From Octopus sinensis (lineage: Eukaryota): 64,000 nucleotides of DNA. The translations under genes and the position numbers were made by a program. The notes beneath the pieces were generated by a model. The model worked only from the letters and a program-made list of their open reading frames with translations. It did no database searches and had not been told where the DNA came from. This document shows positions 1-64,000 of this stretch, in pieces. The stretch is from contig NC_042998.1 in NCBI RefSeq assembly GCF_006345805.1, positions 83,638,001 to 83,702,000 on the forward strand, in the 5' to 3' direction. Numbering within the stretch: position 1 is the stretch's first letter; each line of letters starts with the position of its first letter.

Positions 1-270
1 ATCCAGATTTAGAGAGTAGTAAACGACCACACACGTCACAAATCCAGCTCACTATGTTCTTACTGATGTTCATACCGAGGCCTTTTCGAAGCTGGCGTTT
101 CAATTTTTCATAATTGAGGCGTCTTTCTTCAAACATTCTGTAGCCTTCCTTTACGTATCCCCTCCATTTACTCCTCTTTAAAGCTAGCACTTCCCAGTCC
201 TGATCTTTACGCTGAAGATCTTTAAGGTTGTTTTTTTATGCAATCTTTGTATCTTTTTCTTGGTTTGTGC
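1..270 (-). mobile_element. RTE-clade LINE ORF C-terminal fragment ending in a zinc-finger start (runs off the window edge)
   Basis: Minus-strand translation KPRKRYKDCIK/(frameshift)NLKDLQRKDQDWEVLALKRSKWRGYVKEGYRMFEERRLNYEKLKRQLRKG...WICDVCGRLLLSKSG matches the RTE C-terminal pattern RP.KRYKD.LK...WE.LA..RS.WR..V..G...FE...KR..RK followed by CxxC. Confidence 0.75.
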
Positions 271-289
271 ATACATATGTACATGGTTG

Positions 290-562
290 TCCACTCCTTA
301 TGCAGAGTTTGACCACCTTCTGTACCTACACATTAGAACCATCAAAGCATCTGATGTGGCTTTTTAAACCAGATAATGTTTTGAAGAGACACCCACATAA
401 ATTCCAAATCAGATTTGGACCAATAAGAGCTGCAGATAAGTTCTGATCTTTGTGGGTCTTAAAATGTTTTTTGAGGCCTCCGTTAGATTTGCAGACCTTC
501 TGGCATACATTGCATTGAAAGGTTTTCACAGACATATTGACAGAATAGTTGGTGGATGTCAC
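290..562 (-). mobile_element. C2H2 zinc-finger-encoding fragment, probably the 3' end of a second copy of the same RTE family
   Basis: ORF 326..562 contains FQCNVCQKVCKSNGGLKKHFKTH (C-x2-C-x12-H-x3-H) and a degenerate second finger (LCGCLFKTLSGLKSHIR). No splice context is evident, and it abuts the RTE fragment. Confidence 0.5.
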
Positions 563-1386
563 AATTTGGATTTATTCCTAACTCCAGCTGCTGTAATCAA
601 CTCATCGAATTTCTCGAGGACATTCCCCGAATCACTAATGACATCTCCTGTGTGGATGTTGTTTACCTGGACTTTGCTAAGGCTTTTAATTCTGTGCCAT
701 ACAAAAGACTTATGGTGAAACTCTCTGCAGTGGGTGTAAGAGATGATCTCTATAACTGGTTGATGTCCTTCATTATCGGCCGAAAAGAGGGTGTCACATT
801 TCTAGGACAGCACTCTTCAACTTATGAGATGACATCTGGTGTACCACAGGGATCTGTTCTTGGTCCCCTTTTATTTGTTGCATATATTAATACCCTACAT
901 CAGGCATTTGCCATATTTTGAACGCCTTACTTCTCTGGGCATGGATACATTGAAACTCCGACGTCTGGCAACTGACTTGGCAGACACCCATAAAATTATT
1001 AACCAACTTACTAACACTAACTCTGAGCACCTTTTCAAACTCCACCTGTCTAACACCCGTGGACATGTTTACAAAGTCAGAAAACAACACAGCTCCCATG
1101 ATTTTCGGAAACATTTTTTCACGCTAAGAGTTGCTGAAGTATGGTACAAACTGCCGGCATCAGTTGTTAGTTGTCCGAGCACTGCATCCTTCAAAACTTC
1201 CATGCTTCCTGAGATTCGCCAACACTACACCTGATTTTCTCCCCTCCATACACACGCAAGCATGTATCTGATTCATACACTGTTCACTTTCCAAACATTT
1301 GTACATTACTGCATATGCTTTATACGCACTTTTGACAAGTTGTAGTGCACCTGAGCACTGTATACAATAATTTCATTATTATTATT
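560..1386 (+). mobile_element. CR1-clade LINE 3' fragment with a large internal deletion
   Basis: QFGF, YLDFAKAFNSVP and SGVPQGSVLGPLLFVAYIN jump directly to HLPYFERL...FFTLRVAEVWYKLP. The 3' UTR (gttgtagtgcacctgagcactgta) and (ATT)n tail match the copy at 22527..23592. Confidence 0.85.
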
Positions 1387-1394
1387 GTCTATTT

Positions 1395-2130
1395 TTAAAA
1401 TGTTTGGTGAGGAAATTACCAGTGAGTGGTCAGCTCGAAAATGGTTTAAACGATTACGCAGTGGAGACCCTGAACCTTGAAGATTGTGAGCGTAGTGGAC
1501 GCCCACCTGTCATCGATGACGGTCAATTAAAGACTGTCATTGAGAAAGAACCACGTAAAACCACTCTAAAACTGGCAAAAGAACTTCAAGTTAGTCAGAA
1601 AACTGCCTGCAACTATTTGCATGCAATCGGAAAATCAAACTAGCTCGACAAATGATTTGAATGAAAATCAGAAAATGTGCAGATATGAAATTTGCTTGTC
1701 ACTTCTCCGTAACCAGACCAATCCATTTCTCGACCGTATTGTAACTTGTGATGAAAAGTAGATTCTGCACAATAATAAAAAACGTTCTTCGCAGTGGTTG
1801 AACCAAAATGAAGCACCGAAAACCTTCCCTAAACCTGAGCTCTTCAAAAAAAAGGTTATGGTGACTGTTTGGTGGTGTGCTGCTGGACTCATCAACTATA
1901 AATTTTTAAAACCCAGAAAAAACTATTACTGCAGAAACATATTGCCATGAAATTCCCAAAATGAACGAAAAACTGCTATTCCTCCGTCCGAGACTGGTCA
2001 ACAGAAGAGGTTCAACCATTTTTCATGTCAATGCTCGATCACACGTTCCACTTTTGACGCTCCAGAAGTTGAGGGAACTTGGCTATGAAGTTCTTCCCCA
2101 CCCAGCTTATTCCCTAGACCTTTTTCCTGT
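1395..2130 (+). mobile_element. Degraded mariner transposase remnant
   Basis: WFKR, GRPPVIDD, FLDRIVTCDEK, KKVMVTVWW, HVNARSH and LGYEVLPHPAYSLDL occur across frames, with stops and frameshifts. No TIRs recognised. Confidence 0.85.
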
Positions 2131-2334
2131 AAGGAGCTGTGCGATGTGAGATGACGAGAATGGCTCTTTAGTACCACATTACACGGCCGATACAATAAAG
2201 AGAAATTGGATGGTACAAATAAGTGCCAAAGTAAAAAGGAGGCAAAACCGCGTGAGAACGATTAAGAGAATATTTATTGATATGTTAACATGTGTGCCTG
2301 TGTGTGCGTCATGTATACAGAAAATTTATATATA

Positions 2335-3070
<736 letters not shown>

Positions 3071-3194
3071 AATATAAACTTGATCGGTTCGTATTTTAGC
3101 CACTGCTGGGTAGTGTGTTTAATTTGTTCACTGAACACAGCCGCGAATTTCCCCTTGTTTTTCAAAAATCCCCACTTAAGTCTTTTTAGTAATG

Positions 3195-3610
3195 GTTTCG
3201 AATTATGATACAAACTTGCAGGAATTTTGCGGGAAGTCGATCACATCGACTCCAGTGTTCAACTGGTATTTATTTTATCGTCCCCTGGAAGGATTAAAGG
3301 CAAAATCGGCTTCGGTGGAGTTTGAACACATAACGTAAAACCAGAAGAAATGTCGCAAAGCATTTTGTCCGGCACGCAAACGATCCTGCTAACTCATTGT
3401 CTTCCTGTGTCAAATTTTAGCACAAAGCTAGCCATTCTGGAAGGAGCGTGCCAGTCAATTATATCGACTTTAGTGTTTAGCTGTTATTTTATCTTATTGA
3501 TCCCGAAAGGATGAAAGACTTGACCTCGGCGGATTTTGAACTGAAAACGTAAAGAGCCGGAAAAAATTCCACTAAGTATTTTGTTCTACAGTCTCACAAT
3601 AATGTCAGCT
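3195..3610 (-). mobile_element. Two tandem copies of a second tRNA-derived SINE family
   Basis: Reverse complement of the gagctggcagaatc...gagttcaaattcc...gactttgcctttcatcctttcggggtcgataaa...agtaccag family seen many times elsewhere in the window. Confidence 0.7.
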
Positions 3611-4269
3611 CACCTAATAATAAAATTTCTAAAGGCAAGAAATGTAAATCTGGAGTTGATGAATTAACTAGTAATGGTTAAAGATATACATATGCAAAAG
3701 AAAAAAGACAGATTTCAGATGTTATCTGATGACCGTCGAAAAAAAGCTAAATATATGTAAATTTGGTCATTAGAATTGATAATAACTTTTTTGACGACTT
3801 TAAACTTTCTACATTTTCAACTGTACATTCCTCGATGATTAATTCCAAATTAACAAGAGACCCGGAACTTGACAGTATAAGCAAGCAAACGAATTCATGT
3901 CTTTGAAGCACACAGCAGTAAACTGTATTGTATCTTGTAAACTGTAGTTGTATCATGCTAAATAACATTGCCTATAGAGTTATTTAGCATGATAACATCT
4001 ACAGTTTTGTGCCCCACCTCGACTTTATTTTTTCTTAACGCTTTAAAAAATACGCTTTCCTCCACACCACCCCAGAAAAATAACAGTTTACAGAGATATA
4101 TTTTCAGAGTGTATATTATAATTATGGTGATAAAAAATTAAATACAAATGAAAAACGTTGAGAGGATTTCGAGTCATTTTCCCTATCCCAACTTTATTAT
4201 CACGTATTCCTGTGAATTTAACATTCTCTCCCGGCTTTTTCATTTTTGCCTTCAGATTTATATGTTTGA

Positions 4270-6162
4270 AGAGTGAAGGAGGTAAATGGAAATTTGTTGA
4301 AAGGAAGTGAAAGGAGATGGATTGAGTATTTTAGTGAGCTCTTAAATGTGGAAGATAATACAGAGGCCAGTATGGTGGCTGTAGGAGGAGAGAGGAGAAT
4401 GCCTGTTGGGGAATGGAACTACGGTTCAATTAGAAGGGAAGAGGTGAGGGAATCCTCACGGAAGATAGCAAACCGGAAGGCACCAGGTATAGATGGGTGT
4501 ACAGGGGAATGCCTAAAGAAAGGAGGAGAAACAGTGATTGAATGGTTAGTGAGGCTTATGAATGTTTGCTATATGGCTGGAAGAGTACCAAAGGTTGGCG
4601 GAGTGCCTGCATAGTGCCACTGTAGAAGGGGAAAGGGGATAAATGTGAGTGTAGAAATTTTAGGGGTATAAGTCTGTTGTGTGTGGTTGGTGAACTCTAT
4701 GGGAGAATTTTGATTGTGTGAGGAACCAGAAGAGAGTGTACTAGAGAAAAAGCAGTGCGGTTTTAGGAGTGGAAGCGGGTGCGCAGATCAGATATTTGTA
4801 GAAGTTTGTGTGAGAAGTTTTTAGCAAAAGGGAGGGATGTATATTGGGCCTTTATGGATCTAGAGAAGGCATATAACCTTGTGTATAGGGATGCAATGTG
4901 GAAGATGTTACGGTTGTACGGAGTAGATGGCGAATTGTTGAGAGCTGTACAGAGTTTCTATAGAGAAAGTAGGGCGTGTGTAAGGGTGGATGGTGAAGTA
5001 AGTGAGTGGTTTGATGTGAAGGTGGGGTAATACAGGGTTGTGTGATGTCTCCGTGGCTGTTTGATTTATATATGGATGGTGTGGTGAGAGAGGTGAACGC
5101 TAGAACCTTTGGTAAGAGAACCCAAATGGTGGGAGAAAATGGAGAGAAATGGCAGAAGTTGCTGTTTGCTAATGATACAGCACTGGTGGCGGATTCGGAA
5201 GAGCAACTGAAGAGACTGGTGGTAGAGTTTGGAAGAGTGTGTGAGAGGAGGAAACTGAAAATGAATGTAGTTAAGAGTAAGGTGATGAGATATCCGAGAG
5301 ATGGAATGGTTGATAGGATGGATGTGAGTATAAATGGTGAGATATTATAGGAGGTGAGTGTTTTTATGTATCTGGGATCACATGCGACGGCGGATGGAGG
5401 ATTGGCTGAGGAAGTGGGATACAGAGTGAAGGAGGGGAATAAGATACTTGGAGCTGTGAAAGGTATGCTGAGAGATAAAAGGTTGAATATGAAAGCGAAA
5501 AGAGGTGTGTATGAGGGCGTGATTGTGCTGACAATGTTATATGGTGCAGAGACGTGAGTCTGAGAGAGGCGGAAAGGAGGAGACTTGATGTGTTTGAGAT
5601 AAGATGTTTGAGGGCTATGGTTGGTGTGACACGGATGGACAGAATGAGAAATGAGGAGATGCGAAAACGAGCAGGAATGAGAGAAGATCTATGTACCAGG
5701 ATGGATAAACGAATGTTGAGGTGGTTTCGCCACACGGAGAAGATAGATGAGGAGCAGATGGTAAGGATGATAATGAAGGCAGAAGTGGTAGGCAGCAGAA
5801 CCGGAGGCAGAGCTCAGTTTGTGTGGATGGATGGAGTGAGGAAAGTTTTGGTGGTTAGAGGTGTTGGAGTGAGAGAGGCAAGAGAGTTTATAAATGATAT
5901 GGAAGCTTGGAGAGTGTTTGCGGACGGATGAGTGAACTGATATTGCTCAAAAGGGTACAGAACCAATATGATATGGCGGGGGTAAACCAGCATTCTCTGT
6001 CAGGCCCCGCTGCTGATATCGGGGGGTTACTTTCTATGCCTTGATCCGAAAATAGGATGGGGCTCGCCTCTTTCAGCTGGGAAACGACTGGAATGCCTGG
6101 TGTGTGTCTTGTTGTGGTTACCCTCTCCTGTGGTGAATAGGCCTTGGTAAAAAAAAAAAAAA
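4270..6162 (+). mobile_element. 5'-truncated, decayed RTE-clade LINE (RT domain, 3' UTR, poly-A)
   Basis: KAPGIDG, CIVPL*KGKG, RGISLL, QCGFRSG..DQIF, FMDLEKAY, VMSPWLF.LYMD, LLFANDTALVA and YLGS. Several in-frame stops; A-tail at about 6149..6162. Confidence 0.9.
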
Positions 6163-6205
6163 CTCGTTCAAAAAGTTATTTAAGCAAAATGTCATTTAAA
6201 AATAT

Positions 6206-6250
6206 TTCCAGCTAACTTAGTCGGTAGAGCGCGAGACTCTAAAATTTTGA
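6206..6250 (+). pseudogene. tRNA-Lys(CTT)-like 5'-half relic
   Basis: CCAGCTAACTTAGTCGGTAGAGCGCGAGACTCTAAAA matches about 30/37 nt of the remembered metazoan tRNA-Lys-CTT 5' half (CCGGCTAGCTCAGTCGGTAGAGCATGAGACTCTTAAT). T-arm and acceptor 3' strand are absent. Confidence 0.5.
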
Positions 6251-6739
6251 GGGGTAGGTGGATCATATGTTAGTTCCCCATGGTATTATAGGTACAGGAA
6301 TAGCTGTGTGATTAAGAAGCTCCTTTTGCACCTACTTGGTTTCGGTTTCAGTCCCATTGCGTACATCTTATACAATTGTATTCAGCAAATGAACTTGGAA
6401 GATGAAAACTGTGCAAGAGATGTGTGTGCATTGAGCATATAAACAAAAGCAACAGGCTTTAAGGACATTATTGGTTAGTTTACGTTTGGCAAAAGACACA
6501 AATAGAATAAGTACCACACTGGTAAGTACGCAGGGGCGACCTGTTCGATTAAACCCTTCAAGGCAGGGCACCAGTATAGCCATAATTCAATGACTGAAAC
6601 AAGTAAAAGAGTAGACGAATTTTAGAGTTACAAAGAGGCAAATTCGGAGTGAGTGGAGAGAACGATCTGAATTTATTTCATTGATATCAATATAATCGTA
6701 ATCTACAGCCTCGAAAACATATCTCTGAAAATTTTCCGG

Positions 6740-6915
6740 TCAATATAAAGATCCTCACCCGAGAACAAAAAATAAAAATAACCAACCTGTAGTGTGTTAA
6801 CAAGTATGTTGAAAACAAATATGAAAAGAAAAGTGCGCGCTGACGACCCAGGGACTTTCGGAAAATTCACAAGACCCGATTTTTCCGTCATAACTTCCGG
6901 TAAAATGGATATAAA
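6740..6915 (+). repeat. Unclassified interspersed repeat, inverted partner of 8395..8570
   Basis: gatcctcacc...gttaacaagtatg...gcgcgctgacgaccc...gactttcggaaaattc...ccgtcataacttccggtaaaatggata is the diverged reverse complement of 8395..8570. Confidence 0.7.
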
Positions 6916-7111
6916 AAGTTCGAAAAAATTTTTTTAAGAAAGTTTGAAGAAAAAAATAAAATAAAATAACTTTGTCATATTACTGCAGGAAATTACTCTG
7001 AAAAAATCTTTGCAGAAAGGTAAGTAGATTGATTACATTATGTTATCTCGCAATCTTGTGAGATTTGGCTGTTATTTCTAACATGTGGATAGCCTGCTTG
7101 AAGGCCTAAGG

Positions 7112-7141
<30 letters not shown>

Positions 7142-7142
<1 letters not shown>

Positions 7143-8145
7143 TAGCAGTATCGCCCGGCGTTGCTCGGGTTTGTAAGGGAAATAACTATATAAGCATTTT
7201 TAGAGAGTTATAGCAAAAAAATGCATTAAAATGGAATAAAAAATGATGGTAATTTTTTTTTAAATCGTTGACTCATCGTAGACATTTTTAGAGAGTTACT
7301 TCCCTTATATAATAGCGAAAAATGCATTAAAATGGAATAAAAAATTATGGTAATTTTTTTTTAATCGTTGACTCATCGTAGACATTTTTAGAGAGTTACT
7401 TCCCTTATATAATAGCGAAAAATGCATTAAAATGGAATAAAACATGATGGTAATTTTTTTTTAAATCGTAGACTCATCGTAGACGCGCGCTAATACCCAG
7501 AAGGGCTCGATATGAATCACGACTATAAGATACCCGGTTTTGGTTAAACTGCACCGCAAAATGTGAGAGTAGTTAGGAATCTAAATCGTAGGAGACAGAC
7601 ACACAACTTCACTCTTATATATAAAGATTTGTGCAACAACTAAAACATTCGGTTGTGCAAATTGTTTGCACAGGAAACCTGCCCTGTGTGGCGATTTTTG
7701 CCGTTTTTGTGGATCTGTTTCAGCTTTTTTAGCGATTTCTGTTTTGGCGACTTCAAGCCATGAAATCGTTGTTCTAAAAGAACGCTGGTCTCCTTGACAA
7801 CGCATTACGACGTTGATTTCCTTACACTCCCTTCCCCACAGCTTCACGAGGGAGGGAAGAAGGTGGAGAAGCAACACAGGTGCAGGCGTGAGCGTGGACG
7901 CCAACTCCGCCGCCATCGACACACGAAAAAATATGCATTAAAATGGAATAAAAAATGATGTTAAAATATTTTTAAAATCGTAGACTCATCGTAGACGCGC
8001 GCTAATAGCCAGACGGGCTCGATATGAATCACGACTATAAGATACCCGAATTTGGTTAAACTGCACCGCAAAATGTGGGAGTGGTTAGGAATCTAAATCG
8101 AAGGGGACAGACACTCACACAACTACAGTTTTATATATATATAGA
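7142..8145 (-). mobile_element. Non-autonomous Helitron with duplicated 5' end
   Basis: Minus strand starts A|TCTATATATATATAAAAC (8145) and ends with the hairpin CCCGAGCAACGCCGGG followed by CGATACTGCTAG|T (7142). A second internal TC start (A|TCTTTATATATAAGAG) lies at 7627. No TSD; A|T target. Confidence 0.8.
7195..7470. repeat. About 100-bp tandem repeat (3 units) inside the Helitron
   Basis: atgcattaaaatggaataaaa recurs at 7221, 7322 and 7422, and again at about 7933. Confidence 0.9.
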
Positions 8146-8394
8146 TATTCTGAAAAATTGAAATTTTACTAACCAATTTTTTTCAGAATCGTAATCTTCA
8201 TATTTTACTACGTATTTCGCAAAAAAAACCCAGAAAAATTTCCGGGAAAAGTGAAAAATAAGAAGGAAGGAGGGGTCATTGAAATTTTGAAAAAGTGATT
8301 TAAAAAAAAAATTTGTTTTCAGAATCGGATCCTCCATAACCAAAAACGCGGGACTCTACAACAACAAAAAAAAAAAAAACGAGAAACAAAAACC

Positions 8395-8564
8395 AATATA
8401 TATCCATTTTACTGGAGGTTATGACAGAAAAATCGAATTTTCCGAAAGTCCCCTCCCCACCCACCAGGGTCGTCAGCGCGCATTTTTTTTCATATTCGTT
8501 TTCCACATACTTGTTAACACTCACCAGGCTGATTAACTTTTTTTTTGTTCCCAGGTGAGGATCG

Positions 8565-8570
<6 letters not shown>
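8395..8570 (-). repeat. Unclassified interspersed repeat, inverted partner of 6740..6915
   Basis: tatccattttactggaggttatgac...ccgaaagtccc...gggtcgtcagcgcgc...ggtgaggatc. Confidence 0.7.
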
Positions 8571-8609
<39 letters not shown>

Positions 8610-9539
8610 ATATATATATACACATATATATATAAACTATATTTATGAGAATTTTATAGGAAATAAAGTCAAGGGTGGAACGCCAAACTAGTTTTGCATT
8701 TAGCCTTAGGTCAACTCTGACGGAGATGACGTGAATAAAATACCCTAATCACGAAAGGAAAAAACAAAAACACGTTTTTATTTCTTATTTTTATAACACG
8801 AAATACAGTACCCGATATGTCCTTTCCTTATCGTAGGATAAGGTGTGATTTGAGAAAAATTGGCTGCAGTTTCTAGCAAGTGGGACGATACCGTAAAGGC
8901 ATCATTTATTGAGCCACCAAGATATGTCGTTGATAGCGGCACAGGAAGATGCCAGTAACGAGACAGCTGTATTAACTTGGATACAAATGACCAAATCTGC
9001 AATACAAAATACCAACGATTAAGAGAGAGAAAAATTTTGAGTTTTTTTCTTTTTGTATGTGTAACCAGCCTTGGTGATGATTCTATCCACTCGAAAATTT
9101 TATGGATTATTTTTATGTCCTTAAAACCTGTTGCTTTTCTTTATATAATATATGTGTGTATAAGTATGTATGTATATATGTGTGTGTGTGTGTGTGTGAC
9201 TACATGCTAGCTAGAGAGACCTATTAACAATCATAAACAAATAAGTTGATTATGCAATTTGTTCACTAGAGTAGTTTCCCCTCCTTTAAAAACTCGTGTC
9301 CTTTTCCATTCAAATAGTCTGTTTCTTACGACATCTGTTGGCGGAGTGCGGAAGCAGCATTTATTATTCATTTACTGGATTGCAATCAGATTTACAATCT
9401 TAACGGCAACAGTTCACAACAAAGCTTATTATAAATACAAGATATTCGTCCGTTCTCTTTGTATCGACTGAACGAACCGTCGTTGTACAGTAACAGTTAT
9501 TTGAGGGTTTTTTTTTTTACCCCTGCCGTCTTCTGTACA

Positions 9540-9635
9540 ATGCTTGATGATCTCGAAATGCCGCGTGTTCTAACCATCCAAAGTACTGTTGTATCAGGCT
9601 ATGTGGGTAACAAAGTGGCACTGTTCCCTCTACAG
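9540..9635 (+). CDS. PDXK: PDXK coding exon 1 (96 nt, phase-0 end)
   Basis: ATG at 9540 (alternative in-frame ATG at 9558); RVLTIQSTVVSGYVGNKVALFPLQ; donor GTAAAT. Confidence 0.92.
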
Positions 9636-12600
9636 GTAAATAGTAATTTATTTCCATGGTCATATTTTTGCTATAACAAATATATATATATATATATATT
9701 TATTTATTTATTTGCAGGTGAGGGCATCACCGCCACTCTTTAGTCTTTCTTATTTCCCCCCGGGTTTTTGTTGTTGTTTTTTTGTTTATCAGATGAAAAA
9801 TATTTCTAATTTATCGTTACTTATATATGTATAATTTATCGTTAGATTTATAAAAGTTACTTTCATAAATTTAATCTCCAAGGTCAGTGGATTATCGAAA
9901 CGGTAAAGTGCCTGAAAGACCATCATGTGGTATATAGTTACGCCCTTTTAGGTTGTGCGTGCAAATCCCACCAATCTTGACTTTATCGCCCCGGTGTCGA
10001 TAGTCTTGTGCTAATGTTGTACTTCAATATTTATTTGATTGATTATGCATTCTTATAAAACAGAACTTGCGGGACGCAAATTGTTTGATCTTCTCCATGT
10101 AAACATACCAATATCCCCTCCCTTGTATTATATTCCTTAGAATGAACTCCAGACTACGTACTTTCGTGTATTAATCCATTATTTCTTCTTTGAAGTTAAG
10201 ATAACTATTATAGTCCATTAGATAACGGATCTATACATCAGCCTAATCGTACGAGTCATATATCGAGGCTCGAAAGCCGGGACATATTTTTAAACTACGG
10301 TTCTTCTTATAGATTAGCAAGTCTTAGATTTCCTCTAATCTTTAACAGTCGTTTGTCTCAGATAAGATAGTCCTGTTTATTAATTTGTTTACGGGTTTAA
10401 TTGTATTTTAACGAACTAAAGGTACGGCAAAACAAAGGATGTTTATTTTCAGCTCGAAGGTTGTTATTGTTGACCATTTGTCCGTGTCCTTTTTAAGATA
10501 ACAGTAGGGTTATGATTCGAGTGTTATTTGGCTGCTATTTCTAGTGGTTCGAATAACTACGTAGTCCTAACGTTTATATACCGTCTAGTCTCACATAAGC
10601 CCTGCTCGAAGAGACAGCTGATTAAAAAGGTTCCACTCGTGGTCATCGCTACTCTTATTTTTCGACACTGTGTATCAATGATTATATTATTCAATGCGTC
10701 TGGCATTGTTTTGAAAGACTTGTAGGACTTAGAGGGAGATTTGAATATGATTTCTTGCCAGTCGGCCATCTCATGCCGGCTATAATACATTTGTGCAGGC
10801 CTGTACATAAACAATACTCGAATATATTTGAAGTGGTTAGTAGTAAAATAACTGAGTAATTTCGTTGTTTTGATAGCATTTTTTTAAAAAGAACAACGGA
10901 ACATTTACTAGGGGAGCAACTTAGTACTAAATGTAACGACATTTATCCTAAATTTCGATTTAAATAGAGCTTTAGATTTCACCTGACAGCTTATTGATTC
11001 CGATAAATAAGCTGTCAAGTCCTAGTGATATATAATTTTTTTTTTGTTTCATTTATTAGACTGCGGCCATGATGGGGCACTACCTTGAGGAATTTTAGTC
11101 GAATTAATCGACTCCAGTGCTTATTTTATTTTGTTAAGTCTGGTATTTATTTCATCGAACCGCTAGTCGCGCGGACGTAAACACGGCAACACCGGTTGTC
11201 AAGCGATGGTGGACACACACACATCATCATCATTTAACGTTCGCCTTCCATGCTGGCATGGGTGGGACGGTCTGAAAGGCGCCGGCCAGGCAGAAGCCTG
11301 CACCAGACTTCTATGTCTGTTTTGGCAGAAATTTTACAGCTCAATGCCCTTCCTAACACCAACGAACCAGCAGAGTGGACTGAGTGCTTTTTACGTGGCA
11401 CAATCACAGGCAAGGTTTTTACAGCTGGATGCTTTTTATGTAGCACCTGCACTGACAGGGTCACCAAGTAACTTTGCAAGACAAAAGTCTTTTGAGAGGG
11501 GTGGGGACATTGGAGGAAGTGATCTTGTGTCAGCTGATGAATGGTTATAGTGAGACAGAGAGACAGAAACAGGTGTCTTGCTGTAGAGAAGGTACAAGGT
11601 TACCCAGCCTAAGAGAGAGTGAGATCAGGAATAAGGACAGGAACAAGTGTGCTGCTGTAAAGGGGATACATGGTTACCCAACCTGAGAGAGGAGAAGGAG
11701 AGAGTGAGTGGGAGACATCAAAATAGAGATGTTGGCAAAGGGCTAAGCATACTCACATGGGACAGGATCAGAATATAAATGGGATGTTTGAGTAAAGGGA
11801 GGGAGAGATATAGATGGTGGTATGTGCCAGGGCATACCCTTGAGGTTTGAAGTGACAAAGGAGCATATTTAGCTTATTTCGCTTTATGAGTTCAATGAAG
11901 GCAACAACACAACGGAAAGTGTGCGGAATATTAATGCTGTATATGGGGATCAGACAATAAGTGTAAACCAGTATCAACTTTGGTTTCAGAAACTACAGCC
12001 TAGATGAGCCTCATCCTGGAAGATCTGTAGAGCTTGACGAGGACTTCCTGCAAACCCTGGTGGAACAAAATCTCAGAATGAGTTGCTTGAACAATGAATG
12101 TACCAATTCACTCATTGATACAGATACACTTGTTTGTGTGTGTGTGTATGTGTGTGTAAATATTTCACTTAGGCATTGTGACACTAACAACCTAGTGTAG
12201 AACTTAATATATGTATGTCTCAGAATGAAGCATTAGTTGAGTATAGAGCAGTAATAAGAAAAGAGATGACAAAGGAATATATACATGTGTGTGTGTGTGT
12301 TCCCTTCTGTCTATGAAAGGAGGAGCAAGCTCTTTCACACACATGTATGCACACAACAGAACTTCTGTCTACCAAATTTACTCACTGCTTTGGTTGACAC
12401 GAGGCTAAAGCAGAAGACACTTGCCCAAGGTACCATGCAATGGGACTGACTCCCAAACTATATGGTTGGGAAGCAAGCTTCTTGCCCACTTCGCCATGTC
12501 TACACCTGCATATGTAGGTGAAAGGTAGGAGAGTCCAGTTTGCTGGACATTGTTGTAGAGCTGAAAACGAGGCAATTTCTACTCTTCTCCTCTGGAAGCC

Positions 12601-15600
12601 ATCTACTCGCAATACCAGAGGGCGCACACTCTCCTACCCTGATGTAATCTCCAGGGATACAGGCATCCAGCAACAGGACCTCCGTAATGCCATGATGGAC
12701 CGTGAAGTCTGGCTTAGCATGGTAAATTCCATTGTCTCGACCATGGTCGAACAATGATGATGATATGTATATATGTATGTGTGTGTGTGTTATTTTTAAT
12801 CAGAGATTATAAAGAGATAATTTATTCATTCATGTGTGTGTGTATTATTTTTGATCAGCAGAATTTACAGTGACTCAAGGGCCAAGAGTTTAATGCCTAG
12901 CAGTTATCAAGCTTGTATGTGTATATGTATGTACACACACACACACACCCACTTACACACATTTTCTGTTCTATTTCTACTATCTGTATTACAAAACCCT
13001 TAGATAAATAGTACATCTGACCACTTTGCTCATGTAAGTTACTCAAATTAGGTCACAAACATGCACCCCCACCATTACCTTCATCGTTTTTGGTATGTGA
13101 AAGTCACTGGTGACAAGGAAACTTCCAGTAAATCTATGTGTGGGTGTGTGCTGTGCTTATGTGAAGATTCTGTTTCCATTGTAAATACAAAAAGTATTAA
13201 ATTTGACAGAGAATAGAATGCTTCAACAAATATCGTTAGGCATCTCACTATTGTGAGTTCAAACCTCATTGGGATCATTTTCCACCTTTTATATAATATA
13301 CATCTATAATAATGAATTTACTGTATACAATGCTCATCAGAAAAAGTGGCTAAAAGTGTATGAATAGTACATAGAATGATGCACAGAAAATAAACAGTTA
13401 ACAAGTTGTTTAAAAGAAAATGTGGGGCTGGGACATCAGGTGTGTTGTTGGCAAATTTCAGGAAGCAGGGAAGTTTTGAAGGATGTAGTGTCTCAACAGT
13501 TAACAACTGATGCAGGTAGTTTATTCCCTGCTTCAGCAATTCTGTGTGTGAAAATAAATTTTGTTGCATTTCAGAACTGTCATTTTTTTTTGTTTTGCCA
13601 AATAAACACATGCACTTATATATTTGTTCTTCACTCGTTCATTACTGTTTTTTTTTTAATTTTTTAAATTTTAACTCATGACCATTGTCCAGAAATCTTT
13701 CGTCACACATCTATATGACCTCTTCAGCGACACTTTTCGATTTTGTGTGTGCTTTTGTCACTGAAGAGGTCACAGATGTGTAATGAAAAATTTCTGGACA
13801 ATGGACATGAGTTAAAATTTTAAAAAAATAGCAGTAACAAACAAGTGAAGAACAAATATATAGTGCATGTGTTTATTAGCAAAAAGAAAAACAAAAGGCC
13901 ATCACAAAATACAACAATATCTGTTTCAACACACGATTTCACATCAGGAATCTCGCAACACAAATTGGTAAAAATAAAATTTTATTTTTGATAATAAAAG
14001 TAAGTACTAACAAGAGCACTCAGAGAGTGCAAACTTCCACCAAGGTAACACCGTCCTCTCAGTGATTAGCCAGAGATGATTTTTAAAATGAGAATATCTG
14101 AAATAAACACAACTGCTCTCACAAACGAGAATACTAAAAATTAACCTGACCACTCTCAAAAATTAAGTAAAAAAAAACAGGAAAAATAATCCAGAATCCT
14201 TGTCCAGAACTGGATCAATCCCCAAATCTAATCAGTTTGTGCCAACCATGAGGCCAAACATCCCTGAAAGTTTCATTCAAATCCATCCAGCAGTTCTTGA
14301 GATATCTTGTCCACAGACAAAAAGAACCCAACAAACACAACTGAAAACAATACCTCCGCCTTTGCTAAGGCGGAGGTAAATATTACTCTATTAATTAATA
14401 AAAGTAAGTACTAAATATTACATTATGGTTAATCCAATTAATTATACTTCATTCTTCAAATTTGTTTGCTTTGGGATTGCTTGGCTTTGGGTTCAGTCCC
14501 ACTGTGCAGAACCTTGAGTAAGTATCTTCTACTCTATCTCTGGGTTGACCAATGCCTTTTGTATCAGTATGGTACAGGAACTGTGTAGAAACCTGTTGTG
14601 TGTGTGTGTGTGTCTATATATGTCTGTTTGTCACCCACTTACCACTGTTTAACCCTTTCATTACTGTATTTATTTTGAGATGCTGTGTTTCTTTCAATCA
14701 ATTTTAAATATAACAAAGAATTTAGTAAAATAATTTAGTTATCATTAAGCTAGTGTTAGAAACAAATTGTGACTAAGGTTTGGTGGAAGATTTTAATTCA
14801 AAACTTATGAAAGCAAGACATTTGTACTACAGAGCCAGAGCTGGTTTCAGCTGGGTTGGTAGCGAAAGGGCTAACAACCACCTTTGGTTTGTTTATATTT
14901 CTTGACTTAGTAGTTCAATAAAAGAGATCAACAGAAAAAGCACCAGGCTTAAAAATACATTAGTATTTTGGTTGATTTGTTTGTCTAAAACCTTTCAGGG
15001 CAGTGCCCTAACATGGCCACAATCTAATGACAGACATAAGTAAAAGGTAATTGTTTCCCAACCACACGGTTCTGAGTTCAAGTCCCACTGCATGGCATCT
15101 GGAACAAGTGTCTTCTACTATAGCCTCAGGCTGACCAAAGCCCTGTAAGTGGTTTTGAAAACTTAGAGGAAAGACGCCCATCATGTGTGTGTATACACAT
15201 ATATATGTATGTGTGTATACCCACACACATATATGTATGTATACACACACATATATGTATGTATACACACACATATATGTATGTATACACACACATATAT
15301 GTATATATACACACACATGTATATGTATATATACACACACATGTATATGTATATATACACACACATGTATATGTATGTATACACACACACACATGTATAT
15401 GTATGTATATATACACACACATGTATATGTATGTATATATACACACACATGTATATGTATGTATATATACACACACATGTATATGTATGTATATACACAC
15501 ACACATGTATATGTATACACACTCGCACACATGTATATGTACGTACACACACACACACACGTATGTATGTATATGCACATACACACACACATGTATATGT

Positions 15601-16285
15601 ATGTATATACACACATGTCTATATGTATGTATATACACACATGTCTATATGTATGTACACACACATACATGTGTATATGTATACACACACATGACTCGCT
15701 TCTTTCAGTTTCTGTCTGCCAAATCCACTCACATGGCCTATTGCTATAATCTAAGACATTGAACCTAGGACCATGTGGTTGGGTAGCAAACGTTTTGCCA
15801 CACATCTATGCTTGCACTCATTTGTTTTCCAATGATATTGTTTCATCAGCTTGTTTTCCACTTAAGTCCTCTTTTGCCACTCACTGAGGAGAAAACAGCA
15901 GGATGTCACTTATGTGTGTATTTACTCTCGTATCATTTACATAATGATTGAAGTCTTTCTGTGTTGTGCCAATGGGATAATATTTTCTCATTAGTTGCAA
16001 TAAGATACCACAACTGTAAATATTGATTTCAGCATGGGAAAATCAAACAAGTTTAAAAATATAAAGAAATTTATTGATAAATATGAGTGAGATGAAAAGA
16101 CACAAAATAAAAGATATAAGAGCGTAGGAGTGGCTGTGTGGTAAGTAGCTTGCTCACCAACTACATGGTTCTGGGTTCAGTCCCACTGCGTGACACCTTG
16201 GGCAAGTGTCTTCCACTATAGCCTCGGGCCGACCAAAGCCTTGTGAGTGGACTTGGTAGACGGAAACTGAAAGAAGCCCATTGTA

Positions 16286-16324
<39 letters not shown>

Positions 16325-19300
16325 ATGTATGTGTGTGTCTGTGTTTGTGCCCCCAACATCGCTTGACAACCGATGGTGATGTGTTTACATCTCTGTAACT
16401 TAGCTGTTCGGCAAAAGAGACAGATAGAATAAGTACTAGGCTTACAAAGAATAAGTCCTGGGGTCGATTTTCTTGATTAAAGGCGGTGCTCCAGCATGGC
16501 CACAGTCAAATGACTGAAACGAGTAAAGAGTAAATACTTAGACCTTTTTTTTTTGTCTAAGGCCATTACAATCTTTCAATGAAATCGTGATTTTATGATG
16601 TTTTTGAATATTTTTTAATTAATTAATTACATGGTCACATACCATGATGTATTTATTTGTATTCATGCCCAAGTATGTGTGTCTACTTATCAAGTTACAC
16701 CTCTACCTGCTTGCCTCTGCTTATCTATTCTACCTATCTGTCTATTCTACCCCCTCCCTCCTGAAAAGTAGAAATTGACAGCAACTGCTTTTAGTTCGTT
16801 TGTGGAAGGGATTTTGTGATTATAATCTTTTCAAATTGCTGGTGTGTGTGGAGAAGGAGCAAGGGTGTCCTTGTTGATTGACTTTATTGGTTCAAAATGT
16901 GGAGCATCGTTTGTTTGTCTGTGAAGATCACTGCAGGAAGTCATGTGTTATGACTTTGTTTTGTGAAGGTGTTTTCTCTTGGCTTTGTAGAGCAGATCTA
17001 ATTAGGTTAATTGGGGGCTAAAAGTGTATGAAGAGACAGGTGTCTTCAAGTTGGTCCACAATGTGGTGAGATGTTGCTTGGCCTGGTGGAACAGAATAGC
17101 ATGATACTCCTTTATTCTGTTACTTGTTTTAGTCATTTGACTGTGGCCATGCTGGAGTACCGCCTTAAAGGATGTTAGTCGAAGAAATCAACCCCAGGGC
17201 TTATTCTTTGTAAGCTTGGTGCTTATTCCATCAGTCTCTTTTGCCGAACCACTAGCGATGTCAGGTGGGGTTGTCAAGTGATAGCAGGGGGGAAAACACA
17301 GACACACATGCACAAATATATACACACATATACGAGGGGCGTTCAATAAGTAATGCCCCTGACCCACTTCCCATAGCAGTAGAGCAACGAAACTTGGCAC
17401 AGTTATTAGTCTTTTTCTACATAGGAACCACCCAGAGTTACGCATTTCTCCCATCGTTTGATGTGGCTCTGGAGACCGTTTTTGTAGAAGAACCCAGCTT
17501 GGTCCTCCAACCTCAACGTGACTTCAGAAATCAAGGCTGCATCATCTGGGAAACGCTTTCCTTTCAAAAACAACTTCATGATTGGGAAGAGGTGAAAATC
17601 AGAGGGTGCAAGGTCAGGAAAGTAGGGGGGGATGGGGAGGAGTTCATAGCCATACGCCTGTGCTTCTGATCTGGCGACAAGCGAGTTGTGGACCGGAGCG
17701 TTGTCCTGCAGGAGGAGGATGCCTTTGCTGATCTTGCCTCGCCTCTTGATTTTGATAACTTCTCTTAATTTCCTCAAAAGTGAAGCATAATAGGCTCCTG
17801 CAATTGTGGTACCCTTTGCCAGGAAATCTGTCATCACTACTCCGTCCTGGTCCCAGAAGACTGTGAGCATGACATTGCCAGCGGAGGGCTGCACCCTTGC
17901 CTTCTTTGGAGGGGGTGAGTCACGGTGCTTCCACTGCATTGACTGGGCTTTGGTCTCTGGATCATCGTGATGGACTCCGGTTTCATCCTGTGTAATCAGT
18001 CTTTTGAAAAATTTTGACTCATCTTCTTGGCACATCTCCAAATTCACCCTCGAGCACTCGACGCATTCTTGCTTCTGGAAAGGCATGAGCAACCTGGGAA
18101 TCCATCTGGCAGACACCTTTTGCATATGCAAATGGTCATGAATGATAGTTTCCACAGACCCGGTACTAATCTTGACCTCATGGGCTATTTGGCGAATAAT
18201 TATGCGTCGATCTTCCAAAATGGCAGCCTCAACTTGACGGACAGATGCCTCATCAATGGTAGAAGGAGGCGACCAGATCTGGGAGCTGTTTCCACAGAGT
18301 TCCGACCATGTTTGAATTCACGATGCCAGCGTTTTACAAGGTCATATGATGGGGCATCATCACCATAAGTTACTTTCATTTCATCAAAAGTCTCCCGTGG
18401 TGTGCGTCCTTTCAAATACAAAAATCGGATCACTGCTCGACACTCAACAGGCTCCATTTCACACTTGACTCGGTTCAAACACCTGTAAATCAGAAACCAC
18501 AATTAATTCAGTGCTGTAATTTGCCACTTAATCTATAGAGATATAAATGATTGCACATGCAAAATTTCAGCTAGATCAAACAACTGCAAGTGGGTCAGAG
18601 GCATTACTTATTGAACGTCCCTCGTATATATATATAAGACAAGCTTCTTCCAGTTTCCCTCTACCAAATTCACTCACAAGGCTTTGGTCAGTCCGAGGCT
18701 ATAGCAGAAGGCACTGGCCCAAAGTGCGATGCAGTGGGACTGAACCCAGAACCATGTGGTTGGGAAGCAAGCTTCTTACCACACAGCCATGCCTGCACCT
18801 ATGATTAGCAAATTTGTATAGGAATTGATGAGCAACTTGCTTGTGGTTGAATGTGTTTGTGGGTGAAGAACAGTTGGTGTGTGGTGTTAGTAGCATTTCA
18901 TGTCTCACAGTTATATGCATTCATATATGGAGGTACATTCATACATAGATGAGTTACACACAACATACAAGCATTTACAGATATGCTAACAAAATATACA
19001 GTTTTAAATGACATGCACTATACATAAAATACATGTGGAATCAATGCTAACACTGCTTACTTGTTAAAATTGCTCTTTTCATTTGATGCTGAATATCCAT
19101 ATTTATGTTTGTGGCTCTAACTTTCTGCAAGTAAAATCTCATTTTTATATCTAAAATTGGATTTGAAGCTTCTTCAGGGGAATAGCTTAGAAACAATGAG
19201 AGAAAATTTACTATTGCATATAAATACAATAATAAATGGAATAAAATTTAATAAAGTAAATTAATTCTGCCCTGAAATACATTAAACACTTACCTACAGT

Positions 19301-22300
19301 GACAATGAGAAATTGAGAAATATAAATGTAAAATAGAATGAAATCAAACAAGAAGCTTCATATTCAGTTTTAGCTACCATAAAAAGTCAATGGTTTTGCT
19401 CACAGAAACATGTTTATCTGAAGTTATAAATGCAAATTTATGTACAGCTGTTTTGTATGAAATGAGGTTATTTAATAATGGGGAAGCAATATTAGAGTCG
19501 GAATTCAGAATATAATTTCTCTGGAGCTAGTTTGTTCTAGGACCTTGAATTAGTTTCAAATTTGATTGTAAATTCTGTTCAGACTTTTCGTTTTTTTTTG
19601 TGTGTGTGTGTGTGTGTGTTGTTTATTCTGTAATCAATGATCAAGTACCCTCAGCCATAAACCCACTTCAAGTGCTATTATCATTTAAAGCAATAAAGTA
19701 AAACTTTTCCTATTTTACTATCTTCTGGCTTGTTTCAATCATTAGACTGTGGCCATGCTGGGGCACCACCTTGAAAAGTTTAATCAAACAGTACTTATTC
19801 TTTTTTAACTTTGGCACTTAATCTATTGGTGGACATCAGAACATCCAGACTTACCTAAATTTTTTTTCTTCTTCCAAGCTCTTAGAATTCATAGGGTTGG
19901 TTCTCCAGTATCTATGGCATATAAGTGAATGGGACCCCAGTTCATTGCAGGGTTCAAAGTCTACAATTTCAAGAAGAGGGGGCAAGTCAATTACATTCAA
20001 CCCAAATAGTTGACTGGTGTTTTATTTCATCAACCCTAAAGTAATGAAAGGCAAAGTCAACTTCCATGGGATTTGAACTCAGAATGTAGAATACCAGAAA
20101 TAATACCACTAAGCATTTTCTGCCAGCTCATATTATCACTTGATTAATGTATTTCAGAGAAGAATTAATTTACTTTATCAAATTTTATTCCATTGAAGGC
20201 AGCAAGCTGGCAGAATCATTAGCACACCGGGCAAAATGCTTGGCGGTATTTCGTCTGGCGCTACATTCCAAGTTCAAATTCCGCTGAGGTTGACTTTGCC
20301 TTTCATCCTTTCAGGGTCAATAAATATTAAGTACCAGTTGCGTACTGGAGCCAATCTAAGTGACTGCCCCCACCCTACCCTGTCCCCCCAAATTTTGGGC
20401 CTTGTGCCTAGAGTAGAAAGGAATTATTAGCATGCCAGGTGAAATGCTTAACAGTATTTCCTCTGTCTTTATATTCTGAGTTCAAATTCCACTGAGATTG
20501 ACTCTGCATTTTGTCCTTTCAGGGTCAATAAGATAACTAGTTGAGTGCTGGGATTATTTTAATCAATTTTGTCCTTCCCTCAAACCTGCTGGCCTTGTGT
20601 TAAAATTTCAAACCATTTTTTATTCCATTGGTAAAGTTCAGATTTCATAGTTATGATTCATTGAAAATAAAGTTATCATTGACTATTATGTTTGATGTTA
20701 ACGTATTTGTTACTTACTGAAATCACTTTTGTTTCTTTTCCCTACATCAGCTCCATGGATTTGAGACAAGTGCCATTAACTCTGTTCAACTCTCAAATCA
20801 TACAGGTAGGTCATATCATTATTTTGATATTCACTTTTCCATGCTGGCATTGATCTGACTAATATCATTCATGGATAACAACAAATATTCTAGTGGTCGA
20901 TGACAGTACTGCCTGAGTGGCACATAAAAAGCACTATTCGAGCGTGGTCGATGCCAGTGCCAGCTGACTGGTCCCATGCTGGTGGCACTTAAAATGCACC
21001 ATTCGAGTGTGGTCATTGCCAGTGCCACCTGACTGGCTCCCGTGCCGATTGCTTGTAAAAAGTACCATTGAAGCATGGTTGATGCCAGTACCACCTGACT
21101 GGCCCTTGTGCCTGCGACACATAAAAGGCACTCACTACACTCTCAGAGTGGTTGGCATTAGGAAGAGCACCCAGCTGTAGAAACTTTGCTAGATCGGATT
21201 GGAGCCTGGTGCAGCCTTCTGGCTTGCCAGTCTTCAGTCAAACCGTCCATATATAATATATTTAATGTAGTCATTTGTTTTGGCTGGTCAGAAAGTAACA
21301 TATTGCTGCTTAAAATATTTTTGTGACCTATGAAAAACTGACCGATATGTATGGATTTATCACTTCAGCTAGCCTGAGTAAAAGGTGAAAGAGCTGTTCT
21401 AGTGCTGCTTTGTTATAAACACACACGTCTATTTCCTTAATTTCTACAGGTTATCAATATTTCAAGGGTCAAGTACTTGGTGCTAAAGAGATTGACGAGT
21501 TATATGAAGGGCTCAAGCTGAACAAATTAAACAGTTTCTCTTTCATTCTGACAGGTAAGTGTAAATCTAAAACAAAAGCAAATTTTCCTAAAATTTTTAT
21601 TGCATATTAAAGAATGAAAGTTGAATTGTTTACAGGAGTGGGTCAGACAATACCAAGGTGAACAGGCTTCCTGTACAGCTATGATGTGTCAATGATCAAG
21701 TCACCATTCTCTAGCTATTTGGACTGGTGACTCTGTTCTATTTTAATGTTGGATTACCTACTGGAATGTTTTTGGTTCAAATACATTTCAAAGATTCTTT
21801 TGTTGTGAATGTGAGTAATTCACTTAATTCAACAATAATCCTAGCATGCTCATCTGTTGAAAGCACCTGGGAATGTTATCTATCATACATGTATATGTGT
21901 GTGTGTGCCTTATCCATATATAAATTCTCTCTTTTGCTTATATATATTTATAAAACCAGGGCTTAGCACAGACTCAAAAACTCCCATCCCCTCAGGGCTT
22001 ATGAGCCATTATGTGACTCATTATCTTTCAGCAATTATGTTCTTTCTAACAGTTTGTGAAAATTTTTGAATTTTTGGTTTTGTCTTTGCTAACCTGAGAT
22101 AGAATCTCTGGAAACAGACTGGACAAATCAAAAGCATGTTCAGAAGAAAGGCACAAAAGTTGAAGTTGGTAGTACAAAATATTTAAATTGAAACAAAAAT
22201 AAATCTCAGAAATTTATATATATATATATATATATACATATAAAAGTAAATAAATGGCACAACGAAGCACCGATACTTACTGGAAAATAGCGAACGTAAT

Positions 22301-23648
22301 AAATACGACGCTAATGTATAGCTTCACTGCGTATGTACTAGTAAAGATGCGTGTGTGCAACAAACATTTTTTCATGTTTGTTGCACACACGCGTCTTTAC
22401 TAGTACATACGCAGTGAAGCTATAAATTAGCGTCGTATTTATTACGTTCGCTATTTTCCAGTAAATATCGGTGCTTCGTTGTGCCATTTATTTACTTTTA
22501 TATGTATAATTTTACCCTTACGGGCTATAATAATAATAATAATAATAATAATAATTGTGTACAGTGCTCAGGTGCACTACAACTCATCTAAAGTGTATAT
22601 ATAATCAGGTGTAGTTTCGGCGGATTTCGGAAAGCATGAGGCCTTAAAAGATGCAGTGTCATGGCAGTCAACAACTGACACAGGCAGTTTATTCCATGCT
22701 TCAGCAACTCTGAGCGTGAAAAAATGTTTCCGAAAGTCATGGGAGCTGTATGTTTTCTGACTTTGTAGGCATGTCCACGTGTGTTAGACACATGGAGATC
22801 AAAAAGGTGTTCAGTGTTGTTGTTGGTGAGGTGGTTGATAACTTTGTGGGTGTTTACCAAGTCCGTCGCCAAATGCCGGAGCTTCAGTGAATCCATGCCC
22901 AGGGAAACAAGGCGCTCAGAATATGGTAGGTGTCTGATGGAGGGTATGCGTTTGGTTGCACGTCTCTGGACAGATTCCAGGAGGTCAATGTTCTGTGCAA
23001 GATAGGGGTTCCAAACTGATGATGCGAATTCCAAGTGTGGTCGTACCATAGCTGTATACAGTTTTAAATAGATGGCTGGAGAGCGGCTAACAAAAGACCT
23101 GCTGAGTGATGCCAAGACACCCTCGGCCTTCCTGACAATCTTAGAGATATGCTTTGACCAACGCAAATCACTGCTGACAGTGATGCCTAGGTCACGCTCG
23201 CAAGAGGATTTCTTGATATCAGTGTTGTGGAGGGAGTATGTGAACGCAGGGTTTTTTCTCCCAAAATGCATGGTGGTACACTTGTCCACAGCCAGTTTCA
23301 GTTGCCAGTCTGTGATCCATTGCTGCATTGTGTCTAGGTCTGATTGCAGGAAAGAGTTGTAGACATCAGGATCTGTCCTCTTGATTTCAAGGTACAGCTT
23401 GATGTCGTCTGCATATTTCAATACTGTGGCATTCTTTAAATTGGCATCTATGTCGTTAATGTATGCCACAAACAAGAGGGGACCAAGGACAGATCCCTGT
23501 GGTACACCCGATGACATCTCATATGGTGTAGAGTGCTGTCCTAGAACTGTGACTACCTCCTTTCGGCTGAGGATGAAGGATTTCAACCAGTTAAAAAGGT
23601 TTAAAAATTGCTTTACTGGAAAGCAATACTCTCGTATTGCATTACTAT

Positions 23649-23688
<40 letters not shown>

Positions 23689-26600
23689 TCCTTGTCTTGC
23701 AAGCTCATTGAGGCTGGTGCCACATATAAAGTGCTAGTGTTGGTCCCATGTAAAAAGTACCCAGTACACTCTGTAAGGTGGTTGGCATTTGGAAGGGCAT
23801 CTTGGCTTAGAAGCCATACCAAAATACAATTGGAGCCCAGTGCTGTGCTATGGCTTGCCAAACCAAGGTACATAACTCTAGCTGGCTTGGATGGAGTGAA
23901 TTCTGGAGTCTGAAGAAACTGGTGTTGGTCTGTGTTGCAGAGGGAATGTAGAATCAGATGATACTTCAAGTAAGAGGTAAAAGTAGAGAAATAACAAACA
24001 GAGAGAACAACAGACAAAGCAGTAACACCTTGAAAATAATAGTTTAATTGTTGTAAGGGGACATCTTGATCCTCATCATTATTTAACGTCCACTTTGCCA
24101 TGGTTGTATGGGTCAGACAGAATTTATTCTAACAGACTTTCTACTACTGGGTGCCCTTCCTGTTTCCCAGCAAAAAAATATTCTCATGGCCAGACATTTT
24201 TTAAGACTAGAAATTAATGATCTCACTTATATGATGGTGAGGCTCATTTACAAGGAGTACACACACACACACAGGTTTTATTTTCTGTCTACCATATCCA
24301 CTCATAAGACTTTAGTTGGCCCAGGGCTATAGTACAAAGGACTTGCTCTAAATATTGTGCAGTGGGACAGAACTCAAGACCACATGGTTGGAAAGCAAAT
24401 TTCTTAGCCATACATGCTTTCAACTAAGCGTAAAGAGTTGAGTAGCAGTGATATTGCTACTAGGCCTGTAATTACGTGGGTAAATAACTGAAGTGAAGGG
24501 GTAAAGTGACAGCATGAGAGAAACCTAAGGTGGGAGGTGAACAAAAAAGGGGGAAGCTAGTAATTGCAGAGGGAATGTAGAATCAGATGATGCTTCAAGC
24601 AAGATGTACGAGTAGAGAAATAACAAATAGAGAGAACAGCAGACAAAGCAGTTACACCTTGAAAATAATAATAATGGTTTCAAATTTTGCCACAAGGGCA
24701 GCAATTTTGGGGAAGGGATGAAGTTGATTACATTGACCCCAGTGTTCAACTGGTACTTATTTTATTGACCCTGAAAGGATGAAAGGCAAAGTCGACCTCA
24801 GTGGAATTTGAACTCAGACTGTAGCAGTAGACGGAATGCCATTAAGCATTTCACCCAGCGTGCTAACGATTCTGCCAGCTCACCACCTTTGGAAAGTAAT
24901 AATAATAATTCTTATTACTATATGCACAAGACATGAAATCTTGTGAGAGGGAGCTAGTCAATTACATCAACCCCAGTGCTCAACTGGTACTTATTTATTA
25001 ACCTGAAAAGGATGGACAACAAAATTGACATCTAAGTATTAAAAACCAGAAGGAATGCTGCTAAGCATTTTCCCAACATGCTGTTCTGCCAGCTTACCAC
25101 CTTATTATTAGTAATAGTAAAATAATAATAATGATAAAAAACACTGGTTCAGTCCATTTAGTTGTAAACATGTTTGATGGTGTAACAGGTCCTTACTGTA
25201 GGATTGGTGGAACATTGTAAATTATCAGTTCAATGTGTGTGGCGACAATGTTGCCACTGTATGTTTTAACCAATTCTATTATCACATCACCAATATGGAC
25301 ATATTATGAATAAACTATATATGTTATAAATTATTTCTCATTATAAGTTCACTATATAGTTGTCACTCATTTTATATGTATTATAGATTAAGGAAGTCTG
25401 ATATTTGATGTGTTCTTCCCCCCCCCCCAATTGTGTGTGTGTTAAATATATCTTTTTGTAACTCAGACATTGGATGTGTAGTTAAGATGTTTGATTCTCA
25501 TCCATATGGCTTCAGGTTCAATCCCACTGTAAAGCACCTTTGGCAAGTGTCTTATACGATAGCCCCCAGGCTAGCCAATGTCCAGTAAAGGAATTTAAAT
25601 GTTTACAATCTACACCAAGCTACAATTATGAACGGTGACATCCTTATTTGTGACTTAACTGAAACTGGTGACATTTGTTGATATTTGCTGTGTTCTAGTC
25701 CTGAACTTCTGAATTCCTCATCATCATCATTTAACATTGCTTTCCATACTGACTTGGGTCAGATAGTTTGGCAGGAGCTAGCAAGCCAGAGGGTTACACC
25801 AAGCGTGTTTTGACATGGTTTCTACGGGTGCAATGCCTTTCTGACTGCCAACCACTTTACAGAATATACTGGGTGCCTTTTACATGATACCGGCATAGGT
25901 GCTTTATTTAAAACAAGGTGTCTGAACAGATGATTTTTTTACGTGGGACCAGAACAGGTGCCTTTTTACATGGCACCAGAACAGGTGCCTTTTTACATGG
26001 AGCCAGAACAGGTGCCTTTTTATGTGGCACCAGTACCAGCAGGGTCACAAAAACAATGAAAAATCCCTTACTTGAAAAGTTGGTTATGTTTGACAACAGG
26101 AAAAGCTTCTGACTATAAAAATCATGCCTGAAATACCTCCCTCAATCACATCAAAGCTGTGCTTAAATGAATGAGTGAATTTCTTTTTGTTCAACAATTT
26201 TTATTCCTCTGTATAGTTACTGTTTTATGGTTCAGGTTGACCGTTGAAATTTCTCAGTACTAAGGTTGACTTATTGTTTATATTCTTTTTTTATATTTTC
26301 TGAATGAAATCCACATTACCTCTGTCATTAAAGAGTGTCAGAAACTAAAAAAATGCAATGAAATCTTTCTTTCAAATACTAAAATTGTCTATATTTGATA
26401 ATAAAATTTTACGTTATGAGAGAGGTTTTTTTTCAATTAAAATGTACCTGAATGTCTAAATTCAATGCTTCTGGTTAACACTTCATAAAATACATGTTTA
26501 TTATGTTGCACTGGCACGAGTTCTTATTTATGTGTCTTCACTGACAGTTTCATGTCATTGGCTTACTATGCTATTTTACATATCAAGCTTTCTATTCTAG

Positions 26601-26852
26601 TTTTGTTTTTGTTGTTGTTTTCTTAACTTCTATCATTTACTTCTTTATGTATTAATGTCACAAATATAGTCAATCTGGGATTGATCTGATATCATTTTAT
26701 GCATTGTATGTGCCCTTAGAAAACCTGTCTTTTGGGGGGCTGTTTTTTTTTTTAATTGCTAAGAATCTATCTACACTAACTGGTTAGTCATGTTTTTTGT
26801 ATCCAATGTATACCTATTTTAATTTTGTCTATATCTATTTGTGTGTATGCAT

Positions 26853-26897
<45 letters not shown>

Positions 26898-29800
26898 CTT
26901 GTATATAAAGACATCATTGTGTGGTTAAGAAATTTGTTTCCCAACCACATGGTTTCTGTTTCTGTCCCATTGGGTGACACAATCGGTGGGCGTCTTCTGC
27001 TATAGCCTCAGACCGGCCAACACCTTGTAAGAAGATTTGACTGACAGAAACTGAAAGAAGTCCTTCGATATATTTATATATGTTTGTGTGTGAGGGAAAT
27101 TGTGTTTGTGTTTGTATCTCCTTGTCTTGACATCACATGCTTGTTGTAACTCTGCTTTTCCATGCATGCATCAATCAGATGGAATTTGTTGAGAGAGATT
27201 TTCTATGGCCAGATGCCCTTCCTGTCACCAATCTTCATCTATTTCTAAGTAAGGTATTCTTTCCTCATGGCCAAACATGTTTTCGCAAAAGATTGGAAAT
27301 AAACAACACCACTTGTTGGAAGCTCTGTAAAGAATCATGCTCACTTGCTTCCTTCTTGGCAAATATATATAAACAACAACAATATCATTTTAATGTCCAC
27401 TTTTCCAGACCTGCCTGGGTCAGATAAAATTCATTGGGCCAAATGCTCTTCCTATCACCAACTCTCTCTTGTATTCAAGCAAGTTAATATTTCCCCTTGG
27501 ATGAACATACTTTCGTGGAAGATTGGAAACAAATGACACTGCTTTTATGACAATGACACTCGTTTACAGTTATCACACTGTATCAAGACAATTACATACA
27601 TGCACACATTCATGTACTCACTCACACTCTCTCTCACCAAATCCACTCATAAGACTTTGGTTGGCCCAAGGTTATAAGCGAACACTTGCCCAAGGCACTA
27701 TACTGTGGGACAGAACCTCAAAGTACATGGTTCCAAAACAAAACTTTTAACTACAAAGCCATGCCTATACATACATACATACATATATATATGTCAAAGA
27801 GTGGATGAACTCAGGGTCAATGACCATCCAACAACCGGGATTGCGAGGTCCTTAGTCTTTTAGATATCTCCCTAGGAGAAGGAAAACCCTAATGTAACTA
27901 ACTCCTGCAACGTCATTTACATCCAATGATGTAGACTATATCTTCCTTTTGGGCAAATGCATACACTTCTTAGAGGGTAGGATAGGCCCTGTGCAAGACA
28001 TTTTTCACCTTTAGACAAGGCATCACTTGATTTTAACATTTCTCAGTATATAAATGCTATAAATTGGAGCTGTTAATATTTTATTTAAGTTCTTTAGTAA
28101 TTTATAATCGTTTTATTTAGTTTTATTTTGGTGACTGTCTTGATTCACAAATATTGCATTATAAAGCGTCTGCTACTGTATTTAAACTCTACCTGACCAT
28201 TTACCTTTGTCTATTCTATGTCATTTCTGGAATTAATTTAGACATGGGAGTTGATAAAACCTGTTTTACTTAGCCTTTTCTTTCATTTTTTTTTCTTATC
28301 CCTTACATTTCTTTATGGTTTATTATTTTCTACTTGGTATGTTATATACAGGTTACATGGCCTCAAAATCTTTTCTGGAAAAAGTGGGTGAAGCAATACG
28401 AGAAATGAAACAAGAAAATCCTAACACAATATATTGTAAGACTCTGTTTTCTCTTTTCATTTGTTTCTTCTTTAAGTCCCAGCTGAAGATATGATAATAT
28501 AAAAACACCTGCCCAACAATGGAAGGTCTCTAAGTTCATGCTAATTAACTTTTTTGCTGAATTGAAAACCTATAAAAAGAGGGTGTGTGTCCTATTAATT
28601 GCCATTTAAAAAAAAATATTTTGTATCCAGTTTTCAATGCTTACAGATTAAATATTTTTATCCTTGCTTTAAAAAAAAACGATATAAATAGTTTTATCTT
28701 CATGGTTGCTCTACTGAAACTGGGTGAGGGTTGTCGGTTTGAGAGAATAACATGCAGCTTGTTACAATTTCATGTATAGAATAAAACTTAAACCTCCATT
28801 CATTGTATTTCTAAATGTTGAATGACAGAGTTAAGCCGGATAACATCTACTATAATAATGCTCTTGTGTTTTTCTCTGTCACAACATATGAATGAGAAAG
28901 GAAAGGGTGATAGATGAATAAGGAAGGAAGGGGTGACGGCAAAGTGGTAGTGGGAGTGTTTCAACTATATGTGAGTATATGTGTGTGTATGTAAAAGGAA
29001 AGTATGTGAATGTGTGTGTGTGCAATGGAAGTGGGATGGTGAACATTCAACACTGAAAAGAAATATCAAACAGCGTTTTAACTCTGTGTGAGTATATGTG
29101 TGTATGTGTGTGCATGTACAAGGGAGTGTGTGAATGTTTGTATGTGTGAACCAGTGTTCTTTCAGTAATGAATGATGATCGATGTCACACCTCAAAAGAC
29201 AACCATTACATAACATTCACAAGTATATTAATTTGATTTACCATCCATGTTTATATATAAAAATACTACAATTAGCCGTCATTTTTGACGGTACAGGGCC
29301 AGCTAGTAAATAAATAAAATGCACTTCTTCTTTCTTGGATGGTCCTTCAAAAATGATATTAACAACAGAACTTCATCTTAAAACAGATGTGATCAATTTA
29401 GCATTAAATTGCAACCTTAGTTGAATTACTACTTCAGAAGCGCAGTTATAAGTACGGACTTACCCTGATTCACCATTATTCCCATGTCTGCTCTGACCTG
29501 GATCCTAGTTATGGGTTAAACAGCAGAATTCAGTCAAGTGCCTTGGGGTTGGTCCTTAGACATGTTTCACTTAGGCCCACCATTGATGGACATGCACTGA
29601 TGTCAAGTGAATCAGTCATCCAGCCTGACAATTACTTAGGACCTGTTCTTCAAGAATAAACATGAGAGAGCAGGAGATTAGTGCAGGGAATTGTAAATAA
29701 ACCAACAGAAGGCAACAAGATGTTCTTTGATGCTGGCTATCAATAACAGCACCAACAGAAAAGAAAAGAAAGTCCCAACTCTGAAAACAGAGAGGAAGTT

Positions 29801-32800
29801 GTCACAGATCTTGATCAAGAACAAGGATCACTTTACACCAATGAAGTACAGACAACTGACTCAACACTTACAGTAAACTACCACACATGTACAATCTCCC
29901 TAAGATTCACAAGGATGGTATTCCATTAAGAACTATAGTGAGCTGTAGAGGTTCAGCATGTCATCTACTGAGCCGCTTCCTTGTGGATATAATCAGTCCA
30001 TTAGCAGGAAAGTCAACATCATACATAAAGAATTCCACCCACTTCACAGAATTGATCAAGGATACTCCCATTGAATCTAACCAAATGGTGAATCTAGATG
30101 TGATAAGCCTGTTCGCCAAAGTCCCAACGTTGATACAGGAAAAACTAGTGACAGACACCCATCTAAAAGGATGCACTAGTATACCAATAAGATACTTGAT
30201 GGAAATGTTGACCTTCTGTGTAGAAACTACCCACTTCAGTATGGACACTGATATATATCAACAAGAAGAGGGTTTGGCTATGGGTTCGACATTATCACTG
30301 TTAATAGCCAATATATACACGGAATACTTTGAGAATTTGGCTTTAGGATCAATACCACTAAAACCAACATGATGGCTACGATATGTTGATGACACCTTTA
30401 TACTCTGGCCCCACTAGGAAGATGTCCAAGTGCTGTGAGATCATGTGAACTCAATAAAGCCATCCATATGGTTCACAATGGAAAAGGAAAAAAACAATCA
30501 GCTGGCATTCCTGGATGTATTAATAACATGCACCAAGTATGGATTCAGGACATCCATGTACCGCAAGCCAACCTTTACTGGACAATGCCCCAACTTCAAT
30601 TCCCACCTTCCATACAGTGTAAAGAGAAGGATTGCTCAGTGCTTAAAACATTGTGCAAATAATATAAGTAGTGATCGTGATACACACCACGAAGAAATGA
30701 TCTGTTAAGCAACAGCTACCCCAAAAGTATACTATCCACTCAAATTATGAAGAAGAGAGAGGATGAGGCTAATAAACTGTCCACAGTCTGTCTATCCTAT
30801 GTGAAAGGCCTCTCTGAAAAGATACAAAAGATATACAGCCCATATGACATCAGGATAGTATTCAAGAGTAATACAGCACTTCACAAATATCTCCTTCAAG
30901 TAAAACCAACAATAGAAGAGAATATGGCCAAAGATTGCATGTAATCATCCCATGCAGCTGTGGTTGGTGATACAAAGGCGAAACATGCCGCCCCCTCAAA
31001 ATAAGGGTAGACAAACATCGCAAAGCTGTGACACGAGGAGATATTGATAAATCAGGTATAGCTGATCATGTATGGAAAAATGGAGACCACCTCCCCCTGT
31101 GGGATGAAGTTAAAATAATAGACAGAGAACACCACTGGAAAATACGAAAACTAAAAGAAGCAGCACATAGCTAGGACACAACAACCTCCTAAGCAGACCG
31201 AGTGCAGATATGAGCAGCATATGGGAACCAGTATTAAGGAAGGATAGAAAAATATTAGATTTAATAGCCCTAAAATTCACTCCATAATTGCCCACAGGCA
31301 TATGGCATAGTGGTTAAAAGTGCAGGCTTCTAAACCCAAGATTCCAAGTTCGATTCCAAGCAGTGACCTGAACAATAATAAAAATAATAATAATAACATC
31401 GAAAAATACCTTTGGAATGAGAACCCAGGTTCGAATTTTCCCCAAGACACCTGAAGAAGGCTGGAGGGTATATCAGCCCAAACGTTGTGTTAACAAACAA
31501 GATGAGGACAAATATCCTTCAAATGTAATAATGTACATAATTCCTCATCTCTTAAATATAGTACAGCAGTGAATCAAGACTGAAATTAATGAACTGTTGT
31601 TGTTGTTTAATTCCAGCTTAGTTTAGTTGAATAGTTGAAGCAGATCTATGATCAAAGATGCTCCAACTGTGACCATCCAATTCTAAAATGGGTTCTTATA
31701 AGCACTCAGCTCATGCTATATAGTGGTTGGCAATAGGAAGAGCATCCAACCATAAGTTGGCCAACTCCATGACAAACTATCCAACCTATGCCACCCTGGC
31801 ATTTCACCGACAATCTGTCATTCTAGCCTCTTCCTGTTTACTCCCGCTTTCTTTTCTATAATGTGACTGGCCTTGTAGGTTTCCTACAGCATGAAATCTG
31901 TTCTGTTCTGGCACTTATCTTTCTAACTTGAACCCCTCACCTCATAGCATGCAGCTGACTTCCTCTGCTGTAGTCCAACTCAGTCAAAGGGGATCTTAGT
32001 CTTGCAAACGGTTTGGTGGCCTCCCTAGTAATGCTGGTGTCACAAAAAGTGCTTGGTACACTCTGTAAAGCAATTGGCATTAGGAAGAGCATCTTGTCAT
32101 AGAAATCATGTCAAAACAGAGACTAGAACACAATGCAGTCATCAGATCTGTTGGATCCTGTCAGACCATCCAGCATGAGAGCTGGACATTAAATGATAAT
32201 GTATTCATGTATATGCATGTAGGTATATACAGGTCGGCCCAAAAGTAGGTTTACAGTTATTCAACTATCTCTTCTGCATTCATATATTAACAGTTTAGAT
32301 CTTAAATATAAAAAAAAAATTATGCTAATTTAGGTAATCTTGTCAAGCTCTCTTCCCACTTTTTAAGATAGAAATTTAAATGTAATAAAATGTTTTAAAA
32401 GAAATTTAAAGTGCCAACGTGATAACTGTAAACCTACTTTTGGGCCACCCTGTATGTTAGGGTGAGATCTGGATGTTATACCTAGCATGGCAAGTCCAGT
32501 GTAGTCTCCTGTTCGATTTGTAGTTGTGTGCAAGGTACATAACTCTATTTGCCTTAGCTATGTTTCATTTTTGATGTTTAATTGCTAGAAATGCCATCCA
32601 GCTGTATGAAAATGAACGAACCACAATAAGCTCACTTTTCCTCTTTCATGTAATGTTAGCATAGTAAATTATTTGAAGAGTAAACCTATTCATGTATATG
32701 TGTGTGTGTGTGTGTCCATCTGTTTATTGAATGGTTCTAATGTATACGTATGTATATTTATGTGAATGACTTACAGAAAACAAGTTGCATGAAACTGCTT

Positions 32801-35800
32801 TTTGTTGGAGGAAAACTATTTTGATTTAATGCTAAACAGTGAATTTCTTTTCTCCATCTTACTACAATCTAAGATACTTCAGGCTTTTTGTTTATGTTAG
32901 TGGGGGAAGAAAAAAAGATTGAGAGGCAGGATAATGGATGGATAGAACCATTAGAACATTGGAGAAAATGCATTGCTGTATTTCTTTCGGCTTTTTATTT
33001 TTTGATTTCAAATCCTCCTAAGGGCATTTTTACCTTTCATCCCTCCAGAGGTCTGAAAAGAATAAAGTGCCAGTGTTTGGTAAGTAGTAGATGAGGTGAT
33101 GGTATCAACTAGCCCCTTCCCTCAAAACTGCTGTTCTTGTATCTAAATAAGATACCATTGTTCTTTAAACTGGTGGAGTCACTGATTTGCAGTATTTGTT
33201 CCTGGACTTGACATTCTGATTTCAAATCCTGCTGAGGTCATCTTTGCTTTTCATCCCTCCAGGGGGCCAATAAGAATACAGCACCAGTGCTAGTCAAAAG
33301 GCATAATGGTATCAACAGACCCTTTCACTCTAAAATTGTTGGCCTTGTATCTAAATAAACCTTTATTATTCAAACTGGAGGAATCATTAGAGTGCTGGAA
33401 AAATTGTCTTGCAGTATTTATTCTTGGACTTCACATTCTGAGTTCAAGTCCTACTGAGATCAACTTACTCTTTCATCCCCACCACCTCTGGGATTGATAG
33501 AATAAAGGACCAGTCAAGTACTGGTGTCAGTGTAATTGACTAATCCCATTCCCTTAAAATTGCTGACATTGTCCAAAAACTATAATTACTACTATTAAAG
33601 TGGCAAGCTGGTAGAGTCATTAGCACAGCAGGCAAAATGCTTCACAGCATTTTGTCAGTTTTTACAATATCAGTTCAAATTCCACCATGGTTGACATTGC
33701 CTTTCAGCCCATCAGGGTTGATGAAATAGTGTCAGCTGAGCCCTAGGGTTGATAAAATAAGTACCAGATGAGTAATGGAGTAATGAACAAAATTTTAGGC
33801 TTTCTGTCTTTTGGAGAAAGGATTATTATTATTATTTTATTGTCTTTGCACAGCTTCTAACACTGCAGATATACTATGGTGTCAGCTGTTCACCAGTAAA
33901 CTAAGGTAGCACCCCTTATTTTTCGAGCACCATCCAGAGTATTTGAATGGTTCCAAACAGTGCTGTTTTCTGCAAGTGCTCCACCCTTATTGCAGCCCCT
34001 ATTTCTTCTATGTACTTCTTGAGATTTTTACTCACAATCACAACTGCCTAACCTCCCAAGCTAATCTGTCATATCCATCGCCTTTTCTTTCTTCCTTATC
34101 GCATACCTTGTCAGCTGGGTACACTATATCTATGATTCAGCATCGTTTGCTTTCTTTCTCAATTAACACGGTCTGGTTTCCTATTCTCTATCTTATTTTT
34201 ATTATTATTCATGTAGTAAGCTGACTGAATCATTAGCATATTGGACAAAATGCTTAGCAATATTTCTTCCAACTCCTTGTGTTTTGAGTTCAAGGTTAAA
34301 ATACGCACGCACACCTGATGGGCTTCTTTTAGTTTCCAAGTCTACCTACAAAGCTTTTGGTCCAACAAGAGCTATAATAGAAGACACTTTCCCTAAGTGG
34401 CACACTGTGGGACTGAATTCAAAATCCTCTGGTTAGGAAGCAAACTTCTAAACCATGTTGCCACACCTGCATCTACAGCCGTATCTGTGTGTATATGCGT
34501 TCATGAATATTTACATCATTTTGTACATCAAAGCATTGAGCTAAATCAATGACGTTTGTTGTCATTTCCCTGCCAACAATCTTCATCTGGTTCTGTGCTT
34601 TCAAAATCAAGTGGAATGAATAAAGAAAATCCCTTACTTGAACAGGTAAGTTAGTGAGAGAAAGAGCATCCATGCATCTGTAAAATAATACCTCCCAGTA
34701 ATATATATTTTTCCATCCCAAACTAGAATGGGAAAATGGACAGGTTAAATCAAAATATAATACTTGTTCCTTAATGTTTTGCAGTGTGTGATCCTGTCAT
34801 GGGTGATAATGGAGAAATGGTAAGTTCTTACATTGTTTTCTTTTCCATTCATTTCATTAAATATATTTATAAACTTTGATATCGTATTATTTTAATTACT
34901 TTTAGTCAACACGATTAAGGCCATGCTGGAGCACTGTCTATTTTAAACACTTGGTTATTAGACAGTGATTGCCTACATGCACTGAATGGATTCACTGCTG
35001 AGTGTTGTAAGGCAAGCATGAAAGTAAGTGTGCACAGATCAAGACAGTGGTCCACTCAGGAAAGTTTTCCCAGTGCACGTTAATGGAACATCACTGAGGC
35101 AAGCAGAGATGTTTAAGTATCTTGGGGCCATATTAATGAGTGATGAGTATGAGTATGAGGCTAAATTGGATGCTAGAATCGCAAGTAGCAGCAGAGTAGT
35201 GCACCAGCTCTAACATTAAATCCTCAGAAGAGGAGAGGCTGGTAAAAATGCCAAACTTGCTTTTTTCAATTCCATTTTCCTTCCTATCCTCACCTATAAT
35301 CTGGAACATTGGGTGACGACAAAGAGTACAATTTCATATAAGTTACTGAAATGGGATTACTCTGAAGGATCTGGAGTAACACTACTAACAGGATACATAG
35401 CTCAGAGATCAGGGAATCTCTCCAAATTTAGCTGCTATTTCTCTACATTGAGAGGTCACAACTCTGCTGCTATTTACATGTGATTAGAATGTTGCCGGAA
35501 AGAATCACAAAACAAATTCTTCAAGCCAAGCCAACCAGCAGGAAACAGTTGGATCATATCCATAGTATTAGTTGGTTGCACTTGGGAATCCAGGTAGGGA
35601 AAATGGATAGAATTATTATAAAACAAGCAAATTAATTCTTATTTACTATATATGACTAAGTTAATATAATATGGGAAAGAGAATATTCTTTTCTACTCTA
35701 GGCACAAAGCTTGAAATTTTGTGGGAGGGAGTCAGTCAATTAGATTAACCCCGGTACACAACTAGTACTTAATTTATCGACCCCGAAAGGATGAATGGCA

Positions 35801-37001
35801 AAGTTGACCTCGGTGGAAATTGAAATCAGAATGTAAAGACAGATGAAATACCACTAAGCATTTCACCCAGCATGCTAACATTTCTGCCAGATCACTGCCT
35901 TGGGGAAGAGTATATTAATAATGTATATGTATTTATGTGTACACATCAGCACACATGTATATAATTTTTTTTTTTTTCATTTAGTATGTTCCTGAAGAAC
36001 TGCTCCCTGTCTACCGAGATATACTTGTACCACTTTCTGATATTACAGTCCCTAACCAATTCGAAGCTGAGTAAGTAACTTGTTTATGCATTATGCATGG
36101 ATTTAATTATACAACATGTATATTTATTGACTATTTATGTTGTTTATATTTAATTAATGGCACAGATATGGGTATGTAGTTAAGGAGTTTGTTTTGGAAC
36201 CTTGTGGTTAGTAGTTCCGTCCCGCTGAATATATGTTATCTGCTGGCATTCTGTACTATAGCCACAGGATGACTATTGTCTTGTGAGTGAACTGGTGCAT
36301 CGTGTAGTGTATGTGTGCATGTATATCATCACCATCATCACTTAACGTCCATTGTCCATGCTGGTATGAGTTAAATGGTTTGACTGAGCTGGAAGGCTGC
36401 ACCAAACTCCAATCTCATTTGGCATGGTTTTCTACAGCTGGATGCCCTTCTTAATGCCAACCACTCCAAGAGTGTAATGGGTGCTTTTATGTGACACCAG
36501 GATGTGTTTACGTGCCACCGGCACAGACACCAATTTGCATGACACTGGTGTCTGCAATGAATGTGATATTGCTCAGCTTGATGGGTCTTCTTCTCAAGCA
36601 TGACATAATGCCAAAGGTCTTGATCATTGCCTCCATGAGACCCAACACTTGAAAGGGACTCGACCACCTCACCTCCATGTGGCCCAACACTCGAGCGGAA
36701 CTCAGCCACTTTGCCTCTGTGTGGTCCAATGCTTGAAAGGAACTCAGCCACTTTGCCTCCATGGTTCAAAAAATGTTCTTTACATGCCACCAGGGTTCTC
36801 TCAAGCACAGCACATCGCCAAAGGTCTCGGTTACCAGTCATTGCCCCTGTGAAGCTCAAACTTCAAAGATCATGTTCACCACCTCATCCCATGTCTTCCT
36901 GGGTCTACGTATACCATGGGTTCCCTCCACAGAGATCGGCACTTCTTTACACAGTTGTCCTTGTCCATATGCATCACATGACCATACCGGTGCAGTCGTC
37001 C

Positions 37002-37036
<35 letters not shown>

Positions 37037-39312
37037 TGTATGAGTCAGTTTGCATTCCCCCTCTCATTTTCACATGTGTTCACTAACTGTAAACAACATC
37101 CTTGCTATCAATGCAGTCGGTGTTCTTTGTTTGCAGCCAACTGTAAAAATCATGTCTGAGCTGTTTGTCATATGATAGTTGGGAATTATTACCTTGCTTC
37201 GAAACAAACAGTCGAGAGCTGGCAATGGGAAGGGCTGGTGCAGTTGTTTCCAGTGCATGCAAGCTGGCACAGCCGCTTATAAGTACATGGCAGCAGGTGC
37301 TGTCACTCCCAGGTACACAATACTACCACTCAGTTGCATGCACTCATCCATATGCAATTGCTAGCACAGTCACCAACATTTTTATGCACGTTACCACACA
37401 CGCATTTTCCCAGAATATTTTCATGAGCATATTTTTGCATACACATTTTGCATATGTATACACAAGCATATTGTATGCTCTGATATTGTTCTCTACTAAC
37501 ATTTTTTTTCTTTTGCTTTTTTTTTTTAGGTGTCTTACAGGAATAAAGATTAATAACCTAACAGATTCCATTAAAGCTATAGAATGTATTCACAAATTAG
37601 GAGTGCAAACTGTCATAATGTCAAGCAGCACACTTGGTAAAGGAACCAATACCCTTGTATGCATAGCCAGCAGATACACAGGTTGGTCTCTAACTTACAC
37701 CCATTATGTATACTTTGACATGGTGGCAGCAATTTCAAAGTTTCTATGATGATTTTGTAGATGAAGACAGGGGCAATGGGTTAGTGCAAATAGTAATGAT
37801 AATTGTTCTAATCCCTGTCACTCTAAGTTCAAATCTTGGTTTACATCTCAATTGTTGATTTCATAAAATAGCTACCAGTAATATACTGGATTAAATTAGG
37901 GTGATAGCTGGCCTGCTTTTTGTCAAAGATGAACTGAATCAGGTGTGATTACAAACGCATGTCTGAAATATATAATCCAATAAAATTCATATTTATAGGA
38001 TTTTGAGCAAGTATCTTCATTTGTAGTCCCCTGTCCAATCAAATCCTTGTAGATTTAGTAGATGGCAGCTGAAAGAAGCTCATCATGTGTGTGTGTGTGT
38101 TTGTGCTGATGTGAGTTCATACTTTCTTTTGTGTGCTTGCTGGTTGTAAAATATAGCTTTGTTAGTGGTGGTGTTTGCTTGCAGTCCACTACAAAAGTAT
38201 GTCCAGGGTTCTTGTTAAGTTGAACAAACTTTGTAAACAAGAGGCTCATTCACACGGTGTCATTTGTTTCCAGCACTTCATGTAAACATGTCTGAGCTGT
38301 TTCTTGTTTGGGCAAACAAGTGAAATTTGATGGCAGGGTCATCTGGCCATAAATTCTCTCCCAACTTACTCCCATCTGACCTATATGAGTATGGAAAAGT
38401 ACATGTTAAAATGATGATGAACGTCATCATCATTTAACATCCATTTTCCATGCTGGCAAGGGTTGGGTAGTTTGACAGGAACTGGCATGGCCAGGAGCTG
38501 CACCAGGTTCTGTAGTCTGTTTTGGCTTGGTTTCTACAGCTTGATACCCTTCCTAAGGTCAACCACTTTACAGAGTGTTCTTTGTGCTTTTTTATGTGGT
38601 GCCAACACTAGTGCTTTTCTAAGGGGGCTAGCAGGGGTGCCCTTTTTAATGTAGTGCCGACATGGGTGGCCTTTTTAATGTGGCACCAGTATAGGCTGAT
38701 GTTAATGAAGTTTTAAGAAAAGTATTATCTTAAAGGCCATGAGATTAGTAATTAAACAAAGAATGGGGATTGACTGGTCCTCTCCTATGGTAGCCAAATA
38801 ACTGGTTTGCAAAAGTACTAATAAAATGGACACCAACAGGATGAAGGACAGAGAGGGAAATTTACAGGCCACCGAGTGTTGAAACTTTCAAGAGAATTTG
38901 GAGGCTGTCAAGAGACACTGAGAAAACATAGAAACACACAAATGATTGAGAAGATTTGCCTTTCCGATGCTTTCAAACATTCATGAAATTAAGTAATTAA
39001 CTGTTAACATTTAATGCATAGAGCATTAAAATGCTGACTAGGAATAGATGTGTGAAGAGGAAAAAGTAGAAGTAGCATTATTAATCAATGATAAAAAGCT
39101 TTTGTGATCTTCAACTAAAACCGTTTTATATAAACCATTCCTATCATCAATGATATTTAAAACCTGTTTTTTTTTTAATCTTGTTACAGAGACTTACAGT
39201 CTGTGACATTTGTCAATCTTTTGTCCTGTCATTTTATTTGCTATCCATCAAAAGTTAAGCTTAAACATTTCAGTATTCTACAGATTCATATTTGATCTGA
39301 CTTAAAAGAAAC

Positions 39313-39347
<35 letters not shown>

Positions 39348-39356
39348 GTATGTGTG

Positions 39357-39399
<43 letters not shown>

Positions 39400-42109
39400 T
39401 CAGGAGGGGTGAAGCTGTTTGATAAGAGGAGGACTGGGGATTTGATGGGAATGCTGGGGTTTGAGGAATCGGTGAAATGGTTGGTATGGGGATGTGTTGA
39501 GTAGGGATGAAGAGCATGTTCTGAGAAGGGTGATTGCATTTGTGGTAAATGGAGCGCGAAAGCAAGGTAGAGTGAAGAAAAGGTGGAGGGGACAGGTGGA
39601 GGGGACAGGTGGAGGAGGAGATTAGGAAGGTTGGTTTGAAAAAAGAGGATGCCCAAAACCAGGCAAGACGGAGAGATGGTGTGAGGGCAGTTGCTATGAC
39701 ATTGAGGTAGATTGCACCAGGCTCCAATCTGATCTGGCAAGGTTTCTCCAGCAGGATGCCCTTCCTAATGCCAACCACTCCAAGAGTGTAGTAGATGCTT
39801 TTTATGTGCCACTGGCATCATGGGAGCCAGTCAGGCGGCACTGGCATCGGCCATATTCAGATGGTGCTTTTTACATGCTACCAGCACAAGAGCTAGTCAG
39901 TGGGGTGCTGGCATCAACCACGTTTGTATGGTGCTTTTTACGTGCCACCGGCATGGGGAGCCAGTCACGTGGAACTGGCAACAACCCAGGCATGAATGGT
40001 GCTTATTGCAAGTCCCAGATGGTTTTGAAAGCAGTGCCCCAGCCTTGCAGGATTCCAGTGACTAAAACCAGTAAATCATCACCATTTTCACGTCTAATTT
40101 TTTTATTCTGGTTTAGACCAAGAAGATCTGAACATGATCAATGCCTGGCCTGCCTGACTGGCTCTTGTGCTGGTGGCATGTAAAAAGCATCCACTACACT
40201 CTCAGAATGGTTGGCATTAGGAAGGGCATCCAGCTGTAAAAACATTGCTAGATCAGATTGGAACCGGGCACAGCTTGCTGACTTGCCAGTCCTCAGTCAA
40301 ACCATCTAATCCATGCCAGCATGGAAAACGGATGTTAAACGATGATGATGATAAGATTTTTTCGTCACTTCAGTATTCTACACCTGGATGTCCTTCATGA
40401 TACTAACCCCTTTTAGTTGTCCCTTACGACATTCAGGAATAAAGAATGCCTATTCTAAAAACTAGGATACACAGTGTTGTAGTTGTAATAATGGTTTCAC
40501 AATATTTTGGTACAGGGCCAGCAATTTTACAGGGAGGGTCTTAATTGATTACATCAACCCCAGTTCTTAACTGGCATTTTCTTTTTATTGACCCTGGAAC
40601 CTGGAAGGATGAGAGGTAAAGTTGACCTTGGTAGAATTAAAATTCAGAACATAAAGAACCAGAAATACTACTAAATATTTTGACCTTTGTGCTAAATATT
40701 CTGCCAGTTCACTACCTTAACCATAATGATAATAATGATGGTCTCCCGTTGATTTTGATGTATGAGTATTTGAAGGAAAGAATTAAAAAAAAAAAACAAT
40801 TAAAAGTAATAGGAGCTACATCTATTTGTGATGGATGCATGAATATAATTTGGGTCCCTGGATGGATTTTACTATGAAGTCATAATCGGGACAATGAGGA
40901 TTTTGATTATGCCTGAGATTGAATAAATGTGTCTATTGATTGCAGGATAATCTTTCATTGTTCTGTTTCTCTGATCTTGGCAATAACTTTACCAAGATGT
41001 TATATTAAGTTGTAGAAATTTTAATGATTGTTTCAACTTATCCTTATACCCTAGGATAAGTCCTTTTTTTTTTTTTTTTTTTACTGTGGAATCCCTCTAC
41101 CGGTTGGCCATGTAAAAGAATTTTCGGAATGCGATCAACTTGCACCCATCCACACTGAATTCTCAACAGCAGCAGTGTCTCCTCCTCCTCTGCCTATCCT
41201 TTTGTTCATTTTTATTTACATACATATACACAAAGGTATGATTTGAGGTCAAGTAACTCATAGACACTTCTTTGTTAACTCTCAGGACTTGATATTTTGT
41301 ACACAAGTTAACAAACTCACTAAACAAACAATTAGGAATGAATGATCCTAATAGAGAAACTCTCATTGTGGTATTATGCACTCTTGACTTAACATTATTT
41401 TTATTTACAGCTTAGAGAAGGAAGGACAATTTTTATTACTTTTATGCTGTGTCTCTTGAGACACAAGGCGGTGAGCTGGCAGAAATGTTAGCACACCAGG
41501 CGAAATGCTTAACGGTATTTCGTCTGTCTTTACTTTCAGAGTTCAAATCCCACCGAAGTCAACTTTGCCTTTCCTCTTTTCGGGGTTAGTAAATTAAGTA
41601 CTAGTTGCATACCAAGTTCGATCTAATCGACTGGCTTCCTCGCCCAAAATTTTGGGCTTTGTGCCTAGAGTAGAAAAGAATATTTCATAGTCTCTGAGAA
41701 TGGGTAGGAAGAGCACATGACTCATAGGTTGTAGCAATAACAAAATCATCCTCATTCTTATGTCCACTTTTCAATGTTTGCATCAATGTTTGCATTCTGT
41801 CATTTGTTAATTTAGATCAGTGGTTCTGAACTGTTTTTTTTTTTTTCTTGTGGACCCTTTTGGTTCTTGTTTTATTCAGATGGACCCTTTTTGCCATTCA
41901 ATGTTTAAAAAATTGTATAAAATGGTGTTGAAATATTTTGTGTATTGTAGATAAATTTTAACAAAATCTTACATAGACCACAATTGGAAACCATTGGTTT
42001 AAATGTTACTTTAACACCCAAACTGGAGGCTATAGCAGAAGACACTTATTCAAAGGGCTATACTATGGGATTGAACTCAAAACGACATGGAAAGAAAATG
42101 TCTTAACCA

Positions 42110-42148
<39 letters not shown>

Positions 42149-45100
42149 GTAATAAATAAAAATACATGGTAAATATTCTTGGGATAAAATATCAAATTTT
42201 TCTGGGGTGTTTTTGGACAGGAAAGGAAGCAATTTATTCAGTTTGTCTGTATTTACTGTTGTTATCTAGCCCTAGGCAAGCTTCAATCATGCAGACTGAA
42301 GCATCCTATTATTTTTCATGGATTACATTATCAAATGTACCTTCCCTTCTCACCCTTAAATTTTTTTTTTCCATTTAAGATGGTAGGATGTGATTTAATG
42401 AGGGTTTTAGCCATTGTTTGTAACAGTTTGAGTAGCAATGTGGCTCATAGCTATTTCATCAACAACCTTAGAGACAAAATGTCAGAATTGAACCAGCCGC
42501 TACTTGAAGCCAGAAAAGGGCTGAAGTACATGAACATGTGTGTGTGTGTGTGTGTGTGTGTATATACACACACACACACACACACACACCATAAATAATT
42601 TAGTCTGCCATACAAGTGTCTCAGACATAAGCATATTAGACAGCTGTCGTCTTGCATTTCTCCAACTCTTTTGTAAAAGGTCACCACTAGAATTACATTA
42701 GAAGAATAAGCTGAAATTACGATTACATTTGTATCATATTTTTTATCTTTTATTTGTTTTAGTCATCAGACTAGACCATGCTGGGGCACTGCTTTGAAGA
42801 GTTATTAACTGAATGAATTAAACCCAGTACTTTTTTTTTTTTCAAGCTTGGCTCTTATTCTGGTTGGTCTGTTTTGCAGAACTGCTAAATTACTTGGATG
42901 TAAACAAACCAAACACCAGTTGTTAAGCATGGAGAGGGAACACACACACACACTCTCTCTCTCTCTCTCTTAGCTTCTTTCAGTTGCCATCTACCAAATC
43001 CATTCACATGATTGTGGTTGGACCAAGACTATACAAGAAGACACTTGCCCAAAGTATCACACAGTGGGACTGAACCCACAACCATGTGATTGAGAAGGAA
43101 ACTTCTTAGCCACATTTGCGTTTATAGATTTTCAGAGATGTCTCAGCCATGACTATCTTATCTGTTTCTTTTTTTTTTTGTTTATTTTTATAATCATGGT
43201 GCATCCAGGACTACAATCCTGAGTGTTGCTTTTCATTTCAAAGATAATAAAAGGAAATTTGGTTGTTATTTCTAGCAGATCGAGTAACTTCGTCGAGTCT
43301 CCTGCATAGCCTTTTTGTCTCATATTTGTGTGTATCTGTATCATCATAATCATTTAATGTGCAGCTTTCATCTTGGCATGGGTTGGTCAGTTTGACTGGG
43401 TCTGATGAGCTGTGTACCAATGTCTATTATGCCATATTTTTTATGACTGGATGCCCTTCCTGACATTAACTACTTTACCCAGTGTACTTTATCTCTTTGG
43501 AAGCAAGCCAATGAAATATAAAGTACCAGTAATATACTGTGACTCCTGTAAGATTTGTGCTAGTTAAAAATTGTTGCATTGATAATTTGTTGTTCTTATT
43601 CTTGGCAGCAAAGTGGCAAAATTGTTAACATTTTGGGAAAAATACTCAACAACATTTCATCTGTCTTTACATTCCAAGTTCAAATTCCATCAAGGTTGAC
43701 TTCACCTTTCATCCTTCCAAGATTGATAAAATAACTACAAGTTGAGCACCTCTCCAAAATTGCTGGTCTTGTGCCAAAATTTGAAATCATTGTTGTTAGT
43801 GGTGTATAACTAGAAACTAATGAAAATTTCCAGAAGCTGCTCTTCAAAGACAGGCTAAGAAACAAAAACTACCTGTAATATACTGTGGCGTCTACAACAT
43901 TTAAAGCCTTATGCTAATGTTAAAAAGTATTTGTTATTAATGTTATAAATGTATTATTACCAGGAACTAATTATATTCTTTTCTTTTTTCCAGAAACTGG
44001 TGTTGAACGCTACAAAATTGAATTTCCACATATTGATGCCATTTTTGTTGGAACTGGTGACCTCTTCTCTGCAACCATCTTAATCTGGTTACATAAAGAC
44101 AAGAATTTAAAAGTAAATAGTGTTACTTCAATCAGTTCGGTTTGCATTATTGTATTTCTTATATTCTTTTACTTGTTTCAGTCATTAGACTGGTCATGCT
44201 GGGGCACTGCCTTGAAGAATTTTACTTGAACAAATCAACCCCAGTATGTAATCATTTTAAGCCTGGTACTTATTCTATCAATCTCTTTTGTTGGACTGCT
44301 GAGTTACAAGGATGTAAACACACTAAAACAGGTTACCTCACAGTGGGACTGAACCCAGAGCCATGTGGTTGGTAAGCAAGGTACTTACCACACAGCCACT
44401 CTGTATATTTTTATTTATCATCATCATTTTTATTCTTATTATTATTGTGAGGATGGTGAGCTAGCTGAATCATTAATGCATTAAAAAAATGTTTCGCAGC
44501 ATCTCTTCTGATCTTCTGATCTTATGTTCTGAGTTCAAATTCTGCCGAGGTTGACTTTGTCTGCAATCCTTTCAAGGTCAATAACATAAGTACCAGTTGA
44601 GCACTGGAGTCAATGTTTTCAACTTATCCCCTCCCACAAAATTGCCGGCCTTGTGCCAAATTTCGAATCCATACGCATCAAATTGCCAAGAGAGACAACT
44701 GCACTGATATGGCCATGTGATGGATATGGATGACAACAGTTGCGTGAAGAAGTGCCGGTCTCTGTGGAAGGGATAGACCCAGGAAGACATGGGACTATTG
44801 CTGAAACAGGATCTTCAAATGTTGGGCCTCATGGAAGCAACGACAAGTGACCAAAACCTTTGGTGATATGCCATGCTTGAAAAGACTCATTGAGTCAAGT
44901 GAAATCGTAGTTGTGGCTGATGCTGGTAGCACATAAAAGCACTTGTACCAGCTGCATGTAAAAGGCACCCATTACACTCTTGGAGTAGTTGGCATTTGAA
45001 AAGGCATCCAGCTGTAGGAACCATACCAGAATCAGACTGGAACTTGATGCTGTTATCTGGCTTACCTATTCCAGTCAAACCGTCTCACCAATGCCACCTT

Positions 45101-48100
45101 GGAAAACAAACACTAAATGATGATGAATATTTACTATGAAAGTAGGGCTGTTTCAACAGAAATATAACAACAAGGAGGTTAAGGGATCACTTTCATTGAG
45201 CGATCTTTTGGTTCAGATGTGTGCCTATTAAAAATAATCCATATTACGATCCTGAATATTTTGGCAATCGACCTCAGCAAAGACAAACTACAACTATTGA
45301 TGAGGCTCCAGCTTGGACATTCAGGAGCTCATAGGGAAAATGGAGTTACTCCTTAGTCACCACTGCTTTCAGGTCATCTCTTACCCTGGGTGGTTACAGG
45401 TATCAAGGAAGCCTATAGACATGACACCTAAAGAGTTAGAGAGGGGATCTTTGCAAAGTATGATATAACTGCTAACAAATAAATTAGCACACTTTTGTTT
45501 TTAGGGGATTGTTTTTTTTTGTTTCTTCTTTTTCCTCGTTTATTTTTACATTTTCAATATATTCATTCCTTTATTTATTTATTCATTTATTTATTTATTT
45601 ATTGTTTTAGACTGCTCTTGAGAAAACAGTGTCAGTGATACAGTTTGTCATTCAGAAAACAATTGCAGCAGCATGTGAGTTTCACTGATTCTAACTTCTT
45701 TCATTAAGCTGTCCTTATCAGGAATAACTAAGAGAACAAGGTTCCCCCTTTAGTGAGACTATGAATACATCATTTTTAATCTTTCCTTAAATTATATATA
45801 TTTTTTCTTAATTTTTAATTAAATTAGATGCATCTAAATTGGTGGTTCCCAACCTGTGGTCAGCAGACCCCTGGTAGTCTGCAAAAGTAGTACTGGGGGT
45901 CTGTAAACTAAATTCAAAATTTCATATATATATATATCATCATCATCGTCGTCACTTAATATCTACTTTCCATGCTGGCATGGGTTGGACGGTTTGACTG
46001 AGGACTGGCAAGCCAGAAGACTGTACCAGGCTCCAATCTGATCTGGTAAGGTTTCTACAGCTGGATGCCCTTAACGCCAACCACCCTGAGAGTGTAGTGG
46101 GTGCTTTTTATGTGCCACTGGTATGAGGGCCAGTCAGGCAATACTGGCATCAACCACACTTGAATGGTGCTTTTTACATGCCACTGGCATGGGAGCCAGT
46201 TGTGTGTGTGTGTTGAGGTGTATTCCTTTAAGAATGTATTAGAGTACAAAATAGAGCTCATTCACCCTTAGAATTACCAGACAGCTGGCAATATTATGAT
46301 ATACTACCAATTCTAGGATATTAAAAGGGATCCATAGGAAAACTCATTTAAATAAAAAGGGTCCTCGGTAGTGAAAAGGTTGGGAACCACTGATCTAGAT
46401 ACATGCATGGTCATGTGGTTAAGAAGTTCATATTGCAATGGCATGGTCTTAAGTTCAATCTCACTGTATGGCAACTTAGACAAGTGTCTTCTACTTTCCC
46501 CTGAGTCAACCAATTCTTTGTGAATGAAATTGGTAGTTGGAAACAGAATGGAAGCCTCTCTGTGGCATGACAAAAGCACCCATTACATGTTGCAAATTGG
46601 TTAACGTTAGGAAGGGCATTCAGCTGTAAAAAGCATGCTAAAGCACTGGAGAACAAAGCAGTTCTTGGAGCCATTGGATCTTGTCAAATCATCCGTCCCA
46701 CTCCTGGAACATTGATGCTAAATGTTGATGATGATGATAATATATCATCATCATCATTTCGCATTCACCTTCCAATACTGGCATGGGTTTGACAGGCTTT
46801 GATTGTTTTGATATGATTTCTATGGCTGGATGACCCTCCTAATGCCAACCACTTTACAGAGCATACTAGGTGCCTTGCACGGGGCACTAGCTACATTCTG
46901 AGTTCAAATTCCACTAAGTTTGACTTTACCTTACATCTTTCTGACGTTGATAAAATACGTACCAGTTAAACACTGGGGTCGATGTAATCAACCCATCCTT
47001 TCTCCACAAAAATTGCTGCCCTTATGGCAAAATTTTAAACATCATCATCATCATTATCATCGTTTAACATCTGCTTTCCATGCTAGCATGCTTTGGACGA
47101 TTTGACTGAGGACTGGCGAACCAGATGGCTGCACCAGGCTCCAATCTGATCCAGTAGAGTTTCTACAGCTGGATGCGTTTCCTAACGCCAACCACTCTGA
47201 GAGTGTAGTGGGTGCTTTTACATGCCACCAGCACGAGGGCCAGTCAGGTGGTACTGGCAACAGCTACACTCAAGTGGTGTTTTTTACATGCCACCTGCAC
47301 AGGAGCCATCCAGCGGCACTGGTAACAACCTCGCTCGAATGTTTTTCATGTGTCAGCGGCACAAGTGCCAGTAAGGCGATGCTGGTAATGATCCCATTTG
47401 AATGGTAGTTTTTATGTGTCACCAGCACGGAAGCCAGTCAGCTGCTCTGGCAGCGATCACGCTAGGATGGTGCTCTTAGCACTCCACTGGTATGGGTGCC
47501 AGTCATCGAATTTTATTATCATTATTATTATTATTATTATTATCATCATCATTTTAGCTTTGTGCAAACATTTAAAATCATCATCAGACAATAAGAAGTG
47601 CCCAATGTGATTTGTAATAGATTGTTTATTTAGCAGTTTGAACAATAATGCAGGATTTCCTCTTATTTTGAATTTCTGTGTATCTACAGTTGCTTTTCAT
47701 TTTATGTTTTGAACTTGAAGAAGACAGATGATCTATCACAATATCATTCGAACCATTAAATAAGCATCATCATCATCATTATTGTTTAAGGTCTGCTTTC
47801 CGTGCTGGCATGGGTTGGATGGTCTGACTGAGGGCTGGAAAGCCAGAAGGCTGCACCAGGCCTCAATCTGATCTGGCAAAGTTTCTACAGCTGGATGCCC
47901 TTCCTAATGCCAAACAATCCAAGAGTGTAGTGGATGCTTTTTACGTGTCACTGGCACGAGGGCCAGTCTGGTGGTACTGGCATTGACCACCCTTGAATGG
48001 TGCTTTTTACTTGCCACCAGCATGGGAGCCAGTCAGGCAGCACTGGCATCAACCAAACTCGAATGGTGCTTTTTACATGTCACCAGCACAGGACCAGTCA

Positions 48101-48300
48101 GGCAGCACTGGCATCAATCATGCTTGAATGGTGCTTTTTATGTTCCACTGGCATGGGACCAGTCAGGTGGCGCTAGCATTGACCTCACTCGAATGGTGCT
48201 TTTTACGTGTCACAGGTACATTAACACTCTAACACAAATAGCATTGCACTCTTCTTATTGTCTATATACCTTTGTGAAGAGTTACAACAATCTTTATGAA

Positions 48301-48343
<43 letters not shown>

Positions 48344-51043
48344 TTATATTAGGCAGCAAGCTGACAGTCATTAACAGGCTGGACAAAGTGCTCAATGGCA
48401 TTTTCTCCATCTTTACATTCTAAGTTCAAATTCCACTGAGGCCGACCTTACCTTTCATCCTTTTGGGGTTGATAAATTAAGTACCAGTTGAGTACTAGGG
48501 TTGATGTAATTGACTATCCCCCTCCCCCAAATTTCAGGCCATGTGCTTATAATAGAAAGGATAATTATTATTATTAAGTCCAGACACCTCTTGTTGAGGT
48601 TAAGCTGACGTGACACTGTAATCTATATATTCTAGTAAAAGATATCTGGTTTGTTTGGGTTGACATTTAAACACTTAAATGGTATTCCAGCTAAAGTCAC
48701 CCTGACCTTATTGTGGATGTATTTCCAGGACATAAAACATGTTTACTAGCCGCTCGAGCTGGTAATGCTAGAAATAACAATTGAATCACACATTGGTGTC
48801 CTGAAAATACCAGAAGGCATTTAATCAGGCGTTGGCAATTTACAAAATTCAGGCAATTAACTTTTATAACTGTTTGTATATTGTGATTATAATTTTTTTA
48901 TTAAAATTTGAAACCATATTCTTTAGGCATGATGCTGTTAATTTGAACAGCTTCATTTCTTTCTTGTTCATTCAGGCTTTCTCTGGTTCAAATTCTTATT
49001 CATTTGTGTGTTATGTATGCTATATCAGCCAAATACTGGGGTTAATATAATCAACTAATTCCCTCCCCCTCAAATTGTAGGCTTTGTGCTAAAATCAGAA
49101 AGAGCTGGCAGAATCATTAGCATGCCATGCAAAATGCTTTTGCAGCATTATTTCTGGCTGGACAGTCTACGTTCAAATACTGCTGAAGTCAAATTTCACC
49201 TTTTCATCTTCTTGGGGTTGATAAAATAAGTACTGATTAAGCACTGAGGTTGATGTTATCAACTTACCCTACCACCGCCACCACCAAAAAGCTGGTGGTT
49301 TTGTGATGAGCTGGCAGAATCATTAGCACGCTGGACGAAATGCTTAACAGTATTTTGCCTGTCGCTACATTCTGAGTTCAAATTCCAACAAGGTCTACTT
49401 TGCCTTTCATCCTTTCAGGGTTGATAAATTAATACAGTTCTATATTTAAGAGATGAGGAATTATGTACATTATTTACAATTGATGGATATTTGTGCTCAT
49501 CTTGTTTGTTGTTAACACATTTCGGCTGTTATACCTTACAGCCTTCATCAGGTGTCTTGGAGAAATTTCAAACCAGGGTTCTCATTCTTAAGGTATTTTT
49601 TGATGTTGTTGTTGTTGTTAAGTACCAGTGAAACACAGGGGTCGATGTAATTGAACAGTCCCCTCCCCACAAAATTGAGGCCTTGTGTATCCAGAACAAA
49701 GGATTGTTACTGAGGGTGGGGACAGTGGCAAGCAGGCCAAACAAAACGTTTTGTGGCCTTTCACTTGTATTGAGTTCAAATGCTGTCAAAGTTGACTTTG
49801 CTTTTCATAGTTTCGGGGTCGACGCAATTATCAGAATCATTGATGCTCTGAACAAGATGCTTAGTAGAATTTCTTCCAGTTCATTCTCAAATACTTTTCA
49901 ATTCTATTTTTGATCATTCCTAATGCTTGTACAATCACTGGTATTGTAACTGCCTTGAGATGCCACATTTTTTCAATCTCAATGAGCAAATTTTAATATT
50001 TTCTGAGCTTATCAAATTCCCTAACCACAATATTATGATCACAAGGAATCATCATCATCATCATCATCATCATCATTCGCTTTCCATGGGTTAGGGCGGT
50101 TTGACTGAGGACTTGCAAGCCAGGAGGCTGAATCAGGTTCCATTCTGATCTGGCAATGTTTCTGCACCTGGATGCCCTTCCTTAATGTCAACCACTCTGA
50201 GAGTGTAGTGGGTGCTTTTCATGTGCCACCAGCATGGGAGCCAATCAGGGAGCACTGGAATCAACTACATTCAGATGGTGTTTTTTAGGTACCACCGGTA
50301 CAGGAGCCAGTCAGGAGTTACTGGTATCAACCACATTTGGATGGTGCTTTTTACATGCCACTAGTATGGGAGCCAGTTGGTGGGGCACTCTCATCGACCA
50401 TATTTGGATGGTGCTTTTTACGTGTCACCGGCATGGGAGCCAGCTGGGAGGCACTGGCATCGACCACATTCAGATGGTGCTTTTTACTCATATCATCCAA
50501 TAAACAGACTTTATTATTTTAGTCTTTTTCGGCAATATCCGGTTTATTACCTTTAATGGTTCTGTTTGCATGTACAAGGAAGTCCTAAAGAACTGTTATA
50601 TGTTTTGCCTCAATAACAGCAACAACAATATAAACATCACCTTGAGGCTGTAACTATTATAATTTAAGGTAGCGAAGCTGGCAGAATCATTACTGCACCA
50701 GGCGAAATGCTTAGTGCCATTTCATCTATCTTTACGTTCTGAGTCCAAATTCTGCTGAGCTCATCTTTGCTTTTCATCTACCCTTTTGGGGTCAATAGAA
50801 TAAGTACCAGTTGAGTGCTGGGGTTGATGTAATCAACTTACCCCCTCCCCTGAAATTCCTGACATTATGCCAAAATATGAAATCATCATTATTAGTATTA
50901 TTGTTGATATCGTCATCTGTTCTTTTTCAGCTAAAACCGCACAGGGGCGTTCAGACTCGGCAGCAAATATGGAATTGAAGCTGATCCAGTGTAAGAGAGA
51001 GTTGGAAGACCCCAAAATTCAGTATTTTGCTGAACCTTTATGA
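9540..51043 (+). CDS. PDXK: Pyridoxal kinase (ribokinase superfamily), 10 coding exons, 909 nt, 302 aa
   Basis: join(9540..9635,20751..20805,21450..21554,28352..28435,34785..34819,35985..36070,37530..37681,43994..44112,45611..45674,50931..51043) is one open frame and every intron is GT..AG. Protein: [302 protein letters not shown]. Family motifs GYVGN, SNHTGY, DPVMGD, PNQFEAE and GTGD are all present. Confidence 0.96.
11220..11500 (-). mobile_element. (CAT)n-tailed RTE 3'-UTR-type fragment
   Basis: catcatcatttaacgttcgccttccatgctggcatggg...gcaccagac...acagctcaatgcccttcctaacaccaac belongs to the same family as 44690..45127. Confidence 0.65.
12510..12770 (+). mobile_element. Short RTE LINE 3' fragment
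   Basis: RRVQFAGHCCR...LLLWKP...RGRTLSYPDVISRDTG...DL.NAMMDREVW followed by a (TGA)n tail. Confidence 0.7.
13440..13580 (-). mobile_element. Old CR1 3' fragment
   Basis: gaaggatgtagtgtctcaacagttaacaactgatgcaggtagtttattccctgcttcagcaattctg aligns with 22640..22730. Confidence 0.6.
13583..13897. repeat. Imperfect inverted repeat (arms about 13583..13732 and 13756..13897), each arm carrying a hammerhead-like motif
   Basis: Arms are visibly reverse-complementary over about 140 nt with a 23-nt spacer. CTGAAGA...GAAA is present on - at 13686..13732 and on + at 13756..13800. Confidence 0.8.
14009..14380 (+). mobile_element. Non-autonomous element with a 5' subterminal repeat and 3' perfect hairpin (Helentron/HINE-like)
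   Basis: Starts aacaagagcactcagagagtgcaaacttccaccaagg and ends TACCTCCGCCTT-tgct-AAGGCGGAGGTA (14351..14378, 12-bp perfect stem). No canonical TSD. Confidence 0.55.
15183..15692. repeat. About 500-bp compound (CA)/(TATG) micro/minisatellite in the centre of a minus-strand bipartite SINE
   Basis: Units such as acacacacatgtatatgtatgtatatat (about 26-30 nt), with SINE sequence on both sides. It explains the six overlapping spurious ORFs. Confidence 0.92.
16121..16535 (+). mobile_element. Complete bipartite tRNA/CORE-like SINE
   Basis: ggagtggctgtgtggtaag...gggttcagtccc...accttgggcaagtgtctt (CORE-like)...gaaagaagccc, then (TA)n(TG)n, then ...ccagcatggccacagtcaaatgactgaaac. Confidence 0.85.
17333..18624 (-). 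mobile_element. Full-length mariner (D,D34D; irritans-like), 1292 bp
   Basis: 36-bp TIRs CGAGGGGCGTTCAATAAGTAATGCCCCTGACCCACT (2 mismatches between ends); TA TSDs at 17331..17332 and 18625..18626. Confidence 0.95.
17406..18457 (-). pseudogene. Mariner transposase, 350 aa if a single 1-nt deletion (about 18278) is repaired
   Basis: MEPVECRAVIRFLYLKG...RSGR/PPSTIDE...WIPRLL...ITQDET...LLQDNAPVH...YFPDLAPSDFHLF. There are 34 residues between the second and third catalytic Asp and no internal stops. The span is 1052 nt, one short of 351 codons. Confidence 0.92.
20196..20430 (+). mobile_element. Well-preserved copy of the second tRNA-derived SINE family
   Basis: ggcagcaagctggcagaatc...caagttcaaattccgctgaggttgactttgcctttcatcctttcagggtcaataaatattaagtaccag...gccttgtgcctagagtagaaaggaattatt. 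Confidence 0.8.
20751..20805 (+). CDS. PDXK: PDXK coding exon 2 (55 nt)
   Basis: tttccctacatcAG|[18 protein letters not shown](G)|GTAGGT. Confidence 0.96.
20930..21250 (+). mobile_element. RTE 3'-UTR-type fragment with about 60-bp internal tandem units
   Basis: Repeated gccagtgcca..ctgactgg..ccc.tgc units, then gagtggttggcattaggaagagcacccagctgtagaaac. Confidence 0.7.
21450..21554 (+). CDS. PDXK: PDXK coding exon 3 (105 nt)
   Basis: tttctacAG|(G)YQYFKGQVL...ELYEGLKLN...ILT(G)|GTAAGT. Confidence 0.96.
22233..22508. repeat. 276-bp near-perfect palindrome (135-bp arms, 6-nt loop), possibly a foldback MITE
   Basis: Arms 22233..22367 and 22374..22508 pair without indels and with 3 mismatches; loop TTTTTC; TA at both ends. 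Confidence 0.95.
22527..23592 (-). mobile_element. 5'-truncated CR1-clade LINE
   Basis: ORF 22588..23586: SGVPQGSVLGPLLF, KYADDIKL, KCTTMHFG, ERDLGITVSSDL, RPHLEFASSVWNPY, LESVQRRATK. Frameshift near the C-terminus; (TAT)n tail at about 22527..22555. Confidence 0.93.
24690..25100 (-). mobile_element. Two tandem minus-strand copies of the second SINE family
   Basis: aactggtacttattttattgaccctgaaaggatgaaaggcaaagtcgacctc...gattctgccagctc, repeated. Confidence 0.7.
28352..28435 (+). CDS. PDXK: PDXK coding exon 4 (84 nt)
   Basis: tatacAG|(G)[33 protein letters not shown]. Confidence 0.95.
31297..31565 (+). mobile_element. tRNA-headed, hammerhead-containing terminal unit (copy 1, abutting the Penelope ORF end)
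   Basis: A box TGGCATAGTGG (31303..31313), B box GTTCGATTCC (31348..31357), (AAT)n linker, hammerhead-like motif at 31446..31491, terminus ctcttaaatatag. Confidence 0.8.
31446..31491 (+). ncRNA. Type I hammerhead ribozyme-like motif (G12 mutated to C in this copy)
   Basis: GACAC CTGAAGA A GGCTG gagggtatat CAGCC cAAAC GT T GTGTT: stem I GACAC/GTGTT, stem II GGCTG/CAGCC, palindromic helix III AACGTT. Confidence 0.65.
32230..32452. mobile_element. Tc1/mariner-type MITE, 223 bp
   Basis: 31-bp TIRs CAGG(TC/GT)GGCCCAAAAGTAGGTTTACAGTTAT with TA on both sides. Confidence 0.9.
32930..33830 (+). mobile_element. Cluster of about 4 decayed same-strand copies of the second SINE family
   Basis: Repeated ...tttcaaatcc...ctttcatccc...gaata...agtaccag... 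units. Confidence 0.6.
33850..34190 (-). mobile_element. R4/Dong-like (restriction-like endonuclease) LINE 3' fragment
   Basis: Minus-strand NRKPD..LIEKESKRC*IIDIVYPAD...YDRLAWEVRQL...KNLKKYIEEIG....EHLQKTALFGTIQILWMVL matches the remembered RLE C-terminal pattern PD...IIDV..P.D...KY..L...LQK.ALLGT..ILR.VL. Confidence 0.7.
34785..34819 (+). CDS. PDXK: PDXK coding exon 5 (35 nt)
   Basis: gttttgcAG|(L)[17 protein letters not shown]. Confidence 0.96.
35040..35545 (+). mobile_element. Old RTE LINE fragment
   Basis: VNGTSLRQAEMFKYLG, IFLPILTY, EMGLL*RI.GVT and HVIRMLPERITKQILQA across frames. Confidence 0.65.
35985..36070 (+). CDS. PDXK: PDXK coding exon 6 (86 nt)
   Basis: tttcatttAG|[28 protein letters not shown](E)|GTAAGT. 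Confidence 0.96.
36327..36990 (-). mobile_element. RTE LINE 3' end (ORF tail plus UTR) with internal about 42-bp tandem duplications
   Basis: GRLHRYGHVMHMDKDNCVKKC...DLWRCAVLE, then UTR ttggcattaagaagggcatccagctgtagaaaacc and an (ATG)n tail. Confidence 0.75.
37530..37681 (+). CDS. PDXK: PDXK coding exon 7 (152 nt)
   Basis: (T)n AG|(E)[56 protein letters not shown]; phases 2 and 1 fit the neighbouring exons. Confidence 0.93.
39470..39710 (+). mobile_element. RTE LINE C-terminal fragment (another subfamily)
   Basis: WYGDVLSRDEEHVLRRVIAFVVNGARKQGRVKKRW...VEEEIRKVGLKKEDAQNQARRRDGVRAVA. Confidence 0.7.
39715..40350. mobile_element. Two RTE 3'-UTR-type copies in opposite orientation (about 39715..39990 minus, about 40140..40350 plus)
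   Basis: gatgcccttcctaatgccaacc versus ggttggcattaggaagggcatc; the plus copy ends in (GAT)n. Confidence 0.75.
41818..41996. mobile_element. Old hAT (Charlie-like) MITE
   Basis: Ends CAGTGGTTCTGAAC...GAAACCATTG; 8-bp flanks ATTTAGAT and GTTTAAAT (decayed TSD). Confidence 0.5.
43994..44112 (+). CDS. PDXK: PDXK coding exon 8 (119 nt)
   Basis: ttttttccAG|(E)[45 protein letters not shown]; contains the GTGD anion-hole/catalytic Asp motif. Confidence 0.97.
44690..45127 (+). mobile_element. RTE LINE 3' end (ORF tail, UTR, (ATG)n tail)
   Basis: YGHVMDMDDNSCVKKC...RPRKTW...QDLQMLGL...DQNLW, then gagtagttggcatttgaaaaggcatccagctgtaggaacc...gatgatga. Confidence 0.75.
45611..45674 (+). CDS. PDXK: PDXK coding exon 9 (64 nt)
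   Basis: ttgttttAG|[27 protein letters not shown]. Confidence 0.95.
45840..46392. mobile_element. hAT (Charlie-like) MITE with a nested RTE-UTR fragment (about 45935..46200)
   Basis: Ends tgGTGGTTCCCAACCT and AGGTTGGGAACCACTG; 8-bp TSD ATCTAAAT / ATCTAGAT, matching the NTCTAGAN target preference. Confidence 0.8.
47040..50490 (-). mobile_element. Three minus-strand RTE 3'-UTR copies (about 47040..47500, 47765..48220, 50050..50490), each with 4-5 tandem units of about 60 bp, interleaved with SINEs
   Basis: (CAT)n starts, gctggatgcccttcctaatgccaa, and repeated ggtgctttttacgtgccacc.gcacgggagccagtcagg units. Confidence 0.75.
49437..49619 (-). mobile_element. Hammerhead-containing unit, copy 2 (headless), nested in a SINE
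   Basis: Reverse complement reads GACAC CTGATGA A GGCTGT aaggtata ACAGCC GAAA t GTGTT (49514..49556). Same terminus as 31565. The host SINE resumes at 49620. Confidence 0.8.
50931..51043 (+). CDS. PDXK: PDXK coding exon 10 (113 nt, terminal)
   Basis: ttctttttcAG|(S)[36 protein letters not shown]; tandem TGA TGA. Confidence 0.95.
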
Positions 51044-51203
51044 TGAAGCCTTCAAGTACCTTACTTTGGAAGCTCTACATCATCAGTGAACTTAAAAGGA
51101 CTATATTAGTAGCAGTGGAGGTGTTGAGTGTTGTGCCTTGACTGCTGTGATCTTAGTGCACATGTTGTGACGAGTACTGCAAAGAAAATGGTATCCATGT
51201 GTG

Positions 51204-51209
51204 AATAAA
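51204..51209 (+). promoter_or_regulatory. Candidate PDXK polyadenylation signal AATAAA (second candidate at 51612..51617)
   Basis: First AATAAA lies 160 nt after the stop codon, with GT/T-rich sequence downstream. Not provable without cDNA. Confidence 0.45.
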
Positions 51210-51288
51210 GCTGCCTTGAAATAGAAACTACATCTGTTGTGCTCCTAGGAAATTTGGTACCATCCAATGAAACATATATGCATGCATA

Positions 51289-51323
<35 letters not shown>

Positions 51324-51941
51324 ATGTATTGTGATGTATGATTGTTGTATGTAGTTGATTTTGTATTTATTTTGATTTTTATTTTTCAAACTAGTTTGTT
51401 AACTTATTAAGTTCTATCAACATTGTTTAGAACTTCTGGGTATGTTGGGATAATGTCTGTGTTACAATAAGGGGCCAAGACTTCTAATGATAGATATATA
51501 TTTATATATACACACATATATATATATTTTCTCTTCTAAAATAAGATAAAAAAATGGAAAACAAAATGGGTTGTAAATGTGGCTAGGATGAACAAGTTTG
51601 TTTTGTTCTGGAATAAATGGCAAACTCTATCTGTATATATTTATCACGAATGAAACTTCCGGACCAAAATGAAAGGGGTGTGTGAGGGATAGGGGATGGG
51701 GATGACAAATATATAATCTGGTTGACAGACTTTCAAACTGCTTGCTCACCTAAATTAATTTATGCAGTTTATTTCCTTGCATGTATTATTATTACATATC
51801 AAAGTTTACATTCATGGAAGACAAAAGTGATATGGCTGTTGACAGTTTTTTGTTTTTATACCACGCTTGCAGATCGATGGGTTCATTCTATCAATACATA
51901 TATTTTACTGCTGAAGATATCATTATTGTTATTATTATTAT

Positions 51942-54695
51942 GGCAGTGAGCTGGGAGAATCATTAGCACACCTTATAAATTGCTTAACAGCATTTCATCC
52001 TGAGTTCAAATTCTGCTGAAGTCAACTTTGTTTTTCTTCATTTTGGGGGATCAATAAAATAAATACCTACTGTGTAACGGGGGTCAATGCAATCAACTTG
52101 CCCCTCACCCCAAATTTCTGGCCTTGTGCCAAAATTTGAAACCATCATTATTATTATTATTTTGGGGTTTCTTTTTCCATTGTTATTGAAGGCAGCAAAT
52201 TGGCAGTCATTAGAACACCAAGAAAAAAGAAAAAAACTGCTTTGTGGATTTCTTCCAATACATTCTAAGTTCAAATCCTGCCAACGTCAACATTGCTTTT
52301 CATCCTCCCAGGGTCAATGAAATAATGCACCAGTCAAATACTGGGGCTTATACTACCAAGTGTCCCCACTCCCTAAAAATTGCTGGCCTTGTGCATAAAT
52401 CAGAAACCAGAGGCAGTGAACTGGGAGAATTGCTAGAGCATCAGACAAAATAACTTGCAGTATTGCAGTATTTGCTCCAACTCTTTACATTCTAAGTTCA
52501 AATTCCACCAAGATCAACTTTGCTTTCAATCCCTACATCCTGAGGGTTGATGAAATACTGGAGATGAAAATATCAGCTAACCCATCCCATTAAATTTACT
52601 GGTCTTGTGCCTAAATCAGAAATGATTATAGTTAAGGTAATGAGCTGGCAGAATCGTTAACATGCAGGGCAAAATGCTCAGCAGCATTTTGTGTGTCTTT
52701 ATGTTCTGGGTTCAAATTCTGCTCAGGTTGACATTGCCCTTCATCTTTTCAGGGTCAGTAAAATAAGTACCAGTTATGCACTGGGGTTGATGTGATCGAC
52801 TTACAACTTCCCCCATAATTGCTGGTCTTGTGCCAAAACCTGAAATCTTTATTAAGTAAGTAAGCAAGTCAGTGAGCTAACAGAACCGTTAACATGCATG
52901 GCATAATACTTAGCAGCATTACGGTCCAAATTCCACCAAGGTTGACTTTACTTTCATCTTTACAGGGATCAATAAATCAAATACCCATAAAGCATCGGGG
53001 ATCAATGAAATCGATGACCCTTGTCCCCCAAAATTTTAAGTCTTGTGCCTATAATAGAATAGATTATTATGGCAGTAAACTGGCAGAATCATTAGCATGC
53101 TGGACAAAAAATGCTTAGCAGCATTTTGTCCATCTCTGTTCTGAGTTCAAATTGCACTGAGGTCAACTTTGCCTTTCATTCTTTCAGGGTCAATGAAATC
53201 AGTGCCAGTTGAACACTGGGATCAATGTAATTGGTTGGCCCCTCTGCCCAAATTTCAGGCTTATAGTAGAAAGGATTATTATTATTATTATTAAGGCAGT
53301 GAGCTGACAGAATGGTTGTACACTGGATGAAATGCTTAGCGGTATTTCGCCCATCTTTATATTCTGAGTTCAAATTCCACTAGGGTCAATAAAATGAGTA
53401 CCAATTGCATACTGGGGTCAATCTAATCGACTAGACCCTCCTGCAAAATTTCGGGCTTTGTGCCTATAGTAGAAAGGATAATTATTCAGACAGTGAGTTG
53501 GTGGAATCGTTAGCGTGCTGGACAAAACTCATCCCCTCCCCCAAAATTGCTGCCCCTGTGGCAAAATTTGAAACCATTATTATTATTATTGAAAGCAGTT
53601 GATTTGCCAGATTTATTAGTGTTGGATGAAATGCTTAATTCCAGTTCATTATACTCTGAGTTGAAATTACACCAAAGTCAACTTTTCCCTTTATCCCTTC
53701 AGGGTCTTGGAGACATTTAAATTGACCAATTCCACCCCTACAAAATTTGTGACCTCATGCCTATGTTAGAAACAGTTATTATCATCATTACACATTGTGT
53801 TTTTTTAAAAATTTCTATTTAATATTCATAATTTAGTTTTCTAATTTGTTGTGTTCATTAATTATTGCAAGAATTAAAATTGTTATGAAGTACTTTTGTT
53901 ATTGTTGACTTTTAAACCTACTAACATTGTTTATTGTATATGTTGATGGTGACGATTTATTGAATACAGTTTTATATGTCTGTCAAATAGTTGTGTTGAC
54001 TCTTTCATTATTTATTTATTTGAAAGCAGCGAGCTGGCAGAAATGTTAGCATGCCAAACGAAATGCTCAGCGGTATTTCGTCTGTCTTTACATTCTGAGC
54101 TCAAATTCCACTGAGGTCGACTTTGCCTTTCACCTTTCAGAGTCAATAAATTAAGTACCAATTGTGTACTGGAGTCAGTCTAATTGACTGGTCCCCTCCC
54201 CTAAAATTTTGGGCCTTGTGCCTAGAGTAGAAAAGAATTTATGCTTTTCATCCAAATGTTTAAAGCGGTGAGCTGGCAGAATCGTTGGAATGCTGGACAA
54301 AATGCTTAACAGTATTTCACCTGTCGCTACATTCCAAGTTCAAATTCCACCGAGGTCAACTTTGCCTTTCGTCCTTTCGAGGTCAATAAATTAAGTACTA
54401 GTTTAGTGCTGGGGTCGATATAATCAACTATCCCCCTTCTCCCAAATTTCAGGCTTTGTGCCTATAGTAGAAAGGATTGTTTATTTATTTGGGAAGGTGG
54501 TGGACTGGCAGAATTGTTAGCAGACTGGGCAAATTGCTTAGCAGTATTTCGTCAATTGTCACGTTCTGAGTTCAAATTCTGCTGGGGTCAACTTTCCTCG
54601 TCATCCTTTTAATGTTGATAAAACCGGGGTAGATGTAATCAACTAGACCCCTCCCCCAAAATTCCAGGCCTTGTGCCTTTGGTAGAAAGGATTAT
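51942..54695 (+). mobile_element. Head-to-tail array of 12 copies of the second tRNA-derived SINE family
   Basis: Heads at about 51942, 52191, 52412, 52636, 52868, 53071, 53295, 53489, 53594, 54025, 54264 and 54495, all on +, mostly separated only by short (ATT)n or AT-rich tails. Confidence 0.85.
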
Positions 54696-55532
54696 TTATT
54701 TGTTTGGTATGGTTGTATGGTTAAGTTCATTTTGCAATTAGATTATCTTGTGTCTGGTCCCAGTGTGTGGGTCTTTGGGCAAGCACCTTCTGCTATGGCC
54801 CTGGCTTAAGCAGTGCCTTGTGAGTGAATTTGGTAAACAGAAACTGCATGGAAGCCCATCATTATGTATGCATGCATGTGTATGTGGCCTAGTGATTAGG
54901 GTGTTGCTCCCATGATTGCTACATCATGGGTTTGATTCTCAAACTGGCCAGCATGTGTTCTTGAGCAAAACCCTTCATTTCACATTGCCCCAGTCCACTC
55001 AGGTGTAAATAGGGTGTCCTTGCAACAGACCAGCCTCCCAATCAGAGGGAATGTTGGCCTGCTCACTTAGCCAGCTGGGCAGCATCATTCGAAAGCTAAA
55101 ATAATGTGAAGTGCATTGTGACCAGCGATGTATAACATCTGATAGTCTAGTTGATCACGTTATATATATATATATTATCTTGTTTCAGTCATTTGGCTGC
55201 AGATTTAGTCAAACAAATCAACCTCGGGACTTATTCTTTGTAAGCCTATTACTTATTCTTTTGCCTCTTTTACTGAGCCGCTATGTTATGGGTACGTAAA
55301 CATACCAACATCGGTTGTCAAGCAAAAGTGGTGGGACAAACACACATGCAAATGTATACATATATACATATATATACACAATGGGCTTCTTTCAGTTTCC
55401 GTCTTCCAAATCCACTCACAAGGCTTTCGTCGGCCTAAGGCTATAGAAGACATTTGCCCAAGGTACCACACAGTCGAGCTGAATCTGGAACCATGTGGTT
55501 GGGAAGCAAGCTTCTTACCACACAGCCACTCC

Positions 55533-55569
<37 letters not shown>

Positions 55570-55614
55570 TTTTTTTTCATGTGGCCATGCTGAATAAAGA
55601 CAAAACCAAATGTA

Positions 55615-55875
55615 GTTCTATATTTAAGAGATGAGGAATTATGTACATTATTTACATTCGAGGGACATTTGTCATCTTGTTTGTTGTTAACACAACGTTT
55701 TGGCTGATATACCCTCCAGCTTTCTTCAGGTGTCTTGGGGAAATTTTGAACCTGGGTTCTCATTCCTAAGGTATTTTTCGATGTTATTATTATTATTGTT
55801 ATTCCGGTCACTGCTTGGAATCGAACTAGGAATCTTGGCGATAGTAGCCCGCACTCTTAACCACTACGCCATACA
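55615..55875 (-). mobile_element. tRNA-headed, hammerhead-containing unit, copy 3 (solo, complete)
   Basis: Minus strand: A box TGGCGTAGTGG (55861..55871), B box GTTCGATTCC (55817..55826), (AAT)n, and GACAC CTGAAGA A aGCTG..CAGCC aAAAC GT T GTGTT (55689..55734). No adjacent Penelope ORF. Confidence 0.85.
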
Positions 55876-55977
55876 CCAAATATCTGTCGAATGTAGATAA
55901 TGTAAATAAAACCTAATGTGTTGATAATTTGAGTGTATTTAATGCATGTTTCAAGCAATTATGGAGGAAATATCTTA

Positions 55978-56240
55978 CATGCTGGAGCACTGCTTTGAAC
56001 AGTTTTAGTCAAACAAATTGACCCCCAGTACGTATTTTTTAACCCTAGTACTTATATTATAGGTCTCTTTTGTCAAACTACTAAGTTATGGGGATATAAA
56101 CAAACCAACACTTGTTTATAACTTAGCATTTTGCCAAATGAGACTGAGAGTATAAGTATTGGGGTCAATTTGTTTGACTAAAACTGTTCAAAGCAGTGCT
56201 CCAGCATGGCTGCAATCCAATGACTGAAACAAGTAAAAGA
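55978..56240. repeat. Fold-back SINE tail with 48-bp perfect inverted arms
   Basis: 55978..56025 is the exact reverse complement of 56161..56208. Confidence 0.9.
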
Positions 56241-57089
56241 TAGAATATTTATTTTTCTTTGTTGCAAACAACTTTGAAAATGTGATTTGTTGAAAAGATG
56301 GGGAAACAGCAGTTTAGCAGGAAAATACTGGTTTATGAGTTAATTCTTTGATTCAGGTACTTCATTGAGTCTCCTTTAAAAAAAATTAATTTGCCTGAAT
56401 TCATCAAACCATGAAGAATGGTTATCAGTCTTCTTTAGGGACATTAACTGTGATTAGCTAATGTTTTGTTCGAATGGAAGATTTGCTCTTCATGTTGAAG
56501 ATGCTATGGAAATTAGATGAAATGTGTTGATATTTGGAAGTCTTGATTTTTAAAATAAATCTTTTCCTCAAGACAATGTCGTGTGTGTGTGTGTGTGTGT
56601 GTGTGACTCCTGTCTTCTCCACACTTTACCTCATCCCACCTACCTGCCCACCAAGCCATCCTCGATTTTTCTGCCCTATTCTCTCGCTATCCATTTTCTT
56701 GTACACCTTGAGGGTATGCCCCGATACTTCATCTCCACCATTCCTTTCTCCCTTTCCTGCTGGTGGTAGCCACATAGATCCTCTACAGCAAGACACTAAT
56801 TCCTGTCCTATTTTCCTACATTAGTCTCTCAACATTTGGCAGAAAGTCAACTGCCACAATACTACACTCTCACTCCGTTGAGAAATCTTGACTTAGGAAT
56901 GTCGTTACATATGTCCATATATTATGGCATGTATTACACAACATTAAATGAATTGCATAACATTCTATGAGATATTGAATAATTAATATCGTCCGTCTAC
57001 GGAAACAATTGTAGTGTCAATCTGACATTACAATGGGGGTCCATGATCTTGGCCTTGTGTACGAGTTCTTTCTCGAGATAGTTGTTATT

Positions 57090-57480
57090 TAGAGGATAGT
57101 AGTTTGGGGATCTACAGTTGCAATGTCTCCCAACAATGTAACAAATATGCATATCGGAATGATGGGCAACTTGTTCAAGGAGAGATAAACACAACACCTG
57201 GCGTTATTCAGCGCCAATAAAAGCATGCTACATCCCTGTAAAATATGATATGGATATTGAAAGAAGGTAAAATAAGCAACCCACAAGAAGAATGGAAAAT
57301 TATTGCTAAGGCCAAAAAATACAGAGGACAGGGTACCAAATGTAATCTCTGTTTTACTGAAGAATTTAAACGTTATGCAATCAACAGATAACATCATAAA
57401 TATTAGGGATGAGACCTCTCCCTGCATACACAAACAACACTTTACGCTCAAACACTTGAAAGAGCCACCATCTGCGAGGG
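57090..57480 (+). mobile_element. Second Penelope-like family: GIY-YIG endonuclease remnant
   Basis: STV...NMHIGMMGNLFKER*TQH...KHATSL*..IWILK...EWKIIAKAKKY...KCNLCFTEE...NIRDETSPCIHK matches the YIG.T...FK.RY..H...T.LS.YIW.LK...W.I...C.LCL.EK...N.R.E...C.H pattern. Confidence 0.75.
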
Positions 57481-57850
57481 TAATCCCACCAAGATAACCC
57501 TTTCCTGAACGTGAAATCTAAACACACATAGCACACAAACTTCACGCACAGAAGAAATGTTCCCTAATGACAAACCACCTTAGAGCACAAGTCTAAGTAC
57601 ACCACACCCAGAACAAAAACAAAATATTACAAATTGACCACACAACAGTTTGCCTAAAAGACAAAAGTAAAGTCCCTTGATTCATTGTTTTATTCACGAG
57701 AATTCACTCGAGTCTCCGCGAATTAAATGAGTTTGTATTTTCCAAAATGGAGGCGAGCATTTTTCTCCATGTGATCGGCTTGGAAAATTTTAAAGCACTA
57801 GGATATTTTCCTACTTATTTTTTACATGAAATCAATGGTAGTCTTAAATC

Positions 57851-57890
<40 letters not shown>

Positions 57891-58572
57891 AGAGAGAGAG
57901 AGAGGAAACAACAGAGATAGAAAGCTCTCATATCTCCCATAGCTAGAAAGCTACTCCTTCAAAAGAACTCCTATACTTAACGTCTAGGAAGTTAAATCAG
58001 GCAGATAGGATAGTCTTTTGCCAAATGATATTATAATGCAATGCATGTTAATAACCCGATAAGATATCCATTTCGTTCAATCTCTTCAAAAGTCCCCTTT
58101 GACTACGCAGAATATTCAGTTTCAGTAGAATTGGATAAATACAATTTATAAAAAGTTTTGTTTGTTTTTTGATTCGATACTTGCAGAGAATCAATGGTTT
58201 ACTGACATTTCTTTAAGAGTAGTGGTTCTCAAGGGAATAGTTTGATTTCAATTCATCTTTTGATTCATGAGTGTTAGTTCTGAAATCTCTTTATGGTATC
58301 AGCTTAGAATATGTCAACTAATACCAATCCTATTTTTGCGGCAGACAGACAAACAATACCAAATGACTGTCACAAACAAGAGTATTATCTGACAATGTTT
58401 TTGCTTTCAGCTTATGCTAGGCAATCACCTGCGAATGCAATAAAGAAAAGTTTATATTGTTTAAACAAAGCGAGCTATAAGAAATAACCCAATCGTAAGT
58501 AGTGTTTGAACACTATAGACAAATACAGTTGTATCGAAAATTATAAAACATAAATTCTCAATTTATTAAAAT

Positions 58573-59163
58573 TGTAACGAACTTAGTGAGAGCGAATATA
58601 TCTTCTCTTGTACTTTCGGGGTACAAGAAAGCAATCACTAGCCGTTGCTTTAATAATCCAGAATTCTACCAGTCAGAAACAACAAGACGCAGACGTAAAA
58701 GATATATATACTACTTTATTCTCTGATGTTGTAACAGTAACAATAAGTGGTTATCTGATGTCCTTGGTTCTGGGCGCGCAAGGCTGAAAGTTAATCGATT
58801 GTAATATTTACAATGTTTAGCAGCTAAAACAGAACGGGTTAAAGATGGCGTCCGGAACAGGGAAGATGAATGTGGTCGGCAACAATTTGGTGAAAACCTT
58901 CGGCCGACTGCTATCAGAGCTGGACAGCTAGAAAATATACGTCCGTCGCTGCTGTCCCAAGTCCCCGCTGACTGCTGCTAGTGGTCAAACGTTCTACGAC
59001 CCCCTTGCCTCGCTAACTGCTACGTAGGCAATAGGGTTCTTCTTCCGGTGCTTCGCGCACGCGCGAGAGGGCCCTTCCTCTCTCTTGGTGAAGGCACCAA
59101 CACCACACGCGCGAAATAGAAAATGGACGGTGCGCGCGCGCGCACCGTTATAGGATCACTACA
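58573..59163 (-). repeat. 3' LTR (591 bp)
   Basis: Differs from 60683..61272 by one 1-nt indel and two substitutions; minus-strand AATAAA at 58715..58720. Confidence 0.95.
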
Positions 59164-59166
59164 AGG

Positions 59167-59175
59167 CTCCCCTCC
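59167..59175 (-). other. Polypurine tract
   Basis: Minus-strand GGAGGGGAG, 3 nt before the 3' LTR. Confidence 0.8.
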
Positions 59176-60661
59176 AGTGCGTAGCACGACACAAAATCCT
59201 TTGTAGTGACTTTAAAACTCAAGGTGGACACCCGATAACCAAATAGCACACAATATAATAAGATGGCAAAATTTATAACATACACAAGAAATTTACTAAA
59301 GGAAAAAGAGAAAAAATACTCAATGAGCAAAAATCAAGAGTGCATGCATGAAAGTGTATACGTCACAAAGTATAAAGCCTTCCGCTGACCAGCGGAAGGA
59401 AAGCAAAACTCACAGTTAATGAACCTAGGTGAAATTAAATCCAACTTCTCTAAAGGTAGTTGATCCTGCGAAATAGCAGTTAAATCAATTGCTGCAGGAG
59501 AGGAAATGGAACTGACAGATAGATCGCTAGTAACACAAAAGGCAAAAGTGCAAACATGCTAGTGTGATGCGCGACACAGATAATTTTCTTTTATTTACGT
59601 GACCAACAGTGGTCTAACAGGGAAAAATAATTACGCCTAACCATGGCGCAGCGCATGTGAACATCCGACGTCCTATGAGTCGGGAAAAACTAAGCTACTG
59701 CAAACGTGTTGCAAAAAACAAGGCAAGCACACGTGCGGAGCAAAAGGTGCATGAAATGCAATAGTGCTTGCCAGACCGAAAGACAGCAAATGAACATGCC
59801 AGTGGTTGAGCGATCATATGCCTCGTTCGTACAGGAACAAAGGTATGGCATGCCGGCGCGTTATAATGGACAAACAACCCTCTCTATGTATACGTGACCC
59901 CTAGGGTCTATAGAAATGAGGTGTGTCCACAAAAGGCAAATTTAGCATGGAACAAACAAGCGAGAAAAGCATGTGTGACGTATGTATGTGAGAGAGATAG
60001 CATTTATGTGTGTATACGTGTGTGCGACAAAAATACATACAAGGTGAATGCGAGCAAAAAAATAATACAGCGCATAGAAAAATGTCTCTCATGGCTATCT
60101 CAGACAATGGTTAATTTACCAGTCTGTAATAGCCTGATGCACAATAGCAGTTCGTTCTGTAACAGAAATGTTGAAATCACAAAAATGCAGATGCCGGTTG
60201 AACACAATGTGTAGCGGTTGTAGCTTCGATGATGTGACATGTTAACTGGAACAGAAGAATATCGTAGATAGACGGTGCTGTTTTTCCTTGGTGTGCATAT
60301 GCACATACAGCGTGCACGCTAAAGTTCCGCGAGTTGCTATGTACATCTTGGTCGACGGTGTTGAAAGGCGACTGTAGTGGACTTGAGACAACATCGTTCT
60401 TAGTGATGATGGCGACGAAGATAACGACGACGTGAAGTAGAAAGACGACGATGGCGATGACGAAGGTGGAGAAAAGGCATCGAATATATGATGGCGCCCG
60501 TCATCATTGCTGTAGAATAAGAAAGAGGCTCCTTCTACAACTGTTTGTGGTGGCCGGAAACAAATCATCGAAAGATGATGACTGCGTAGAGTTAAATCGT
60601 GTTCCGACTTCGCAGAAAAACTGGATTTTTTTTTTGTTAAGTGATCTCTGGTTTTAGACCA

Positions 60662-60681
60662 GAATCACGTCGGGGTCACCA
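60662..60681 (-). other. Primer-binding site complementary to the tRNA-Trp(CCA) 3' end
   Basis: Minus strand TGGTGACCCCGACGTGATTC, 1 nt after the 5' LTR. The plus strand GAATCACGTCGGGGTCACCA equals the remembered 3' 20 nt of metazoan tRNA-Trp including CCA. Confidence 0.92.
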
Positions 60682-60682
60682 C

Positions 60683-61272
60683 TGTAACGAACTTAGTGAG
60701 AGCGAATATATCTTCTCTTGTACTTTCGGGGTACAAGAAAGCAATCACTAGCCGTTGCTTTAATAATCCAGAATTCTACCAGTCAGAAACAACAAGACGC
60801 AGACGTAAAAGATATATATACTACTTTATTCTCTGATGTTGTAACAGTAACAATAAGTGGTTATCTGATGTCCTTGGTTCTGGGCGCGCAAGGCTGAAAG
60901 TTAATCGATTGTAATATTTACAATGTTTAGCAGCTAAAACAGAACGGGTTAAAGATGGCGTCCGGAACAGGGAAGATGAATGTGGTCGGCAACATTTGGT
61001 GAAAACCTTCGGCCGACTGCTATCAGAGCTGGACAGCTAGAAAATATACGTCCGTCGCTGCCGTCCCAAGTCCCCGCTGACTGCTGCTAGTGGTCAAACG
61101 TTCTACGACCCCCTTGCCTCGCTAACTGCTACGTAGGCAATAGGGTTCTTCTTCCGGTGCTTCGCGCATGCGCGAGAGGGCCCTTCCTCTCTCTTGGTGA
61201 AGGCACCAACACCACACGCGCGAAATAGAAAATGGACGGTGCGCGCGCGCGCACCGTTATAGGATCACTACA
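60683..61272 (-). repeat. 5' LTR (590 bp)
   Basis: Direct repeat of 58573..59163; adjacent to the PBS. Confidence 0.95.
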
Positions 61273-61870
61273 AAATTATCTACGTTTCCAGAGGGTGTGT
61301 CTTAATTATCAAATGGTAATTATGATCAGCCCTACTTGAGAAGGGGCGATCAACTAAAAATGAAGAATCCGCCAAATTTGACATGCCGTTATGAAAAAGG
61401 ACAGAATTATTGTCTGGTGATAAGAAGACGAGTCGTGGACGCATATTTTTGGTTCAACATCAACAGCACGACAGTTGTATCACCTTATATCCAGTAGGGA
61501 AAGGACTTAAGCTTATACAAAAAGGTGTAAAACAAAGTCATGGCCTTGGTAATATGAATAATCCAAACAAGAATGATCCAACAGAAATAATTCTGAGTGA
61601 CCAGAGACTTGTATTTGAACAGCATAATCAATGGTTTACTGACAGGTATATCAAATACTACAGAACATAATAAATTCTTGATTTATTAAAATTATCTACA
61701 TCTCTAGATGTCTTAATTATCAAATGGAAATTAAGGAGAACTGCGTTTAATAAGGGAGATAATCTCGAGACTCAAGGATCCTCCAAAGTTGACATGCCAT
61801 TAATGAAGAGGACAGGTTTATTATCTGGAGATAAGAGGATGATCGTAAACACGTGTTTCTGGTTCAGTAA
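61273..61870. repeat. Diverged tandem duplication (about 416-bp period once the LTR element is removed)
   Basis: 58551..58572 plus 61277 onward aligns with 61671 onward (taaattct..atttattaaaat tatctac...cttaattatcaaatgg...gacatgcc...ggttca). Confidence 0.75.
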
Positions 61871-62049
61871 CGGTAATAATTGTGTCAGATTTGGATAAAA
61901 GGCCAGCAATGTAATGCAAAATAAAAGACAAGTCAAGTACTGAGGTCGTTGTAATCCAGTTCTCTCTCAAATTTCACTTTGTATCTCAAAGGAATAAAAA
62001 GAAAGAATTGACCCTGGCGGCATTTGAACCTAAAGCGTAAAGACCTTCC

Positions 62050-62710
62050 ATGTTTTAATTGGTTCAATTACTGGAACCTGAAATCAGAACGTGAAACCGG
62101 AAGAAATGCCGCTAAAAATTGCTTTTCCCAACATGGTAACGGTTCTGCCAACTCGCTACCTTTATCTTCAGATAAAATATGGAATCGAGCCTTTCTACGA
62201 CAGACACAAGGTTGAAATCTGATCGACACAGTACTTCACTGGTACTTATTTTATCGATCCCGGGGGATGAAAGGCAAAGTCGACTTCGACGGAATCTGAA
62301 CACGAGTTCTCTCAAATCTCACTTGTATCGATCTCAGAGGAATAAAAAGAAAGAATTGGCCCTGGTGGGATTTGAACCTAGAGCGTAAAGACCTTCCATT
62401 TTTTTCAACTGAACCGCCCCCATACTGGGGTATCGCTTTAAAGGATTTTAGTCGAGTAAATTGACAGCTGAATGAAATACTGCTAAGCACTTTTCCCGGC
62501 AAAGTAACGGTTCTGCCAACTCGCCGCCTTTGTCTTCCTCCAAAATACTGATTTCATATTTTGAGACAAGGCTAGTAATTTCGGTGAGGAGTTGTTGATT
62601 GCATCGACACCAGTACTTAACTGGTATCTATTCCATCGACGAAAGAGAAAATCGGCATCAGTGGTATTTGAACTCGGAATGCAAGGAGCCAGAAGAAATG
62701 CTGCTAACAG
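62050..62710 (-). mobile_element. Rearranged minus-strand cluster of the second SINE family
   Basis: ggatgaaaggcaaagtcgac and ggttctgccaactcgc recur; a segment of about 100 bp (61950..62055) is duplicated at 62305..62405. Confidence 0.6.
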
Positions 62711-62809
62711 TCGACAATGTATGAAAACAGATAAATTCAAAAGAGCTTTAAAAAAAAACAAAAAAAAAAACAGTGAAGAATTGTACATCGGAAAATTTTA
62801 GGAGTAAAG

Positions 62810-62902
62810 CAGTATGTGTGCGCGCACATGCATATACATACGCATATATACATACATATATGTGTGTTTGTGCACACGCACATACACACACACATATATA
62901 TA

Positions 62903-62964
<62 letters not shown>

Positions 62965-63095
62965 GTATGTATGTATGCATATGTGTGAGTATATATATAC
63001 GCGCGCATGGATGCATATATGTGTATGTGTGGACAGAGAGAAGACTGAGAGAAAAAGAGACAGACAGACAGACAGACAGATAGACAGACAGATAC
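62810..63095. repeat. Compound (CA)/(TA)/(TG)/(GACA) microsatellite
   Basis: Directly visible; source of the spurious ORFs at 62748..63110. Confidence 0.95.
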
Positions 63096-64000
63096 AGCTG
63101 CGGTGAGCATCTTTATCTTTGTTCAATTTCCGGACAATAATAACCCATATTATGTTATCATGTCACGGAAAGTACGTACGATTAAAAGCATTGAATTATG
63201 GGATGTTGTGAGTAAATCCTCTTTTATTTTTATATATTTATTCTTCGTGCCTGTTTAATGTCAAAGGTAAATGTTACACATCCGTGAAAAGTACATAAAT
63301 CTATGTAGCCTGTTATTGGTTTCAAATTTTAACACAGGGGCAGCAATTTCGGTGGTGGGAAGTAAGTCGATTATATCGAACGTAGTACGCAACTGTTACT
63401 TATTTTATCGACTCCGAAAGAATGAAAGGCAAAGTCGACCTCGGCAGAATTGGAACTCAAAAGTGAAGACGAACGAAATGCTGCTAAGCATTTTGTCCAG
63501 CGTGATAACGACTCTACTAGCGCGCCACTTTCTTGAAGTCTGGTATCAATCCATTTTAACCCACTGTCCTCGTTTGAGGACAGTTGTATTTGGTTTGTTT
63601 ACTGCAATAAAGGTTAATTGAACGCAAACCATTGTATTTGGTTTATTTACTGCAACAGTGGTCAACTGAACGCTTCCGTATGTTTCTTATTCCTATTCAT
63701 ATAACTATCTTCAAAATTTCGACAGGGTTAACCTGAGTTAAAATGGGTTAACTGCTACCAGGAGAAACATGCATGAAATAATAAGGTGTAGTGAATCTTG
63801 CATGCATGAAGTGGATTCGATCCACCATAGCCAAATTTAAATTAACGCTGCAACAGAAATGTTCCCATGGTGGAACAATGGTTTTTCTCTGACAGCAGTT
63901 TTACATTTTCCAGATGCCTTTAGCTCGGCCGAAATAATGTCTTCACCACTTGACCCTTTCTAACCTCTTCTACTTCACCAAAAGCTAGACCACCAACTAA

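What the first reader, a model, noticed from the sequence alone, without database searches (positions are those of the whole stretch)
58573..61272. Young, fully non-coding LTR retroelement primed by tRNA-Trp
Seen: LTRs of 591 and 590 bp differ at only 3 positions, with a perfect 20-nt tRNA-Trp PBS, PPT, TG..CA ends and a 4-bp TSD. The 1.5-kb interior has no gag, pol or env similarity that I can recognise. Both substitutions are CpG-to-TpG, one in each LTR (58953/61062 and 59060/61169). Established: such cis-only elements (TRIM/LARD-like) parasitise an autonomous Ty3/Gypsy partner and are less often described in animals. Inference: a recently active non-autonomous family implying an active tRNA-Trp-primed helper. 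The CpG changes hint at methylation, but n=2.
Basis: partly seen in the sequence, partly recalled or inferred. Interest (0 to 1): 0.7.

Follow-up and report, generated by a model that had tools for sequence, protein, structure and literature searches.

The report
Young protein-less LTR retrotransposon in octopus
A recently inserted 2.7-kb LTR retrotransposon copy in an octopus-type genome has everything it needs to be copied and nothing to copy itself with; this is a known kind of genomic parasite, here seen as a single copy whose helper could not be found.

Summary
Window 58573-61272 is a complete LTR retrotransposon. Its two LTRs (591 and 590 bp) differ by two substitutions and one single-base length change. 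It has TG..CA ends and a 4-bp target-site duplication (AAAT). A nearby paralogous repeat unit shows the uninterrupted target site.

Three details need adjusting:
- The element lies on the minus strand.
- The primer-binding site matches 19 nt, not 20, of the mammalian tRNA-Trp 3' end.
- The host is an Octopus-like cephalopod.

The 1519-bp interior shows no coding signal by any test:
- It has no Pfam hit in six frames.
- It has no significant homologue among 1.8 billion representative proteins.
- It does not match gag or pol of 14 autonomous elements that carry the same primer site.
- Its longest open stretch is within chance.

The copy therefore needed proteins supplied in trans. It is not a TRIM or a LARD by size. 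No second copy and no helper could be found, because no searchable collection holds cephalopod DNA. "Recently active family" is therefore untested.

A CsRn1-clade Ty3/Gypsy helper is the best inference from the literature (tRNA-Trp priming, 4-bp duplications, common in cephalopods). However, BEL/Pao and Gmr1-like elements use the same primer site. Verdict: a new member of a known kind, of modest interest.

The parts
58569..58572 (.). Target-site duplication, left copy (AAAT)
   Evidence: A single AAAT is present in the paralogous uninterrupted site.
58573..59163 (-). 3' LTR of the element (left copy on the plus strand), 591 bp
   Evidence: It is 99.5% identical to the other LTR. CpG o/e is 1.18.
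59167..59175 (-). Polypurine tract GGAGGGGAG, 3 nt upstream of the 3' LTR
   Evidence: Read from the junction sequence. Its function is inferred from position and composition.
59164..60682 (-). Interior, 1519 bp, with no detectable coding capacity
   Evidence: It has 13-33 stops per frame and no Pfam hit at E<=1 in six frames. Nothing matches gag or pol of 14 autonomous elements with the same primer site. It has no match elsewhere in the window and no internal tandem repeats. The sense strand is T-rich (T 0.34, A 0.23).
60245..60664 (-). Longest open stretch (140 codons), directly downstream of the primer site; judged not coding
   Evidence: It has no homologue in 5.8 billion protein clusters. 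An exhaustive HMMER search of 1.84 billion representatives gave only a translated 4x tandem repeat and a low-complexity match. Its length is within chance (P=0.17). The product is not on record.
60663..60681 (-). Primer-binding site, 19 nt complementary to the tRNA-Trp(CCA) 3' end, one spacer base (60682) from the 5' LTR
   Evidence: One search gives the sequence. The identity with the mouse tRNA-Trp-CCA-4-1 3' fragment comes from PMC7555719. It also fits the tRNA-Trp primer motif reported for the CsRn1 clade in PMC2582038.
60683..61272 (-). 5' LTR of the element (right copy on the plus strand), 590 bp
   Evidence: Candidate signals on the sense strand are a TATA-like run at 60812-60820, AATAAA at 60825-60830 and ATTAAA at 60759-60764. 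The U3/R/U5 limits are inferred, not shown. No small-RNA-like sequence was found in it.
61273..61276 (.). Target-site duplication, right copy (AAAT)
61565..61887 (+). Paralogous, uninterrupted copy of the target site (neighbouring unit of a local repeat of about 410 bp)
   Evidence: The joined flanks (58273-58572 plus 61277-61500) align across the junction with this stretch.

Best explanation

It keeps every part that acts in cis:
- two near-identical LTRs with TG..CA ends;
- a primer-binding site for tRNA-Trp;
- a polypurine tract.

It encodes none of the proteins (Gag, protease, reverse transcriptase, RNase H, integrase).

Inferred life cycle, following the established scheme for LTR elements:
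1. An RNA is started in the 5' LTR and ended in the 3' LTR.
2. The RNA is packaged by the Gag of a related coding element.
3. tRNA-Trp annealed to the 19-nt site primes minus-strand DNA, and the polypurine tract primes plus-strand DNA.
4. The helper's integrase joins the TG..CA ends at a 4-bp staggered cut. This made the AAAT duplication.

What is shown: the cis parts, the clean insertion, its youth and the absence of coding capacity.

What is inferred:
- that movement happened in trans;
- that the copy belongs to a propagating family;
- that the helper is a CsRn1-clade Ty3/Gypsy element, the lineage that combines tRNA-Trp priming, 4-bp duplications and a wide presence in cephalopods.

Since insertion the copy has begun to decay at CpG sites, as expected in methylated DNA.
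For: Structure and insertion:
- LTR pair, ends, duplication and orientation.
- Paralogous empty site.

Primer identity:
- 19 nt equal the tRNA-Trp-CCA 3' end (PMC7555719).
- It fits the CsRn1-clade primer motif (PMC2582038).

No proteins:
- Pfam in six frames found nothing.
- A word-based search of 5.8 billion clusters found nothing.
- An exhaustive HMMER search of 1.84 billion representatives gave only artefacts.
- tblastn with gag and pol of CsRn1-like, Gmr1-like and BEL/Pao elements that share the primer site gave a best E of 0.5. The CsRn1-like gags recognise each other at E 1e-19 to 1e-65.
- The longest open stretch is within chance.

Youth:
- There are 2 substitutions in 590 bp and none at non-CpG sites.
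- CpG o/e is 1.0-1.2 in the element against 0.2-0.45 in the adjacent 45 kb.
- It is the only repeat above 92% identity in the window.

Host:
- The CR1-like RT is 75-78% identical to Octopus proteins.
- 27% of the window matches repeats in 62 kb of three Octopus genomes.

Helper inference:
- All CsRn1-like elements have 4-bp duplications and a tRNA-Trp primer site (PMC2582038).
- The CsRn1 clade is present in 9 of 12 cephalopods.
- All 275 LTRharvest copies in O. bimaculoides are Gypsy (PMC6238403).
Against: - Only one copy has been seen, so family membership is not shown.
- No helper was found. There is no gag or pol of the three candidate lineages in the window or in 62 kb of Octopus DNA. The last protein search, with a CsRn1-like gag, returned ticks and unnamed contigs but no cephalopod.
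- The same primer site is used by BEL/Pao and Gmr1-like elements, so the primer does not identify the helper's lineage.
- The sense strand of the interior is T-rich. This is unlike the A-rich coding strands usual in retroelements (my knowledge) and is unexplained.
- The polypurine run is short (9 nt) and lies 3 nt from the LTR.
- The host's own tRNA-Trp was not available. The assignment rests on mammalian sequences in papers.
- In alphaproteobacteria the same 18 nt end a tRNA-Arg. That is irrelevant to a eukaryotic host, but it shows that the string alone does not name the tRNA.
Confidence: 0.6

Rival explanations
1. This is a one-off internally deleted copy. An autonomous tRNA-Trp-primed element lost almost all of its coding region in a single event, for example template switching during reverse transcription. 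The defective product was integrated once, and no family with this structure exists.
For: Only one copy was found anywhere that could be searched. Some autonomous elements with this primer site have long stretches before their long open frame: about 0.8 kb in L023 and 1.5 kb in L112. A derivative that kept only untranslated ends could therefore lack coding remnants.
Against: The element is young. Any retained piece of gag or pol should still be open and recognisable, yet nothing in 1519 bp matches gag or pol of three lineages or any Pfam family. In the CsRn1-like elements examined, the gag frame opens 2-100 nt after the primer site in four of the five, and 284 nt in L064. A deletion product of such a parent should therefore start with gag, and this one does not. 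The collections searched contain almost no cephalopod DNA, so the absence of copies says little.
Confidence: 0.25
2. The reading is the same (a trans-mobilised, non-coding element), but the helper is a BEL/Pao or a Gmr1-like Gypsy element rather than a CsRn1-clade element.
For: The identical 18-nt primer site is carried by BEL/Pao elements (L026, L062, L116, L010, L113) and by Gypsy elements with integrase ahead of reverse transcriptase (L112, L023, L111). The Gmr1-like loci end their LTR in GTTACA or GTAACA, as this element does.
Against: BEL/Pao elements were not detected among well-preserved copies in O. bimaculoides, where all 275 copies were Gypsy (PMC6238403). The LTR-end likeness is only 6-7 nt. 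No other similarity to these loci exists.
Confidence: 0.2
3. This is a chimaera. The LTRs, primer site and polypurine tract come from a retrotransposon, and the interior was captured from a co-packaged host or foreign RNA.
For: The interior's composition differs from that of the LTRs and is T-rich on the sense strand. It resembles no retroelement protein.
Against: No host match for the interior was found in the window or in 62 kb of Octopus DNA. Its CpG o/e of about 1.0 is unlike the CpG-depleted host DNA around it. There is no poly(A) remnant or second set of junction features inside.
Confidence: 0.08
4. It is not a true insertion but an assembly or duplication artefact that produced two identical 590-bp blocks.
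For: None beyond the near-identity of the blocks.
Against: Several features fit a true insertion:
- the TG..CA ends;
- the primer site and polypurine tract at the exact inner edges;
- the 4-bp duplication;
- a paralogous site that is continuous across the junction.
Confidence: 0.01

Closest known systems
TRIM (terminal-repeat retrotransposons in miniature), reported in plants, ants and wasps, cestodes, bivalves and fish (PMC10886601)
   Same: Both have two LTRs, a primer-binding site and a polypurine tract at the inner edges, no protein, and mobilisation in trans by a coding LTR element.
   Different: TRIMs are under 1000 bp with short LTRs. This element is 2700 bp with 590-bp LTRs and a 1.5-kb interior.
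LARD (large retrotransposon derivatives of cereals; definition from my own knowledge, not checked here)
   Same: Both have a non-coding interior between LTRs and depend on a Gypsy-type helper.
   Different: LARDs are several times larger, with kilobase-scale LTRs and a conserved interior of about 3.5 kb, and they are known from plants. Conservation of this interior across copies could not be tested.
CsRn1-clade Ty3/Gypsy elements (CsRn1, PwRn1, AgCR-1 to -14, Kabuki; PMC2582038, PMC6238403)
   Same: Both have a tRNA-Trp primer site of the same motif, a 4-bp target-site duplication and TGT-type LTR starts. The clade is widespread in cephalopods.
   Different: Those elements encode a Gag with a CHCC motif and a full Pol. 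This element has neither and shows no sequence similarity to five CsRn1-like gags or their pols. The published members have LTR ends modified to AAA or ATA, whereas this one has ACA.
Mouse ETn/MusD and VL30 (from my own knowledge, not checked here)
   Same: These are mid-sized LTR elements with a non-coding interior that spread using the proteins of a related coding element.
   Different: They are vertebrate retrovirus-derived families with known helpers and many copies. Here the host is a mollusc, and neither copies nor a helper are known.
TRIMp3: Cassandra, Helenus and Ajax (PMC10886601)
   Same: They are non-autonomous LTR elements. Animal Helenus elements also make 4-bp duplications.
   Different: Their LTRs carry a tRNA- or 5S-rRNA-derived polymerase III promoter. 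No such sequence is present in this LTR (ARAGORN; Rfam).

Membership tests
LTR retrotransposon (structural definition) | Two direct long terminal repeats ending in TG...CA | tested here: met
   The LTRs are 591 and 590 bp, 99.5% identical, with TGTA...TACA ends.
LTR retrotransposon (structural definition) | tRNA primer-binding site next to the 5' LTR and a polypurine tract next to the 3' LTR | tested here: met
   A 19-nt site 1 nt from the LTR matches tRNA-Trp. A 9-nt purine run lies 3 nt from the other LTR.
LTR retrotransposon (structural definition) | Short target-site duplication and an identifiable empty site | tested here: met
   AAAT lies on both sides. A paralogous uninterrupted site has a single AAAT. 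An orthologous empty site was not available.
Autonomous Ty3/Gypsy, BEL/Pao or Copia element | Encodes Gag and Pol (protease, RT, RNase H, integrase) | tested here: not met
   There is no Pfam hit at E<=1 in six frames and no tblastn match to gag or pol of three lineages. No CCHC or CHCC motif is present.
TRIM | Total length under 1000 bp with short LTRs (PMC10886601) | tested here: not met
   The element is 2700 bp and its LTRs are 590 bp.
TRIM | No coding capacity, with primer site and polypurine tract retained | tested here: met
LARD | Large size (interior of about 3.5 kb and kilobase-scale LTRs; my knowledge) | tested here: not met
   The interior is 1519 bp and the LTRs are 590 bp.
LARD | Non-coding interior conserved among many copies | not testable with these tools
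   No cephalopod genome can be searched by nucleotide sequence here, and only one copy is known.
CsRn1 clade of Ty3/Gypsy (as relative or helper) | tRNA-Trp primer site | tested here: met
   It fits the motif in PMC2582038.
CsRn1 clade of Ty3/Gypsy (as relative or helper) | 4-bp target-site duplication | tested here: met
   AAAT. All CsRn1-like elements have 4-bp duplications (PMC2582038).
CsRn1 clade of Ty3/Gypsy (as relative or helper) | Gag with the CHCC motif (CX2HX9CX3C) and RT/RNase H that group with the clade | tested here: not met
   There is no such motif and no gag or pol similarity. The element cannot be placed by protein phylogeny.
CsRn1 clade of Ty3/Gypsy (as relative or helper) | Nucleotide similarity of LTR, U5 or leader to a coding octopus element | not testable with these tools
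   No octopus LTR element could be retrieved.
TRIMp3 (Cassandra, Helenus, Ajax) | tRNA- or 5S-rRNA-derived sequence inside the LTR | tested here: not met
   ARAGORN found none. Rfam found none at gathering score and none in the element at E<=1.
Multi-copy, recently active family | Several near-identical copies at different loci, with insertion polymorphism | not testable with these tools
   No other copy was found in the window, in 62 kb of Octopus DNA, in JGI metagenomes or in IMG/VR. None of these is a census of the host.

The most novel reading that the evidence does not exclude
The copy is a sample of a currently active, cephalopod-specific family of mid-sized non-coding LTR elements. Such a family would fall between TRIM and LARD in size and would ride on a live tRNA-Trp-primed CsRn1-clade Gypsy element. 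That would mean LTR retrotransposition is going on in octopus germ lines, in a genome where LTR elements make up under 1% of the DNA.
Probability: 0.35. Interest if true: 0.45.

Novelty: new member of a known kind. Interest (0 to 1): 0.3.

Why it matters
Non-autonomous LTR elements are well known in plants and in several animal groups. My literature searches found no description of one in cephalopods.

If this copy belongs to a family, two things follow:
- It would point to a still-active helper in octopus, whose LTR-element content is small and Gypsy-only in the one published survey (PMC6238403).
- It would give a dated, clean marker for how fast newly inserted CpG-rich DNA decays in a CpG-depleted region of a mollusc genome.

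As a single copy it is an ordinary, well-preserved example of a known parasitic strategy.

Tried and rejected
**Looking for other copies**
- Exact look-ups of the element's two longest ORF products found nothing on record.
- A homologue search with the 140-codon stretch gave no hits.
- An exact scan for the LTR end plus primer site found nothing in JGI metagenomes or in IMG/VR. A scan for the LTR start found nothing in IMG/VR.
- blastn and tblastx of the LTR and the interior against 154 loci fetched through the primer site matched the primer site only.
- blastn of the window against 62 kb of O. sinensis, O. bimaculoides and O. vulgaris DNA gave many shared repeats, none in the element.

**Looking for the helper**
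- tblastn with nine polyproteins and five gags against the window and the Octopus loci found nothing.
- The last protein search, with a CsRn1-like gag, gave 15 hits and no cephalopod.

**Confirming the tRNA with tools rather than papers**
- ARAGORN found no tRNA in the window, in eight eukaryote-like loci or in the Octopus loci.
- In bacterial contigs the same 18 nt end a tRNA-Arg(CCT). I rejected this as irrelevant to a eukaryote.

**Other points**
- Four further window ORF look-ups, meant to locate the source record, found nothing on record.
- The representatives hit P0136 (E 3e-8) was rejected. It is a translated four-fold tandem repeat, and one unit scores only 29.6 bits.
- Sub-threshold 'miRNA' Rfam hits at 62.8-63.0 kb are microsatellite artefacts.
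- The nine IMG/VR contigs that carry the primer site (L121-L129) were deliberately not read, because they may be genomes of animal retroviruses.
Full report
**1. The observation**

A repeat search and a pairwise alignment confirm two direct repeats at 58573-59163 (591 bp) and 60683-61272 (590 bp). They differ by two substitutions and one single-base length change in a short A run. Each is a C/T difference at a CpG site, one in each LTR.

The repeats start with TG and end with CA. Eight of the twelve terminal bases are inverted-complementary. AAAT lies immediately outside both ends. In the whole 64-kb window this is the only long repeat above 92% identity. The many SINE-like and LINE-like repeats around it are 60-92% identical.

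**2. Orientation and cis elements**

The sequence complementary to a tRNA 3' end lies at the inner edge of the right-hand LTR, and the purine run lies at the inner edge of the left-hand LTR. The element therefore reads on the minus strand. The right-hand copy is the 5' LTR.

- On the sense strand the 5' LTR ends in ...GTTACA, followed by one spacer base and then the primer-binding site.
- On the plus strand, 60663-60681 is identical to the last 19 nt (CCA included) of mouse tRNA-Trp-CCA-4-1, as printed in Table 5 or 6 of PMC7555719.
- The 20th base differs from the mouse tRNA. 'Perfect 20 nt' is therefore not confirmed against that reference, and the host's own tRNA could not be obtained.
- The site also fits the tRNA-Trp primer motif reported for CsRn1-like elements (PMC2582038).
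- The purine run GGAGGGGAG (59167-59175) lies 3 nt from the 3' LTR.
- On the sense strand the LTR has a 22-nt perfect palindrome containing (GC)6 near its start. It also has AATAAA at position 443, a TATATATAT run at 453-461 and ATTAAA at 509.
- One self-consistent but untested reading is: TATA-like box, transcription start near 485, ATTAAA as the poly(A) signal, and therefore a short R and a U5 of about 55 nt.

**3. A true insertion**

The right flank belongs to a local repeat: 61273-61456 resembles 61689-61866. I joined the two flanks with a single AAAT and aligned them to the neighbouring unit. The alignment runs straight across the junction (joined-flank positions 191-506 against window 61565-61887), and the neighbouring unit has one AAAT at that point. 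This paralogous empty site shows a precise insertion with a 4-bp duplication and rules out an assembly artefact.

**4. Host**

- A CR1/jockey-like reverse-transcriptase ORF at 22588-23586 (minus strand) has its highest-identity matches (75-78%) in Octopus sinensis, O. vulgaris and O. bimaculoides proteins.
- I fetched 62 kb around three of those genes. 17.5 kb of the window (27%) matches repeats in that small sample, with median identity 79% and up to 93% to O. vulgaris.

The window is therefore from an Octopus-like cephalopod. The element itself has no match there.

**5. The interior is non-coding by every test available**

- All six frames are stop-dense: 13-23 stops on the sense strand and 25-33 on the antisense strand, in about 506 codons.
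- No Pfam family is hit at E<=1 in any frame.
- The longest open stretch (140 codons, directly after the primer site) has no homologue in a word-based search of 5.8 billion protein clusters.
- In an exhaustive HMMER pass over 1.84 billion representatives it gives only two artefacts. One is a translated four-fold tandem repeat whose single unit scores 29.6 bits. The other is a low-complexity match.
- Its length is within what the interior's dinucleotide composition gives by chance (P=0.17).
- There is no CCHC or CHCC zinc-knuckle motif.
- No known RNA family or tRNA is present in the element. It is therefore not of the Cassandra/Helenus/Ajax type.

One point is unexplained. The sense strand of the interior is T-rich (T 0.34, A 0.23). 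In my experience the coding strands of retroelements are A-rich.

**6. What else carries this primer site**

An exact scan for the 18-nt site found at least 120 metagenome contigs, 9 IMG/VR contigs (not read) and 34 bacterial contigs. In the bacterial contigs the string is the 3' end of an alphaproteobacterial tRNA-Arg, which has no bearing on a eukaryote.

Among the metagenome contigs, the autonomous elements with the site just inside an LTR fall into three kinds:
- Ty3/Gypsy elements of standard domain order whose gag has the CHCC motif of the CsRn1 clade (L009, L018, L074, L096, L064);
- Gypsy elements with integrase ahead of reverse transcriptase, the Gmr1 arrangement (L112, L023, L111);
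- BEL/Pao elements (L026, L062, L116, L010, L113).

The primer therefore does not identify the helper's lineage. None of these loci shares anything with the octopus element beyond the primer site, and none of their gag or pol proteins matches the interior (best E 0.5). The CsRn1-like gags recognise each other at E 1e-19 to 1e-65, and their frame opens 2-100 nt after the primer site in four of the five loci (284 nt in L064). A fresh deletion product of such a parent would be expected to begin with recognisable gag, and this element does not.

**7. Which helper?**

Two papers bear on this:
- PMC2582038 states that all CsRn1-like elements make 4-bp duplications and carry a tRNA-Trp primer site.
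- PMC6238403 reports the CsRn1 clade in 9 of 12 cephalopods. It also reports that all 275 well-preserved LTR-element copies in O. bimaculoides are Gypsy, and that LTR elements make up under 1% of mollusc genomes.

On this basis a CsRn1-clade Gypsy element is the most likely helper. This is an inference. I could not retrieve any octopus LTR element to compare.

**8. Age and CpG decay**

LTR divergence is 2/590 = 0.34%, and it is zero at non-CpG sites. I have no calibrated octopus mutation rate. With assumed rates of 1e-9 to 1e-8 per site per year this would be roughly 0.2-1.7 million years. This range is an illustration, not a result.

- The LTR has 39 CpGs. Under a uniform model the chance that both substitutions are CpG transitions is 0.002-0.004.
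- The element's CpG o/e is 1.0-1.2. The 45 kb to its left has 0.2-0.45, and the 2 kb to its far right has 0.9-1.06.
- This fits a recent arrival of CpG-rich DNA at the edge of a methylated, CpG-depleted domain, now starting to decay.

Two caveats apply. The direction of each change cannot be set without a third copy. Both differences are C/T on the plus strand, which is G/A on the element's sense strand, so with n=2 an origin during reverse transcription cannot be excluded.

**9. Classification and verdict**

The element meets the structural definition of an LTR retrotransposon and fails the test for an autonomous one.
- It works like a TRIM or a LARD, but it is neither. TRIMs are under 1 kb (PMC10886601), and LARDs are several times larger (my knowledge).
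- Functionally it is closest to mid-sized protein-less elements such as mouse ETn or VL30 (my knowledge).

Whether it is one of a family or a one-off product cannot be decided with the collections at hand, because none can be searched for cephalopod DNA. I rate it a new member of a known kind. Interest is 0.3.

Noticed in passing
window 22233-22508: This is a near-perfect large palindrome with 135-nt arms, 98% complementary, and a 6-nt spacer. It lies just 3' of the CR1/jockey-like RT ORF (22588-23733, minus strand). The same sequence matches an O. vulgaris locus (L166 6809-7116) in both orientations.
   Followed up: partly
window 16126-18794: This is a mariner-type DNA transposon remnant. It has a Transposase_1/DDE_3 ORF at 17406-18317 (minus strand) and an upstream ORF at 18203-18502. 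It is bounded by 170-nt inverted repeats (16126-16295 and 18625-18794, 85% complementary).
   Followed up: partly
window 440-1234 (+) and 22588-23733 (-): These are two copies of one CR1/jockey-like non-LTR element (RVT_1). They are about 81-85% alike and in opposite orientation. Their best protein matches are in Octopus species.
   Followed up: yes
window 29860-30372 (+): This ORF has a weak RVT_1 match (E 7.5e-4). Its N-terminal motif looks Penelope-like to me. That reading is from memory and was not tested.
   Followed up: no
window 4001-6000: This stretch has a very strong GC skew (+0.52). It carries several RT-like ORFs on the plus strand (4270-5931), probably another non-LTR element. It was not analysed.
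   Followed up: no
window 1-64000: CpG depletion is domain-like. CpG o/e is 0.7-0.9 in 1-12 kb, 0.2-0.45 in 12-57 kb and 0.9-1.06 in 61.8-64 kb. The LTR element sits at the right-hand boundary.
   Followed up: partly
window 2536-3034, 15125-15704, 62748-63110: These are long compound TA/CA-type microsatellites that produce spurious long ORFs in all frames. At 62.8-63.0 kb they also produce sub-threshold Rfam 'miRNA' matches.
   Followed up: yes
window 20177-54622 (at least 13 sites): This is a SINE-like dispersed repeat family of about 150-220 bp with copies 60-80% identical. Inverted copies also occur. It is also present in the Octopus loci.
   Followed up: partly
window 58463-58572 plus 61277-61900: The element landed in one unit of a local repeat of about 410 bp with at least two units, 73-88% alike. 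Further right, 74-nt blocks at 61983-62056 and 62331-62404 contain a tRNA-like T-arm and acceptor string, but ARAGORN calls no tRNA there.
   Followed up: partly
L137, L139, L149, L051, L107, L138 (bacterial contigs): The 18-nt string that ends animal tRNA-Trp is also the 3' end of tRNA-Arg(CCT) in several alphaproteobacterial genomes.
   Followed up: yes
L093 (three copies), L052 and L115 (two each), metagenome contigs: These contigs carry tandem copies of the tRNA-Trp primer-binding site 27-54 nt apart. This arrangement is unusual and was not looked into.
   Followed up: no
L112, L023, L111 (metagenome contigs): These are Gypsy-type elements with integrase ahead of reverse transcriptase (the Gmr1 arrangement) and a SCAN-like gag domain. 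They use the tRNA-Trp primer site, and their LTRs end in GTTACA, GTAACA or CTGACA.
   Followed up: partly
window 61236-61257 and 59127-59148: There is a 22-nt perfect palindrome containing (GC)6 near the sense-strand start of each LTR (U3). It is an alternating purine-pyrimidine run of unknown significance.
   Followed up: no
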